Below, piece after piece: positions 1 to 64,000 of a stretch of DNA of 64,000 bases. The notes beneath the pieces were generated by a model. The model did not search any database. It saw only the letters and a program-made list of their open reading frames with translations, and was not told where the DNA came from. The position numbers and the translations under genes were made by a program. Within the stretch, counting starts at the first letter, position 1; each line of letters starts with the position of its first letter. The stretch lies in NCBI GenBank assembly GCA_054600435.1, contig BAAIJX010000029.1:1-64000 (forward strand), given 5' to 3'. The stretch is from Neophaeotheca triangularis. Lineage: Eukaryota.

Positions 1-227
1 CCCCCCTAGCAAATGTTGCAATTGCGCTTTCCAAGTCATACCCAAGCAGACCATGCGGGAGGAAATGGGGGCCAAAAGATATCCCCAACGCCGCGAGAGC
101 AGACAGAAGAGACGCAGCTGAAGGGGAAAAACGCCGGGAAAATTTCCAGTTCGCGGTTTTTTTTTTCCCCCGCCCAAAAACGCCGGCAGCCAAGAAGCCG
201 AACGTAAATCCCGATAATGCCTCTATA

Positions 228-1183
228 TCAACTCCTAAACCGCACTTGGACTCTGGCGTGCCCTTGCTCGCTCCTCCCGCTCCCCTCTCCTTCCTCGTCG
301 TCTTGCGCCTTTGCTTCAACGCTCATGATTCTCTTGCCCCCCATGTCCCGGACTTTGTCCGCTAATTGTCCGCTAGAATGCAGTGCCGCTACCTCGTCGC
401 CGCCACCGATGCTCTTGCCGTTGATCAAGACGTTGGGGACGGTTCTGCGGCCGGTGGATTTCTGTAAGGCCGCTTGGAGCAGTGGGCCGAGCGGGTGTTG
501 GTCTAGTTCTACGACGTGCGGGGGCGGGGTTATGGCGTAGGCATTAAGGAGGATGGACTAGAATCAGGGATGGTTAGTATAGCGCGGTAAAAGGGAAAAG
601 GCGGTAGAGGGGGAGGGAAGGTCTTTAGTCTCACCTTTGCTTTCTTGGAAAACGGACAAAAGGATTTGGAAAAGATGATGATGGGGCCTTTTTTGAGAAT
701 CGCATTCATCTCCTCTTCGACAAGGTGCTCCTGCTCGGTTTCCTCGGTTTCATCGTCGGCGTGCTCGGAGTTCTTGACAGCTTTGGAAGCCTTGGGCGCG
801 ATGTTACCGACTTTAGCCACGCCATCATCGCCCTCGGCCGCAGCGTTGTGCACGACTTTGCCGTCGTCTGCGCCGCTGCCGCCAGTCTTCATCATCTTCC
901 GCCCCGCTACACTCTTCTCCCCACTGTCCCCGCTGCTCTTTACGGTCTTGTCCCCGGCTACTGCTTCTTCGTGCTCGCGGCCTACTCGCCGCACTCGTTC
1001 CATTCGCGCGGCTTCTTCGGCGGCTACGGCTTCGGAGGCTTCGCGGTTTTTCATGGCTTCGACGGTCCGGGTGTAGAAGGGCGAGGTTTGGGTTGATTGC
1101 GCGCCGTGGCGGATGTAGAGGAGGACAAGGACGGTGAGGAAGAGGAGGAGCCCAGTGGCTTTGAGGCGGCGGGGGGAGGGCAT
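228..1183 (-). CDS. Secretory-pathway monothiol glutaredoxin (Grx6/Grx7-like), 2 exons (1183-635, 557-228)
   Basis: N-terminal hydrophobic anchor (LLLFLTVLVLLYI) and IIIFSKSFCPFSKKAK active-site motif. A GTGAGA...TAG intron (634-558) joins to SILLNAY...VVELDQHPLG...TGRRTVPNVLINGKSIGGGDEV, which carries the TVP and GG-D glutaredoxin motifs. Confidence 0.9.
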
Positions 1184-3839
1184 GGTCTTTTGGGGGGAGT
1201 TGGTGTTGGGGTTGCTGGATTGGTAGGAGCGTTTTGTGCTCTTGGTCGCGGTCGTCGTTGGTAGGGGACTCGGGGATGGGGTGTAAGAGTCGTCGAGGAG
1301 GTGGGGAGTGGTGAGCGGTGACTGATCGACAGCAGTGTACCTGACTATAGGGATGAGTGCCTCGGTACCTCTAGGGTAGTCATGTAGGTAGGTAGGGCTC
1401 TTGGCTGGAGTTGCTCGCGTGATGATGTTTGCCTCCGGGGAGCGTAAAGTCAAAGTTGAAGTGATGTATCACCTAGGCATGTGTGATGTGGTGATGATGG
1501 AAGACTTGTGGGAGAAGCTTTGAAGCTACCTATAATGATGAGTTGGAGGAGTTGTTACAATGTACTACCTAGGTACTGTACCTTATAGAAAACTTGAAAT
1601 TGGGAATAATGTGATGGTTCGGTTTCATCCATGCGGCGGCTGTGCTACATTTGGTAGAAGCACGAACAGCGCAGCGCATGCCTTGGTGCAGCAGTAGGAC
1701 CCCCCCTATTCTGTATACTTGGCGGACTGCAGTGGTACCGAGCTTTTGCTGTACCCAAGCAAGGGTAGTTAACCTGTGTAAACGGTCTACCTTAGGTAAG
1801 GTAAGGTAGGCTGTAGGTAGGTAGCCGGCCAATTGTGTGGAAATGGACTGCGGGGTAGTAATAAGAAGGTCATGTTGCTGTCCCGGTAGTGCCTCTCCTG
1901 CCGCCAAGTCTCCGACTGGCTCCCGTCGCGCTCAAATATTATCCGAATCTGTCGCGTGTTGGCCGTCTTGTACTGTGTTGTAGTACCTCGGACGCAGTTG
2001 ACGATTCGATGCATTTGAACTCAAGATGCTGCTATGGAAGAGTACCACTACTCCTACTCCCGCCATCTTCATCACTACCTACCTAATAGTAGGCATTTGA
2101 GCAAGACGAATCCTCTGACACAGCCTCGAGCCGTCTATCTTCCAAGGTTATCTCTCGAAATTGCCTACTCCTTCTCCAGCCTCCAGCCATAACAGCCAAA
2201 GCAAACTGATGAAAGAAAGTCAAGTGTGAACCATCAAAAATTCCGCCAGTGAGGCCCCCGAAGGAGACTCATGCAGAGACTCTACCGCGCTGTGCAATGC
2301 AGAGAGTCTCCACACCCGGAAGGCATGCGTGAGCGCCCACGGGCTGACAAGGTAAGTATGGGAGGGAGAAGAGAAGAAGAGGAATTCCTGGGAAGGGAAA
2401 GCGAGTTTTGATGTTGCGAGACCGGTGGATCTTCGGCAGTCGAGGACTAGCGTGATGAGATGTGCCGTGTGGAGGGTGGAATCTGGTCTGATCTGTGATT
2501 GAGCGAGTGGGATCAGCGCTAGTGGAGGGATGAATTCCACCATGTAATGTGACACGACATCTACTTGCTGTATGAGGTGTGCTTGCTACTCCCGTCCTCC
2601 GTCCTTACTATGAGAGCAAGTATGTACGCACTACTTACTACTGTACACTCTTCTGTCAAGCTTGTCCACTCGAGGGACTCGAAAGCGTTACACTACCTTG
2701 GCTAATGTACATACCTTGTCTTAGGTACCTAACCACATGGCACAATTATGATGCTTTGAAGTCGTGCGAGTCGTGGCCCACGAAGCGACCGTTGACCACA
2801 CAAGCCACACGAAAGATAGAGTTGGGAGCAAGTGGAGCGCTCAGATTTCTTGACATCCAATCAGTGAAGCACATCCGGTCGAAGATACCTTATTACTACT
2901 AGTACTACTACCTAGTCTACTAAGCTAGTAATAATAATAAGCCAGTCTAGCACCAGCACCAGCATCTTTAAGTCGATTGAGTTTTTACAATAATGCCACA
3001 CGCGAATTGAAAACTCTAAGGGGAGAGGTAGGCATGGCCGCATGGCATGGCATTGTCCCAAGGTCATTTTCCTGCCAAGAATCATAAACGTGGTATTTTA
3101 TTGAAAAAGCTAGGTACTCCAACTAAGGTATCTTCCAATTATTAGTCCACTATATCCGCCGTCAAGCCACCATTTGCGCCATCACGCAACCACGCAGATG
3201 CAGATGCAGATGGCCGCGACCACGAGGCATACGAGTAACTAGTACTGTCGGGTAATAACAACCTGGGCGCATGTGGGACGGACGGGAGCCTCAAAAGTAA
3301 ATCTGGCCCGGTGACCCCGCGCGTGTGCCCTGCCCTGCCCTGCCCTCCAAGGCTCCACTGCTTTCGAGTCGTCGATGGATTGAATCATTGCAAGATCCCA
3401 AGACCATGCCATTATTGTTACCACTATCATTATTATTGCCCTAGAGGTACACAGGTACATGCAACTCTCATCACCACCTGCATGGTCCATGGTCCTGAGT
3501 CCTGACGTCGTCCAGAACTGCCAACCCAGCCAGCTGCGCGCTGCGAACCGGAACCACTGAGCTTCTCTGATGATGCGCTCAAGGCCGATCTTAAGGTATT
3601 GGCCCTCTCGCCCTGTCCACATTACCTTATCTTAGCTCGCCGGTATTAAAGGTAGGTCGACAGCCGCTTCTCAGCTTATATATTTGCCCTGCCGCCTTTG
3701 CTTTTCCCTTTATCCACCTTGTCTAGCTCTAGCTGTGCCTCTCTACATAGACCTCCCTTATCTCCCCTCGCTGCCCCTCCAACCACGATCCTCTCCCCTG
3801 CCAACCACCCTCGACCGGCGCAAAGACAGAACCGCAGCC

Positions 3840-5917
3840 ATGGGTTGGCTACCGGCGCGTTTCACCTCAGAGAAGGAAGGGGAAAAACACTCGTCCATCT
3901 CCTCTCCTCCGGCCTACCCAGCGATCGACAACCCCGTGGATCCCTCGGAAATGGAAGGCAAAACGCTCCTCCAGCGCAAATACGTCCTCATCAACCACGA
4001 AATGGACCGCAACGGCATGGGCAGATACCAAATCTACATTTGGTTCTTGTGTGGTTTTGGCTTCTTAATCGATATCATGTGGGCGCAGGCTTTTGGGCTG
4101 GTGCTGCAGCCTCTGGAGCAAGAGATGGGCTTCCCCGGTGACGAGTCGGGCAACATTTCGGTCGGTACTCTGGCTGATGAATCGCCGGTCCTGCGCATAG
4201 GGAAATGTATGCTCATACCTTGTCTTAGGTGGCTTTTTCCTCGGGTTTGACGGCTGGGGCTTTTGTCTGGGGTGTGCTGGTTGATATCATCGGTGAGTTT
4301 TGGGCGGTTCGTTTGTAGAGGGGTCAAGGCGTAGTTGACACTCTTTCCTTAGGTCGCCAGTGGGCTTTCAACCTTACCTGTCTGATCAGTGCTTGCTTTG
4401 GACTGGGTTTGGGGGGCGCAACCACGTACGACCAGTTCCTCGTCATCACCGCTTTCATCGGTTTTGGTGTTGGGTAAGTCGAAGACGAACTCCTTAAATC
4501 CTCGAAGACTTGAGGTTTCGAATTCTATGACCTTTTAAACTGATTCACTCGTAGCGGCAATATCCCGATTGACACCACAATCTGCCTCGAATTCATCCCG
4601 CAGAACCGTCGTTTCCTTCTCGCACTTCTGTCAATTTTCCAACCGATTGGCGTGGTCGTAACGAGCGCAATTGCGTTTGGCTATATTCCTACGTAAGTCG
4701 GGCGCCTTTGGGAGCAAAGAGATGTAACCTCACTTTTCTAACTCACCTTTTAGCTACTCATGCACGCCAAACTTCACAGCAGACGATCCTCTCCCATCGT
4801 GCAACAATGCGGACCCTGGAGAAGAGTGCTGCGGGCGAGGAAACAACATGGGCTGGCGCTACCTGATGCTCACTATCGGTGCCGTGACACTAACAATCTT
4901 CTTCCTCCGCTTCGTCGTCTTCCGCTTCAAGGAATCTCCAAAATTCCTCGTCTACCGTGGCCAAGACGAGAAAGCCATCGCAGTGCTACAGTACATTGCA
5001 AACTTCAATAAGCGCGAATGCGCTCTGACCATGGCCGACTTTGAAGCTCTGACCGACGATGACAGTTCCTTGGGTAGCGGCGAGCTATTGGGCACGGGGA
5101 CCAAACAACTGCAGCAGTCATTCGGCCAGAAGCTCAGAGTCGAGTTCCAACGCTACGGAATGCTCTTCGCTGGCTGGAACATGACGCGCATCACGGTTCT
5201 GGTCTGGCTGACTTACATCTGCGATTTCTGGGGTTTCACGCTCGCCGGTGAGACAAACCTCCATTGTCCCCCTTTTCCCGCCCCCTCATCCAGCTAAATA
5301 AATCAAACTCCCAGGCTACTATCTCCCCAGCATTCTGCTGGTAAAAAACGGCGATCTCGGCCTCACGCTCGAAGACACCTACCGCAACAACCTCGCCATT
5401 TACACGCCCGGCATCGTCGGCGTCGTCCTGGGGTCTATGATGTACGGCGTCCCCGCCATCGGGCGCAAATGGACAATGGTCGTCTCGTCCGGCCTCATGG
5501 GCATTTCAATCCTCGTCTACAGCACCGTCAACGACGAAGCTTCCAACATCGGCCTAAACATGATGGAGTGCGTCCCTTCACCAAAAACCACCCACCACCC
5601 GAAATCCCAACTAACCAAGAAAAACCGACAGATACTTCTTCCAAAGCATGTTCAACGCCGTCCTCTACGGCTGGACGCCCGAAGTCTTCCCCGCGCCCAT
5701 TCGAGGCACCGCTTGCGGCGTCGCCAGTTTCTGGGGTCGCCTGTTCGGCATCATTGCGCCGCTGACGACGCAGCAGCTCATCCCCGCGGGCGGCCTGAGC
5801 AATGCCAGCGACAGCGAGATCAACAATGTGCTTTATGTTGCCGGAGGCATTACCATGGGGTGTGTGATTTTCATCGCGTTGTTGCCGAATAAGACTGTTG
5901 GGTCGGCTAGTATGTAG
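3840..5917 (+). CDS. Major facilitator superfamily transporter (sugar/SV2-like), about 7 exons
   Basis: Multiple TM segments, with GMGRYQ..LCGFGFLID, DIIGRQWAFN, GGNIPIDTT, WRYL..FKESPKFL and YGWTPEVFPAPIRGTACG motifs. About six short GT-AG introns were inferred by eye (approx. 4161-4228, 4293-4352, 4474-4554, 4692-4754, 5248-5314, 5568-5631). Confidence 0.88.
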
Positions 5918-6188
5918 TGTGGTGTGCGCGGACGGGATTGGGCTGGGGAGGGAGGAAGATTTGGATGGTAGGATTTTGAGGGCCGTTATGGGGATTATAG
6001 CTTGAGCTTGATCTCGTTGCGGTTTAGGCTTGTTATGAATGTGATGATTTGTACGATTTCATTTGGCTAGAGATGAAGGTGGAAGTCCTTTGTTTAATGT
6101 TGCCTCTTTTTCGGATTACAAGAATATGTAGACACCTATCACTCCTACCGGACGCTTTAAATGTATCTCGCGTAAGCCAACAACCTTG

Positions 6189-7217
6189 TTAAACTTCCCC
6201 CATCTCGGCAATCTTTCGATACTGCTTAGCAAGCTCCGCTTCCTCCTCAGCAAGCAACTGCATACAAATCATCGCCCCAGCCACAGCCCCATGATACACA
6301 GCAGCCACGACCTGCCTAAAAGGGGTCCCGGCATCCCCAGCAACAAAAACCCCCTCCACACTCGTCTCCCTGGAAAACTCACTCGCCTTGACCATCTCCC
6401 CACCAAACCCATCCCCGACAACCTCCACTCCCAACCCCTCCAACAACTCCCTACCCCTCAAAACCACCCTAGGCGCGGCCGCCAAAAACCCCAACCCCAC
6501 CACCACGCCATCCTCCAAAACCACTTCGACGCCCTCACCCCCCACATCCCGCACCTCCCTAACCCTCCTCTCCTCAACGCGAACCCCCCTCAACCTCAAA
6601 ACCCCCTCCGCCTCCGCATCCAAAAACCCCCCATTCTTAAAAACAGTCACCCCGCCTCCCCCCAACCGCGCAACCATACCAACAAAATGCCCCACCCTCT
6701 CGGTGCCGAGCACACCGGCGTGCAAATGGCCCCGCTCCAGCCCATCGCAAAAAAAACACTGCCAAACGCTCTTGCCCCAACACAGCCGCAGCCCCTCGAC
6801 CCCGCTCTCGCCTTCCATCTCCTCGACCATGTCCGCGACTCCCATGGCCACCACGACCTTCCGACCCCGCCACACAGTGCCCTCTGCATCCCGCGCTTCG
6901 AAAGCCCCCGTGCTCGCGTTCTTGCGGATCCCCAGCACCGCGCTGTGGACGAAGCGCGTCGTTCCGTACGCGGCGACTTCTTTGCGGCCTTGCGAGCGAA
7001 TCGAAGCCGGCGGGACGTGGTCGTGGCCAAGGATGTTGTGGGCGTGGCTGGCCGTGTCGTTGCGGTGCTTGGATGTCGTGAAGATTGCCGCCGTGCGTGC
7101 TTGTCGGCTGAGGGTTAGGGCTGCTTGGAGGCCTGCGGGGCCTGCGCCTAGGATCAGGGCGGAGAAGGTGGTGGTTTCTGGGGAGAGGCTGGGGGCTGGG
7201 GGTTGGTTCGGGGGCAT
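6189..7217 (-). CDS. FAD-dependent thioredoxin-reductase-fold oxidoreductase, GliT-like
   Basis: ILGAGPAGL FAD-binding motif, RN....HAHNILGHD, CFFCDG CxxC motif and ETSVEGVFVAGDA. The likely ATG is at 7217 (MPPNQ); intronless. Confidence 0.88.
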   Translation of the reverse strand: MPPNQPPAPSLSPETTTFSALILGAGPAGLQAALTLSRQARTAAIFTTSKHRNDTASHAHNILGHDHVPPASIRSQGRKEVAAYGTTRFVHSAVLGIRKNASTGAFEARDAEGTVWRGRKVVVAMGVADMVEEMEGESGVEGLRLCWGKSVWQCFFCDGLERGHLHAGVLGTERVGHFVGMVARLGGGGVTVFKNGGFLDAEAEGVLRLRGVRVEERRVREVRDVGGEGVEVVLEDGVVVGLGFLAAAPRVVLRGRELLEGLGVEVVGDGFGGEMVKASEFSRETSVEGVFVAGDAGTPFRQVVAAVYHGAVAGAMICMQLLAEEEAELAKQYRKIAEMGEV

Positions 7218-8141
7218 GGTGGTGGTGTTGCTGGGAGGGGGTGGTTTGGTTTTGGTTGTTTTGGTTGTTGGCTTTGGTTGGGTGGATGTTTTTGCTCTTG
7301 AGCGTTGAAGGCGGGAGATGCAGATGTTGTGCAAAGCGTTGGGAGTGCTTTCTTGATGATTGGAGAAACTTGTTTGCTTGTTTGGTATTGAGAGGCGAGG
7401 CGAGGCGAGGCGACGGCTTCCTTTATACCTTGTCTGGACTTCGCTGACTTTTCTCATGTTTGTTTGCCTTCACTGTGCTTGGGGATTGATGGATGGGTAC
7501 ATCTGAAGTCCTGTTTTACAATTGTTTCCGAAGATGATGAAAAGTCTCCGGTTTGGACTTTTTGACATCGGAAACATTCTTTCCAAGGTAGTTCTCAACG
7601 ATCGTGTCGTCAAAGTCTTGCAATGCCATTCAAATGTGGTCAGGTGCAATTGCCAGGGGTACGTAGTACTTGATAGGAAATGTTTGGAAGAATACTTATA
7701 CGTAGTACTACCTGGAGTTTCTTGCGTCGATATCGTCGTCTCCTTACGATTTCTCCCGCTTTGTTCAGTTCGATTCCCAGTGGGTTACATCCATGCACAC
7801 AGTTGATCGCGACATCAAGTCTAGGTTTACTGCCCCCACGGAGGGTTTTGGGATGGATGACAGAGAAGGTGAGGTGAAGGTACAGTGTACGGGCCGGGGA
7901 CTTCCAGCCTTATGGTGAATGTGGTCGGCAAGTATCAGCCCGACGCCGATGAACCTCGGCTTATCAATGCAGTATTATTAGTCACCCGGCGGTCCCGACC
8001 TGAACCTGCAGCTCTCGCCGACTTCGAAGACTTTCGAACGCCCGGGACAAGGCCGTTTTGAGTCGTGTCACCGAAACCAAAACCTCCCTCACCTCGTCAC
8101 ACCGTTTTCCCTCTCCCGTACGTTGTCATTACGGCCGACAC

Positions 8142-9173
8142 ATGGCTGCCAAGATAGCGCCCCAGTGGAATCTTCTCTCTTGCCCGGCCGTACTAAGAAC
8201 GGAACTAGTTCGGCAGTCTTTCGCATTGGGTGGCCTCGCTCGACAATCACCTATTTCAAGAACCGCTCCCTCAGGCGGCAGCATACTTCGAAGCGCACAT
8301 AACTACCACCGACCAACAACCTCGTCACCGTTGCTTCTACTCCCACCTTCATCACACCAACAGCGATACCAATCCACCGTCTCCGATCCCTCCACCACCA
8401 CCACCGCACCGCAAACCCCCCCTCCCACCTCTGAACCACCCCAACCGCGCCGCCTACGCCGATTCCTCACAACCACAGCCCTCACCCTCCTCTTCTTCAC
8501 GACCGGTTTCGCCATGTCCGCCGCCCCGGCCGCCGACACCGTCAACGGCTTCATGAACCCCCCCTCGGACGCAGAAACCCTCAACCTCTTCGTACCCCCA
8601 ACGCCCTCAGCCGAAGAAATCAACACCCGCATCATCTCCAGCCCCTTGGCAGTCTCGCTGCGCTCCAAAGCCGAATGGACCGAGTCGCGCCCCCACCTCA
8701 AAATCCCAGAGAGCATGCGTCCTTATAACCTGACGGGCGGCACGCTCATGGGAGACGAGAAAATCGCCGTCCCGCCGTTGAATTTCGCTACCAAGGAGGC
8801 CGAGTTGCCCGAGATGGTCTCCATCTCGTACCTGGGGCCTGCGCTGTGCGGACACCCTGGCATTGTGCATGGCGGCTTGTTGGCGACGATGCTGGATGAG
8901 GGGTTGGCGAGGGCGTGCTTTCCCGCGCTGCCGAATAAGGTCGGTGTTACGGCGAGTCTGAAGATCGATTATCGTGTGCCTTGTCCCGCGAAGAGTTTTG
9001 TTGTTTTGAGGGCGCAGACGACCAAGGTTGAGGGCAGGAAGGCGTGGGTGAAGGGATGGATTGAGTTGTTGGGGGAGGGCGAGGGCGAGGGGACGAAGTT
9101 GGTCGAGGCTGAGGCGCTGTTTATCGAGCCCAAGGGCGCGGCGCAGATGGCGAGGGTATACAGCAGTCAGTAA
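8142..9173 (+). CDS. HotDog-fold acyl-CoA thioesterase (PaaI/THEM4-like), probably mitochondrial
   Basis: LCGHPGIVHGGLLATMLDEGLAR and TASLKIDYR motifs; Arg/Ser-rich presequence-like N-terminus followed by one TM segment. Confidence 0.88.
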   Translation: MAAKIAPQWNLLSCPAVLRTELVRQSFALGGLARQSPISRTAPSGGSILRSAHNYHRPTTSSPLLLLPPSSHQQRYQSTVSDPSTTTTAPQTPPPTSEPPQPRRLRRFLTTTALTLLFFTTGFAMSAAPAADTVNGFMNPPSDAETLNLFVPPTPSAEEINTRIISSPLAVSLRSKAEWTESRPHLKIPESMRPYNLTGGTLMGDEKIAVPPLNFATKEAELPEMVSISYLGPALCGHPGIVHGGLLATMLDEGLARACFPALPNKVGVTASLKIDYRVPCPAKSFVVLRAQTTKVEGRKAWVKGWIELLGEGEGEGTKLVEAEALFIEPKGAAQMARVYSSQ

Positions 9174-9509
9174 AGATGGGGTAGTGCGTAGAGCCTTGGA
9201 TATGTTGTGGGATTGCGACGTGTTTGATAGAATATAGACCGCTTGTCGAACCCCTCCGGCCTCTGGCTGAAGAGATGGCTTTGTTGCTCAACAAATAGAC
9301 AGAGCAAACACCATGCCTAACCGTCTGCTTTCACTTTCCTCCGAATATCCCCGCTAAAACGCCAATGCTATGCTAATATAGTCGCCGCTGAATCTCATAC
9401 CCTAGCAATACCGCGCATGTCTATCCGCCACAAAACCACCGCCTTCCAATCACCACTCTTTCCCCGCCTTCTGTCCTTCTTCGCACGCTTCTTCCCACGC
9501 TACCCCTCC

Positions 9510-10179
9510 TCAAAAGTTGGTCCCCTCAGCCGGCTGCGGCAACTTCTTATTCGCCGGCGCCGCCATATACCGCCTCAACTCAATCAACACAGTCTCCATG
9601 GTGAAGTCCCGCTTCCAGGTGCTAATACTCGGTAACTTGGAGAGATCGACCTGTTGCGCAAGCAAACCCCAAGGCCAGTCAGCGAAACTGAACCCCCTCC
9701 CCCTTATCGAAAGATCCATCGCTTCGCCAATTGCGGAAAAGAGGAGATTCAAAAACATACCTTCCCCGTCTTTGCATCCACGCAGGGCAGGTTCACCTTG
9801 CTGATGAATGTCACCTCCGGCGGCTGGTCGGGATACTCCGGTCCGCAGTGGATCCTGAGCGAATAGATGCGGTTTTCGTGGACGGACTGGCTCAGAGATA
9901 AAAAGAAAAACTCGTCAGCTTCGCTATTCACCGTTGCCAAATAAAACGCATTGCTTTTTTTCCATGCTGTGTGTGTGCTTTTTTCTGTTTTTTTTTTTCC
10001 CTTGGTGGAGGAGAGTTTGTACGCACGTGTGGGGGGCCTAGGATCGTGCCGTTCCAGTTCGTCATTAGCAGGTCGTCGCCTTCGTCGAGTCCGTATGAGC
10101 AGGCTTCGGCGCCTAGGCCTTTTTCGCCTTTCTCGAGCTCTTCTAGGAGGCGGAAGTTGCGGGGGACTTTGGCGGACAT
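9510..10179 (-). CDS. MMS2: Ubiquitin-conjugating enzyme variant Mms2/UEV1, 3 exons (10179-10027, 9886-9761, 9650-9510)
   Basis: [21 protein letters not shown]...[20 protein letters not shown]...KVNLPCVD.../...[10 protein letters not shown], joined by GTGCGT..CAG and GTATGT..CAG introns. Confidence 0.95.
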
Positions 10180-10904
10180 TGTTGGTGAGGGATGGGACTT
10201 GAGGTGAGGTGGAGTGGGGTGAGGTGGGGTGGGGTGAGAGGTTGTCTGGGGTCGCTTGGGTTGGTTGCGTTGGTTTTGGCGTCTCGGGGTGACGAGGGTC
10301 GTGGATCGGTTGGTTGTTGCTGTGGTGGTGTTGAGAGTGTTTTTGTATTGGAGTGAGTGATAACGCTTTCGGCTGGGTGGAAAGTTTGGGTAACTTAGGT
10401 GACGTTGGAAACAGCTTTGGCACGTGATGGTGGGGTTGTTTTGGGAATTGAGGGGTGGTGCCCACTGCCCAGGTGGCTTTCCGCTTTGCCCCGCTTAAAC
10501 TTGTCGAGATAACAACGGTGAGGGGCTTGGAAGTTGCGCCCTACTATTGCTACTCTCGCCCGTCTCTGTACTCGAGAATTTGCTTCCACTGGCTTCTGCG
10601 GATACATTTCATTGAAAGAATGTACATTGGAAGCCACATTGACTTTGTTGAGGACACGATTAATCAATATGCTCGGGTCAGCTTTGTAGAAGGGCGTGGT
10701 CATGTTATCTTGCCGACCGCCTACTAAAAGGGTATAAAGGCCCGCCTTGCCTTGGGTAGGGAAGCTTTTTGATCTCCACCACTCATTCCCACATTCCACA
10801 CACCTCATATTGATAGGAAATCTACTTAACCTCCCCCTCGACCTTAACTACCAAGCACACTTACTGCAGGATCCAACCAAGCCCATCAACACCCACCACC
10901 AACC

Positions 10905-11675
10905 ATGGCCTCCCAAATCCCCTGGAAGGACATCAAGGCCCTCTCCTTCGACATCTTCGGCACGCTCATCGACTGGGAAAGCGGCATCTACACGGCCGCC
11001 AAAGCCTCTGCCCTCGGCCCCCACCTCACTGGCTCCCGCAAAGAAGTGCTCCAAGGCATCGGCCGCCATGACGTCGCCGTCCAGCGCGAGAACCCGACCA
11101 TGAAACAGAGCGGCGTAATCGCCCTGGGTCTCAAATGCTACGCCGCCGAGCTAGGCCTCGTCGAGAACGGGCTCGTGAGCCAGGAGACCGTGGACGCCGC
11201 TGCTAGGGAGTACGGCAGCAAGATTGGCGAGTATCCCGCTTTCGAGGACACCAAGGAGGCAATGGCGCGGTTGGACAAGTTGGGTTTCAAGCTCGTGCCC
11301 TTGACGAATGTCGACAATGATTCTTTCGCTGGGACCATGGCTGGGCCGTTGAAGGACGTCAAGTTCGATGCCATCTACACGGCGGAGGATGTGGGCTCTT
11401 ACAAGCCGGATTTACGGAACTTTCATTACTTGTTGGAGCATTTGAAGGGGGATCTGGGGGTTGAGAAGGAGCAGCTCTGCCATGTTGCGCAAAGTTTGCT
11501 TCATGATCATACCCCGGCTAAGGCTATGGGCATAAGGAGTGTGTTTGTTGATAGGAAGGGGGCGATTGGCGGCGAGGTGGAAGAGGGGCAGGACGAGAAG
11601 TATGGGTTTAAGTTTAGGGTGGAGAGTTTGGCTGAGTTGGCGGGAATCATTGAGAAGGAGTTGGGGGTTGCGTAG
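10905..11675 (+). CDS. HAD-superfamily hydrolase (haloacid dehalogenase type II-like)
   Basis: FDIFGTLIDWESG motif I, LTNVD, TAEDVGSYKPD and HVAQSLLHDH..AKAMG; intronless. Confidence 0.9.
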   Translation: MASQIPWKDIKALSFDIFGTLIDWESGIYTAAKASALGPHLTGSRKEVLQGIGRHDVAVQRENPTMKQSGVIALGLKCYAAELGLVENGLVSQETVDAAAREYGSKIGEYPAFEDTKEAMARLDKLGFKLVPLTNVDNDSFAGTMAGPLKDVKFDAIYTAEDVGSYKPDLRNFHYLLEHLKGDLGVEKEQLCHVAQSLLHDHTPAKAMGIRSVFVDRKGAIGGEVEEGQDEKYGFKFRVESLAELAGIIEKELGVA

Positions 11676-12480
11676 AGCAGAAAGTAAGCGTGAAGTTCTT
11701 GGAAGATACGATTTCACTCGTTACCTTTTCTAGGAGGGCATATCTTGGAGGACTCATATTCGTCGAACCGATTGGTGTGGCATGACTCGAGATATGGGCG
11801 CGACGAGTACCAAAATGACCATCAAGGTACTGCGGTACTGCGGCGTGCACGTGAATATGGCAAGGAAGAGAGGAAGCAGTCGAGTGCAACGTGCAGCTTT
11901 CCCATGTCTCTATTGGATCCTGCCCCGTTGTTGGAGACTGATGGTGGGGGCCCCGTGACATGTCGCTGCCAAGTGCATGACCGCAAGTAGTTATATGTCT
12001 TGTAAGGAAGATATGCATCCCAACAATCAACTCCAACAATGCCAGACTTCTCGGACAGTCTCTCGCCCTCAACAATCTCTGTTCTCGTGCTCCATGCCGA
12101 TGATCTCGCTACCCAACAGTAGACGCCTGTGAGCCCTGTCCACGCCTGTTCCCCACGATAAACTCGGCGCCACGGTCCGCCCCTTTCCCACCCGACGTTC
12201 CTGCACAAGCTTATGACGCGGGACAGAATTTATCCCGTTGTTACTTAGGTTCCAATTTGTACGAAACATCAATCACAAAAGACCGGGAATCCGACAGAGA
12301 AAGAGTTTGATGGGGGTTCAAGAGTGATACATTGTCATTGCGTATTGTCCTGCTCTGGCGGTTAAGGTAGGATTCGGACGGATTCGGACTGCAAGGAAAA
12401 GAGCAGGAATCACGTTGGCCTGGAGCAGATGAGCCGGGGATAAGAATAGGCAGGAGCAAGACACCCGACACAACCTTAGG

Positions 12481-14448
12481 ATGTTATCCAAGGCATCTCT
12501 CGCTCTGGGATGCGCCCTCCTTGCGAGCCCAATCCGCGCGATTCCAGCCTTCGAGTCGCCGGCACAGATACCGCTAGACGGCCACGGGCAAGAGCCATCA
12601 GACGGCAGTCTGCACCATGATACTACTACTACTACCCACACCACGACCAAGAAGCGACCCCTGACCGGACGCTTCTTGCACATGACCGACTTCCATCCCG
12701 ATCCCTTCTACAAAGTATACTCCTCCCCCGAGCAAGATACCATCTGTCACCGGGGACATGGGTCGGCCGGTATTTACGGGGCTGAGACCAGCGAGTGCGA
12801 CTCCCCCTTTGACCTCGTCAACCAAACTCTCTCCTGGATCGACCGCGAGCTCAAAGACAAAATCGACTTCATCGTCTGGACCGGCGATTCGGCCCGCCAC
12901 GACAACGACGAGAACAACCCGCGCAACGTCAAACAAGTCACCGAGTTAAACACCTACATGGTGGAGAGCCTGCACAAAATCTTCGGCAACAACCACAACG
13001 ACGACGACGACGATGACCAGAACCCCAACAACGACTTCATCATTCCCATCGTGCCGAACCTGGGTAATAACGACGTCCTTCCCCACAATATCATGGTCCA
13101 GGGCCCGAACAAGTGGACCAAGATCTATTCAAAGCTCTGGCGGCAATTCATCCCCGAAGCGCAGAAACACTCTTTCGAGCAAGGTGGCTGGTTCTACGTC
13201 GAAGTCATCCCCAATAAACTCGCAGTCTTCAGCCTCAACACTCTCTACTTTTTCGACTCCAATTCCGGCGTCGATGGCTGCGCCGCGCACTCCGAGCCGG
13301 GCTACCAGCAAATGGAATGGTTGCGCATTCAGCTGCAATTCTTGCGTGACAGGGGCATGAAAGCTATTCTCTCCGGCCACGTGCCGCCTGCCAGGACTGA
13401 GGCGAAGCGGCAGTGGGATGAGACTTGTTGGCAGAAGTATGCGCTCTGGTTGAGGCAGTATAGAGACGTCGTTGTCACGAGTCTATATGGACATATGAAT
13501 TACGACCATTTCTTCTTGCAGGATTTTGAACAGATCAGGAAGGATACTAGTCAGGGGGAGATGGTGATTGAGGGAGCCGACTGGTGGAAGGAAGAGGAAG
13601 GCGATGGCGAGGATGAAATGCATGCGATGCTTTCTTCCAACTACTTTACCGACTTGCGCAGTCAGTGGTCCAAGATACCAAAGGAGCCAAAATCTCGCGA
13701 CCATTCGGATGCTGAGAGTCAGGCTGCCTTGCTACGGGATATCAGTGACGAGGAACGACCAGACTGGGAAATTGAGCAACTCGTCTCCACCACAAAAAAA
13801 GACAAAAACAAGAAGAAGAAGAAGAACGGCAAGAAGAACAAACAGAAGAAGTACCTCGATAAAATCGGCGGCGAATTCGCAGAAAGATACGCCGCCTCCT
13901 TCGTCAACCCAAGCGTAGTCCCAAACCTCTTCCCCACGCTCAGAGTCTACGAATACAATAACACAGGCCTCTCCGACCACAGCCTCGACGCCGATACCCC
14001 GGAAGCCCCAATCGCAGCCCAAGCACTCCCACCGCAGAAAGATCAGCAACACGCCACCAACAATAACGACCTCACACCCACCAAAAAGAAGAACAAAAAG
14101 AAAAAGCCCCACAACCCCCCTACCAGCCACAAGTCCAAGTTCAACGTCCCCCTTCCACCGCCAAAAACCTCCCCGCCCGGCCCCGCTTATTCCCCCCAAC
14201 CCCTCTCCCTTCTAAAATACACGCAATACTTCGCCAATCTCACGCGCATCAACAACGACACCACTGCCACTCTCAACCACGAACAGCAAGAACCGAGTCC
14301 GGAGGCCTTTGAGTTCGAAGTCCTCTACGACTCGCGGGAAGACGACGTTTACCAGCTCCGCGACCTGACGATCCCTAATGTCGTCGAGCTTGCTAGGAGA
14401 GTTGGGAGGTTCAGGGAGCCTGCGGGCGCGTCTGCTACCGAGAACCAC

Positions 14449-14480
<32 letters not shown>

Positions 14481-14652
14481 TGCCGTGGATGCGGAAAAGA
14501 AAAAGCACAAGAAGAAAAAGCACAGAGGTGGTAAAGGCAAGGGCGATAAACACGACTACAGCGCCCGCAATCTGCCTTGGTATACTTTTGTCCAGAGGGC
14601 TTTTGTCGGGACGCTTGGGCCTGGCGAGGTCAGGGAGGAGTTTGGGCGGTAG
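12481..14652 (+). CDS. PPN1: Endopolyphosphatase (calcineurin-like metallophosphoesterase)
   Basis: GRFLHMTDFHPD, WTGDSARHDND, LGNNDVLPHN, SGHVPP, YGHMNYDHF and PSVVPNLFPTLRVYEYN motifs; hydrophobic N-terminus. Confidence 0.92.
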
Positions 14653-15116
14653 AGAGCGTAGATGAGCTTTTCTTGTCTTTATTCCTTTGCCTTGCATGGT
14701 TGGGCATAGGAAGGGGGAGGGTGCGTGGCGTCTCGGTGGTTTCCTTTCTTGGGTTTGTTGGGTTGCATTGGGCTGGGCGGTGGTTGCGTAGATGGGTGAG
14801 GTATGTTCGCTGGAATGGGGTCTGATATACGGGGGTTGGGTGTTTTCTTGGTTGGGTTTCGGGGCTGAAAGTCTCTTGTTGGGTTGGATGATAGGTATAT
14901 ACCCTCTGCGTTTTTTTTCACTGGCGGTGGATGTGGGTTTGTGTGGATGTGGTCACATAGTCTGGGTCAAGCATTCACCTCGCACGGTCTTTTGTTGTGT
15001 TTTGGTTTTCAAAAGTGAACATGTAAAGTATTCTTGAGTACAGGGTCAGTAAGCTAGCCATGTGCGACAATTTCTATGTTACTCGATGGTGGCCGTAGAC
15101 TGGCGCGGAAAATTGG

Positions 15117-15150
<34 letters not shown>
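15117..15150. repeat. (CT)n microsatellite
   Basis: Near-perfect CT dinucleotide run between the convergent PPN1 and NAT1 3' ends. Confidence 0.9.
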
Positions 15151-15320
15151 TGTCCGTGAAGAAGATACAGACAAGCACGCCTTGGAACGCATTTAGCGCC
15201 GGTAGACTCCCGTCTCGACGCCGCCAGTCCTCGCCAACATCATCACCAGCGACACGCTCTCCAAACACCACCCGGGACTGCCGGCATTGGGTAGCTATCT
15301 TCTTCGCCAATACCGCTCAA

Positions 15321-17888
15321 TCACCGCCGCTGCTGCTGCTGCTGCTGGAAAACAGTCGCCTCCGTCCACCTCTGCCTAGCAGCTTTCAAAAAAGCCTCGC
15401 GCTCCTCCTCGTTAGCCCCAAGCTCGCCCACAGCCACCAGCGCCTCCTTGCCCTCCTCAAGCCCCGCACTAGCCAGCGTAGTAAGCCTTTTCAATTCCTC
15501 CAAGCTCTTGCCCTTCTCTTTGCCCTCGGGATCCAGCGCCTTGCGAGCACGCACAACCGCCAAAACAGCCCCAGCACTCTCCTTGTGAGCGGCGAGGTAT
15601 TGCTCGTTGCGCTCGGCTAGAGGGGTGGAAGGCTGCTTGCTCGTGAAAGTTGCGTCGACGACTTCCTTGACCTTGGGCGGCAGGGGTTCGGACAGCGAGG
15701 CCAGCGCGTGCTGCAAGCGGAGTTCCTGCTCGTGGCACTTGTGGCATTGCGGGTCGATTTCGCGGGCCGCGAGGAGGCATTTCACGGCTGGCAGGAATTT
15801 GCCGCGGCGGAGGTAGACTTCGAAGCCGAGGAGTTGGGAGTCGAGGTTTTGCGGGCTGAGCTCGAGCATGGGGCTGAGGAATTTCATGGCGTGCTCGAGG
15901 GGGTTTTCGCTTTCTTTCTTGAGCAGTTCGAGACCTTCCGGGTCCGTGTCTTCTTTTTTCGTCTCGCCCGCTTCATCGGCTTTGGGTTGCGGTTTCTTGG
16001 CTGCCGCTGCCTTCTTCTCCGCTTCGGCCTTTTCAGCTTCGCGTTTGGCTTTTTTGGCGGCTTTCTTCTTGTCTGCGGCGCTTTCCTCCGTGCCGTTGAC
16101 TTGGCCGTTCTTGATGTTTGCCGCGTTGTCGTGGAGGGTGAGGTAGATTGTTAAAGCCGAGAGGGCGGTGCGAGTGAAGAAGGGGTGTTCGCGCAGGCGG
16201 TCCTCCCAGCGTACCATGTCAACGTAGGCGCGGATCATACCCTTGCGCAGGCTGAAGGTGTGGAAGTCGAATTGGTCCTCTTGCCAGACTTCGAAGATGT
16301 CGTAGAGAGATTTGAAGCGCTTGAGTGCCAGGTTCAGCTTGCCTTGGCGCAGGTAGCTCTCGCCGTCTTCACTGAGATACCACACGCACTGCATGTCGAG
16401 GAGATCGCCCAGAGGACCGCCGACAGCCTCCTTGCGCGTAAACATGCCCATGGTATTAATGGCGTTCTCGGTCTCGTCATTGCGGAGTTGGTATTTGGCG
16501 CATTTGGTGTTGATGTAGCGGTCCTTGGGGTCCATTTCGCGGGCTTCGTTCATGAGTTGCGAGGCTTTGGCAGTGTTGCCCAGGTGCTTTTGTATTCTCG
16601 CACGCGTCATGTGGTAGGTGTAATCGGTGGCTGTGGAGTTCATGGAGATTGCTCGCTCGATGTGTTGCTGCGCTTTGGGAAGGTCGCGGGAGAGGAAGTA
16701 GTTGTAGTGTTGGGCCAGGAAATATTCTATCGCAAGCTCCCAGTGTTGCGAGGTGTCTCCCTTGATTTTCTCAACGTCGCCATTGGGTGCACCGTTACTT
16801 TGGGGCTTCTCCGACGCGTAGCCTTCGACGAGCTCCTGAATAATGTTTTTCTTCTGAGGGTTGCTGTACAGTTGCTTGACGTTTGAGAGAGTGCTAGGGA
16901 CACCTTTATTGAACATGCGCCTTAGGTATCGATCGGCGTGCTCACGGAACATGTCGCCTTCTAGGAAGTCCAGAGGTAACCTCCTTGCAGCATCGACTCT
17001 CGCGCTCTTGTCGGCGTAGCTTTGGTAGAGCTCAATCAACTTTTGATGGTCGTCCTTCCTTTCTCTACTCAGGCCCAGCGCCTTCTCCAGCCCTTCGTAG
17101 TATGCTTTCCGCTCATTGTTCCGTTCCAACAATTTCCTGTATGCGGTCTCTGCCTCTTCTTTCTTGTCCAAACGCAAAAGGTAGTCTGCACGCATATCCA
17201 TAACCGCCGTCCGGTCCAATGCACTCTGATAGCAAGTGTCGAGGTGATCCAACGCCCTTTGAACTTCACCTTCTTCCGCTATTATGCTGTTCTTATACAG
17301 CATAGCCTCGGCATGCTCCATGTCCTTCTTCGACGGCGGCTCCTTCAGCGTCTCCTCGTACTTCTGCAAGATACCCTCAGCCGCCGAAAGGTCCCCAGCC
17401 AGATGATGTGCGATCGCCATGGCCGTCCAGTTCTGTCTGAAAGCAGGCTTAGCCTTTAGCATCTGCAGCCGACTTTGCACGAAGCCTTGGTAGTCCCTCA
17501 TCTGCACTTGCAGCAGTGCCAAATCTCGCTGTATCTGCGCCGACTCGGGCTCAAGCTTCAGCGCGAATTTGTAGGCCTTGATCGCCTCGTCGTAGTTCTT
17601 GACACTGCGGTAGAGCAAACCGTAGACGTGCCAACAGACGTGGGACCTCATCTTCGAGTTGGTCAGGGCGGTTTTGCAGAGATCAAAGGCTTCGTCCTGT
17701 TTTCCCATGTTGTTCAGGATCAGCGCCTTCATGGCCTGAGTGTCGCCATGTTGGGGGCTTTTCCTCAGGATTTGCTCGGCAGCCTTGATGCCCTTTTTGT
17801 ATTGCTTCGTCTCATAGTTCTGGACCAAATGCCGGAAGAGCGTTTGCTCCTTGGAACCAAGGACTTGGTTGTCCTGCTTTTGCGCCAT
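15321..17888 (-). CDS. NAT1: N-terminal acetyltransferase A auxiliary subunit (Naa15)
   Basis: TPR-rich N-terminus (YETKQYKKGIK, SHVCWHVYGLLYRS), DRYINTKCAKYQLR, DQFDFHTFSLRKG and a Lys/Ala-rich basic helix; 855 aa, intronless. Confidence 0.96.
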   Translation of the reverse strand: MAQKQDNQVLGSKEQTLFRHLVQNYETKQYKKGIKAAEQILRKSPQHGDTQAMKALILNNMGKQDEAFDLCKTALTNSKMRSHVCWHVYGLLYRSVKNYDEAIKAYKFALKLEPESAQIQRDLALLQVQMRDYQGFVQSRLQMLKAKPAFRQNWTAMAIAHHLAGDLSAAEGILQKYEETLKEPPSKKDMEHAEAMLYKNSIIAEEGEVQRALDHLDTCYQSALDRTAVMDMRADYLLRLDKKEEAETAYRKLLERNNERKAYYEGLEKALGLSRERKDDHQKLIELYQSYADKSARVDAARRLPLDFLEGDMFREHADRYLRRMFNKGVPSTLSNVKQLYSNPQKKNIIQELVEGYASEKPQSNGAPNGDVEKIKGDTSQHWELAIEYFLAQHYNYFLSRDLPKAQQHIERAISMNSTATDYTYHMTRARIQKHLGNTAKASQLMNEAREMDPKDRYINTKCAKYQLRNDETENAINTMGMFTRKEAVGGPLGDLLDMQCVWYLSEDGESYLRQGKLNLALKRFKSLYDIFEVWQEDQFDFHTFSLRKGMIRAYVDMVRWEDRLREHPFFTRTALSALTIYLTLHDNAANIKNGQVNGTEESAADKKKAAKKAKREAEKAEAEKKAAAAKKPQPKADEAGETKKEDTDPEGLELLKKESENPLEHAMKFLSPMLELSPQNLDSQLLGFEVYLRRGKFLPAVKCLLAAREIDPQCHKCHEQELRLQHALASLSEPLPPKVKEVVDATFTSKQPSTPLAERNEQYLAAHKESAGAVLAVVRARKALDPEGKEKGKSLEELKRLTTLASAGLEEGKEALVAVGELGANEEEREAFLKAARQRWTEATVFQQQQQQRR

Positions 17889-18455
17889 GGTGGTGGGTAG
17901 GGTAAATCAACAGGGCTCTTTTTACGATGCGCTGGTCGGGGGGTCCGATGTGTATTGTTGGTCTGTACGCTGAGAACGCTCAATAACAGGACCTCATCAC
18001 TGGCGCGAAATGCAGACGACTTGAGGATACTGGACAACGGTGTATGCGCGAGATGTGGTTGAGGGGTGATCTGAAGCGAATGGCTTGTGCGGTTGAAGCT
18101 TTGAAGTCTGAAGAGCCGCTCCGCGAAATGCCAAGAAATACACAATGTATATGCTCAAGGGGTGTCGTCTTCACTTTGCCGCGCTCAAGATAATTAACGA
18201 TATTAGTAGCCTTTTGAACGATGTAGCATGAATGAAGTGAAGGCATGACAGATGCCGTCACGATTTCATACAGCACTGACGACCTTACATTACTTGTCTT
18301 TCCGTAGTATTCATCATTGGATGTCGTCGATAAGTAGTACATAAAAGTACGATTACGTTCTCAAGCTACAAGTGTCTATTCTTCCATACAGCTATGTCAA
18401 GTGTCATAAATCCAGTGTCTATAAGGACTTGCGCCCCAGGGGTATCAAAAATCCG

Positions 18456-19766
18456 CTACTTGCCCCTCGTCCGTGTCGACCGTCTCTCGCCAGGGGTCGG
18501 TACCTTCTCTGCCTTCTTGGTCTTAGCCTGTTTCGATTTCTGTGAAGCTTTCGCCGCCTTCGGCTCTTCTTGCTCGATCGCACCACTGTCTGCAGGCTCC
18601 TCAGCTTTCTCGTTCAAATCAGCTTTGCTTCCTCTACCAGCTTTGCCCTTGTTTGTTTGAGGTTTAGCCACTGGTTCTGCCTCTTCCGACTCGGTCTTCG
18701 TCTTCTTCGAGCGCGACGTTCTCGTTGGCTTTTTCTCGACCTCCTCTTGCCTGACATTTTGCTTGACGTCTTCATCTGCAGCATCATCGTCCTTGGCCTT
18801 GCGCTTCCCTCGTGGAGCAGGTTTCTCCTTGGTTCTTCCTTCCGCGTCACTTGCAACATCCCCAGCCACGGGCGCCGTCTTCTTCTGCACCGTCGGTACA
18901 ATGGCACTTGTCCTGCCGCCAACCTTGAGATGCACAATCTTCTCCCCATTAGGCAGCACATTCTTGTCCTTCTTCCCAGCATCCCACCGGTACTTCATAA
19001 GCCAATTCTCGGGAAACTGTGTCGAGTCCGCCAGCGTCCCTACCGCCGTCGAGCAAACCCCAATGAGCGCGTCATGCAATCGCTTGATTTGCTCCTCGCC
19101 GAAAGTATTACTATACTGCTCCGGGTGTATCCTCGCCTGATACAAAACCTCGTCCGCAACCCAGTTGCCTACGCCACTCAGGTTCGCCTGATCTAACAGC
19201 AGTGCCTTGACCGGCACCCGCTTCCTCCCTAGCAGCTCTCCTAACCATTCCACAGTAACAACATCCCGATCAATAACCGGATCAGGGCCATTCTCCTTTA
19301 ACGGACTCTGATTCCTAATATCCCCGGCCCCACACTCCACAAGCCTGATCCTCGCCAACCGCCGCGCATCCACAAAGGCAACCTCTACCGCCTCCTTCTC
19401 CCCCTCAGCCTCGCACTTAAGCAGAAACTTCATGTACTTGGGCGGCCACTCCTGCTCACCCCGCTCTACCTCCTTCGCCTGCTTGTAATACGCAGTATCC
19501 TCGGTACTGAACTTGACCCACCCCGTCATCCCCAAGTGCATAACGGCGTGCGGAGGCGACGAGAACGTCATGTAGAAGTATTTGCCCTGTTGGCCCACGC
19601 CCGTGACTTTCTTGTTCGTGACGGCCGATTGGAAGGCTTTGGCGGAGGTTCCGACTTTGCCGTAGACGATATCATCGTCGAAACCCTCACAGATCTTGAT
19701 TGTGCGATTGACAAGGTGTCGTCGGATGGCGTCGACGACACGGGCGACTTCACCGATTTCGGGCAT
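18456..19766 (-). CDS. Formamidopyrimidine-DNA glycosylase (fungal/plant Fpg/MutM type, zincless finger)
   Basis: N-terminal MPEIGEV catalytic Pro-Glu, GKYF, HLGMTG, H2TH motif KALLLDQANLSGVGNWVADEVLYQARIHP, GGRTS, and a charged low-complexity C-tail. Confidence 0.93.
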   Translation of the reverse strand: MPEIGEVARVVDAIRRHLVNRTIKICEGFDDDIVYGKVGTSAKAFQSAVTNKKVTGVGQQGKYFYMTFSSPPHAVMHLGMTGWVKFSTEDTAYYKQAKEVERGEQEWPPKYMKFLLKCEAEGEKEAVEVAFVDARRLARIRLVECGAGDIRNQSPLKENGPDPVIDRDVVTVEWLGELLGRKRVPVKALLLDQANLSGVGNWVADEVLYQARIHPEQYSNTFGEEQIKRLHDALIGVCSTAVGTLADSTQFPENWLMKYRWDAGKKDKNVLPNGEKIVHLKVGGRTSAIVPTVQKKTAPVAGDVASDAEGRTKEKPAPRGKRKAKDDDAADEDVKQNVRQEEVEKKPTRTSRSKKTKTESEEAEPVAKPQTNKGKAGRGSKADLNEKAEEPADSGAIEQEEPKAAKASQKSKQAKTKKAEKVPTPGERRSTRTRGK

Positions 19767-20628
19767 GGCGAATGGGTTGCAGGCGACTCAAGCGCCTTTG
19801 GTAGGGAGTGGAGAGGAGGTCTTGATGAATGTGTAGAGAGGTTGCGACAGCTGCCTCGAATGCATCCAGCCAGTTGCGACGCGTTTCAACAGCTGGAGGC
19901 GACGCGCCGCGTGACGTAGAGGTACTGTGCTTGTCCTTCGGGTCAGAGTTGGGGTTCAACCCGTATGGGCTCACGGTGTGCCGAGCATTATCCGGGGCTG
20001 GTGGTGTGTTTTGATTGATTTTATATGCCCTCCGTTCGCTTGGAAAGCATTGGTTGTATTTGGTATGGGGTTGATTGGTACACATTCGCCAGTAATATTA
20101 CTTTTCTCTAAAGCTGTGGCACCGGTGAACAAAAGCTTGACACCCTACTCGAGCTCACTTCTGTCTTTTGAACTCCCGCATTCATCCGTCGCTTGCCCGG
20201 GCTATTTTCATGACATATGGAGCAGCCTGACTCTCTTCACGGACATCAATGAATCTGATGTCGAGGTTTATTCAGTGTTCGTCACCATTTAACTCGTTCC
20301 TGTGATGAGAGGGTCCGCTAGGAACATTCACTTCGCGCGTCCACAAGCTAGCACGAACTGCTTGCGGATTCTTTACAGCCAACGAAGCAAAGACATGAGC
20401 CACGGCCCGCGCAATCCGCGGGAGCTTTTCTCGACGTCATCCGGCTCCTCTTCAGCCCTAAGACCACTTGGGCAGACCGTAAGCGCCAACCTTCAATGGC
20501 TTCAAATTGCGCCGGACTGCCGGTCCCCGATCTCCTCAGTCTCGATGCTCACCCTACTACTGTCGACCGCTGCTCCTAGGTAGCCCCCGACGCCGCACCA
20601 CTGCACCACCTCCTCCGTCTACCCAGTC

Positions 20629-21882
20629 ATGGCGCCCTCAGACGAGTACCTCTCAACAGCTCGCTCCCTAGCCCTCCCCCTTGACGAGCCAGATGCCCGC
20701 TCACACTCTCCACCACTCCACCACCCACAGCCGCACCGCCCCTCGCAAACCCCAGCCTGGCAGCGCCGCTCCTTGTCCACCAACCACCTAAGCCATCAAA
20801 CCTCGCACCTCCGGCCGCAAACCCGTCAAGACCGCTGGCTCCAGAAGAGCGAACAGCTCGGCCGACAAACAATCCAAACCTTCCAAAACCTGAAAACCTG
20901 GCAAAAGTACGCGCTCGCTTTCTTCGTCTTGCAGGCGATTGTCGGGCTCGTGGTGTTCTCCATCTACCACGAGCGGATATTCGCGACGTTGGTGCCGTTC
21001 GTAAAGAAATGGCGTGATCAGCGGGCTGGATGGTTGATTCTTTGGATATTGACGTTTACTGTTTCTTTCCCGCCGTTGATCGGGTATAGTACTTGCATTA
21101 CTATTGCCGGACTGGTGTACGGGATGAAGGGGTGGTTCGTGGTAGCGAGTGCGACGGTTTTGGGGTCGACGTGCTCGTTTATCGTGAGTAGGGGCGTTTT
21201 GCGGAAGTGGGTGCAGAAGTGGGTGGCTGGGGATAAAAGGTTCGAGGCTGTGAGTTTGGTCCTGAAGCATGATGGGTTGAAATTGCTTGTTATGATACGG
21301 CTGTGCCCATTGCCATACTCGTTGGGCAATGGAGGGATCAGTACTATTCCGACTGTTACGTGGCAGAATTTCATGCTGGCAACGGCGATTGCGAGTCCGA
21401 GACTGTTATTGCATATTTTCGTGGGCGCAAGATTAGGGGATTTGATGGAGAGTGGGGACGAAATGGGGTTTGGAACGCGGATGGTTAGCTATTTGAGTAT
21501 CCTGATTGGAATGGCTGCTGGTGTTGCAACGGGGTGGTTCATGTACACAAAGACCAAGGCGAGGGCCGAGCAGCTTGAAGCTGAGGAGGCGGCGGAGACA
21601 GGGCAAGCAGGGAGGAGATCTAGTGATGCGCCGCCGACCGGACATTACATTGATGATGAAGAAGACGACAACCGGGTCTTAGGCAGTCGTGTCCCGGGAA
21701 TGAAGAGGGGTGATGATGATATCAGCCTGCATTCAAACTACCACGATGACGAGGATTATAGAGGTTACCGAGACGACGAGGCGGACGAAGACGCCAGAGA
21801 ACGCGATCCCTTCTCAGATGGCGATGGTCTCCCCGTTAGCGATGCTGATGAGGAACGAGATGCTTGGAAATCGGCGCGATGA
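20629..21882 (+). CDS. TVP38: Golgi membrane protein Tvp38 (SNARE-associated/DedA family)
   Basis: SFPPLIGYS, LGSTCSFIVSR and IRLCPLPYSLGNG motifs; multiple TM segments; acidic C-tail. Confidence 0.9.
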   Translation: MAPSDEYLSTARSLALPLDEPDARSHSPPLHHPQPHRPSQTPAWQRRSLSTNHLSHQTSHLRPQTRQDRWLQKSEQLGRQTIQTFQNLKTWQKYALAFFVLQAIVGLVVFSIYHERIFATLVPFVKKWRDQRAGWLILWILTFTVSFPPLIGYSTCITIAGLVYGMKGWFVVASATVLGSTCSFIVSRGVLRKWVQKWVAGDKRFEAVSLVLKHDGLKLLVMIRLCPLPYSLGNGGISTIPTVTWQNFMLATAIASPRLLLHIFVGARLGDLMESGDEMGFGTRMVSYLSILIGMAAGVATGWFMYTKTKARAEQLEAEEAAETGQAGRRSSDAPPTGHYIDDEEDDNRVLGSRVPGMKRGDDDISLHSNYHDDEDYRGYRDDEADEDARERDPFSDGDGLPVSDADEERDAWKSAR

Positions 21883-24800
21883 TATAGCAGAGGCAAGATA
21901 GATTCGATTTATCCAGCAAACCGTGGCACAAGAACAGTGGGGACTTGGATGTAGACTGCCTAAGAAAGGCTCCCTGGAATATCCACTTGCTATTGGCAGA
22001 CGTGAACATATCAAACCGTACCACATTTGCACACGTCTACTGAGGCAACGCATAGGCAATGTTCCTGGCAACCTTCTGGCCTGGCTCTGGGCTCTTGTCT
22101 TCGCTGAAGAATGGGGACGAAATTACATTTTACCTCGAGAATCAAGACGCTGTTGACGACCTTCATAAAGCTCGTGACATGTAGTCAGGTACTCAGAGTA
22201 CTACGACCGGAAGTAGCCTCTGATGGTAGTACTAGGCAGCCGGAAACCGACTTCGCCCATTATAGGAAGACATGTAGGTAGCGAGCGAGTTAAGCCGACT
22301 TTTCATAACCAGAGCCCTCTCTTAAGAGATGAAGTAAGTAGTCGGGCGATAAAGTTTCTTCTGTTGATTCCCCGGGCCTTCTAGGCCGTCTGTCTGAACT
22401 CATCAACAGCCCCGAGCAGAAGAGATAAGCTCTTGTTAAAAGTCAGCCAGTCAAATGAACCACCAGGAAGACGAGCAAGGTGACAACCACCACCTCAAAG
22501 AGCGATTCACCGACCTGGAAGCCCACCAGCACGGCGATATTAACCGAAACCGAGTCTCCCAGACTCATGCCCCTATACGCAATCGACTCACTCACCCACT
22601 CAACCAGGAGCTTCACTTCACCCTCCTCCCGCCACCACAAGACCCGTGAGCCCCAAAGCGCAAACCGAGAAGCCCCCAAACAGAAGTCGCGCACACCCAA
22701 TGCGAATACCGGACCTTCCCAACGGCGCTCTCGCAACACAACAAGCCCCATTAACGTCCCCTGCTCGTGTTGCTTCACAGCCATCTCTGCCAGCAACCCC
22801 CGTGATCCCGAAACGAGCTCGCGGTCGAGGGGCTACGAGCGATGAAGAGACTGCTGCCCCCTTCGAGAAGGAGTGCCGGACGCAGGGGAGGTTTAGTTTC
22901 TATGCCAGGGCTTGGGTGAGGGGGACGTGGAGTCCGAGTCAAGGGATGCTGTGGAGGGTTGGTGAGAAGGGGGAGGGTGAAGAGGGGGAAGATGGCGGGG
23001 CTAGGTGAAGGCTTCGTGAAGGGCAAATTGAGGGCGATGGGGGAAGAGGTGGAGTGGCGGCTGCGTCCAGGATGCTGGCAAGAGTGAGTCGCGCAGGGTT
23101 GTGGTGGTTGAGGGTTGCAGGCTGGTGGCTGCCGAGGGGGTACTTTTGGATTCTGCCAACGACTGTTTCTCATGACATGCGTCGTCCTTCGCTTCACGTT
23201 AGCATCACGGTCGGCTTCAAGCTTTGGTTTTGACCCCTGCGAAGGCGTCGCGTCCTCGCTGTCTTGACGCTGGGGCTGGCGCAACGACGCCCTGATTATT
23301 GCAATCGTCGCCGTTCGACTTCTTGTAATACGATTATACGGACCGCTGGCAACAGAGTCCCGCTACGATTTCGTCGCATTCTTCTCGATGCCTGTCGTGC
23401 GGAATCTGAGTTACTGAGAAGCCCATGCCTCTTGCGACTTGTACTTCATTTCTGCGCCTCTGCTACGGGCTGGCTTACTTTATTTCAACAGGCTCTTCGG
23501 CCTCCCGCCTAGTAAGGTCCCATCACGACACGCGGCTGAGTATCGGGGCGTGCCTCTTCGGCTCTTCATTCTCTTCTTTCATGATTGTTACAATCGATTG
23601 ATGCTTCTAAACGACCCTTTGCTCTGCTCACGGCCGCAGTCGAGGTCGAAATCATGATCGCATCATGCTTGCGAGCCGTGTCTCCTGGTATGGAGATGCG
23701 ATGGAACGCTATGGAGCTTCACCTTAGAACACGCCTCTCAAAGAACCTCCAGTGGAGGCGAAGGGAAAAATGTCACGATAAGAGCCTGATTCATTGCAGC
23801 GGCAGAGAGCTGGAGCAAGACCGGTGTCGTACCTCGTCTCCCCCTCGGAAGCGGTAAACTGCGGTTCTTGTCTCCCCCTACCACCTCCCAAGGCTGAAAC
23901 ATTTCCCCATGGCTGGATAAGAAGGTCGCCCTGGACAGATGGCGCTTCACGAAAACGCAACGCAAAGCGTTCCCATGCGAGCCCGCACGACCATCCACCT
24001 TTCCAATCAACTAGACGTGCAAATTACACATCCGTGTCCAATACGCCAAAGCTCCCTTCTAACAACCAACCCTGCTCCAATCGCACCCATCAAACCACAC
24101 CGCCACCAGACCAAAAGAGCGCAACAGCCCAACTCCAACCCAACCAACTCCCCCAAGCACCCTCTGAATCTGAGCCCCCGAGAAAACCGCACCCCAAGCA
24201 ACCCGCCCAAACGCAAACCACAGCACCCCCAAACCCGGCCCGAAAGCAACGCCAAAACCAACACCGACACCGACACCATCAACACCAGCGCTGGAACTCA
24301 GCATCAAGACTCCAACTCAAACCCCCACCCAATACTAACCACGACCTATCGCGCGAGCCCCGTTGTCGCGCGACAACGACAAACCAACCTGTACCCTGTA
24401 AACAGTGAAGTGTTTCAACCATGGGTCAACATTGGAAGCTACCTAAGCAGGGTCCAAGGAGCCGGGTCTGCGGCGCTCTAGACCTGGCTTATGGGGTACC
24501 GTACTACTTATCATGCTTTTCGGGGATTAGTCGCGGGGATGCGGGGGGCGGAAGCCGAGGGTATTCCATTGTTGGATGTGGACACTGGATGGGGATGGAG
24601 GGTTGTGGAGTGGTGGCGGAGGACAGTGTGGTGACAATTTGTGACGGTGAGTTTAATCGGTAGTAAGGTGTCCACGGGTTTGTTTGTTGGATGCATGACG
24701 ACTACACGACTACTACTGTGAGCAGGAGAATGGTAGCTTGAGCGGTTAATAATGAATGGAGAAGTAGTAATCAGCAAATGCCGCCGATCACTATCCCCTC

Positions 24801-25780
24801 CATCTGGTACAGGGCAGGGCAGGACAGAGATCGACACAAAAGAAGGGTTTCGATTCCCGAAGTGGAAGAACGCGACTACTCGCCCGCGCTGCGACCCTGT
24901 ACTTAAGATGGCGTTCGACGGCTTGACTTTTCCCAAGGTAACGTTATCTGTTGGCGGTGGAATCCATGACTTATTAGGCGAGTACTCATGAGAGAGAAAT
25001 CGACGGCGCGATAAGTTTCAAGGTCGTGATTACGATTGGGGTGGAACTTGTTGTTGGGTGTAGAATGGACTTGTTTGATTGATGTGTTTTGCTCATTGCT
25101 GCGGTTATTGCCAGTCATCAGCCCCTGTCGTCAGACCTTCCGATCCAGCTCGCCAGGGCCGGCAGTGCTACTATAAAAACTACTCGAGGTATACTAAACC
25201 AGAGAACCGCCGAGCAACCAAGCAAAGGCGTCGGGCACCGCATCAAGCGTCGCGCATCTAAACTTCTCCCGCCTACAAGGTCCAAACTAGATAGCAACAA
25301 GCCAAAAGCCACCTCCAAAGAGTCTCGCGACCGTCATGGTTCTAATGTAGTTCATAGCACGGTCCCTAGCCGCGTGCTTTCCCTGTGCAAGTTCCATGCC
25401 GTCGTGATCTAGATTATTTTTATAGAGCCCGCTTCCGCCCATCTTTCTCTCCTCCTGTCTGCCCTTTCCGAGCGCGCGTGTAACAATTCAACGTGAGTGT
25501 AGCAAGCAAAATGGGGTATAATTTGTAAGAATGAGCAAAGGCGGAGTGGAAAACTCGAAGGCGCATTTGTCGTGGTTGTCGGGTGGGGGGTCGGATGTCG
25601 AGGCCATTGAGTGTGCGACACGGCTTTGTGCCGGTCTCGTTGTGTTGACGCGCTTGAGACGGCGGCGTTTGCGTGTCGTCTGTGGGTGCGTGACGCCGTG
25701 TTCGGGCGGGTGGCAGTTGTGGCCACTATGTGTCTATGAGGTTGGGAAGTCGTGAGGGTCTGACGGCGCATGACAACCTT

Positions 25781-27061
25781 TCAAGGTGTCTCTGTTGAGG
25801 GCGACTCGGTCTGCGACTGCTCCTCGGACATTCTCCTATGCTCGCACGCTGCTAGTGCAAGACTGTTGAGACCATTGCTGAGACCTGGAGAAGGGTAGGA
25901 GTAGTGAAGGGTATCAATGTCGCCGGTCATCGGCGCCGGCGGGGGCACGTACTCGAGCGAATTGGTGAAGTTTGAGCGATGGAGCGGCGGTCGACCAGTC
26001 GTGCCAATGACGGGCATCGGCATCGTCGCAATTGGGCCGGTGTCCATGCCGTTGATGAAGTAAGGTCCTGAAGGCGGCAGCATCATAGTTTGGTCTAGTA
26101 TCGGCTGAGGCTGCTGGATCTGGTGTTGAGGAGGCTGCGACTGGTGGTGCGGTTGCGGTTGCGGTCGCGGTTGTTGGGTCTGTTGAGCTTGTTGCTGCTC
26201 AATCTGAGCTTGCGCCTGCGCGGCTTGAGCTTGTTGCTCTTCTGCTTGTTGCGCAATGACCTCGGACAGAGACTCGGGCTTTACAGATGAAGCCTTCTTG
26301 GTCGACGAAGCCTTGGTGGGCTTCTTCACCTTTGCGTCTTCACTACTGCGCGACGGACCGCGACCGTTCTGGTGGGTTCTCCGGTGTTGTTCCATGTTGT
26401 CCTTGCGCGTAAAGGCCTTGTTGCACTCCGGACAGTATGCATCCTTCTTACCGGTGTGCTTCTTTGCGTGTCGCGCGGCATGGCCAGATGTGGTGAAGAA
26501 GTCGGTGCACCCAATCTGCTTGGCCATGGGGCATGGGTAGTGGTTCTTCTTCTGCGGCACCTGGGCGTTACTCGTGTTCGAGACGGCGGACATGCGCGAC
26601 GGTTCGGAAGACGGTGAGGTCGACTGTCGTTGCATTTGAGGTTGCGGTGGTAGTGGTGTCATCTGTGGCATCATGTGAGGCGGCATGGGGTAGGCAGTCG
26701 GCATGGCGCCAGTCGCGTCGGGAATGGGCGGATACATGGCGTCGTTGGGGTCTTCCATCTTTTGGTGATGGTAGTGGTGGTGGTGGTGGTGACTGTGAGG
26801 AGAGTGGAGAAAATATTGCTGGTGTTGCTTGGGGAGTTGGGCCAGGTGGGCGGCGGCGTGCTGGTCGAAGGTGCCCGCGGAGGATGGCGTCAATGGCGAG
26901 GGGGAAGCGAGACGGCGCGAGTCGCTTGACGAACTTCGAATGAGCTGTGGCGTTTGTGGGGAAAAGCTGGGCGAGGACGAGTCGCTGCTGTAGTTGGATG
27001 AAGTGCGCGAAAAGGTCGTCAGGCGCGGAATCGAGTGCTGTTGGTGATATCGCAGTTTCGA

Positions 27062-27117
<56 letters not shown>

Positions 27118-27208
27118 CCTGGCGGTATTGGTGCTGGGGAGTTGCAACGTCACTACTGTCGTTGAGTAGTGAAATCTTGCGGCCGCTGCAATTTTTACCG
27201 TCCATCAT
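25781..27208 (-). CDS. C2H2 zinc-finger transcription factor, Nrg1-like (two fingers, polyQ/His tracts)
   Basis: CPMAKQIGCTDFFTTSGHAARHAKKH-TGKK-CPECNKAFTRKDNMEQHRRTH; the FTTSGHxARH and F-R-DN recognition helices resemble Nrg1. Low-complexity Q/P/H regions. Confidence 0.88.
27062..27115 (-). repeat. (CAGCAA)n hexamer repeat encoding polyQ (18 Q)
   Basis: Plus strand is (CTGTTG)n; lies in frame within the C2H2 TF. Confidence 0.9.
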
Positions 27209-30200
27209 GTGAAAGCCACCCAGCTTGCTTGGGCGCTTTGTCAGCTGAGAGGAATAGGCTCTACAGGCGGCCTATTGTGTGGTGGAGTGCAGTAGCAGGC
27301 GCGATCGTCAGACGGTGCTGGCGGATTGGTGTTGCTGCTGGTAGTAGTGCTGCAGTGCTTCGGGCACAGAGGGTGTTGTTGGTAGTGTTGGTGGTGTTGG
27401 TGGTGTTGTAGCAGAGACAAGAGACGGCTCCAGACACTGCGCGTGGATGGGCGAGGAGAACCGGGCTGTAAGTTATTATACTAAAAGACGACAGCCTCTC
27501 GGACAAGGGACGACCAAGGTTACAGTCCGGTACAGGGGGGAGGAGGTGAGTATGGTATTATTATTGCCCACATGGTGCTAGGAAGCGGGAGGCCGAGGAG
27601 GGAAGCTTGGTCGAACGCTGGAACTGGCAGACCCTTGATATGCTGCGACAGCCGACAGAAGAGGACCACGGGTAGTCACTACTGGTAGGTAGTAGGTACT
27701 AGTATAGGTACAGTAGTAGGCTTGATGCAAGAATGCAATGCGGCTTGGCCCCATTGGATTATTGGCGAAGCCGCGTGCTTCCATGGGACGGACCATGGAC
27801 CATGGACCATGGACGATGACTTGACCATGGCAAGCGGATGCAAGAATGCCATCCTGCTGCATCTGTACCCTGTACGATACTCGATAGCGTCGGCACGCGA
27901 AAGTCTTGGGCTGATCCACCCAACTTAAACTGCCCCTAGCGTCCACCGCCCCGGCCTCATCGCCGATGACCCTGCATGCGTTCGAGTGCACAGGCGAGCT
28001 TCTTTTGCCTCGTCAACGGACCTTGCTCCCCCTCCAAACCCCCCTCCCATCCAACACCCCGCTCCCCCCCCCCCCCCCCCTTTCTGCTGGCAGAGGGCGC
28101 ATACTCTATCGGTATGGACAACAACAACAACAGCAGCAGCAGCAACAGGGCGACATCCATTCTGTTGAGCCACAGCTACGACAAGCAGTCTTCGCAGATG
28201 TCGAGTAATGCCATGCATCGCCATCTCCGCTGTGTTTCACACGGGGCGGTCTAAGGCAGCAGCAGTGAGGGCTAAACCGCGGAGTTTTGCGCTGGCAACC
28301 TGTCTTTTCCTAGTGCATCAAGCGATCGAGAGAAATGCGCTACACAAAAATTAGCGAACTATGAGCTCTGTGGCTGACCTTTAATTCGGGGCTGCCTCGC
28401 GATAGCTGCCCTGGTCAGACGCTTTCTGCGGTGACCCAGTTGAGCATCAGGCGAGCCCTGCTTTTACCACCTTTTGGTGGCTTTGATCGAAACTCTATGC
28501 TTAATTTGCAGGCGCCTTTTGCATGATACGATGCCTATCGAGTAGGTGGTACACTGGTACGTTGTCTCTTTAGAACCTCCCTGTGGTGCAGGGTTTTGCC
28601 TTCCATTTGCGAATCCAGGCGACGGTGACGGTGGCCACTCCGCCGCCTCGCGTCGTTCTGTCTAGAAAGACGAAGAGGGAGCTGTCTCCGCATGCGAAGC
28701 TTGCCATATCGGCGGTGGTGTTAGCCACACATGAACTAGGTACAGACACCTTTCTGTGAGCTCCAGGCTGACCTAGCGCGCTCTGCTCAAAGTTTGTGAT
28801 AACCCCTCTTCTCGTTGAGCAGTAGCAAGCTTTGCTTTGAGTTCGCTTTGATTGCGAGTAGTCCCTGGATACTTTACCCCAGGGGCCAGAACCTCGCATC
28901 ACAAGGCTGTCGGCACCACGGCGCAGAAATTAAATAGCGTTTCCATGTCGCATTCGAAACTCGCGTCGCGAGAAAACCTCATACACAGCAAGTAGCGCGC
29001 TCCCGCAAGGTGGTTTGCCAGTTATCTAGGCGTCGCTTGTTGTGGCCACACTACTCTCTTTCGCATTGAAAACGTATTGACAGAATGCAGGTTTCGGCGA
29101 CCGTTGTGATGCCACAGACCCTGGTCCCAGCAACTTGGTCAAGCGCCCGCGGGCTGCCGCCATAGTCTTCGGCTCACCTTTCTCTAGGTAGCCATCCGCC
29201 GCCGGGTCCTGCGGGTCGGCGATGGAGATTAAACGTGGCTCGCTCGGCCCCAGTCTGTCACTCACAGCACTGTCGATCCGCGGGATGCGCTCGATAGCCT
29301 GTCTGCAAATGTCATACCCGCTTCAGCCAATGACATCCCTGCAGCTATCGTGCCTTATGTGAGTAATCTTCGATCTGAGTCTTCTACCGCGGAGCAGGTG
29401 CCATTCAGCAGTGACGTCTCCGTCTCCGTCTCCACTAACAATCTCCCATGGTCTGACACCACGATATCAGCGGTACCTTTGTAACCCCTGTCGGCCTCGT
29501 GGCCGATTCAGGAGCGACAGGGCAGCGACGTTACCGCCACTTGCGCAATAAGGGGTAGCCACAATCGCTGCCACCGAAGACCCTCCCAAACGGGCACATC
29601 TATCTTACGCCGAGCACCTGGGACCGTCGGCATCACGAGATAGCGTAGTAGTCAAGGAAGTGTGTGGAGGTTAGTATGGATCGCGCTCGCTTCGAGCACT
29701 GCTATCCAATAGTGCGCGGGAACGACCAAGGTATCTTTAGTAGCAGCATCTGAGAACGACTTCTCGAGGAGGCCGTAGAGACACGTAGAGGTCTTTGGCC
29801 TGCGTGAAAGTTCGCATACGTGCCTTTGCTTTGTCGCCGCTGCGGCGAGGCGGCATCGACGTTATGGTGACGCCTGTTCCTAAGAAACGACGTGATGGCT
29901 ATCCGAGCGCATCCGGCGCGAAGCCCAAATGATCTTTGGAAAATCACGGGCTCGCCAAAGATCCCGTTCGGTTCTCGAGCTAGACCAGCTCGTTCTCTTT
30001 GATTGTTACAGTCTTCTGCAACACTCTTCGCAACTGTAATAATCATCTAAGGCTGAGTGCCATCCTGGATAACGGGCAAAAGTATGAGCAAACGCCAGAC
30101 GGGCCACGGCTGAGAGCTGACTCGTGGCAGACGGGGGGGGGGGGGGGGGAAGGTGGGTGTTTGTTAGCTTGTGCAGGAAAATAATTAATAATGCCATACA

Positions 30201-31466
30201 CATCGGCGATCGTGAGAAAGTAGAATTTCCATGCCGCTCCACCCCTGACCGGCGGCCGCCGCTTGGCCGACGTGAAGATACTTTCTGCAATAATATTTTC
30301 ACCATCAGCTGGGCAGCGCAGGTTTTCCCTGTAAGCTCTCAAAAAGGCATGCCGCCAGATGGGAAGATTTTGGGTCGAAAGATGCACGAACAGGAACCCC
30401 GCTTTGATTGACGAGCACAGCAATATTACGCGAGGCGCGTTTTCTTTTTCGAGTAGTAAGACTATCCCCATCCACTGCTCTTGATATCGTTCGCAGCGTT
30501 CCTGCGATGCGCTCGTAGCAGACTCGAAGCCGTCTCGCGTCGGAGGCAGCTCTGTCAGCCCCCCAAAATTCACGTGTCACTGCTGGACCAGCACGAGATC
30601 ATACAATCATCGATACAGTCGTAGCCTTTTGACGGAGAGTCCAGACATCCAAAGAACTCTCTCTGGATGCACAAACGTTGCACCCGCTGACCTGTCTACC
30701 CTGAATCTCTCCAGGGTGGACACACTTGGATCGCTGTGATCGCTCCCGTTATCTTGGGGATCAGCGGTCGCAAATGCGCCAGCTTTCTGCAGGGCAAGGG
30801 GCCGCGTTGAGGCTTTCGAGGGATCATCCAACGCTGTGGCTCAGGGAGCCAGGGACGTCGGAGCCAGGACCGTCGCCGTCGACCGACCGTCCTCCGAGAT
30901 CTTGAGGGGACCTCAAAGGCTCGACCTTGAGCCTCGCCCAAGAAGCCTCACCATGTGCTCTTTTGAAGAAAGGTCAGCGGACATCCATGATGTTTTTGCC
31001 GCCGGATTCCACAAGCGTCACGTATCATGGAGTGTCTGTAAGTGAGCAGTCAGACCTAGTCTACATCTCACTCGCAAAGTATTAGCAAACACCAGTCTCG
31101 TCTACACGGTGTTGAACCTTGTGCAGACGGATCGAGCCATGTACTGTAGATGCGATGCAAGGAGGCAGCCATGCTGATCGCTTCTTGAGAGAAGAACTAG
31201 GGAGGTTTGATTGATATTGACGCCTCCCGCCATCTTATTAACTCTACCGTATGCAGTAAAGCGAATATCGTGATTGAGATGGTGTAGTTGGCGGAAGGCA
31301 GGGCAGGCCCAGCGACCAGATCTTGGCACATGCCGTTATCTCGTCTTATCGTAATCGTTATCTTAGCTTTATCTGCAATCTCTCGTTCAAAATCTCGAAC
31401 TTCACAAGCTACTAGGTAGCTGCCTTATTTCGTCCACATAACCTCACAAACAGAATCGCCGACACA

Positions 31467-32426
31467 ATGAAGGTCGGAAAACCCAAGTCAAAGAGAACGC
31501 CCACTCGTCTGCGGCACAAGATTGAAAAAGCTTCAAACGCAAAGCAGAGGAAGGAGCGCAAAGAAGCGAAGAAAAACCCACAATGGCAATCACGACTAAA
31601 GAAGGACCCGGGTATTCCAAACCTGTTCCCGTTCAAGGCAAAGATGCTTGAAGACCTTGAAGAAGGCAGGAGGCAGAAGGAGGCTGAGACACAGCGAAAG
31701 CGGGAGGTCGCCAAAGCGCAAAGACAAGGACTTGCGGTCGCCGATGCAGACGGCGGCGCTAAGATGGCCGAGGCTGACGACGACGAGTTGGTGGATGATG
31801 CGGAAGACTTTGGTAGTGACGATGAAATGGATGAGGGCGATAGCAGCAACCCTATGGCTGCTCTGCTTGCCTCGGCGCAAGCTAGGGCACAGAACTTCCC
31901 TGAAGCGGAGGATTCAGAAGAGGTCGATGAGTCTGACGAAGAGGAGGGAGGCGCCGTGGTTGGCGTAGACAAGGCCGGGTCATCCGCGCCAGGTCAAGCG
32001 ACGAAGAAGGCTCTACCCAAACAAGCGCTGGCGGATCCCATCAAGACAGTATCGAAACTCGTCGACCGCATGCAGCAAGTTGAAGGTGGTGTCGACGCGA
32101 TGCTGAACCACTACAACATCCCACCGCTTGTCACTGCCGGAAGCGACCTCAACACTCGTTACCTTGTCGACGTCGCCAGGAAGACCGGTCGGTTGGGCAA
32201 GGGAGGAGTACCAAATTTGCACTCGGCAGCCCTGACGGTGCTCACGGACATCAACGAAGAGCGACTAAAACTGCCGGTACCGGCTCAGAAGTCGCGAACG
32301 ACTGGGAAAGGGGAGGTCCAGATTGTTTCGCAAATGGCAGAGCCATTCAGCATCGAAGGCCTGTTCGCCAACCCCGGAAAATCCTCTTCTGCCGGTACTG
32401 GTGGTGCCATGGTTGTCGACTCATGA
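31467..32426 (+). CDS. NUG1: Nug1/Grn1/GNL3 (nucleostemin-family) pre-60S factor lacking the central GTPase domain
   Basis: The N-terminal SKR..RLRHKIEK...KKDPGIPNLFPFK (GN3L/Grn1 domain) and C-terminal VARKTGRLGKGGVPNLHSAA are recognisable. No DARDP, NKxD, GxxNVGKS or DxPG motif occurs anywhere in the 319 aa. Confidence 0.88.
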   Translation: MKVGKPKSKRTPTRLRHKIEKASNAKQRKERKEAKKNPQWQSRLKKDPGIPNLFPFKAKMLEDLEEGRRQKEAETQRKREVAKAQRQGLAVADADGGAKMAEADDDELVDDAEDFGSDDEMDEGDSSNPMAALLASAQARAQNFPEAEDSEEVDESDEEEGGAVVGVDKAGSSAPGQATKKALPKQALADPIKTVSKLVDRMQQVEGGVDAMLNHYNIPPLVTAGSDLNTRYLVDVARKTGRLGKGGVPNLHSAALTVLTDINEERLKLPVPAQKSRTTGKGEVQIVSQMAEPFSIEGLFANPGKSSSAGTGGAMVVDS

Positions 32427-33493
32427 TGGATGTCGTAGAGATTTCGTGACTTCTTTCCTATATTCGAGGCACCGCTGGCAACGATCATCCTTCCGATACG
32501 CCTTCACCAACCTGAGCGCTTGACCATACTACGTCTGCCTTTGCTAGGATATCTACGGCTACGGTACGGTCTCTACCTTTTGAGATCCGTCGTTGTCAGT
32601 AGTAACTCTCCGCTGGTGAACCTTCGGCTCTCCTCTGCGCGTTCCCTGCCAGAAAGGGCAAGTAACCGGCCAGTAGACAGCATCTGTGCGGCGTTTGGAG
32701 AAACTGGTTTCGTTGGGCAAGCGGGCGAATGGCGCAACGACTTAGACTCCGAACAATTATGTAGCGCCTATGAAGTTTTGTCCGTAGCGTACGAAGCGAC
32801 ACTTTTTGCCTGCCAGAATGTTAATGTTCGGTCGTTATGTCAATTGGATGGTGTGCAAGTAACCTGTAAGAAGCCGCCATAAACTCTCAAAATTAAAAAA
32901 AGAGCACGCGGAAACCGCGTTGAAACAGAGCATACCTAGCCGTGAGAAACGAAAAGACGTCGTTCGTTGGCAGAAGTAAAAGGTACGTTGCAGAAGTCCC
33001 TGCTCGGCGCCAGTGGAGTGGGAGGAGTGAAGTAAGAAATGGATATAACATACTATATCATGTCTCGAAAGCTCAACAACTCGTGCTATTTTGTCGCAAA
33101 CTTTCTATGGCCCACTGGTCCTTGCGTCCTTGTCCACGCAAGCATACCCAGAGAGAAATACCCAGAGAGGAAAGGCTACCAAACAGCATCTCGACAGTCT
33201 TGACAATACTTCATAACCCTCATCTCGCCCGCTGGATGAGCATCTTGATTGAAAGAGAATATCAATTACACCCGAGAAATTCTGTAGAGAGAACATGGCT
33301 GGGCGGGGTCGCCCTTCGAGCCATGTAAAGCCGTCTCCGCCAGCTTGCTCTGATTTCGTCGAATTCTTCGTCTGATCAAATTCGTACTCTCAAGCATGAA
33401 GCTTCGAACAACAAGGCCGAACATTACCCCTTCATCGTATCGTGTTGTACAAAGACCACAGTCGTCGTCAGACCATCATCAGTGCTCGCTCAG

Positions 33494-36400
33494 TTATTTC
33501 ATGGGCGGATCTCGTACGCTGTGCCAGCGCATGTTGAGCACTTCCGGACGATCAGTCGGTCCCTCCAAACCTGTCTCGGTATCTGTATCGAGGCTGGCAT
33601 GGATACCTTCGGCATCGTACACGGCGCCGCTCTCGTAAGACGGCGCTGCACGTCTGGTGAGCCTGGTGTTTTCCGCCAGAAGCACATCGTCGACATCCCC
33701 CAACTTATGTGCATCGTTGCGCGCTTGGTTTCTGAGTTCCAGGTGTACTATGCCTTCGTACCGAGGGACATTGCCACGGGAGCCTTCGTTCGCAATCGCT
33801 GGCGGACTTGGGCGGACTGCTTCTGCATCGAGATGAGTATCCGTTGTCGCTTCCTCTGCATCTGGAGTTGGGATAGCATCTCTTGGCTCAGACTCATCGT
33901 GACGCTTCCTGGCATTCGGTCCACGCCTAGTGTAGCGAGAGTGGTCTTCAGACACCAAAGCCCTCTTTCCAGAACCAGCCCTGGGCCCATCTTTCGAACC
34001 AGTCTTGTCTGCTTGCGGTGCCGGCTTCCACTCCTTGAGATCAACAACGCTACCAATTCCACCAACTGGATACAACTGGCGGATCTTCGCAGCATCCCCG
34101 GCAGAAGGACGTGATTCGTGTACATTTCGAGCGCCGCCTGGCCAAATACCTCGCTCACCTTCGGGCGCGTGCTTGCGAGAGATGATATAATAAGCCTCGT
34201 TGTCCGGGTCGCCGTCATGCCGAAGCGAAGGATAGTGCATAATGGAGTCATAGTCGTATTCTTGCGACCACTGATAATCTGTCAGGTCCGATGCTTCATC
34301 GAGACAAGTGTACGGGATAGCGGCGGGGAAGAGCCGTCGTGCGCTTGGATGTTTTCTCGCCCTTAACAAATCCCAGTTAGTATGTTAAAAGCGAAGAAAG
34401 GGGGACAGGGGAGGGCGGGCTTTCACTTACATGTCCATTAGCTCGTCCCAAGAGCCCTCAAAGCGAATGCGTTCCACGGGACTCTTCACCTCGGGGGCCA
34501 TTGCTTGGCTCGCCCCCGAGCCTTTTAAAGCTTCTGTACCAACGCCTTTGGTCTTTCCTTTACCGAAGACGATCGGACCGCTGTTTTCAGAGGGCAAAGT
34601 GCCACTGCCGCCCTCGAATTCTTGCACGGCGTTGTCGATCAACTCTCCAAAGGCCACCGGGACATGTATCTCTTGGCTCGTGGGACGAAGTGGCTTCAGC
34701 CGTGGCGGCATCGGGGAATTGACCTCTTCTGGGTCCTTGTACGTCCTCATTGCTCGTTCGAAGGCTTCTTGGTAACCGACGATGTTCCAAGGCTTGTATT
34801 CAATGAAATTATCCCGGTCGGGTCTCTGATGTTCATGACGCAGTCCCATCACGTGGCCTATGATCACCGTTAGCTTTTCGAGCTTGAAAGTATCAAGGAG
34901 AGCACGCAAATAGTGGGATACACACCGAACTCGTGAATTGCAGCTTCGACGAGAGACGCTGCCCCCCTGTTAGACATCTTATCAGCCAATCTACAAAGCT
35001 CCATGATATGTTGATCATCCTTTATGTCGTAGCGATAGCCATACGTCGCTAGGGGGATACAGGCCTCGGAAAAGTTCCACTCTAGCGAATCTGGCTCAGC
35101 GTCGTCTTTGGATACATCACGGATTTGTAAAGCGTCCAAGGAAACGCCCGTGCTGCCGCAATATCTGTAGATGTCGCCTCTGCATCCAGGGTCGAGTATT
35201 ATCTCAAGGCTCGTGCTCGCTTTTCCCACTGTGTCAAGCCAGATCTTGATAGCCTTTCGAACGGTTTCGTCCAGTCTCAGGGCTGAGCGCCTGTCGACAT
35301 AACAATAGCGGATCCTCTGTGAAAGTTCTCCATTTGCTGGGGGCCAAGGCCCTATTGTTCGATCGCCTTCTACTCTGGGCTGATCTCCCGAGATTTTGGG
35401 AGCTGCGAGAGGGTGAATGCCATGCCAACGCCGCGGCAAAGGGAAACCCGCACCTTCTGATCTAGCATCCGATGGAGCGCGACTGCCCACTTTAGAATGC
35501 TGTTGATCATCTGGGCGGATGTTCCCGAGCGGTTCGTTCAGGGCTTTCGCTCCGTGTCCGCTCGTACTCTCGTCGACGTCAGATGAATCTCCGGCTCCGG
35601 AGGGTGAAGAATCGTCGTCGGAGGGAAAGTAGGGGCTTGTGACAGATTCCTCCGCCTCACTGTCACTACAGTACACACTCGGCGCTGCGCCCCATCGGGC
35701 CATGGCCACCGCATCCGTAGAGCCTGACTTGGGGTACATTGCCACCAGTCTCGCAATGTCCCCTTGGGAGACCTTCATTTCGCTGGGTTTCCGGGCCCCG
35801 CCTTCCCAGACCGGTTCTTCCGTGCCTTTGCGTTTGATGATGAAAGTCTTTGGGTCAAGTTCCTGGTCGCTTTCGCGCTCGGGCATCAAGATTGAGCTGT
35901 ATAGCATGATCGAATCGTAGTCGAACTCCGTCGAGTATATCTTGTGCCGGCTATCCTGAGCATCGAAGGGCTTCCAATCTGTAAGAGCCAGGAAGCCGTG
36001 GCGAGCGGCAAAATCGATGTCTTGAGTCCTGTGCAGTGTCAGCGCGGAGCAAGCGCCGATGGTAGTCTCCATGTCGGCTTCGTGACTGCCAATGACTGGG
36101 GTTCTTACATTTTCACCTCTATTTCTTTGATTGGCATTGATTTGCACTCCTCAGACCGCTTTGCCGCATCCAAAGCATCCGCGTAGTCTCCTAAAACTTT
36201 GTAGTTGAAATCGAGGAAAGACTCGGCGTCTGGTCGTTGATGTTCGTGTTCCAGTCCCATGGCGTGGCCTGTCGCTCCGAAGTCTGATTAGTCTTTGTGC
36301 ATTTGTTTTGCTAGGAGCCTTCAGCCTGGCTGCCGAGCGTACTCACCAAGCTCATGAGCCATCACTGCATTCTTGTAAGTCTTGCTTATCAGACTCAAGG

Positions 36401-37088
36401 CGCAGAACTCGAGCTGATTCCCCCAGTCCTTGGTTGTGTAGCCGAGAGAAGTGGATTGGTAGCACTCGGGACTGTTGTTGAAAGCGTCGTCACCTGGTCG
36501 TGATATATCTCGCAGCATGAGTGCATCGTTATTTGCGGCTTGGGCGCAGAGACAGCGAGGATCGCCGTTGCACCACTCGTCTACCTCGATCTTCAACGAG
36601 GTGAGTCTTGTCGCGGGCTTCCATAGCTCAAGGGCTGCGGAAACAATGGGCTCAAGCCTGTCGGCGGAGTCTGCATCGAAATAGCAGTATCTGAGATATA
36701 CAGATCGATCTTGATCGCTCTTCATTTCATCTTTTGACGATGGTTGGCTTGGTCCCTTATACTGCTCGTGCTCAGTGCCTTCTTCCTCCTTCTCGCCCCT
36801 TCCGAGTTGAGCCTTTTTCCATTCATCAGTCTCTTTCCACCATTCGCCGGCTTTCAGATACGCTGGCCAGGTATCTTTGTTACTCCAGCTAGTCCTCTCC
36901 TGAGAGGTTTGTATGCTGTGCCATCGCTTGTCCTGACTGTGGCAATGCCGGGCCTGCGAGGATTCTTTGTTCTGAGTGGATTCAATCGAATTCTGCTGCA
37001 GTGAAGGTGCAAGTTCCGTATAGGCTTTACCTTCGGATCCCAGCACAAGGGCGAGGCAAACCACAAGGTATAAGATAACGCACCTCAT
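33494..37088 (-). CDS. Secreted tandem astacin-like (metzincin, M12A-like) metalloprotease, 5 exons (37088-36347, 36268-36109, 36028-34926, 34857-34431, 34361-33494), ~1099 aa
   Basis: Signal peptide MRCVILYLVVCLALVLG. Splicing restores HELGHAMGLEHEHQRPD and HEFGHVMGLRHEHQRPDRD, with Met-turns DYDSIMLY and DYDSIMHY. Exon lengths sum to 3300 nt with the frame kept at all four junctions. Confidence 0.85.
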
Positions 37089-37986
37089 ACTTGCTGAAGA
37101 GCCGGTATAGTATCGAAAGTAACGGGCAAAAGAGTATTGTGAGCTTGAATTATGTCGATATCCTTTCTCGTAGGCTTTATAGCTAGAGGCTAATAGTATC
37201 CGAGCTGGGGTTGTAGTGTGTTGTTGTTCCGTTAGGCCAAGTAGTATCGTAGGTGTAGTTACACTTATAGACAGCTACGAGCAAGCCGGAATAAGGACAC
37301 GTTTTTGCGGTTCGACGGATACACGTCGCTAAGGGTACGTGGCGAAGACCGCTCCTGTGGATGCTAGGAAGTAGTCGCCAGAGGTTGAAGAATCGACGGG
37401 CCGGCCTGTTGAAAGCGCTCGCAGTGCCCCGGCGGATAGGATGGTAGGTGTCCAGCAATCTGGGACAAGTATCTTCTCCAGGCACTAGGTATAGATTGAA
37501 TGGTAGACCGTAGGAACGTGATCAACCGGCAACGGTTCTGTCTGCAGCATGTACTTGCTAGCCGGACATGCTGTTGTGACGAGATGACCTAGCCTTTAGT
37601 GGAAATGGCAAGTTCTGTTGGAAGCCGAGGCTGGATCGTGAGGATATCGGAAGTAGCAGCAGGTTGTAGGTTGAAGATGAGACGGCGACTAGCTCGCATA
37701 CAGTCTATTTGAACGTTCAAAAGCTTCGGCACGTGGATGTCTCATAGGGACACGTAGCACAATGATGAACACGTGCAACGTATAGCCAGCTTAATAGGTG
37801 GCAGGGACGGTAGTACAGCCTCAGCACGATCCGTGAAGATGGGCGATGCTCTGGCTCCTAGCATGCTAAGAAAAGGCAACAGCTCGCCGCTCCTTCCGAG
37901 AGGTAAATTCCAACGAGTATCCGTGATGAAACGATATCGATAATACAGGTCGTGGCATACTCCGCAGTGCTAAATGGACAAAGCCC

Positions 37987-39780
37987 TCACATCGCCCCAT
38001 CCGGCGCCATACCTCCAAAGACCGGGATATCAGCCGTCAAAAAATAGTTCCAATCAAACTCCGGGTTATTCAAAAAGTCCAAATTCCAGTCCTCACCGCT
38101 CGAAGTCGTCATGGGCGTTCCGTCGACCTGTCCATTCATAACACCACCACTCGGTGGTCCCACGCCAGGGAGTTGCGACTGCTGCGCCTGCAGCGCAACC
38201 TCTTGTTTCAGATTCTCCGGGTGGGGATCGGCTTCCGCGCCGTCTTTGCGGAGGCTGAGACCTAACACGGATGCATCTTCGTCTTTCTTCTTTTTGGAGA
38301 GACGGATGAGGAAGCGTGCGGTTTTGAGAGCTTCCTTTAGAGCTGGTGTTGGGAAGCGGTTGACGACTTCTTCGAGGGTGCGGATCGCCGTTGAGACGTG
38401 CTGTAAGCTCTCTCGTGTGTCCATGGCGAGGAGCACGCAAGTCATTTGGAAAGGGACGTTCGCAACGTGCCACCAGGGTTGTCCTTGATGCACCATTTTT
38501 CGTGAAGCTTCGAGGCCTCTGTGGCCGATGGTTATGATGCGGTTGAGCGTTTCAGTAGAGAGTTGCGGGTTTGTCAGTCGTAAGCGGCGGAAGGCGCAGA
38601 GTGTGAGATTGGCTTTTGAAAGCATGATGGCTTCGTGCCGTGTCTCTTCTGCTTCCATTGCTTTGAGAAAGTCTTCAAGCTGGTCCGGCTGGTCGGAGCG
38701 GTCGGGGTCGAGACAGCATGATTGACTGTAGAGATGTATGAAGTCTGTCGTGAAGTCGCTGTCGCGCGGAGTGGGCAGCTGGGAGGTGATGCCACGTAGT
38801 GCCACGCGTGTCCTGCCATATTCGAAGGATACCCAGCTATTGAGCATCCGAGATATCCAGAAAGTGCGCCGGCGGAGCTCTGCGTCGTTGGTGTGGTCCG
38901 ACACTGCCGGGAAGATAACAAGATTGGTAGTTTCTTGATGCAATCCTAGTGATTCTATGAGGTGCATGGTAACACTGGTAGCCATCCAAGTAGCATGAGG
39001 ATGATCTGTAGATCGCAGATACATCACTCGTAAAAGCCATGAGGCGACATCATTGACGGTCGGCGGCTGCATCATGCTACAGCTTTCAAGAGCCATCTTT
39101 GCGGAATTGACCAAGCGAGGTATAGCCGTGGCGAGCCCGAGATCATGCTCGTTAGCGAACAGATAACCCAGCGAAGCCACTCCGCAAAGCATATGATCAG
39201 GTATCTTGACAATGTCCGGTCGGGTCCAACGCAACACCATCTGATCCACGACCCATTTCTTGTCCAGAAATCCATACAGGGGATGGACGCTCTCGAAGTA
39301 GACGTTAGCCATGCGTCTCATCTGCTCCAGTGAGATCAAGTCGGTAATAGGCGGCACAACGGAGAGCGAAGGCGTGCCACTGCCAAGATTCCAGCCAAAA
39401 GTGAAAAGCTTGGGCCCAGAAGACGGATCCAATCGCATGCCGAGTAATCTTGTGAAAGCGATACCTGAGTTGGCCTCCATGGACCGCAGCTGCTCCTGAT
39501 CCTGCATATCGCGGTCCTCGACTGGTGCTGCCTCTCCTTTGATATGAGTTTCAGGAGGCGCGATACCGTTCAGGTTCGCATCGGTCTCGACGATTTTGGA
39601 GCGTTTCCGAGGATGCTTTTCGTAGTAGCAGGTGTACTCGAATTGCGTACACATGTTGCACGGGTTACCACTGTCGCATCTTCGCTTACGCAGCCTGCAT
39701 GGCTCGCAAGCTTGCTTCGCTCTTTGACGCTTCTGACTCGGCGGGCTTTGGGCCTCCTGGCCGTATGCTGGATGATTCAT
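37987..39780 (-). CDS. Zn(II)2Cys6 transcription factor, Rdr1-like
   Basis: ACEPCRLRKRRCDSGNPCNMCTQFEYTC binuclear cluster; MEANSGIAF..LG...PKLFTFGWN, YFESVHPLYGFLD and RRRTFW..SFEYGR middle-homology region. Confidence 0.92.
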   Translation of the reverse strand: MNHPAYGQEAQSPPSQKRQRAKQACEPCRLRKRRCDSGNPCNMCTQFEYTCYYEKHPRKRSKIVETDANLNGIAPPETHIKGEAAPVEDRDMQDQEQLRSMEANSGIAFTRLLGMRLDPSSGPKLFTFGWNLGSGTPSLSVVPPITDLISLEQMRRMANVYFESVHPLYGFLDKKWVVDQMVLRWTRPDIVKIPDHMLCGVASLGYLFANEHDLGLATAIPRLVNSAKMALESCSMMQPPTVNDVASWLLRVMYLRSTDHPHATWMATSVTMHLIESLGLHQETTNLVIFPAVSDHTNDAELRRRTFWISRMLNSWVSFEYGRTRVALRGITSQLPTPRDSDFTTDFIHLYSQSCCLDPDRSDQPDQLEDFLKAMEAEETRHEAIMLSKANLTLCAFRRLRLTNPQLSTETLNRIITIGHRGLEASRKMVHQGQPWWHVANVPFQMTCVLLAMDTRESLQHVSTAIRTLEEVVNRFPTPALKEALKTARFLIRLSKKKKDEDASVLGLSLRKDGAEADPHPENLKQEVALQAQQSQLPGVGPPSGGVMNGQVDGTPMTTSSGEDWNLDFLNNPEFDWNYFLTADIPVFGGMAPDGAM

Positions 39781-40240
39781 TCTGGGTTCAAAGATGGGTA
39801 GGGCTGACTCTGCTACTTGAGTATCTGAGTTATGGATGACCTGCTGTGGGACGTTTTGTTGTAGCCCGCAGCATATCAGTCTTTCGAGTAACAGTCAACA
39901 TCAGGAAGGCACGCTGGAAGGTCGTTGGAAGCACTTCGACGCCTTCCAGCGGTAGTGGGATAGAGGCAAAGAGGAGAAAGCGCTTGCTTACCCCAATGCG
40001 CTCTAAAGTGCAACCTCGAGTTGCCGACCCCACATGTGGTCAAATTCAGCCAATCGGCACCACGCGTGTTCGGCCGACCGACCATCAAGCTTTCCCGAGT
40101 CCAACATCACCTGCACTGAACTGAGTCTCAAAGAACACCAATTATGATCGATTAAAAGTACAATGTTGTACTGATACACTATCCGCAGCGCATTGGGTAT
40201 CTATAGTAACACAATAACCTCCACGCCCGTTTGCTCGAAC

Positions 40241-43200
40241 CTACAAATATGCCAAACCCCCACCCCCGATAATCTCCAGATCGCTCCTCAAGCCCCAGGC
40301 ATCACCACCAGCTCTGCCCAGTACTTCGGCTCTGCGCGCAGACCCCAGCTCGCTGATTCTTTGGATAATACCTCCGTCAATAACGCCTCTAGCGCCTAGA
40401 CCCTCGCCGTCGGCTGTCCTGTAAGCGCGCGGATTGAGGCCGGCGGGGTGCTCGAGAATAGAGGTCAAGTGCGTTTGCAGAGCACCGAGGCGTCGGTAAG
40501 TGCCTTCATCGAGGGGCGTCACCAAGCCAGCGGCACCTGATTGGAAGGTCATGAGTACGTGGAAGAGAGAAGAATCCTGGTGCTCTGTATCGCCGTTCGT
40601 ATTGCCATTGGTCATGGGTTGGTCGGTGAAAGGTGCCAAGGATGAAGGCACCAAGTGCATGCTCGTAGGGAAATGGCCCAGGTGGAAGGTGCTCCTATGC
40701 AACAGTCGCGAGCCCGAAAGACTTTTGGGGTTCTCCGGATCGTACTGAAGCACGTGCAAATCCATGTCGGCGTCGATGATAAGAATGTAAAGCTCGCCGT
40801 CATATGGGAGAAACTCGGCGGACATGATCTCCATTGTCGGCCGACTCTTACCAAGAACACTGAGCTTGTAAGGCTCTTCTGTGAACCCGCCGAACCACAA
40901 CCCCTTCCAAGCATCACCTGCCATCCATAGCCCGCTTTTTCCGAGCGTCTTGAGAGTCGAGGTATATGCCTGGGCATCTAGGAAGGCCACTGGAAGGCAG
41001 GACCCTTCTTCGCGAAGACCACGTATCATGAGCTTCTGTCCTTGTGCAATGCCGACCAATCCGTAAGGGAAAGACTCCAGAGTCGTGACTGGACCCTTGG
41101 TCTCCTCACGGGCAACTACGCTGAGCTTGACACCAGTCTCGGGCATGTCAGGTTCCGGTACTACGTCAAGTACCTCAAAGACTGTCAAGAACCCTTTCGT
41201 GGGCAGATCCTCACCGCGGTGAACAGCCGATCCAACTGCCACCCGCAAAGCCTTTTCGCGCGAGTGCTCGGACACCTCGAGTGTCATTACCTTCAACGAA
41301 GTGACGATCTCTGCGTAGGGCATGGGAAACGAGTGCAAAAGCTGGTGCGATTTGCCGGACAAGAGATGCAGCGTGTACTGTTGTATCTGAGGATGAAGGC
41401 CTTCTTCTTTGCGATAGTCAGCAAGGGATGCTTAGCCAGCCATCGCGTGCAAATGTCGTAGTGTATGTTTCCCCAAGAATAAAGTTGAGCCTGGATGAAG
41501 TGCCAAGCGAAACTGAATAAGAAGGATGTTTTGATCTAGCATCAACTATAGACGTCACTCCACTGAAAAAGGAGGAGACGTATATGCTCGTGATGCAACA
41601 GGTGTGGATGAATGTTGGGGGAAATCAAACTTACCATTTTTGTCCGGAAGAGGTCCGTCTTCTTCAGACGGGAAGTAGTCAACATTTCTACACGACGCAA
41701 CGACATGAAGGTGTCTATCCTCGTGGTAAGAAATGTGCTGAACCTCCTCTGGCGGGTTGCCAAGCTGCGTCTTATGTACAGACCAGCCGGTGCCATACTC
41801 AGTGTCTTGAGGAAGTTTGCACTCTTGAAGCTGCCCTTCCGAGTTGAGCAAGGTGAAGTCAGCGCTTGAGTCAGCCCAGTGTACAGGCGTCAATGATTGC
41901 GCCTTTTCGCATTCAAGTGCCAGCACTTTTGGAAGGCTGTCGGCTTCCCGAAGCATGAGCGAAGCTGCAGCACCCGGCACTAGGACCGCGTTATGGCCGG
42001 CGACTTCGAGCGCTCGCAACGATACATTGTTACCCTCGGCCTCCTCGGTTGATGATTCGTCGTATTTCGGAAGGTAGTTGAAAGGCACCTTGCGGAAACG
42101 CAGATCTTTCGTCCAATTGGACCTATCAGCGCTGGAAAATGAAGGGTATCGGAAGGGTTCGTAAAGGGTGAGATCGTCGCTGGCGCTGCGCAATATCATA
42201 TACGGCGACTCGAAACCAGTAGGGCCGAGATCAGCCACCAAAACCTCGGTGAGCGTCTCTTTGGCTCCAAGGCGTCGTTGAGTCGAATCTTGTGAGATTA
42301 CAGGCGGGAGATGGGTCACGTTGGGCAACGAGCAATAAGGCGTAAGCTCGGGCAACTTATATAGCTGGAAAGCGCCCTCAGGCCCAAGCATGAAAGCAGC
42401 CGTCTCGTTGAACGTCAAAACGCCCGAGTACAAACATGCACTCAGCCATTTCGTGCTAGCAAAGTCGTTGTTCGGCTCGACCATTTCAAGTTCGCCGCTC
42501 TTTTCAGCTTTGAGGACCTGTACGCTGCTATCGTCTCGTAGTACGAGCATGTAGGGGTCGCAGAAGGAAGCATGTAAGATCTTAAGCTCGGCATCCGTTT
42601 CGTCGTCGGTCATTGGGATCATCTGAACAAGGCCCAAATTGTGGTCGTATGTGATTATCTCAGTGCGTCGGCACTGCACGATCTGAGTGCCATCCGCTAG
42701 CGTGCTGATAGCAAGAGTTTCACCATCACGCTCGAACTCAGTCCCCGTGCGCTCGACGAACTTCGAGGAGGTACTTTCCGTTTCCTTCTGGTCATCTCTC
42801 TCGCCAGCATTAAGATCATATACTTTGGTAACCTCGCCGTCATATGCGAAGAAGAGATTGTCGAACAGGGCGACAGGCTCATCAGAGTCCTCTGGCTTAG
42901 GTCGGGCACAAATACTCCACGTGCCTCGTGCACTTGGCATTTTCCTGCTGTGTGTAATTTGGGGCGTGATCTCTTTGCTCATGAAAGTAAGCCCGCTAGC
43001 ACGACCCCGGCCGGTTGCTGCGACGAGCTTAAGCTTGTCTCCGTTCCTCCCAGACTTAGTAAAGGACATGTCGTTGATGGGACCTGCCGACAGCAGTGAG
43101 TCCAGAACTTGGAATCTGTAGGCAGTAGAAGCTTGAGGGACTGAATGGTCTGGAGATTGCTCTCTTTTCATTGACGCTGCAGTGTTCGCATACAAATCAT

Positions 43201-44611
43201 CATCTTCGTCTTCTTCCGACGAAACATCTGCGTCTACATCCGCGTTTTCCGTTGTCATTTGAGCGTGCGAGCGTTTGCGGCTAGGCTGTTGCGTTGATCG
43301 CGTCCAGCCAACGAGCTTTGAGTCACCGTCTTCGCTGCCAATGAACACCTTCGCGTCGTCGAGCATGGCCGTGCAGGAAGAGGAGCTATCAATCAAGTGG
43401 CCCCCATTCTCGGCCTGGACAGGCGCGAGGCGAAGTCCGCCTACATTTCGTCCAGCCAAGTTGAAGCTAAGCGTTACCAGAGATCCATTGTCGAGGCTGA
43501 TAAGCATGTCACCAGATTCAGCACCAAGATGTTCGATTTGGCATCTTTCAAGCTTCAGGCCGAGGACGGACTGGTCTGTGAGAGTGAAATTGGTGGCCTG
43601 CTTCGCAAATTCGTTGACAGCGACACCGGTCGTTTTACCGCCTTGATCGACATGGATCAACTCGTTGGCACCAACCAGAAGGACACCACCAACTGGGAGC
43701 GGAAGTGGTACCGCTCTCCACAAGTCCGAAGGGAGGTTTGGTACGGAAATGAGGCCGGTAGAGGCTCGTTGGTCAAGATCCAGTGTAATGACATGGTAGG
43801 TCAGGCAGTCTTTGCGTTCCTCTAGCAGGGCGCTGGACGGCACCACTTCGCTCGACAGTACACCGAATGTGGGTTCTCTGTACTCGTGCAAAAAAGCAAG
43901 GTCCACAGGGTGCTTGAACGCGGGGTCTAGAGCCGTAAGCGGTAGAACAAAGGATGACTTGTATGGTGTCTGCCTCGCCTCGCTGTCCGCCTCGTTTTGC
44001 TTCCCATGCGCGTCCTTGCTTTTTGGCGCACCAGAGTCCGGCGCGTCTGTCATCTCTGCGTCAAACCCTGCGTCCTCGCCATCGGCTAGCAGCTCATCTC
44101 CCAGCTGTCTGAACGGTAATATTGCCAAGTGTCGTTGTCCGAACTTCAGCGCGGCGCATCGTGAACTGGGATCGACCGAAAGGATGCTGGAGCAGTCGGT
44201 CAGGGCGGGCCCAAAGGGCTGATTGATGATGTTTTCGCCCTCATAGTAGTGGATCGATATGGTACTGATACGATGGTTCTGCGGATCCCATTCCACAAGA
44301 GACAGTCTGGCCTCTCGTGTAGCTACCAGCAGAGCCGAGCCTCCTGATTTGCTGTTAAGAGTCTTTACGCTGGAGAGAGCTGTGACGGTGCCCGAGAGAG
44401 GGTATTCCCCTATCAGAACCAGCTTGCAATGAACGCTGAGAGCACTAGCACCATTGCTCTTGTCCGATTGGCCATGGTCGTTCTGCAACGCGAAGACTTG
44501 TAGCAATGAGGTCTTTGCTACTACGAGGTTCTTCGCTTGGCCATGCAGAAACGGCAGAGCTACAGCGTGAGTTACTGCCGTCGATGGCAGCAGCTCAGTA
44601 TAGCACTGCAT
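40241..44611 (-). CDS. CFT1: Cleavage and polyadenylation specificity factor subunit CPSF160/Cft1, 2 exons (44611-41635, ~41406-40241)
   Basis: MQCYTELL..TAVTHA, ISTISIHYYE, FLHEYREPTFG, QYDPENPKSLSGSRLL..TFHLG and GLNPRAYR motifs. Intron has a GTAAGT donor at 41634, a GCTGAC branch point and an AAG acceptor near 41407. Confidence 0.95.
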
Positions 44612-46066
44612 TATCTCGATGGTTCACTGTTGTCTGGGCATCGAGGTTTCATTGCGGCGGGAATAGCACAATTCAAGATACACCTCACGTTTGGAGCTCG
44701 CAAACCTCCCATGTCAACCTTACCTTGCCTTCGAATAAACGCGACTTTGGCCGAAGCTTTACCGGGCGCCAAGACTAGCGAGAGCGACTACACCCCGTGA
44801 ACTTCATCTCGCCGATGTCCCCAACTCTAACTTAGAGGCTAGCTGTACACGGCTCCTGCGAAGAGGACCTGTTGCCATCCATCAAGCCTCTGTGGATCAA
44901 TATGGAAGCAGTTGTTTCTCGCGCGCTTACGAAGATTTGTCGCACTTCGCTTCAGGCTGCCAAAAAAAAAAAAAAAAAAGGCGATCTTTGTGAGGCCGCC
45001 TTCATGCACCTCAGCTGGTGGTAGGGCGTCATTTCAGCTCCAAAAGGGGCAACCAATCTTGTTCATTTATCTACAGCATGACATTGATCCTGCGTCCTAA
45101 TGATCTTGGCTTACTTTGAAGGGCTCTATTGGATGTTTTTTCACCGGTCGGTCAGCTATCCAACAGCCTTGCATAGACCGGTCAACTGTTGTCCAATGGT
45201 CCGCCATCTCAAGGTCTCTCTGGGGCTCTTTAAGAGGGCATTGCGGCTCTGCACTGAGATACTATAAGTTCAACACCTTCGAAAGATGCTCCAACCTTTC
45301 ACACCCTCCCGCCGCATCGCACTCAATCACACCGCTCGCAACAAAATGTTATACAATTTGGTGCCACTCCAGGTTAGCAATCATCACTGTTCACCACCAG
45401 AGAGATTCACGCTTTGAACCACCACTGCACTGAGCACGCGATTTGAAAATTGGCAGCCGTACGTCCGACAGAACTCGCAAGGGCCGGACTTGGGGACTCT
45501 ACTGCTGACACGCTTTGATGATCCAGTGACAAAAGGGACACCGCCGATGCGTGATGAGCTTGGACGGAAAGTCTGCCCGAGAACCTTTGCTAGCCTCAGG
45601 ACCTGCCCCAGTTGCCTGAGGATTCCCTCAACTCGAGTCTGGACCTTGACAGCGCACGAAATATATGCATCAGTGCCCATGTCCAGGCAAAGATGGGCGG
45701 TCTTGAGGAGGTCGAAGGGCGGCTTCGGTTGCCTTGTCACGTGACATATTTCTGATTGGCCGCCCTTGGTGAAGTAATGAGGGTGCCACAAAGGGCGACC
45801 GATAGGGTCTTTCTCTAAGACCTGGGCAGACAAGAATTTTCTCAGAAGGCAGGCACGCATGCAGGGAGTACTCGAGCTCGCCTACCAACGGACCTCGATG
45901 TGTTGCGAGGTGAGCGCCGATCACCTTGGGCCACCTTCTCACCTAGCTACCAAGTCCTTCCATCGCCCCGCTTGAAAAGTTCCCTCTCCCCTCTTATCAG
46001 GCTGAGCACTTTTTCTGTGTCTATGTAGCTAGCACAGACTCAGCTTTTCAGTCAACTGTCGCGGCA

Positions 46067-47139
46067 ATGCCTGGCAACGGCCACAACTTCAACAACGATT
46101 CCCGTCGAGCAACATTTTCACCCCACAGGGAGTATACCACTGGGTATAACTGGGGCCCACGTGCGTTTCAACCAACAAGGTTAGCACATTGAAAACTTAC
46201 CAGGCTACTCAAGAATGTGCCAGCTGATCAATGTGTAGCGCCGAGAACGACTCTCCGTACCTCGACATCTCGATCCAACACTTCCGCGACCCCGAACCAG
46301 GATTCTATGGCACTGGAAACTTCATCAGAGGAGCTGGAGAAGACGCTCCGAACTTTTCTTTCCCAGGGAGTACCGACGAAGCCCTCTCGACCTTCAGACG
46401 GGATGTGCATCGTGCATCGCCCCGCGGAAGTTCTTCCGTCGTTCTCCGTCCGGCAGTCAATAAGGGGTACGATCAAGTCATGCCCTCAGCCGAGAGTAAG
46501 TAGTTTGATTTTCCACACTGGCCATGATAGCGCTGACTACTCGCAGGATCCGGGCCCATGAACAACTCAGAGGCTCGGGCTTCACCCTGGGCTCCTTGGA
46601 ACACGCAACACCCGTCTACAATGCACCTTCCTATGTACATTTCGCCTCCAGTCCCTCCTGCTCACGGGTTCGACTTTCGTATCGCAATCGACTCGGGTTC
46701 GCAGCTCGGCTACACCCCGTACGACAACACCAATACTCAAAACGGGCAACAGACTACCCTCGGTTCGAGCGGAACATTCCTAAACCGTACCCTGCATACT
46801 TCACAATCATCGCGTTCTACCTTGAACTCCATTGAAGAGCAACGAATGCAGGACACCGACGTCACAATCCCCATCTCCACCCAAGTGCTCCTAGAGCGCC
46901 AAAGTCCTACATACCCTCAAGCCACTAAGAGGGTTTACTATTGCGATGTCCCCGGTTGCACCGGAACCGCCACACGGCCAGCAGATATCACCCGGCACAA
47001 AAAGCAAAAGCATCCGCTACCCGGAGAGCTAGCCTTTCACTGCTTGCGCTGCTCGTTCTTCCATACTCGCAAGGATAAAGTGGTGGATCATGGCAAGGCT
47101 ACTGGACACCGGGACCCACCGAACCAAGTGCCATACTAG
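46067..47139 (+). CDS. C2H2 zinc-finger protein, tandem paralog A, 3 exons (46067-46179, 46239-46495, 46547-47139)
   Basis: C-terminal CDVPGC...TRPADITRHKKQKH-PLPGELAFHCLRCSFFHTRKDKVVDHGKATGH. GTTAGC..TAG and GTAAGT..CAG introns join the exons in frame. Homologous to the neighbouring gene. Confidence 0.72.
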
Positions 47140-48769
47140 ATAAGACCGTCGTTGAGCCTTGGTGTAGATGTCCTGGACTCGGACGCAGTCGTAGGTGTGT
47201 GGCCTTTGAAGAGCAGGTTTTGGCATCTTGAGGGTATTGTATCGACGTTGCATTTTCCATTCTGTGGCATTCATGCGACGGCATTGCTTTGCGAGCGATC
47301 GGGAGCGAGAAAGGGTGTGGCCGTGCCAATTCCATTTCGACTTGCGCGTTACAGCGAGCATATCTGTCAATTACGCGTTCACGAATGTTTCCTAATAATC
47401 TTCCAATGCCGTTTTGGCCTGTGTTGTACTTCCACTGTCAAACCCGGAAATACACACGATTTTGGCCGAAGCTTTCCCGGCTGCCAAGACTCACGACAGC
47501 GACTACACCTCTTGAACAGTTCCATCTGCTTTGCTCTGTCCCTCCACCATCGTCAGCCCCATTGTTGGGGTTTCAAGGCCTGATTGTTTCTAGATCCACA
47601 CAATAGCACCTCACTCGATACAATTATCCCACTGATTGCCTCCGTTCTTGGGCTTGACGAGCCACGTAAGAAGGCAAAACTGAGGCCGCCTGGCTACCAA
47701 AATCGCATTCAATAACCTGCTTTCCGCCCTGTGAAGCCTGTAAGAGGGCGGCCAATATGAGTCTCGTACTGTGTATTGTATCCTACTCTTGCAGCGAGGT
47801 TTTGGCCGGTGCTCCGATCTGCTTCCTATTGGACATTCTGCAACTCCGGTGAAGAAACCTCTGCCAGCTTGTGTTATCTATTCAGCCTCACGTCGAGTAG
47901 TATATCATCGAGCACTCTTCCTTTTCTCTCCAAAAGACAGTTGCAGTCATGGGGCTTTCAATACTTCGCGCGATGCGGGGCCTACCTTCGCTCCCGCACT
48001 CTCCCTTGAATGAAAGAGCTAAGTTTTAACAGCTGGGTATTCAATCTGACTTCCATTGGGGCCATTCAGCGGAGACTGATGTTGCGCAAAAGACAAGACT
48101 GACATTCTCCGAAGAACCGATGGGTGCGATTCTATCCAACAAGATTACTACAGCTCTTGATCGAAGCGTACATATGATTGAAACAAGAACGGGAGGGGCT
48201 ACCATGGCGGCTTCAGGCAATGGCGCGGGATGTACGATGTTCACACGACACTCTCGAAATCTGCCTTGGAGACCCACCGCCATCGCGTTCACGTGGCGTA
48301 GAAGTGAACCTCTCTAGGGTGCCAGCACACCGTCAATCTCGACGCGGCGCCCAAATCTACATGGAAGTGAGAGCATCTCTCCTTCCCCCTACGAATAGAA
48401 CCCGGCGCCCTTCATGCCGCAGACCCATCAAAGCGCGTGATATTCGCTAAGAGGAAGGGCGGCCACTCGGGAAGCCGAAGCTTGGCGTCCTCTTCTCGAC
48501 TCCGACGCTGCCCGCGCAACTCTTATCACACTCGCCTTGGGGATGGGCGCGCCTACAAACTTGATTGAGGGGCTGTCGTCTTTCGAGATGTGCGATTCCG
48601 GGAGCAGAAGAACGCGATACCTCGCCGTCCTGATAAAACATCATGGTTCTCACAACCTTGGAAAACTCAATCCTTGCCTTTACCGTATACACTTTCATGG
48701 TCTCTTCAAGGACCAATCATTCGCATCTCATACCTGTGGCTCTCAAATTCACTCGTAATTGTGTTGGCT

Positions 48770-49812
48770 ATGTCAAACAGGCGGCATGAACCTAATACCA
48801 ACAGCGCACGCGATGAACGACGGCGCAACCAAAGACCGTTAGTCAATGCCTATGCTGCCATAAAGAACTCTCTTTGTTTACACACCTACAGACTCGAAAA
48901 TGGCCACTATGCGGACACCTCGCAGCGGTTCCCCGTCCAGCCCGACCCAAATGTCGACCCCACAGGAACATTCTTGGTCGGACTTGGAGGGGGCACTTCT
49001 CGCATACCTGAACACTGGCAAACAAGTTACAGCATCGCCACCTTCAATCAAGACCTATCAAATACACAGTCAGGAGGATGTTACTCCGGCGATTCTGCGA
49101 GGTCACTGGCGGGTCCCTACGCGCATGTTGGGTCACCATCCCAGAGTAAGAGCTCCCCGCGCTGCCTCGCAACCTTTTCCTTTGCTCATAACTTGCAGGA
49201 CTCGGGCCACTAGCAAATGCCCAGCTTGATGCTCCTCCATGGGTTCCTCCCCCTCAAGTACTGAGCTCCCCTCACATTCACCTAGGGTTACGTAGCCACC
49301 TTACTCAATCTCCAGGAGCAGCGGTCCATGATCGAACGGGCTTTCCATCCATCACCCATTCCGCGACTCATCCAGCATTCCCTCCAGATCCTCATCCAGA
49401 CTTGCCACCCGGTCAAGCATTGCCTGGTCAACACGCTCCCAATTCGAGCGTCCATCTCCCTGACTATTTCTCGCGACCGCCTCCGCGTCCGGATCTCACT
49501 AGCAGTTCGTCCGATAGACAAGGTACACACCGACACAGCACTGCCGGCATGTCCTCGCAAAGTTGGCTACCTCTGCAACCTCGTACACCCCAATCTCGTC
49601 GCACAAGTCAAAGGATGCATAATTGTGATTTGTGCGGTAGAAGCTTCACGAGGGCCGACGACGTCGACAGGCATAAGTCAACCCAGCATCCTGTTCCGGG
49701 GGCATTGGAATACCACTGTCTTGGATGCACATATACAAAACCGAGAAAAGACAAGATGCTCAAACACTGCAGAGATCGTCACGGGGATTCTACTCTGTAC
49801 ATTGAGTTCTAG
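48770..49812 (+). CDS. C2H2 zinc-finger protein, tandem paralog B, 2-3 exons (48770-48837, 48892-49145, 49199-49812)
   Basis: CDLCGRSFTRADDVDRHKSTQH-PVPGALEYHCLGCTYTKPRKDKMLKHCRDRH. GTAAGA..CAG intron at the same position as in paralog A. The first putative intron (54 nt) is in frame and stop-free, so it may be retained. Confidence 0.72.
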
Positions 49813-50307
49813 GCGTTGAATGGTGGACGACGTGTGGCGTCGGTGTACTTTGAAGGGTACCGGGGATCTCATTATCAATGGCGCAGATGGAAAAGGCAGG
49901 AGGTATGGGTCGCAGACTTTGTTTACACAATTACAAGGCTTTTTCGGTGACGAGATGGTATTATTTACGGCAGAGATCGCGTTCCAAGACTTTGCGATAC
50001 ACTCGTTTACCGTTGATCAATCCCTTCGATAGCTTTGAATTAGACGCGCAAGGTGTTACAAGATACCTACGAGATGCGAGAAGGAGCAAGACGTGAAGTC
50101 ACGTGGTATTTCCCGCACGGACTAGGTTTATGGCTTGGCAAATCCAAACACCAGGGCAGGTCGCGGTCGCGGGCTGCAGCCACGATATCGTAGAGGGACT
50201 CTTCGACCATAATCCAACCATTGTTCTCTATTCAAAACCGTTCAAACACACCCTTTCTTGATCTCTCACAACCTCGCCGACTGTGTTGTCCCGAAAAAGA
50301 CGCGAAA

Positions 50308-52921
50308 ATGGAGTCTGCGCGCAAGCGGAAGGCCAACGCGACGCCCTCCTCAGCCGAGGGGAGCGGCGCGAAGAAGTTGAAGTTGCTGGTGAGTCGTCGC
50401 ACATCCCCTTACACTTTCGCGTTGCTGTCGCAGTGGTGGCATACTGTCTCAGAGATAAGCTGCTGCTCGGCGGTTCAAACAATATGGGATGGTGGGGAGT
50501 GGTGGTGGTGTTGTCGTCGGCACGAGCGAGTGAAGTGAGAGGTGGTGGTGGATGCGAAGAGACGGAAGATGCTCGCTCACATCGCGTCAGAGCAAGAAGC
50601 ATTGGGCGCGGGCACTTCTCAAACCCAGTCTAGCAGCGACCTCCGTCCACCCCTCCAACATGCAGACCACCCGACAGCACTGCCATCACCACCACCCCAT
50701 CTCAGCCGAGTTGTTGATAGCGAGACGGGACAAATACTGACATGGCACCCTTTGCTGTAGAACACCAGAGACACTCCCTCTGCGCCTCGGAGGGAAGATG
50801 TCCAGCAGATCGGGCAGAAGCTCATGGCGCATCTGCGTCATTCCAAGGACAAGAAGTGAGTCCATCTGCTCATTCCCATGCGGCAGGCACCAAAAAGTTG
50901 GATCGAACCCAATACTGACAATGCTACACAGTGGCCGCCTCATCGCTACCCAATTCCTCACCCTTCCTCCCAAGGATGAACTACCCGACTACTACGAATT
51001 CACCAGAATGCCCCTAGCCCTCGACCAAATCGAAGCACGTGTCGACAACGACGAGTACCCAACCCTCACGCACTTGGAAAGCGATCTCAAACGTCTGGTT
51101 CAAAATGCAAAAGACTACAATGCACCCAAGAGCGAGATCTTCGAAGATGCTGAACGTCTACGCAAGGCAGTTTACAACTACATGAAGATTCACAACCCAG
51201 CTTACAAAGACCCTGAGTATGCGAGTTTCCCAACGCCCATACCGCCGCATCTTGAGCGCTCGAACGGTGTCAACGGGCACGCTGCTACAACTATCAAGCT
51301 GAAGGCTGCGGCTGCGTCGCCGGCTCCTGAACGTGGCTCTTCCCGCAGATCTGTCACCACACCGAGATTGTCAGAGGCTCCGGATAGGAAGTCTTCGGTT
51401 GCGCCAAGTACGACGAATGGTGATGGTGATGGTGATGTTGATGTTGGGGACGGTGGCAGTGATTTCACGGGAAAGACGTTCCAACAGGCTCAGGTCAAGT
51501 TGTTGACCGATCTCATCAATTACACAGAAGAGTAAGTGTCACCCATAGCCTTCACGGTTGAGAAAGTCCGCATGCTAATAGATACCGCAGCGACGTTCAA
51601 GTCTTCTGGCAATTTGTGAACTTGCCCCCTCGCAGTATCACGGACTACTACCACACTATCAAGCACCCCGTTTGCCTGAAGAAAGTCCAGAAGCGGGCTC
51701 GTGGTCAGCACGGTCGGGCAGCACCCACTGGCATCACCGATTTCAAGACCTGGGATGCTTTTGAGGACGAGGCGAGCTTCATATGGAGGAATGCGCAGAC
51801 TTACAACGAGGAAGGTAGCGACCTCTATACGCTCGCTGAAGAGTTCAAGGTGAGCCAAGGGAAGACATCATTCGCATGGAAGCCATATTCTAATACTTTG
51901 CCAGGAAATGTTTCTTGCCCGCCTTGCTATAGCCAAAGATCAGGTGGATGAGCCCTCTGGACCCAAACTCAAACTTACTACCAAGCCCAAGGTCACCCTC
52001 AATCTTTCCCAGCGCCGCAACTCTCCAACACCAGCGGCGAATCAAGCCACACCCGCACAACCCGCCGCCACTGGCCCTTCTAGCGTCACCGTAGACAGCG
52101 ACGCACTCGCCCGACAACGCGAAATGGTCCGAGCCGGGGTCGATGGTCGACAGACACCATCCACAGGGCCAGCAGCTATCACACCACGCCCACCAAGCTC
52201 ACAAACTGCAGCAACAACCAATGGCGTCCGTCCTCAAAGTAGCGCCGCTGGCTCACCCTCCAACGTCGTCAAGAACGAACGAACCACTACCCAGTCCCCA
52301 GCCCTAACCGCCGCCACTCCCGCCCAAACAAACGGCACGAGCATGCCACCACCTCCAACTACCGGCCAAACGAGTTACAGCCCTCACCCGAGCCAACAAC
52401 AGCCCTCTTATGCGCAAACACACGTAGCTCCAGCTCTCCCCCCACCAGCACCCGTCCGGCCCTACCCAGCCGCCAACTCCAACCTCCCACTCCTAACCCT
52501 GGCGACCCACCCGCACCTCCCCCTTCCGAAACCCTTCAGCCTCACCCTCCCACCCCATCCAACCCTCGCACAGCAATCCACAACTTTCACGCTGCCCAGC
52601 ACACACTATTTCCTCCAAATCTCGCCCACCGTCTCTCGCGATCTCTCAATGGGCGCCAGAGCTTACCGCGTCTTTGTCTCTCTCAACGGTTTGCGGCTGC
52701 AAGCTAGAGACACGGTCTTAGATCCCTTGGAGGGGAAGCGGAGACTGGTCTTTGAGTGTACGCTTAGACCTGGGGTAAACAGGGTGGAGGTCGAGGTTGT
52801 GGCTGTGGGTAGGGGAGGCAAGAATGTCGGTGGTGGCGAGGGCGGTGATGGTGAGGGCGGTGAAAGTGAGCCCGGGTTGGAGGTCGAGAAGGTTACTGTC
52901 TTTGTTGGGTTGGAGAAGTAG
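50308..52921 (+). CDS. Tandem-bromodomain chromatin-remodelling protein (Rsc4-like), 5 exons
   Basis: Two bromodomains (FLTLPPKDELPDYY...NAKDYN; FVNLPPRSITDYYHTIKHP...NAQTYNEEGS) and a C-terminal Ig-like segment (LRPGVNRVEVEVVA). Introns approx. 50389-50760, 50856-50931, 51532-51590, 51850-51904. Confidence 0.88.
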
Positions 52922-53383
52922 GCACTGAGATGAGGGATTTGTCGGGGTAGAAGGATGCTGCATTGGGAGATGAGGCTGGATTGAGGAATGAGATGGGTTC
53001 TGCGAAAGCGTGGGTTGGGACGGGGAGGGCTGGTCATGAGGGATGCGCGGTTTTTTACGTTCCATCTTAGTGATGCAATATGGCTCCGTGTAAGGCTGAA
53101 GTTCAAAGCAAGTTGAGCTGGCTACGAAGCCTATCGACACATGCCATAATCCTTATAAATGAACTTCGCATGATGCTCGTCCTTTTTCTTCGGGTCCGTC
53201 GTAATTTCCATTCTTCTCCGTTAACACTGCCCGTTTTCTCCCGCTCAAGTAGCCCCGGCACTACTACCCCGTATCTTGTGTCCTTATGATAACAACCAAA
53301 GCCCTCACCATCAAACCCCGTCAGCCCAATCGCAAACAACCATCACCATAACCTCCCTTCCTCGTCAACCCCTAATCAAAACC

Positions 53384-55054
53384 CTACAATTCCCCCAAAG
53401 CCCTCTCAACAAGCCTCCCATACCTCGCCCGCTCAAACCTGCCCCCAACCCAACCTCTCTCCCTCCCCTCCCGCTTCCGCCGCGCTTTCTCGTTCTCTTT
53501 CTGCAAGGGCGGGGTAAAGGACCAGAAACTCTTTGACTGCGGCAGAGGCGTCGGCGTGGACCTTGAGGTTTTTGTTGTCGTGGTGGTGATGGTGGCGGGC
53601 GGTTTTGCGCTTGTGCTTTGGTTGCGCACATCTCGCGCCAGTTGCGTTTTTAGGGTTTGGGACTTTAGGGCTTGCAGGGCGCGGAGGTGGGTTTGGAGTT
53701 GGATTTTTAGGGCGAGGGTGTGGGTTTTGATGTGAGCGGGGAGGGGTTCGGGAGGTTTGTTTTGGAGGAGAGAGGGAGATGGGGGCTGCTGGACTGCTGG
53801 TGGCGATGGGGTGGTTTGTGGTGGCGATGGGGTGGGTGCGCGTGCTGGCCCGGAGAGGTCGCGGTCGAGGAAGGAGCGGGCTGCGGAAGAGGGTGTTGGG
53901 GTTGAGAGGCTGGATGTTGGTGTCTGTGCCATCCGTGGGGAGGAGGGTGGCGGGGTTGTGGATAATGGGGAGATTGCTTTGGCGGGGGATGTGATTGGTG
54001 CATGTGCTTCTTCTGGCGAGAGTGGCGAGATTGGTGAGCTCGTTGTCGTTTCTTCTTCCTCCGAGGTCGTTGCCAATCTGTCGGTTTTGGCAGGCGTGGT
54101 GGGACTGCAGGATCGTATTATCGGTAATTCGGTCGAGCTTTGCGCGCGTTTCATGTAGGGTAGGCTTGGAAGATGGTATCTTTTCGGCGGCGAGCCCAGG
54201 CGGACTGGCTTGAGCAAGTTCTGCGTCCGTATTTTCGGGGGCGTTTTGTTTAGGGTGATGCGTGAGGCTTCGCGAGGAAGCTCGTTTGAAGTGCGGATGG
54301 ACATGTGCGATACTGCTCGGTCGAGCCTGGGCTTTGGTAGAAGAGAGATGCGGGAAGCTGTTTTCAGGCTGCTAGGCCCAATGACTGGGGGATTCTGTGT
54401 TCGATTGTGAGAAGGGGCGTTTGGCTCCGAGGCGGATTCGACATCGCTGTCGTCTTCGGATCCCATAGTTGTCGGCGTGCTGAGTTGCTTCCGGGTAGGA
54501 CTGGCTGGCGTTTCGGGAATCTGGTTGCTCACGGCTGAGAAGAAGCTGGTATCAAGTGCTGGAGTGTTGGTAAGACGCGCGAGTCGAGCTGATAGGTCAA
54601 TGATCGGCTCGGGACTAGCTTGGTCGGCGAAGGGGTCGTTCGAGATGTGGGAGTTGCCATTTGGGCCTGGCTGCTGGCGCTCGCGCCTCGGATTCTGAAC
54701 GTTGTGAATGGCTATTAAACTTTCCAAAGCCTTCAGATAGCACTCTTCAGCCTTTACGAGGGTGGGGACTTTGGCCTGAGAGAAGTTGTGCATCAAACGA
54801 GCCATATTGTCGTGAGAGAGGCCCGTGTAGAAGTGCACGAACGCCTCCTGAGCAGATTGTAGCGGGAGTTGATTGTTTTCCAGGTATGCGTGACAGTATT
54901 GGACGCATTGACGATAGTGCTTTTGCAGGAAGGCCGCCTTGATGCGGTGGAGAGCGAGGGGATAAGTGGGTGTTATTCGATGATTCCGCGATTGTACTGC
55001 TTGCGGTTCGGGCGCGTACGATGTCGACCTTGGGAGACCCTGTCGAGGTTCCAT
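53384..55054 (-). CDS. Hypothetical protein (helical TPR-like N-terminus, Pro/Ser/Thr-rich middle, basic C-terminal FWSF...GRERGW motif)
   Basis: 556-aa uninterrupted ORF with an ordered N-terminal helical region and a conserved-looking C-terminus; no function recognised. Confidence 0.75.
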   Translation of the reverse strand: MEPRQGLPRSTSYAPEPQAVQSRNHRITPTYPLALHRIKAAFLQKHYRQCVQYCHAYLENNQLPLQSAQEAFVHFYTGLSHDNMARLMHNFSQAKVPTLVKAEECYLKALESLIAIHNVQNPRRERQQPGPNGNSHISNDPFADQASPEPIIDLSARLARLTNTPALDTSFFSAVSNQIPETPASPTRKQLSTPTTMGSEDDSDVESASEPNAPSHNRTQNPPVIGPSSLKTASRISLLPKPRLDRAVSHMSIRTSNELPREASRITLNKTPPKIRTQNLLKPVRLGSPPKRYHLPSLPYMKRAQSSTELPIIRSCSPTTPAKTDRLATTSEEEETTTSSPISPLSPEEAHAPITSPAKAISPLSTTPPPSSPRMAQTPTSSLSTPTPSSAARSFLDRDLSGPARAPTPSPPQTTPSPPAVQQPPSPSLLQNKPPEPLPAHIKTHTLALKIQLQTHLRALQALKSQTLKTQLARDVRNQSTSAKPPATITTTTTKTSRSTPTPLPQSKSFWSFTPPLQKENEKARRKREGRERGWVGGRFERARYGRLVERALGEL

Positions 55055-55601
55055 CTTGGTGACCTGGTGGAAGCGGATGTAGGATGTGTAGTATTGATAT
55101 GTTGTGGCTGCGCAGAAAGGAGCTCAAGAGGCGACGGGAGAGAAGCCAAGAAAAGAGGGATCAATGGGAGCGTGAGTGAAGTGAGGTGAGGCGAGGTGAG
55201 GTGAGGTGAGGTCAGGATACGAGACGGGAAGCATCGTGTCAGGTCTTAGACTTGGAAGGCAAGTACTACTATTCGCCTGCGATCTTATGGGAACAACTCC
55301 GGCATCTACGTTACCTACCGTATCACGAGTTGGTGTACACACACCCTACATCAGCGTGACCACGACAATCTCATCAGTCTACCAACCTATCCCGCTGTCA
55401 CCGAGTTCTACCACATGCAATGGTCGATAGTGCAAGCAGTCTTGCTTGCCACCGATACCACAGCAGCCATGTCTGACCGGCGCGAGTCTTTTGATGGTAC
55501 CGGCCTCCTTCTCGAAGCGGAGCCCTCCTTTCATGGGTGGTCTTGAATTCGGAACGAACATGCGTGTTCCCCATAGAAGGGCATGGAATGACTGTGAGCT
55601 C

Positions 55602-56087
55602 TCAAAACCTCCTACCAAAAGCAAGTGCCACCCATCCACCGATCAAGCACATACCCTAATAGTAGCCATGTCAGTCTCGTGCGCCTTTCATCTCAGACTG
55701 CCCGAAAATGACACTCACCCCAAGCGGCGTCACCGGTCCAAGTGGCTTAAAAGTCTGCGGATCAAGGACGAGCAGGTAAATGGAGCCAGAGAACATGGTG
55801 ATGCCGGCCGTGAACAAGGACTTGGCGATTACATTCTTTGGTGCGGCCACTTCGGCGGTCAAGAGGGCGATGGAATGGATGAGCTACGACCACAACGTAT
55901 CAGTAACACCTCCAGCATGGCGACCGTGACGACTTAAACTACGGACCTGATAGTTTGCGGCTGTCGACCAGCTGCTGATCTTGGAAGGATCGCTGATGCG
56001 GTTCTTGAGGCCATGTGCTCCGAAAGCGCCCAATGCGACCGATGAAGCGCTCGAAAGGGTGGCGATGGACCACCAAATTGGGGGCAT
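55602..56087 (-). CDS. DUF423/TMEM256 family small membrane protein, 3 exons (56087-55947, 55883-55719, 55655-55602)
   Basis: ALGAFGAHGLK, WSTAANYQ/LIHSIAL, MFSGSIYLL and GPVTPLG/GMCLIGGW motifs, assembled through two GT-AG introns. Confidence 0.9.
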
Positions 56088-57150
56088 CTTGAATGCGAGG
56101 ATTGGTTGAGAATACGTTTGACACCGGCTGGGGATACGTCTAAGGCTCTACCTACCTAGGTACCGTATCCCTCATCTTGATCATGGAGGTTAGAGTGAAG
56201 GCCTGTGCACGGATGCCTCAGGCTGCACGCCGCCGTCAATATGCTGCCGAGACTTCGCTATCTCGATACTCAGATACAGTGAGTGCAGTGGACAAAAAAA
56301 GCAGCGCTGCGCTTTCGGAAGCAACCAAACAGGTGTTAACTTAGTAGCCCCATTCCCAGTGGCGAAGAGCTGTGCAGCATGCTTGTTCCACGGCCCAGGT
56401 CTTTCAAGGTTCCCATGACTCCCATGACACCGAGATCATTGCAGAATCGGTCGCTCCCAACTTCACTCGGCCAAGGCCCATTCATCGCATGACGAACTAT
56501 AAGCTGGAACTCAATCGCAAGGATGTTGTCTCAGAAGGCAATGGTTAAAGTTATCGTGGCAAAATCTATCGCAGCCACAGATTTGAGTGCCTGCAGCTTG
56601 GGTGCCATGGAACTTCAGAGCCTCGCCTGTTCCAATCCGTAGTGCCTTTGCAATTCAGAAGACTCGTGGCGGACCAGTGGATGCAGTGTGCGGTTGCATC
56701 AGAACAGCGAAAGGGTGTCTGGAAACGCAGACCTTCCATCTATGTCCTGACGAGATCTTACACGACGGGTCCATGCAAATGGTGCAATGTTTACATTCAC
56801 AAGCATGAAATGGCAGTATTCACTCCGCCAGGGATGTCCCGCTTGGAAAAGCGGTTCACTTGGAACCTTTCAGACCAATGGTTTCGTAGCGCATCGAACG
56901 GTACGAGTATTCCTATCCGAAAACGCTTTCGTCCAGCCCAGCGCCGGCCACAATTTCACGCCGTCTCCTGCTCGGTGATCGCGCCCGGCCTACGCTACTT
57001 TCCCGACCGTATCTAAATCTCCCTCGGTTCTCCAAAGAGAACAGTGACCACAGGGCCCGGGCCTGTGCAGCCCTCTCAATAACCCGGCTAATCCAATCAC
57101 CTGAACGCCTGCCCCGTCATTCTTCGGCATCGCCTAGTTTGCGGCTGGTA

Positions 57151-57462
57151 TCACTCTGAAGGCAAGACACCCCACGGTCGCCCCCGCCTGTCAAGCCTCC
57201 TGGCAATGCTTTCCAACATCCGACTCGTCTCAGCCAGTGCGCGGTTATCTTCGGCAGATAGGCGCTCCGCTTCATGCAATCGTTGCGCTAGACTCTCCAA
57301 CCGCTCTATCATCGATCCGACCATTGGATCTAGGGGATTTCCCTCGCCCGGGACCTGACTGCGTCGGCCGATTGCGCATCGCTGTCGGTCCTGGCCATTG
57401 TCTTGGATTTCGCCGAGGATTTTGCGCTGCTTATGCGTTTGCTCGGGTGTTTGTTGCGACAT
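57151..57462 (-). CDS. Small hypothetical protein with coiled-coil-like C-terminal half
   Basis: 103-aa ORF from ATG 57462 with a heptad-like IERLESLAQRLHEAERL...MLESIARRL segment; no family recognised. Confidence 0.35.
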   Translation of the reverse strand: MSQQTPEQTHKQRKILGEIQDNGQDRQRCAIGRRSQVPGEGNPLDPMVGSMIERLESLAQRLHEAERLSAEDNRALAETSRMLESIARRLDRRGRPWGVLPSE

Positions 57463-58146
57463 GATGTGTCTCGCGGGTTGGTCCCTTGGGAGAAGCTTGG
57501 ATTGAGCTGCGGTGTAAATTGTCAAGTCAAGTTTTAGCAGTGTTGGAACTTGCCGAAGTCTATTGAGCGACATTTTCGAAGTGTTTACTGATGCTAAAGG
57601 GATAGATGTAGATATACTTGCACCATAAAGTGGCAATGCGCAAAACCCACCCAATGTCCTCTCAATTTAGTAGTTAACATCTCGCCTCAGTCTATTCGTT
57701 AACGCACGAGTCACTCGACAGTTGATCATAAGAAGTCTACTTGTGAACACTTTGAAATCCAAATGCCATGTCCGACCGTTCGATGCCTCAGTAAAAAAAA
57801 AAAAAAAAACAGGTCGCTGGTCTTTAGGAAAGCCGTCCGTGTCGTCTTGATAGGCTCGTCCTGTCCTCGAGCTAAATGTACGTTCGAAGCCGAACGCTCT
57901 GTTGTCCTCTCCAGGTCTTGGCGACGAAACTTCGACATTTTGCTCCGAAGCAAATGCTCGTCTATACAATCCCAATTCCATGAAAGATCGCATTGTCGAG
58001 ACGTTCCATTTGAAAGCGTAACGCGATCATTGCGATGAAGGATTGTCCGCACACTGTGCTTTCTCGAATTCATTTCGCACAAGATCCCGTCTCGAACAGT
58101 CATTGTTCCCCTCGTACACTCGACCAAAGAAAGAAACACTCTCAAG

Positions 58147-58635
58147 ATGTCCCACTCTTTCACAATTAGGCATGCCTCAAGTCTCGAAGATGTAACAGAC
58201 GCGACGAGACTCTTCGAAACCTACGCCGAATCCATCGGCATCGACCTCAGCTTCCAAGACTTCGCCACGGAAATGTCAAGCATGCCCGGCAAATACGCTC
58301 CACCCACCGGAGCCTTGCTGCTCGCGCGCAACGCCACGGGAGCAGCCATTGGATGCGTGGGTCTCCGACCCCTGGGCGACGGGTACTGCGAGATGAAGCG
58401 CTTGTACGTTGCGCCCGAGGGCCGGGGGCTGGGTCTTGGTGGCGCTCTTGCCGGAGGCGTTGTGGATGAGGCTCGGAGGTTGGGCTACAGGGCTATGAGG
58501 CTTGATACTCTGCCGCATATGGAGCCGGCTAGGGCTTCGTATAGGCGGCTGGGTTTCAAGGAGGTCGGAGCGTATTATGAGACGCCTCTCGAGGGGACGA
58601 TTTTCATGGAGCTGGATCTGAGGGTCGAGAATTGA
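58147..58635 (+). CDS. GNAT-family N-acetyltransferase
   Basis: IGCVGLRPL, CEMKRLYVAPEGRGLGLG (motif A), MRLDTL and YRRLGF; intronless, 162 aa. Confidence 0.92.
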   Translation: MSHSFTIRHASSLEDVTDATRLFETYAESIGIDLSFQDFATEMSSMPGKYAPPTGALLLARNATGAAIGCVGLRPLGDGYCEMKRLYVAPEGRGLGLGGALAGGVVDEARRLGYRAMRLDTLPHMEPARASYRRLGFKEVGAYYETPLEGTIFMELDLRVEN

Positions 58636-59176
58636 GGAGACCCAGTCATTCCAAGGGGCAGGCACTTGGAGATGGGTCAGGGGCATCTGTGTCTGGAGCA
58701 GATCTCCGTAGATTTCTCTACCGGCGCAGACCGGGTGCAGCGTACTCTCGCTACGAAACTGCTTGACGAGGGACTCTAGTGGTTCTCCAGCTATTTCTCA
58801 GCGGGACTTCGCCTTTGAAAAGCCATCTCCAGAAATCTGACAGAGCTACCTGCAAGCTTTCGAAATATGAGCGAAAGGGGGTGCTGCATGCGTTGGTATA
58901 CTCGCTACGCTCACCCGGGACGGGCAGAGCTTGCAAGAAAGGTTTCATCTTTTGAGGTTCGTTGAGCAAGCAAGGCATTACTCTTGCCAGAAAACGCAAC
59001 TCGCGGCAATCTTTATCGTGGAAATTCTTGGAATCACTACGAAGCAGAAAATTGTCGCAAGAGCTATACTGGGCTGGTATCTACGGTGCCCCAACTTCTT
59101 CCGCCGAACTTCCACGCCGCGAGAGCAGCGTCTACTCAATACTTTGAGCACATGCTCGATAAGTATGAGTATCTAC

Positions 59177-60150
59177 TCAATTAGTCTGATCACCATCCCT
59201 CGATCCGGCGGGGTCCTCGATTCTGTGAAGATGTTAGCTATTGTTCCAGGCGAATTCATTCAAGGAGGTTCAACTTACGTGATGACCTTAGCGCCGGTCT
59301 TACCGCTCGCACTCGTCGACGCACCCACCACGTCAATTTGCTGCTGCTGCTGCTGCACGTCACCGGGAGTCTCGTTCTTGGCCGCCACCGCCGCTTTCTT
59401 CGGCTCCTCTTTCTTTGGCACCACCATTACCGTGTTGCCCATGTCCGGGGTCCAGTAGCAATATAGCTTGCTGGTAGTGCCCTCCAGATCCGGATCGGTA
59501 GTGTGGTCGTGCCTGAAGATACGGACCTTGGTGACGAAGGGCAAGCCAATCAGCCACTGGAAGCGGCGCAGCATGATGCCTTCGCAGGGGATGGGCTTCT
59601 CGCACCCAGCCTCCACCTCCGCGTAGCACATGAAGACGTCGATGGCGAAGTTGTCGAGAGACGGGAGCTGGTGGAGAAGAGAGTAAATCCAGTGGAGGTG
59701 GCGGATGGTCTCATACTCGGCGCCACACTGGCGGCTGGTGACGTGAATAGCCTTGTTGCAGAAGACGATGAGTTTGAGGTGAATCTTGCGGAGCTGATTG
59801 ATGTACGGCAAGGTTGGGAGTACCGGGTTGCGGAACTCGAAGTCTTCGTGGTCGCGGATTACAAGCGTTGCGCCCCATTTGAGCATCTGGCGGTACTCCT
59901 CGCTGACATCCCTGCTGGTCTGGAGCAGGGCCGTGTTCATGCTGTTCTCGAGTTTACCGTAAATGTCGTGGGGGCTGGTTCCCATCTTCACCTCGCGCGT
60001 ATCCTCACCGCAAGCCTCCCACACGGCATCGCGCATCTCACGCGGCATCTTGTCGAGGAAGCCTTGCAAGAACCCACCCTTGTCGACGGGCATCTCACGC
60101 CCGGCGCGCGTGCGCTTGAATATCTTGAAGATTGGCATCGCATCAGCCAT
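59177..60150 (-). CDS. Hypothetical protein, possible F-box-like N-terminus, 2 exons (60150-59279, 59222-59177)
   Basis: GC-rich coding-like ORF; FLDKMPREMRDAVWE resembles an F-box start. The apparent TAA lies inside a GTAAGT donor that has a GCTAAC branch point and CAG acceptor, so a 15-codon terminal exon is added. Confidence 0.7.
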
Positions 60151-61728
60151 GTCGGCGACGGTGAGGGTGGCACTTGGTGTCTGAATGTGGACTGTACCGC
60201 TGTTTAAATATTCGATATGGTAGGTGCACGGGCGAGAAAAGAAAGGAATGTGGTGAAGAGGTGGTTTTTAGGAAGCTCGTTGGAAAGTTAAAGTCGCGTG
60301 GTGTGAACAAAGTGGAAGTGAACCACTAGAATTCAGCGTAAGCAAGATTAGCAGCTTCAACTTTTTCTGCTCCTACAAACGGCAAAGTGCCTCAGGCCGC
60401 GGCCTCGGAGCGGCGACAATTAACTTGACGAGGTTGTCGTCGGTCGATTATCCTTTCGAGTGCCTTGACTAGGTACCCGGGTCGTTTGAAAGTGAAACTG
60501 CCTTGTAACATGGCTACTCATCATACAGCGATGTCACCTTCTCAGCCACCTCTTCCTCTCCCTAACGTACGACTATACATACCTGCCAGTCATCTCCTAC
60601 CGGCGAGCATACATTACCTTCACGACATCAGCAACAACACAGGTCTTTCACTTCGAATTCCGGGCTCTTCAGGGAGACGATACAAGACCTATTGTTCCTA
60701 GTACCTCGATCGATGGGCTAATAGCCATTAAACTAAAATCTCGGGACCTCCAGTATTACGCTTAGCGTCGGCGACTCGATGGTCGCCATACGCGAACGAG
60801 AGCCCTCAAGGCCGTTCAACGTCCCTGGCGAGCCCTCTTCACACTTTTAAAACCGAGGAGGACACCTAAGCAGTGAGCGGCAGCTAAAGCTCCCTCTAGG
60901 TCTAGGGGCACGATATATCGTCTAGCATTCTGAGTTAGTATCATTTTCGGTGGTCAAGGCAACCTTAACAATTAGTAGTCTGCATGCACGACCAAGGACT
61001 ACTTGAAGCGGTGCCCAGGGAGTCTGGGCTACTGAGTCCATTAAGCAGCGGCTGCAGTGTAGCGGGAGGGTGTAGGGTGCACTTTCCCGGCAGCTCTGAG
61101 CTGGGGGTATATAGCCCCGTAGATCATTCGTCTCGCCGCGAACGTTTCCGGAAAGGGATGAACGGCCTCTCTTCCCCGCCGTCTTCACGCCCTAGAAAGA
61201 AAACTTTTTTTCTATCGTTTCTCGGCGGGATTGCTCCTTGGAAACTTGACACTAGGGCTCAAGCTGCGTTAGCAGAGCTCTAGCAACAAGTATTGTGTAA
61301 GCCAAGGGGTGTATGCCTTGCCAGGTGGGATTGACACCGAGTGTAAGAACCTAATGTTTAAGGGTCTCTTTTTCCTGCTTCGCGGCGGCTTTTCTCCTTC
61401 ACAATCCTGGCAAATGTTCTTCGCAGCGGTGGTAGCGATGATGACAGCCACTTCTACTGCAGCTCTCTGATCGTCTGTTCAGTACTCTTCCTCACTGGTT
61501 TCGGGGGTACAACAGGCAGAGGGGGACGAACAGCATCGTCATACTGAATCTTTGCTTCGGTGTAGAGAAAGGAAAGAAGAAAGCAAAAAAAGCAAAAATC
61601 AACGCTCGTCATCATCCCTCCAACACTGAGACCCGGCACACGCTCGCGCGCAGCACAACCCCGATCCCACTAGAGTCCAAACTCTAGCGCTCAATATTGA
61701 TAATGAATAACCCACTTTAAGGGATGTT

Positions 61729-61850
61729 TGACGGCGTCGAGATTCGAACGCACAGCTTTAAGTTTTTTCGTGTGTCTGAAGGAGCTCAAAGACCCATGAC
61801 CCTCGGCGAGTGAAACGAACTTCTAGATTGACCACTTGACCTGTAAGGTC
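61729..61850 (-). pseudogene. Degenerate intron-containing tRNA-like sequence
   Basis: The minus strand has an A-box-like AGGTCAAGTGG, a TTCGT/ACGAA anticodon-stem pair flanking an insert of ~40 nt, a B-box CGTTCGAATC, and 5'-GAC...GTCA-3' ends. The acceptor and T stems are largely mismatched. Confidence 0.4.
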
Positions 61851-63889
61851 GAGAGGGGAGCGCAAAATGCGGTATATGTAGTTTCCGTTAATGGTAGTTA
61901 GGGGGGAGCCGGTAGTGGTGAGTGCTTACTTAGTAAGGGGTTGGGCCGTACTTTCATTTCACCTTCACTTCTAGAGAAAAGTCTCGCCTAGGTCCTCTGC
62001 CGAGCTTGACGTTTCGACAACAAAGCACCGCAGCTCTTTCGCAAACACACCAGATCATCCCCGAAAGTGAGAGGGCAGAAGTGGAGCGGTATTGAGGACA
62101 TGCCATCTCGCACTTCTCGGCAAGTCCTTCTCTAGCACTTCCTGGCGTAATGAGTAGGCAGTGGATGGAACAGCTCTCTTACACCGCCTAGTTTCTAGTA
62201 ACCACGGAATCCAGGGGTAATGCATTTGCCGGGTGCGAATATATACGTCTCGTCACCAACTATTTGTGTAGTTTAGTCAGTCCAGCCCCTGTTAGTTAAA
62301 GTACATACACGACCTTTGCGCCTCGAACCTTAATACTAGAAGTTGACATATGCTTTAGAGATGCTCGAACACCTGTTTGGGCGAGTAATCACCACTCTAT
62401 CGAGCTCGGACCGCGGCAGACACCTTTTGTCGTACTAAGACCTACAAAGATTCGTTCGAAATGTGGTAGATGCTGCTTTATTGTGTATAATCTGTGTACT
62501 TTCGTGATTGGACTTGTGTTGAACGTAAAGGAGTATGTATTTTTGTGATGGGTTGCTGATCTACATACTAGCTAGCATGTAGCCAGCTAATTTGCCCGCT
62601 AAGGGTGCTGGCTTCAGATGAAGCCCTCAAGGCACTCAGCCTTCGGGCAAGCCGGCGGGGCAAATGCTCTTGCGCCTTTCGCTTCGTATCCTTGACCTAG
62701 GCAAAGGACATGCGGGTAGAGGTAAGAGCGAGGCCGAGCCATCGCATCGAGGATCTCCATATCTAGATGCAGGCCGCCAGCTTTGCCAACCCCGAAGGGC
62801 ATCACGGCACTTAGCCCGTCGTGAATGGGATGCCTGGCGCGCTGGCGAGGCGCGACAGACAAGATTCTCCGTGGTTTTCTTGATTCCCGAACCGGTTCAC
62901 CAGGCCTTCGTATAGCGCTGACTAAGCGAGGCTGGTGAGGCCGCGCTTGTTACCCATTTGCAGGGGGTTACGAGCAAGTCTGCAGCGCTAGCAGGTGTTG
63001 ATATTGTGGCTCATGACGAAATGAGGTAGGCGAAAAGGGCTTGTCTCATGGGTCTTTTTGATATTAGCATGTGAAGTTAGAAGTGGATGTCTACGTGGCA
63101 GTATCGCGGTCCAATATCACAGCACTAGTACAGGCGCGGATGGCACGGGGGGTTAAGGTATCCAGTCGTTCTTACAGTACCAGAGGGATTCCAAAGCCGA
63201 TACGATGAGCCGCTATACCAGAGGGTCACGATTATAATCGCGTGGGCCATGCCTCTATGTTCTTCTAGACTCCAGCTTGCTCGCTGAGGGTGGGAGTCCC
63301 GAAAGGTTCCACGACATTCAGCCTGTATGCAAGCTGGCGATTGTCGTGGAAGGTCCTCAGGTGCGCGAGGTCGAAGTTGCGCGGCAGACATGGCATGATC
63401 AAGTGCTACTAGTCGGAAGGTGTGAGTATTTAGTACCTATGTAACATTTTGAGATTTGAGCATGTAGTGTGATGAAGTGAAATGAAAGGATTGATTGCTC
63501 TCAGAGCTTGCTCTACCATACCAGCAGGCTGCGAAAGAGCACGAGGTAGACAGTGCTTGGAGGTCTCCACTGCTTTGAAGGCTGCTCCAAGGGGCTGCAA
63601 GCTTTGCTGTTGCAGTTTCATTTTAGTGGAAGTTCTTGAGGGAGTCCGAGTGAGCACGTCGCTAAGATGGTGATGTTCAGGTATGGCGGCTGAGCTTGGG
63701 CCTGCTTACATAATCCTCGCGGCCGACCTTAACTTACCTTAACTACCTGAGGCAGAAATAGGACAACATCAACACGACAATCACAACCCTCGACGCGATA
63801 ACTACAAGTAGGGCGCAAGGTGTGAAACGATTCCTCGGTGCGAATTCTTTTTGACTTCTTGAACATCTGCAGAGGCATCTTTCCCCATC

Positions 63890-64000
63890 ATGGCTACCGC
63901 CAACCCCAATGAGAAGCCCTGGCACGCCGCCTTCCCAGAGCCTAGATTAAAGGCGGATTACATGCCCGCAGAACGTATCATGATGCTCCATGCGATGGGT
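63890..64000 (+). CDS. 5' end of a probable rhodanese/Cdc25-fold arsenate reductase (Acr2-like), truncated by the window edge
   Basis: MATANPNEKPWHAAFPEPR...; PWHAA[FY]PxPR is the typical N-terminus of this fungal family. The frame is open to the end of the window. Confidence 0.6.
   Translation, partial: MATANPNEKPWHAAFPEPRLKADYMPAERIMMLHAMG

Follow-up and report, generated by a model that had tools for sequence, protein, structure and literature searches.

Within the window, by which we mean the whole 64-kb stretch of Neophaeotheca triangularis DNA that was analysed, an open reading frame on the forward strand (31467..32426) runs from ATG to TGA over 319 amino acids without an internal stop. 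An in-frame stop lies 17 codons 5' of the ATG, and the N-terminus of the encoded protein, MKVGKPKSKR, matches the N-termini of its relatives. The following features can be distinguished.

31467..32426, forward strand: whole open reading frame, predicted G-domain-less Nug1/Grn1 orthologue, intronless; 319 codons plus TGA
31467..31736, forward strand: basic N-terminal domain, residues 1-90; PF08701 match at 13-87; net charge +18
31737..31847, forward strand: acidic linker 1, residues 91-127; predicted disordered (pLDDT <50); identity 0.34
31848..31901, forward strand: conserved short helix (PMAALL helix) NPMAALLASAQARAQ, residues 128-145; common to full-length Nug1; identity 0.81
31902..32009, forward strand: acidic linker 2, residues 146-181; ends in the retained pre-G-domain motif SAPGQATKK
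31983..32021, forward strand: deletion junction, residues 173-185 (SAPGQATKK/ALPK), placed by alignment; break between K181 (ends 32009) and A182 (starts 32010)
32007..32270, forward strand: C-terminal helical domain, residues 181-268; aligns to residues 403-493 of C. thermophilum Nug1; predicted fold of the RbgA/YlqF-type circularly permuted GTPases (cpGTPases)
32316..32372, forward strand: C-terminal tail, residues 284-302, VQIVSQMAEPFSIEGLF; homologous to the end of full-length Nug1 (...IVxEWAxEFKLEGLWG)

The only Pfam family matched is PF08701 (GN3L_Grn1), at residues 13-87 and profile positions 1-75 of 77 (E 6.2e-27; 94 bits, cut-off 22.3), and MMR_HSR1 (PF01926) was not found in the protein by Pfam up to E = 1. 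In a phmmer search of PDB sequences, the protein matched the 558-aa Nug1 of C. thermophilum (8pv1_CL) in two blocks, residues 3-164 corresponding to 8-171 and residues 181-268 to 403-493; the blocks flank residues 172-402 of 8pv1_CL, which are therefore missing from the short protein. The same two-block pattern was obtained with S. pombe Grn1 and S. cerevisiae Nug1. Regular-expression searches of the 319 residues for NKxD, GxxxxGK[ST] and DARDP returned no match. Two DxxG strings occur by chance, both inside the acidic linkers. Net charge drops from +18 over residues 1-90 to -25 over residues 91-180 and stands at +3 over residues 181-319. A preliminary description of this locus had depicted an intact, intronless 319-aa reading frame in which a basic N-domain and an acidic linker lead directly into the C-domain, with all circularly permuted GTPase motifs absent, and our analyses agree with it on each of these points.

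Helices are predicted in the N-domain at residues 13-36, 38-45 and 57-86 (pLDDT 80-93), and the conserved short segment is predicted to be helical at 129-143, with P129, A131, A132, L133, S136 and A137 invariant. The C-terminal helical domain is modelled with a pLDDT of 71-93, and the alpha/beta G fold is absent from the predicted structure. In comparisons made with VIA-align, the C-domain reached Z 12.9 and 11.0 with Nug1/Grn1 structures (Z 12.9 with an rmsd of 3.2 over 96 aligned residues for C. thermophilum Nug1, 8i9t_CL), and its alignment to RbgA (6g14_B; residues ~180-279) gave Z 10.0 with an rmsd of 1.7. Further matches are Nog2 (3jct_m, Z 9.9), YlqF (1puj, Z 9.5), MTG1 (7o9m_C, Z 9.0) and Lsg1 (6qik_o, Z 8.8); as a whole, the cpGTPase chains other than Nug1, from Nog2/GNL2 to Lsg1, occupy ranks 3-34 at Z 8.2-10.6. 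Lower rows of the family comprise MTG1 at Z 7.1 and T. maritima YlqF at Z 6.4-6.5, and unrelated folds score 3.5 or less. Judged from the model, the C-domain keeps the RbgA/YlqF-type fold; the AF2 model as a whole has a pTM of 0.34 and is uninformative on the packing of the N-domain against the C-domain.

Of the features of the Nug1/Grn1/GNL3 group, PF08701, the collinear N, PMAALL, C and tail blocks and the RbgA/YlqF-type C-domain are all present, and the top five PDB sequence matches are all Nug1 or Grn1 rather than Nog2, Lsg1 or Mtg1 (E 1.5e-49 to 6.5e-32). The central G domain of the group (G4 NKxD, G5, G1 GxxxxGKS, G2, G3 DxPG; PF01926) is absent. As judged from sequence, the short protein is a Nug1/Grn1/GNL3 orthologue by descent, minus the whole circularly permuted GTPase domain (G4-G5-G1-G2-G3), and as such is predicted to be unable to bind or hydrolyse GTP by the canonical site. 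Two other class labels were considered: that of a YlqF-related (YRG) cpGTPase enzyme fails, as there is no G domain to bind or hydrolyse GTP, and that of a pseudoGTPase fails, as the G-fold segment has been deleted rather than degenerated. Sources name the relatives 'GTPase grn1' or 'nuclear GTP-binding protein nug1' despite the absent G domain; on the same grounds neither a GTPase entry nor a GTPase name is appropriate for the short Nug1, and the annotation of these proteins can be corrected.

The deletion junction

In full-length Nug1 of Dothideomycetes, the motif SAPxxRK adjoins the G domain on its upstream side (...SAPVARK/DSSR...), and the short forms read ...SAPGQATKK/ALPKQALADP... at the junction. 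The alignment shows a single in-frame deletion joining the residue pair after SAPxxRK directly to the first residues of the C-domain, with about 207-221 codons of the full-length relatives missing in frame at 32009/32010. Since SAPxxRK directly precedes the G domain in full-length forms, SAPG (residues 173-176) is the retained pre-G-domain motif; the earlier suggestion that it is an eroded DSPG of the G3 motif has to be abandoned, as the alignment places it upstream of the G domain. Loss of an exon as the cause of the missing domain was also rejected: in full-length relatives a single reading frame spans the N, G and C parts without interruption (e.g. L023, 3959-5605; P0320, P0303 and P0276 are continuous from the PMAALL motif to the end), and for this reason the deletion would have to lie inside an exon.

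A collapsed assembly, a mis-joined contig or a decaying remnant could in principle create the appearance of such a gene, and read coverage over the junction had been proposed as a check on it. A contig of run X2, from a second sample, spans the junction without an indel. Contigs of run X3, which carries a different organism label and comes from a different study, cover 31469-32009 and 32015-32230 at a depth of about 3 and do not bridge the junction. This break at 32009/32015 is the only oddity that bears on an artefact; the two contigs simply stop there, with no unlike sequence running on. The same architecture with intact reading frames recurs in other assemblies, in 120 listed database proteins and 17 metagenome loci. 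Together with a dN/dS of about 0.1, this speaks further against an artefact or a pseudogene, to which we attach a practically negligible probability. The gene may also be expressed. Two contigs of RNA or possible RNA runs match it, with 180 nt identical to the gene in run X4 (marked 'RNA?') and 154 nt with four differences, spanning the stop codon, in run X7, a marine metatranscriptome; at these lengths they fall short of showing that the gene is transcribed.

Distribution, origin and conservation of the short form

All 120 database relatives listed (300-435 aa) contain PF08701 as their only Pfam domain. Thirty-nine of them bear fungal names, every one belonging to Capnodiales, Mycosphaerellales or Peltaster (taxonomy checked for six of the named short-form species), and one is labelled Quercus suber. 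Among the representatives listed at 50% identity, short forms consisting of N- and C-domains account for 3 of 150. All 17 metagenome loci that match the query from residue 1 to residue 300 or beyond contain an intact reading frame of 314-329 aa, which is continuous across the junction.

In the phylogenetic tree, the 30 short rows make up one side of a branch with an ultrafast bootstrap of 100 and an SH-aLRT of 98, the bootstrap of the careful tree being not fully settled (correlation 0.981). The order inside the short clade follows families, and the short forms are nested among Nug1 sequences of Pezizomycotina. The full-length lineages P0124, P0128, P0130 and P0172 lie closest to the short clade. 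Full-length Nug1 is kept in the neighbouring orders (Neodothiora, Zalaria, Aureobasidium, Taxawa, Elsinoe, Sphaceloma and Botryosphaeriales); two of the orders concerned, Dothideales and Myriangiales, are sister orders. These data support the view that the loss of the G domain extends beyond N. triangularis and is fixed across its named relatives in Capnodiales, Mycosphaerellales and Peltaster; the deletion would have arisen once, within an exon, in the ancestor of the short-form clade. The preliminary description had supposed that the lineage fixed a natural deletion of the GTPase domain and had proposed an alignment of fungal orthologues and estimates of dN/dS; the alignment, with the short forms in one clade and Dothideales, Myriangiales and Botryosphaeriales full-length, upholds the supposition and widens it to the named relatives in these groups. 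The flanking reading frames of the window (18-46 kb) had no match to any of 78 fetched loci, and the flanks of short-form loci matched (truncated) short-form loci only and none of the loci with a G domain.

The proposed dN/dS estimates proved low, at 0.04-0.13 (NG86) in 41 of 43 pairs with 0.03<dS<1.2, these pairs being non-independent and drawn for the most part from a single subclade of 10 loci; of 153 codon pairs, 105 saturated and five near-identical ones were left out. In some pairs, at dS 0.22-0.26, dN of the N- and C-domains is zero. Two other samples differ from the gene by six synonymous and two non-synonymous substitutions, both of the latter in a linker. Within the short clade, identity is 0.69-0.81 in the domains (0.77 in the N-domain, 0.69 in the C-domain) versus 0.29-0.34 in the linkers; the tail VQIVSQMAEPFSIEGLF stands at 0.71, with V284, V287, A291, P293, F294, G298 and L299 invariant or almost so. 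By these comparisons of sequences, strong purifying selection is shown to act on both domains, N and C, as well as on the PMAALL helix and the C-tail. Between short and full-length forms, identity is 0.68 in the N-domain, 0.47 in the C-domain and 0.45 in the tail, against 0.69 in the C-domain and 0.71-0.76 in the tail within each group, and the motif that follows the C-domain, DWRDGRIQGW in full-length forms, is replaced by D(L/I)NEERLKLP in the short ones.

The search for a second copy or a separate G domain

The G domain might persist in the same genomes in another guise. A profile of 35 G domains found no match in a six-frame translation of the window (best E 0.43), nor in 92,350 bases of 17 short-form loci (up to 4 kb per side); as a control, it matched 48 of the 78 fetched loci at E 1e-27 or better. 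Protein searches for G-domain forms were run with two queries, covering proteins of 293 aa or more and considering the best 120 of 2641 and the best 120 of 7381 hits, so that a fast-evolving copy could be hidden. The best 120 hits to the Dothideales query (74-100% identity, 42 named, four classes) include no name from Capnodiales or Mycosphaerellales except Elasticomyces elasticus (two rows), and the best 120 to the second query (32 named) include none at all.

The two exceptions, P0404 (546 aa) and P0408 (611 aa), bear a G domain and the name of a Mycosphaerellales species that is also attached to the short forms P0087 and P0092. Taken at face value, this shared name would favour the existence of a normal GTPase-bearing Nug1 elsewhere in these genomes, with the short copy as an auxiliary paralogue acting as its modulator or competitor, the object of competition being, for instance, Dbp10 or the binding site of the N-domain. 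The position of P0404 and P0408 in the tree, next to Myriangiales and Dothideales on weakly supported branches (64-67), fits a full-length lineage of Dothideomycetidae and is roughly where a retained copy of Capnodiales would fall. However, the nearest named relative of P0404 is Taxawa, a Dothideales species (78.6%), and labels in assemblies of rock fungi look loose: three short forms all labelled Meristemomyces frigidus are mutually only 65-73% identical. The label on P0404 and P0408 may thus be unreliable. Moreover, the short form occurs under 39 listed fungal names, whereas E. elasticus is the sole Capnodiales or Mycosphaerellales name among the 240 listed G-domain hits, and we regard an auxiliary paralogue as rather unlikely.

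Alternatively, the gene may have undergone fission, the G domain having moved to a separate gene whose product acts in trans with the N+C protein. The length range of both protein searches began at 293 aa, which leaves some room for this reading. On the other hand, the window and the surroundings of the 17 short-form loci (up to 4 kb per side) hold no G-domain-like sequence, and at the junction an internal segment has been cut out cleanly, so that conserved residues meet from either side, a state that fission would not produce. In the ESM Atlas rows shown, which can serve as a lead only, no cluster from Ascomycota consists of stand-alone G domains of the Nug1 type, and fission appears very improbable. 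An Ascomycota cluster of ~430 aa in the same resource, with taxa given at phylum level only, looks like N-truncated reading-frame calls.

Function and comparison with known systems

To our knowledge, Nug1 is a GTPase in all yeasts, moulds and animals studied so far. Bassler and colleagues are said to have found in 2006 that the C-domain of yeast Nug1 is essential and its whole G domain dispensable. The short protein is, most likely, a Nug1 orthologue working as a GTP-independent factor of the pre-60S particle. By analogy with yeast, where the N-domain carries the nuclear localization signal, RNA binding, pre-60S association and Dbp10 binding, the short Nug1 would still enter the nucleolus and use its basic N-domain to bind the pre-60S particle close to rRNA helices H89-H92, and its C-domain would still touch rRNA. 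Recruitment and release would be independent of GTP binding or hydrolysis by the protein itself and would have to be driven by other remodellers (the Dbp10 ATPase, entry of Nog2, Rea1). With no need for a GTP cycle of its own, the short Nug1 would be a GTP-independent scaffold or placeholder rather than a switch. The nucleolar localization, pre-60S association and 60S role of the protein are thus predictions by analogy.

Published work lends context to this proposal. Nug1/GNL3 is one of six GTPases in eukaryotic ribosome assembly, and truncation experiments in human cells suggest that either terminal region, N or C, can by itself bring about association with pre-ribosomes (PMC12956347). Residues 1-153 of yeast Nug1 are necessary and sufficient for binding Dbp10, and in cryo-EM maps of yeast pre-60S particles the N-terminus is the only visible part of Nug1, the G domain being invisible (PMC10899779). 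Point mutants of the yeast G motifs all complement nug1-delta, hydrolysis mutants growing like the wild type, and nucleotide-binding mutants are viable but grow slowly and are impaired in 60S assembly (Manikas 2016, PMC4770245), so that loss of the G domain is not obviously neutral.

The sharp change of the C-domain and tail along the clade's stem (identity of 0.47 and 0.45 between short and full-length forms), the replacement of DWRDGRIQGW after the C-domain and the non-ribosomal roles of vertebrate GNL3L (PMC12956347) could also be taken to mean that selection holds the short protein to a role outside the 60S pathway, for instance a nucleolar or RNA-binding one, its role in assembly having been lost or taken over. 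Such stem changes are, however, equally expected once the intramolecular contact with the G domain is gone, and the parts that bind pre-60S particles and Dbp10 in yeast are the best conserved here (N-domain 0.68 to full-length forms; residues 1-11 kept). Repurposing is thus unlikely in our judgement, and a GTP-independent role in 60S assembly remains the preferred reading.

We lean, with some reservation, towards the wider conclusion that an order-level fungal radiation builds its 60S subunits with a GTPase-domain-less Nug1 and no replacement copy, the GTPase being a dispensable regulatory add-on. Major leaf pathogens, among them Cercospora, Fulvia, Septoria and Teratosphaeria, belong to this radiation, as do extremotolerant black yeasts such as Hortaea and Friedmanniomyces. 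If the conclusion is true, the N-domain and the RbgA-type C-domain constitute the indispensable core and the remodelled C-domain and tail represent compensating changes. The contribution of the Nug1 GTP cycle is still debated, with hydrolysis dispensable and binding important for growth in yeast (PMC4770245). As the GTPase domain is wholly lost yet the protein is strongly conserved, the short clade offers a natural test of what the GTPase is for: in a large, old and species-rich group, a domain has been cleanly deleted and the rest kept under constraint, as in a domain-deletion experiment. The clade predicts exact boundaries for a G-deletion allele of yeast nug1, behind the counterpart of SAPxxRK and ahead of that of A(V/L)PPK, flags the residues of the C-domain and tail that changed along with the loss, and its members could be a source of pre-60S particles in which the peptidyl-transferase-centre region matures without a GTPase switch.

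Within the limited collection of literature surveyed, no paper links Nug1 to Dothideomycetes, Capnodiales, Mycosphaerellales, Hortaea, Cercospora or Zymoseptoria, and none reports a pseudoGTPase Nug1 or one missing its GTPase domain. Human GNL3 (nucleostemin) and GNL3L belong to the same orthologous group, the N-domain match to GNL3 (8fkp_NB) being weak (E 0.0032). Both human paralogues keep the G domain, their GTP-binding and hydrolysis mutants have been studied, and a natural form lacking the domain is not described in the excerpt of PMC12956347. RbgA/YlqF, Nog2/GNL2, Lsg1 and Mtg1 have C-terminal domains that superpose on that of the short Nug1, but they possess the G domain that defines them, whereas the short Nug1 consists of the accessory domain and a eukaryote-specific N-domain. 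The Nug1 proteins of S. cerevisiae and C. thermophilum and Grn1 of S. pombe (3jct_s, 8pv1_CL, 8i9t_CL, 8esq_s) share with it the N-domain, the PMAALL helix, the C-domain, the tail and their order; it differs from them by the missing G domain (C. thermophilum residues ~172-402, all five G motifs) and the remodelled motif after the C-domain. The closest functional parallel is provided by the yeast nug1 point mutants (PMC4770245), which likewise have a Nug1 without normal GTPase function and support life. The mutants, however, keep a folded G domain, whereas in the short Nug1 the domain is physically gone and this state has been fixed in nature.

An N- and C-domain Nug1 and its deletion junction

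The gene occupies a single open reading frame (ORF), with an in-frame stop 17 codons upstream of its ATG.

31467..32426, + strand: G-domain-less Nug1 ORF, ATG to TGA, 319 codons without an internal stop

The sole Pfam family in the window protein is PF08701 (GN3L_Grn1; residues 13-87, E 6.2e-27); no GTPase (G) domain family was matched by Pfam up to E = 1, and a motif scan found NKxD, P-loop and DARDP all absent. The top matches among PDB sequences are Chaetomium thermophilum Nug1 (8pv1_CL, E 1.5e-49), Schizosaccharomyces pombe Grn1 (8esq_s) and Saccharomyces cerevisiae Nug1 (3jct_s), each aligning in two blocks. In 8pv1_CL these blocks pair query residues 3-164 with chain residues 8-171 and 181-268 with 403-493, and chain residues 172-402 therefore have no counterpart in the window protein. 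Its net charge is +18 over residues 1-90, -25 over 91-180 and +3 over 181-319. ORF, Pfam, PDB blocks and motif scan thus agree with the preliminary description of an intact ORF fusing the N- and C-domains, with the G motifs missing.

We compared such short forms across the junction with full-length proteins of Dothideales, Myriangiales, Botryosphaeriales and further groups. The latter read ...EEWGGL...SAPxxRK, then DSSR...[198-212 aa]...LILLN, then AVPPKEIEDPVPAV..., and the short forms read ...EW.GI...SAPxxxRK followed directly by ALPKQALADPIKAV... DARDP, NKxD, the P-loop and DxPG all lie in the lost block, which runs from DSSR to LILLN over about 207-221 residues. The window protein has its break between K181 and A182 (nucleotides 32009/32010). 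Since SAPxxRK lies upstream of the G domain in full-length forms, 'SAPG' (residues 173-176) is a retained pre-G-domain motif and not, as had been suggested, an eroded G3 DSPG. In full-length relatives a single ORF spans the N, G and C parts (e.g. metagenome locus L023, 3959-5605; also database proteins P0320, P0303 and P0276), and for this reason we infer an intra-exonic in-frame deletion and reject exon loss. Judged by its sequence, the window protein is Nug1/Grn1/GNL3 by descent. It cannot be a circularly permuted GTPase (cpGTPase) by activity, nor is it a pseudoGTPase, since the fold has not degenerated but been deleted outright.

Other genes read in the window
15321-17906, - strand: NatA auxiliary-subunit gene, adjoining the next ORF
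18456-19787, - strand: ORF matching two Fpg/Nei-type DNA glycosylase domains, the N-terminal (E 2e-27) and the H2TH (E 1e-20)
33494-34369, - strand: ORF with a weak Astacin match (E 0.087), adjacent to the next
34427-34906, - strand: ORF with an Astacin match (Pfam, E 6.9e-6), segment 'GHVMGLRHEHQRPDRD'
41555-44623 and 40241-41431, - strand: two long ORFs, RSE1/CPSF_A beta-propeller gene
50741-51535 and 51854-52921, + strand: two long ORFs, bromodomain and RSC4 Ig-like gene

The two Astacin ORFs, downstream of the Nug1 gene, probably form one intron-containing astacin-type (M12A) metalloprotease gene (33494-34909, -), and the RSE1/CPSF_A and bromodomain/RSC4 genes are presumably each split by introns.

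Distribution, selection and origin of the short form

The short form is neither an artefact nor a singleton. Among the matches listed by a word-indexed protein search are 120 relatives of 300-435 aa at 50-82% identity, nearly all covering 93-100% of the query, and PF08701 alone is annotated in all 120; a few (P0028, P0029, P0049, P0088) run longer, solely through terminal gene-model extensions. A scan of JGI metagenome contigs yielded 17 loci matching over query residues 1-300 or more, every one with an intact, unbroken ORF; the encoded proteins have 314-329 aa and open with MK/RVGKP or MRIGKP. Ten of these contigs (L004, L006-L013, L015) carry a distinct subfamily that starts 'MKVGKP(T/V)SKRVSTRLHHNIKKKSAE' and has common flanking genes; it looks like a common environmental genus. 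At the junction, where read coverage had been proposed as a check, a contig from sequencing run X2 (a second sample under the same organism label) covers 31316-32700 without an indel in the ORF, and contigs from run X3 (another label, another study) cover 31469-32009 and 32015-32230, stopping on either side.

Fungal names stand on 39 of the 120 relatives, with one further row labelled Quercus suber. The genera are Polychaeton, Saxophila, Friedmanniomyces, Oleoguttula, Acrodontium, Baudoinia, Neohortaea, Hortaea, Vermiconidia, Salinomyces, Lecanosticta, Meristemomyces, Acidomyces, Dissoconium, Teratosphaeria, Elasticomyces, Septoria, Fulvia, Cercospora, Peltaster and Zasmidium, besides a Teratosphaeriaceae sp. 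Apart from Peltaster, they belong to Capnodiales or Mycosphaerellales. Six were looked up in the NCBI taxonomy, which places Polychaeton in Capnodiales, Elasticomyces, Dissoconium, Saxophila and Cercospora in Mycosphaerellales, and Peltaster in Dothideomycetes incertae sedis. Most of the public sequences bear automatic names, 'GTPase grn1' or 'nuclear GTP-binding protein nug1'.

Codon-based estimates (NG86) for the window ORF and the 17 metagenome loci gave 153 pairs, 105 of them saturated and 5 near-identical. The proposed test of constraint returned dN/dS of 0.04-0.13 in 41 of the 43 usable pairs (0.03<dS<1.2) and 0.24-0.26 in the other two, these pairs being drawn mostly from one subclade and hence not independent. 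In the pair L007-L010, dN is 0 in the N- and C-domains at dS 0.22-0.26. Runs X2 and X3 differ from the window ORF by six synonymous and two non-synonymous changes, both of the latter in linker 1. X2 alone shows 5 differences in the 960-nt ORF vs 10 in 541 nt of flanks plus a 37-nt indel; the 37 nt, at 31279-31315 upstream of the start codon, are missing in X2.

A tree of 30 short and 35 full-length proteins (310 shared columns, IQ-TREE LG+C20 PMSF; bootstrap not fully settled) puts all short forms on one side of a branch (ultrafast bootstrap 100, SH-aLRT 98). Within this clade the order tracks families (Mycosphaerellaceae, Dissoconiaceae, Teratosphaeriaceae), and Polychaeton citri is sister to the window protein and its 82%-identical database relative (98/92). 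Full-length, G-domain-bearing Nug1 occurs in the Dothideales Neodothiora, Zalaria, Aureobasidium and Taxawa, in Elsinoe and Sphaceloma (Myriangiales), and in Botryosphaeriales and many other classes. The alignment of orthologues bears out the suspected lineage-wide loss, the deletion being common to one clade with full-length forms in Dothideales, and its simplest reading would be one deletion in an ancestor of Capnodiales and Mycosphaerellales (plus Peltaster). Support is weak for the point where the short clade joins the full-length forms. Its nearest neighbours there are, with equally weak support, P0128, which has a long branch, followed by P0124, P0172 and P0130; they are candidates for the nearest extant lineages with the G domain still in place. 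These four have 'NPQW' in common with the short forms; other full-length forms have 'NPEW'. P0276, P0303, P0320 and many other G-domain-search matches of ~390-440 aa lack PF08701 because they begin at the internal Met of the NPMAALL motif; such entries are gene calls truncated at the N-terminus and do not represent an architecture of their own.

Searches for a second G-domain copy

The weight of the finding hinges on whether a second copy is absent. A profile built from 35 G domains matched 48 of 78 fetched loci as a positive control (E 1e-27 to 1e-123). The six-frame translation of the 64-kb window gave it no match (best E 0.43), and neither did the 17 short-form loci with their 92,350 bases. 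Two G-domain searches with full-length queries covered proteins of 293-935 aa, and the best 120 matches of each bear 32 and 42 organism names. Neither set includes Hortaea, Cercospora, Friedmanniomyces, Baudoinia, Teratosphaeria or similar, and the second extends to 74% identity, taking in Leotiomycetes, Lecanoromycetes and Penicillium. These results speak indirectly against a full-length copy elsewhere in short-form genomes; a fast-evolving copy could nevertheless fall below the best 120 matches, and a stand-alone G-domain gene below 293 aa.

The exception among the listed matches is P0404 and P0408, which share 80% identity with the G domain of Neodothiora and are labelled Elasticomyces elasticus, as are P0087 and P0092 among the short forms. 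The full-length pair groups in the tree with Myriangiales and Dothideales (support 64-67), the short pair with Friedmanniomyces, and the closest named relative of P0404 is Taxawa (78.6%). The labels of this rock-fungus assembly set look loose: three short forms named 'Meristemomyces frigidus' (P0063, P0096, P0109) are only 65-73% identical to one another. PMC13066726 reports 16 E. elasticus genomes, three of them dropped from a whole-genome alignment for missing data. Some assemblies may be mislabelled or mixed, and a labelling problem seems a more likely source of the pair than a true second copy.

The retained domains and their predicted role

An AlphaFold2 model built from a 115-sequence alignment (mean pLDDT 68) predicts confident helices at 13-36, 38-45, 57-86 and 129-143 and a compact helical C-domain at 185-263 (block pLDDT 71-93), with linkers below 50. 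Chaetomium Nug1 (8i9w_CL, 8i9t_CL) ranks first in Foldseek (E about 1e-5), and model residues 180-279 superpose on the C-terminal domain of several cpGTPases.

VIA-align superposition of the modelled C-domain
Ct Nug1: Z 12.9, rmsd 3.2, 96 aligned
GNL2/Nog2: Z about 10
RbgA: Z 10.0, rmsd 1.7
YlqF: Z 9.5
MTG1: Z 9.0
Lsg1: Z 8.8
Best unrelated chain: Z 3.5

Identity by region, averaged over pairs of 30 short forms
N-domain: 0.77
PMAALL helix (between two acidic linkers): 0.81
C-domain: 0.69
C-tail: 0.71
Linkers: 0.29-0.34

Between short and full-length forms the C-domain and tail fall to 0.47 and 0.45, with the N-domain at 0.68, which indicates, on these alignments, a burst of change in C-domain and tail on the stem of the short clade (e.g. 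'DWRDGRIQGW' in full forms vs 'D(L/I)NEERLKLP' in short forms).

According to PMC4770245 and PMC4588883, both citing Bassler 2006, the RNA-binding N-domain of yeast Nug1 is required for nucleolar targeting and pre-60S association. PMC10899779 places an NLS in it, reports residues 1-153 as necessary and sufficient for two-hybrid interaction with the Dbp10 helicase, which removal of the first 11 residues abolishes, and describes Nug1 in yeast pre-60S maps as visible only by its N-terminus, adjoining H89-H92. In PMC4770245 all tested yeast G-motif mutants complement the null, hydrolysis mutants growing like wild type and nucleotide-binding mutants slowly. The short protein would most likely dock through its N-domain at the immature peptidyl-transferase-centre region and, most likely too, cooperate with Dbp10, the RbgA-type C-domain providing a putative second rRNA contact. 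With the nucleotide-dependent step gone, the timing of binding and release would have to come from other enzymes.

No account of a Nug1 or nucleostemin without its G domain, or of such a feature in these fungi, turned up in the literature searched. It would be a surprise for the ribosome-assembly field and is a directly usable natural domain-deletion experiment. The Nug1 proteins of C. thermophilum and S. cerevisiae and the Grn1 of S. pombe share their N and C blocks with the window protein, which differs from all three in lacking the intervening G domain.

Follow-up and report, generated by a model that had tools for sequence, protein, structure and literature searches.

A five-exon gene of Neophaeotheca triangularis encodes a predicted secretory precursor with two astacin-like domains, each behind a basic-pair/Trp junction

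Results

Gene structure

The window (the whole 64,000-nucleotide stretch of N. triangularis DNA analysed here) carries on its minus strand, from position 37088 to 33494, five exons and four introns that join in frame into 3300 nt, encoding 1099 amino acids and a stop (Table 1). All four introns run GT..AG and contain CTRAY-like branch sites. A sequence-only reading of this DNA had proposed that four open reading frame (ORF) fragments and a missed 160-nt exon make up a single protein of about 1099 residues, and both the in-frame splice and a public gene model bear this out. The spliced protein is letter for letter identical to residues 550-1648 of the N. triangularis model GAB7363491.1 (P0088), and the same four junctions are therefore present in a separate public annotation. 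The strain is included in PMC13064199, the available part of which gives neither an annotation method nor RNA-seq.

Introns 1 and 3 occupy equivalent positions in the two domains described below, which have two intron positions in common, and ORF fragments of relatives stop just past HE[LF]G, matching the position of intron 1. Exon 3 is a stop-free frame leading from domain 1 into domain 2. A near-relative search with this exon found P0006 alone, an ORF from genomic sequence with introns read through, which is 96% identical to exon 3 (13 differences in 367 residues, five of them in the segment between the domains) and has the RRWHGI junction unchanged. In the ORF list, no linker frame contains a signal-peptide-like start for a separate domain-2 gene, and tblastn with family members found no third astacin copy in the window.

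Table 1. Features of the protease gene and its upstream neighbour. Residues are numbered in the 1099-aa protein; a slash in a motif marks the proposed cut.
Feature	Residues	Positions	Strand	Remarks
Whole gene, ATG to stop		33494..37088	-	by splicing; equals P0088 residues 550-1648
Exon 1		36347..37088	-	putative signal peptide (~1-20), propeptide, KR54-55, N-half of domain 1 up to HELG
Intron 1, 78 nt		36269..36346	-	GTGAGT..CAG, phase 1; within zinc motif, after HELG
Exon 2, 160 nt		36109..36268	-	encodes HAMGLEHEHQRPD...
Intron 2, 80 nt		36029..36108	-	GTAAGA..CAG, phase 2
Exon 3		34926..36028	-	single open frame: C-half of domain 1, acidic linker, RR500-501, N-half of domain 2
Intron 3, 68 nt		34858..34925	-	GTGTGT..TAG, phase 1; after HEFG
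Exon 4		34431..34857	-	HVMGLRHEHQRPDRD and ~80-aa low-complexity insert, domain 2 only
Intron 4, 69 nt		34362..34430	-	GTAAGT..AAG, phase 2
Exon 5		33494..34361	-	Met-turn and C-half of domain 2, charged tail, stop at 33496-33494
Dibasic site 1	K54-R55	36924..36929	-	DKR/WHSI; W56 next at 36923-36921
Zinc motif, domain 1	245-256	36243..36356	-	HELGHAMGLEHE; split by intron 1
Met-turn, domain 1	337-344	35899..35922	-	DYDSIMLY
Segment between domains	401-499	35434..35730	-	domain 1 C-terminal extension, then acidic Ser/Pro/Gly-rich linker
Dibasic site 2	R500-R501	35428..35433	-	in L-P-R-R; PRR/WHGI; W502 next at 35427-35425
Zinc motif, domain 2	666-677	34832..34935	-	HEFGHVMGLRHE; split by intron 3
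Met-turn, domain 2	847-854	34232..34255	-	DYDSIMHY
Charged tail	910-1099	33497..34066	-	dibasic pairs at 943, 956, 963, 1047
Third R-WHSV motif	1089-1093	33515..33529	-	ten residues ahead of stop
Zn2Cys6 transcription factor ORF		37987..39894	-	own stop; upstream neighbour, outside protease gene

The protein sequence is already at NCBI, but only inside a chimeric model of 1648 aa. Besides the same four introns, GAB7363491.1 contains a 919-nt "intron" that wrongly attaches the upstream Zn2Cys6 transcription factor to the protease. The model begins within the Zn cluster and skips the transcription factor's own stop, 8 codons on; its merging intron compares with 68-80 nt for the other four; and it places the signal peptide in mid-chain. 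A TATAAAG lies inside the 919-nt "intron", about 90 nt ahead of the protease ATG.

Two astacin-like domains

The N-terminus, MRCVILYLVVCLALVLGSEG, resembles a signal peptide by inspection. The two zinc motifs are HELGHAMGLEHEHQRPD from residue 245 and HEFGHVMGLRHEHQRPD from residue 666. The extended zinc motif of astacins, HExxHxxGxxHExxRxDR, is complete in domain 2 (HEFGHVMGLRHEHQRPDRDN) and occurs in domain 1 as HELGHAMGLEHEHQRPDAES, with A-E for the final R-D. The Met-turn SxMxY with its Tyr zinc ligand reads SIMLY at residues 340-344 and SIMHY at 850-854, in columns that are invariant in the family alignment. The HMM search that the sequence-only reading had suggested gave 82.7 bits in two stretches for Pfam PF01400 on P0088, above the gathering cut-off of 22.5 bits, and each domain keeps 19 of the 20 family-invariant residues, including H-E-H-G-H-E and the Met-turn Tyr. 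At the sequence level, these results support two complete, astacin-like domains, as that reading had claimed, with catalytic residues intact. Its assignment to M12A is upheld by the zinc motif, the Met-turn and the Pfam score, but at the divergent edge of the family, because Pfam recognition of the domains is confined to the surroundings of the zinc site and Met-turn: the alignment spans mainly profile positions 81-122, and single exon pieces score 12-23 bits. Four of the six strings it gave as shared by both domains are exact, but two had wrong spacings and should read TSL.I..D..C.GD....C and W.GGAR.......S.GD.A.....YP.

The two domains are about 35% identical. Alignment of the two halves gives E values of 6e-23 and 2e-13, and with homologues in existence as well, the resemblance is not due to chance. 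An insert of about 80 aa lies between zinc site and Met-turn in domain 2, and this domain also has the longest end branch in the trees (2.5-3.4 changes per column). Together with the 78-residue spacing between the junction Trp and the core of domain 1 (see below), this insert and long branch could reflect relaxed constraint.

Among the 23 PDB sequences matched by the family profile at E<=0.01, 20 were astacin-family chains; phmmer with exon 3 against PDB gave chance matches only. An AF2 model of the relative P0010 (<=34% identical to domain 1; pLDDT 77.6) had 29 PDB matches at E<=0.001, all of them astacin-family among the matches listed, with target-normalised TM of up to 0.72. The N-terminal W segment of this model has a pLDDT of about 40-55.

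Basic-pair/Trp junctions

Each domain had been described as starting right after a dibasic pair. The pairs and the Trp that follows each are where they were said to be (Table 1), but the catalytic core lies further on, the distance from W to YC being 78 residues for domain 1 and 40 for domain 2, compared with 28-46 in relatives. The linker is acidic, as had also been noted (17 D/E vs 10 K/R in residues 400-512), and the tail, with 32 D/E vs 25 K/R in residues 925-1099, contains the further dibasic pairs ascribed to it. Dibasic pairs also occur within the catalytic domains, at residues 284, 366, 547 and 819, so that such a pair is not by itself a predictor of cleavage.

The junction as a whole is a hallmark of the family. 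Of 81 relatives, 42 have a W motif 28-46 residues ahead of the YC strand, and most of the 39 others are fragments without an N-terminus. Among the 42, Arg stands at P1 in 41, Lys or Arg at P2 in 35 (Pro in 5) and Leu, Val or Ile at P4 in 33; [KR]R has a background frequency of 0.0074 per position. An alignment of 18 sequences shows an invariant W39 and at least 90% conservation of R38, and dibasic site 2, itself conserved in P0006, aligns with this R38/W39. Because [KR]R/W[YFH][SG][VI] stands just behind a signal peptide and short pro-piece in single-domain relatives, we take it to be their pro/mature junction. The Kex2 motif is described in the available part of PMC8528282 as having an invariant P1 Arg and K/R at P2, with an expanded LxxR form. 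The P1 Arg, P2 Lys/Arg and aliphatic P4 of the junction agree with Kex2 (kexin) specificity. In Kex2 pro-domain-processed (K2PP) secreted proteins a disordered pro-piece behind the signal peptide ends in KR/RR or LxxR, and the corresponding residues here, ~21-55, end in QDKR, while the internal site reads LPRR. The dibasic junction is retained internally in all four fused forms found (the 1099-aa protein, P0046, P0068 and P0052), and since a family hallmark has thus been kept inside the chain, release of two proteases by Kex2 is a well-motivated proposal.

Family, fused forms and origin

The family comprises 82 representative clusters, the named members of which are from Dothideomycetes. A survey of domain copy number, which the sequence-only reading had recommended, found 24 of the 82 to be plainly single-domain, and apart from the protein described here the named members have one domain in ~330-530 aa. 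It also revealed P0046, P0068 and P0052, ORF clusters in which a single ORF runs through C-half, linker, KR/W or KR/F, and N-half; P0046 and P0068 have an extra dibasic site directly behind the upstream domain. The architecture had been called unrecognised in fungi. Among the literature matches listed we likewise found no description of multi-astacin fungal proteins or of natural Kex2 poly-enzyme precursors, but the fused junction is shared by these three other clusters. The phrase "Astacin domains" in PMC3627010 concerns domain boundaries and does not mean domains in tandem.

The exon-3 protein matched none of the longer database proteins, because the 1648-aa record lies in a cluster with a 425-aa representative; representative-level searches can therefore miss long forms. 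The family profile had 13 matches at E<=1e-5 among proteins of 922-2630 aa, namely tolloid-like proteins, bacterial M12 proteins and two basidiomycete giants, with no two-domain member of this subfamily among them. In the ESM Atlas, the nearest clusters contain Ascomycota astacins with one domain and 341-375 aa.

In Cercospora, Oleoguttula and Meristemomyces, genes of this family stand in tandem or form clusters. Given that family members adjoin in these other genomes and that two intron positions are common to both domains, the gene most likely originated by fusion of neighbouring paralogues. The two domains are sisters in the joint tree (76/89, on long branches) and fall into different clades in leave-one-out trees and in an N-half tree, where the fused forms do not make up one clade.

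Discussion

Proposed processing and alternatives

We consider the locus to be one five-exon gene of N. triangularis, a dothideomycete black yeast, for a 1099-aa predicted secretory precursor, and hold with moderate confidence that this account, including the release of two enzymes, is the best explanation as a whole. The precursor would consist of a signal peptide, a pro-piece of ~35 aa, KR, domain 1, an acidic linker, LPRR, domain 2 and a charged tail. After entry of the chain into the ER, Kex2 of the late Golgi would cut past R55 and past R501, and two zinc endopeptidases of different sequence would be secreted, each with the Trp N-terminus of its family. The linker would then be either the pro-piece of domain 2 or a tail left on domain 1. 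The two enzymes would thus probably derive from one precursor chain via Kex2, much as the sequence-only reading had inferred.

The gene could be fused as described while its product is never cut, giving a tethered two-headed protease with the active sites side by side, in which the internal RR/W is a relic or a structural motif. Dibasic pairs are evidently tolerated within the folded domains, the linker does not have a second dibasic site right after domain 1 as P0046 and P0068 do, and the junction has no confident structure in the AF2 model, all of which would suit such a protein. However, the internal site keeps every element of the Kex2-type pattern (P1 R, P2 R, P4 L) as well as the invariant W despite the low identity of the domains, every fused form retains the dibasic junction, and the site sits in a long acidic low-complexity segment where it should be accessible. 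An uncut product is therefore rather unlikely. It is improbable that one head, domain 2 being the likelier, is decaying, so that the protein in effect is one protease that carries a dead passenger domain or pseudo-protease. The long end branch and the insert of domain 2 point in this direction, as does the fused form P0068, the downstream domain of which has HRLG in place of HELG. Nevertheless, besides the invariant residues domain 2 keeps 14 of 15 near-invariant family columns, and none of the zinc ligands, the catalytic Glu or the Met-turn Tyr is missing. Its reading frame is unbroken, and comparison with the 96%-identical relative shows a conserved core.

The remaining alternatives concern the limits of the gene, and we give them very little credence. 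Read-through might have joined two adjacent genes, as they stand in Cercospora kikuchii, where CKM354_000964600 and CKM354_000964700 are separate and in tandem, but the ~100 codons between the domains are stop-free both here and in the relative, and domain 2 has no signal-peptide start in any frame. Conversely, the 1648-aa transcription factor-protease fusion might be right, and it does stand in NCBI, but its start inside the Zn cluster, the skipped stop, the length of the merging intron, the buried signal peptide and the TATAAAG in that intron all argue against it.

Comparison with known systems

The proposed two-enzyme precursor belongs to the same subfamily as the single-domain "Metalloendopeptidase" proteins of Dothideomycetes (CKM354_000964600/700, Zasmidium cellare PRZ48_003295, and those of Hortaea werneckii and Oleoguttula mirabilis), to which it is 30-38% identical. 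It shares with them the signal peptide, short pro-piece and [KR]R/W junction, the N-terminal elements WP and RYC[FY], the motif HE.GH..G..HEHQRPD, the FDYDSIM.Y Met-turn and the intron past HE[LF]G. Unlike these relatives, it has two domains in one chain and a second, internal junction, and it lacks the KRDEL-like tail that some of them carry.

Astacins are latent zymogens that become active when removal of the N-terminal pro-piece frees a buried N-terminus, and in astacin itself ~45 aa separate the zinc site from the Met-turn. With M12A members such as crayfish astacin, BMP1/tolloid, meprins, fish hatching enzymes and myroilysin, the N. triangularis protein has in common a zinc motif with Glu after the third His, the Met-turn Tyr and, probably, a zymogen logic with an N-terminal pro-piece; the modelled relative P0010 has the astacin fold. 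It differs from classical members in its ~15% identity to them, a distance of ~85-175 aa between zinc site and Met-turn, a longer N-terminal segment and a Pfam alignment restricted to the motif regions, and activation would fall to Kex2 instead of trypsin-like or furin-type enzymes. Classical astacins have a single catalytic domain accompanied by CUB, EGF or MAM modules and are not known to carry a second catalytic domain.

The two basidiomycete giants (Steccherinum ochraceum EIP91_000940, 2130 aa; Artomyces pyxidatus BV25DRAFT_1296423, 2061 aa) also have more than one HExxH..HEH metzincin module per chain, and one of them, P0114, scores 67 bits with Pfam Astacin in two stretches. They are, however, of a different subfamily with long non-protease regions, an N-terminal signal peptide and KR/W junction are not evident in their printed sequences, and one module of P0114 reads HMFGH, without the catalytic Glu.

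In the available parts of the papers describing them, Kex2-processed repeat proteins (KEPs) and K2PP proteins are precursors of the secretory route, with KR/RR (or LxxR) at the points of unit separation or pro-domain removal by Kex2 (PMC8528282, PMC6339444, PMC7329392). The N. triangularis protein is likewise a predicted secretory precursor with such sites. KEPs, however, yield many short near-identical peptides, whereas here there would be two folded enzymes of ~400 aa that differ at most positions; short near-identical KR/RR-flanked cores are absent, and the stretches of tail bounded by dibasic pairs are not repetitive. In K2PP proteins one N-terminal pro-domain is removed, whereas here two enzyme units would be separated. 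The protein is thus KEP-like in principle and not a KEP member.

Implications

Tentatively, and with considerable doubt, the proposed precursor might represent a third class of fungal Kex2 substrate, "poly-enzyme" precursors that give two different folded proteases, beside the peptide-repeat and single pro-domain types. If so, the downstream enzyme may have in the linker a built-in pro-piece or inhibitor, and the C-terminal R-WHSV copy could be a regulatory pseudo-N-terminus. As the fused forms are not one clade in the N-half tree, tandem astacin paralogues of Dothideomycetes may have fused on more than one occasion to give such a class.

The finding has no bearing on any long-standing open question, and it flags a public gene model as mis-merged. 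Fungal astacins are, to our knowledge, little studied, and the analysis delineates a small group of them, an uncharacterised astacin-like subfamily whose activation junction can be recognised. Obtaining two enzymes from one chain via Kex2 is a deliberate design in fungal expression technology, and among the literature matches listed we found no natural fungal proteases of that design described. If cut as proposed, the N. triangularis precursor would be a natural fungal case of two different enzymes secreted 1:1 from one gene by the ordinary Kex2 route.

Gene structure and the merged public model

The window is fungal in character, with a G+C content of ~54% and short introns. Four long stop-free frames on the minus strand join with a 160-nt piece as five exons into one reading frame, with a spliced total of 3300 nt encoding 1099 amino acids and a stop. 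Introns 1-4 are 78, 80, 68 and 69 nt long, all four run from GT to AG, and they contain branch-like sites (CTAAT, CTGAC or CTAAC). Introns 1 and 3 are position-matched (phase 1, within the zinc motif after HE[LF]G), and introns 2 and 4 lie at equivalent positions (phase 2, 5' of the Met-turn). Residues 550-1648 of the public model GAB7363491.1 (1648 aa; hypothetical protein MBLNU230_g3762t1, Neophaeotheca triangularis, Neophaeothecales, Dothideomycetes) are identical to this product, indicating that an independent annotation picked the same four junctions and two-domain chain and bearing out the sequence-only reading that the fragments and the 160-nt exon splice to ~1099 aa.

Features of the protease locus and its neighbours
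Feature	Position	Strand	Remark
Exon 1	37088-36347	minus	stop-free frame, joins in frame
Exon 2	36268-36109	minus	160-nt piece, joined in frame
Exon 3	36028-34926	minus	C-half of domain 1, linker, N-half of domain 2
Exon 4	34857-34431	minus	stop-free frame, joins in frame
Exon 5	34361-33494	minus	stop-free frame, joins in frame
Pro-piece Cys and flanking His	36939-36947	minus	residues 48-50
C-terminal R-WHSV	33515-33529	minus	ten residues before the stop
TATAAAG	37181-37175		~90 nt 5' of the protease ATG
'Intron' of GAB7363491.1	38012-37094		919 nt
Transcription factor, full ORF	37987-39894	minus	Zn_clus and Fungal_trans both present
Interval of the merge	37094-39894	minus	read as gene-merge artefact
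CPSF-A/RSE1-like	40241-44623		neighbour
Grn1 GTPase	31416-32426		neighbour
C2H2 protein	25781-27271		neighbour

Residues 1-549 of GAB7363491.1 are the upstream Zn2Cys6 transcription factor in truncated form, and we read the model as a gene-merge artefact of transcription factor and protease. This reading rests on four features: the model begins within the zinc cluster (it carries Fungal_trans without Zn_clus), it exits the transcription factor frame 8 codons short of that ORF's own stop, its connecting 'intron' exceeds the other four tenfold in length, and its layout would put a signal peptide mid-chain. The TATAAAG lies within the same interval. The accessible part of the strain's genome announcement (PMC13064199) gives neither an annotation method nor RNA-seq.

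The neighbours are housekeeping genes (the three in the table and those for a VTT-domain protein, an Fpg glycosylase and a NatA auxiliary subunit), and no protease cluster or secondary-metabolite cluster was found within window positions 1-64000.

Two astacin-like domains

The Pfam Astacin profile (PF01400) matched GAB7363491.1 in two stretches with 82.7 bits, above its cut-off of 22.5 bits; the zinc site and Met-turn are all that it matches, which keeps single exon pieces at 12-23 bits. With a profile built from 18 relatives, 23 PDB sequences were recovered at E<=0.01, of which 20 belong to the astacin family (including BMP1, TLL1, hatching enzymes, astacin, meprins, myroilysin and LAST-MAM) and 3 are archaemetzincins. 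The AF2 model of one relative, P0010 (mean pLDDT 77.6, pTM 0.82, with an N-terminal segment of low confidence), matched 29 PDB structures at E<=0.001; all those listed are astacin-family structures with target-normalised TM up to 0.72.

When added to the family alignment, each domain keeps 19 of the 20 invariant columns, the exceptions being H171 to N in domain 1 and A98 to T in domain 2. In both, the catalytic Glu, the Met-turn Tyr and the Glu that follows the third His are intact, as are all zinc ligands, and neither looks dead. Aligned with each other, the two domains share 36% identity across 170 columns and 33% across 162; a charged insert in domain 1 extends the distance from Trp to core to 78 residues, and domain 2 carries an insert of ~80 aa and sits on a very long tree branch. 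At the sequence level the window protein fits the definition of an astacin, with partial Pfam coverage and indirect fold evidence from P0010, and the earlier claim of two complete astacin-type domains holds.

A conserved, probable processing junction

Among relatives that include an N-terminus, a Trp motif, W[YFHIL][SGA][VILM], precedes the first core strand, [YF]C[FY], by 28-46 residues. It was located in 42 of 81 matches, from which the junction counts were taken; most of the remaining 39 are fragments. Directly before the Trp, at P1, 41 of the 42 have Arg; P2 is occupied by Lys in 28, by Arg in 7 and by Pro in 5, and 33 have Leu, Val or Ile at P4. Elsewhere in the same proteins [KR]R occurs at only 0.0074 per position. 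In annotated full-length members a signal peptide comes first, then a pro-piece of ~15-20 residues, then the motif. This pattern fits the Kex2 motif as given in the accessible part of PMC8528282, in which P1 is invariably Arg, P2 is Lys or Arg, and LxxR is an expanded form.

The dibasic pairs noted in the sequence-only reading lie in QDKR/WHSI after the signal peptide and in LPRR/WHGI before domain 2, and both junctions align with R38/W39 of the family. Internal junctions of three other fused ORFs (P0046, P0068 and P0052) are likewise dibasic, with the sequences AKR/WFSI, AKR/WFSL and SKR/FYSL among them, and P0046 and P0068 have a second site, PPGKR/S, directly after the upstream domain, as though the linker were excised. 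The site is kept at the internal junction in all four fused forms, with domains diverged to ~35% identity. Its retention where no signal peptide precedes it is the best available argument for cleavage there. Dibasic pairs also occur within both domains (residues 284, 366, 547 and 819), and these, together with the inserts in both domains and the long branch of domain 2, count against the proposed release of two enzymes by Kex2.

In the pro-piece of domain 1 a single Cys lies between two His (RHCHSQDKR), and that of the relative P0009 also holds a Cys. Cysteine-switch latency is known from other metzincins, and by analogy this Cys could be a zinc-blocking 'switch' residue. The C-terminal R-WHSV is a third copy of the N-terminal motif, and no third protease copy was found downstream of the gene; it may be a third-unit remnant or a functional pseudo-N-terminus. 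A related ending, ...GWYGVRESQ*, is found in an unrelated family member (P0063 and P0145 are cited beside this observation).

Distribution and origin of the fused form

Only 82 proteins matched exon 3 at E<=0.001 when 1.84 billion representatives were searched exhaustively with HMMER. Named members are Dothideomycetes (Cercospora, Zasmidium, Pseudocercospora, Hortaea, Oleoguttula, Meristemomyces, Cryoendolithus, Rachicladosporium and Recurvomyces), which appear in UniRef under the names 'Metalloendopeptidase' or 'Peptidase M12A domain-containing protein'. Sorted by the order of their stretches along the query, 24 have the N-half then the C-half (ordinary single domain), and 28 N-half-only and 26 C-half-only matches are fragments. 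The remaining four (P0006, 96% identical to the window protein, P0046, P0068 and P0052) have the C-half then the N-half or one stretch across both, as at a fused junction, in a search biased toward such forms by a query that is itself a fused junction. The fused architecture is therefore rare, yet not unique to the window.

The downstream domain of P0068, a JGI/IMG contig ORF, reads HRLG in place of HELG, losing the catalytic Glu, and is possibly a pseudo-protease head. Seven members (P0008, P0012, P0025, P0034, P0066, P0074 and P0077) end in ER-retention-like tails (KRDEL three times, RRDEL, DREL, KHDL and LSEL), several with a dibasic pair directly before DEL, an unexpected ending for proteases presumed to be secreted. 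The C-terminus of the window protein reads RDPPMK.

In a joint tree domains 1 and 2 are sisters (support 76/89, with a long-branch warning). Domain 1 alone joins a Hortaea/Oleoguttula/Recurvomyces clade (95 SH-aLRT, quick method), domain 2 alone is placed elsewhere with weak support, and the N-half tree requires at least two origins of fused forms. Family genes are adjacent or at most three locus tags apart in Cercospora kikuchii (CKM354_000964600/700), Oleoguttula mirabilis (LTR36_005920/5923) and Meristemomyces frigidus (LTR85_006335/6338), so the family tends toward local arrays, which makes it plausible that the gene arose by fusion of neighbouring family genes.

Proposed maturation and comparison with known precursors

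Literature searches in freely accessible articles, supplements aside, yielded no account of fungal proteins with several astacin domains or of poly-enzyme precursors that Kex2 processes in nature, in line with the earlier reading, which did not recognise the architecture as a described one in fungi. Two basidiomycete giants, P0114 (Steccherinum ochraceum, 2130 aa) and P0118 (Artomyces pyxidatus, 2061 aa), have 2-3 astacin-like HExxH..HEH modules. They differ in that a signal peptide is not evident and that their C-terminal parts are long and of non-protease type. One P0114 module reads HMFGH.

We infer that the precursor would enter the ER co-translationally through its N-terminal signal peptide, as judged by inspection, and that two latent astacin-like domains would fold. 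Late-Golgi Kex2 would then cut after R55 and R501, possibly with extra cuts in the tail (943/944, 956/957, 963/964 and 1047/1048), and two different zinc endopeptidases would be secreted, the segment before RR501 acting as the pro-piece of domain 2. By analogy with astacin, whose buried mature N-terminus bridges to the Glu following the third His, each new N-terminus would complete the active enzyme. The gene structure, the identity of the domains, their unaltered catalytic residues and the conserved junction are shown directly; the maturation route is inferred. The protein falls outside the definition of Kex2-processed repeat proteins, which have short repeated cores. Compared with Kex2 repeat precursors, which release peptides, and with proteins that lose a single pro-domain, it would behave as a hybrid of the two whose units are whole enzymes.
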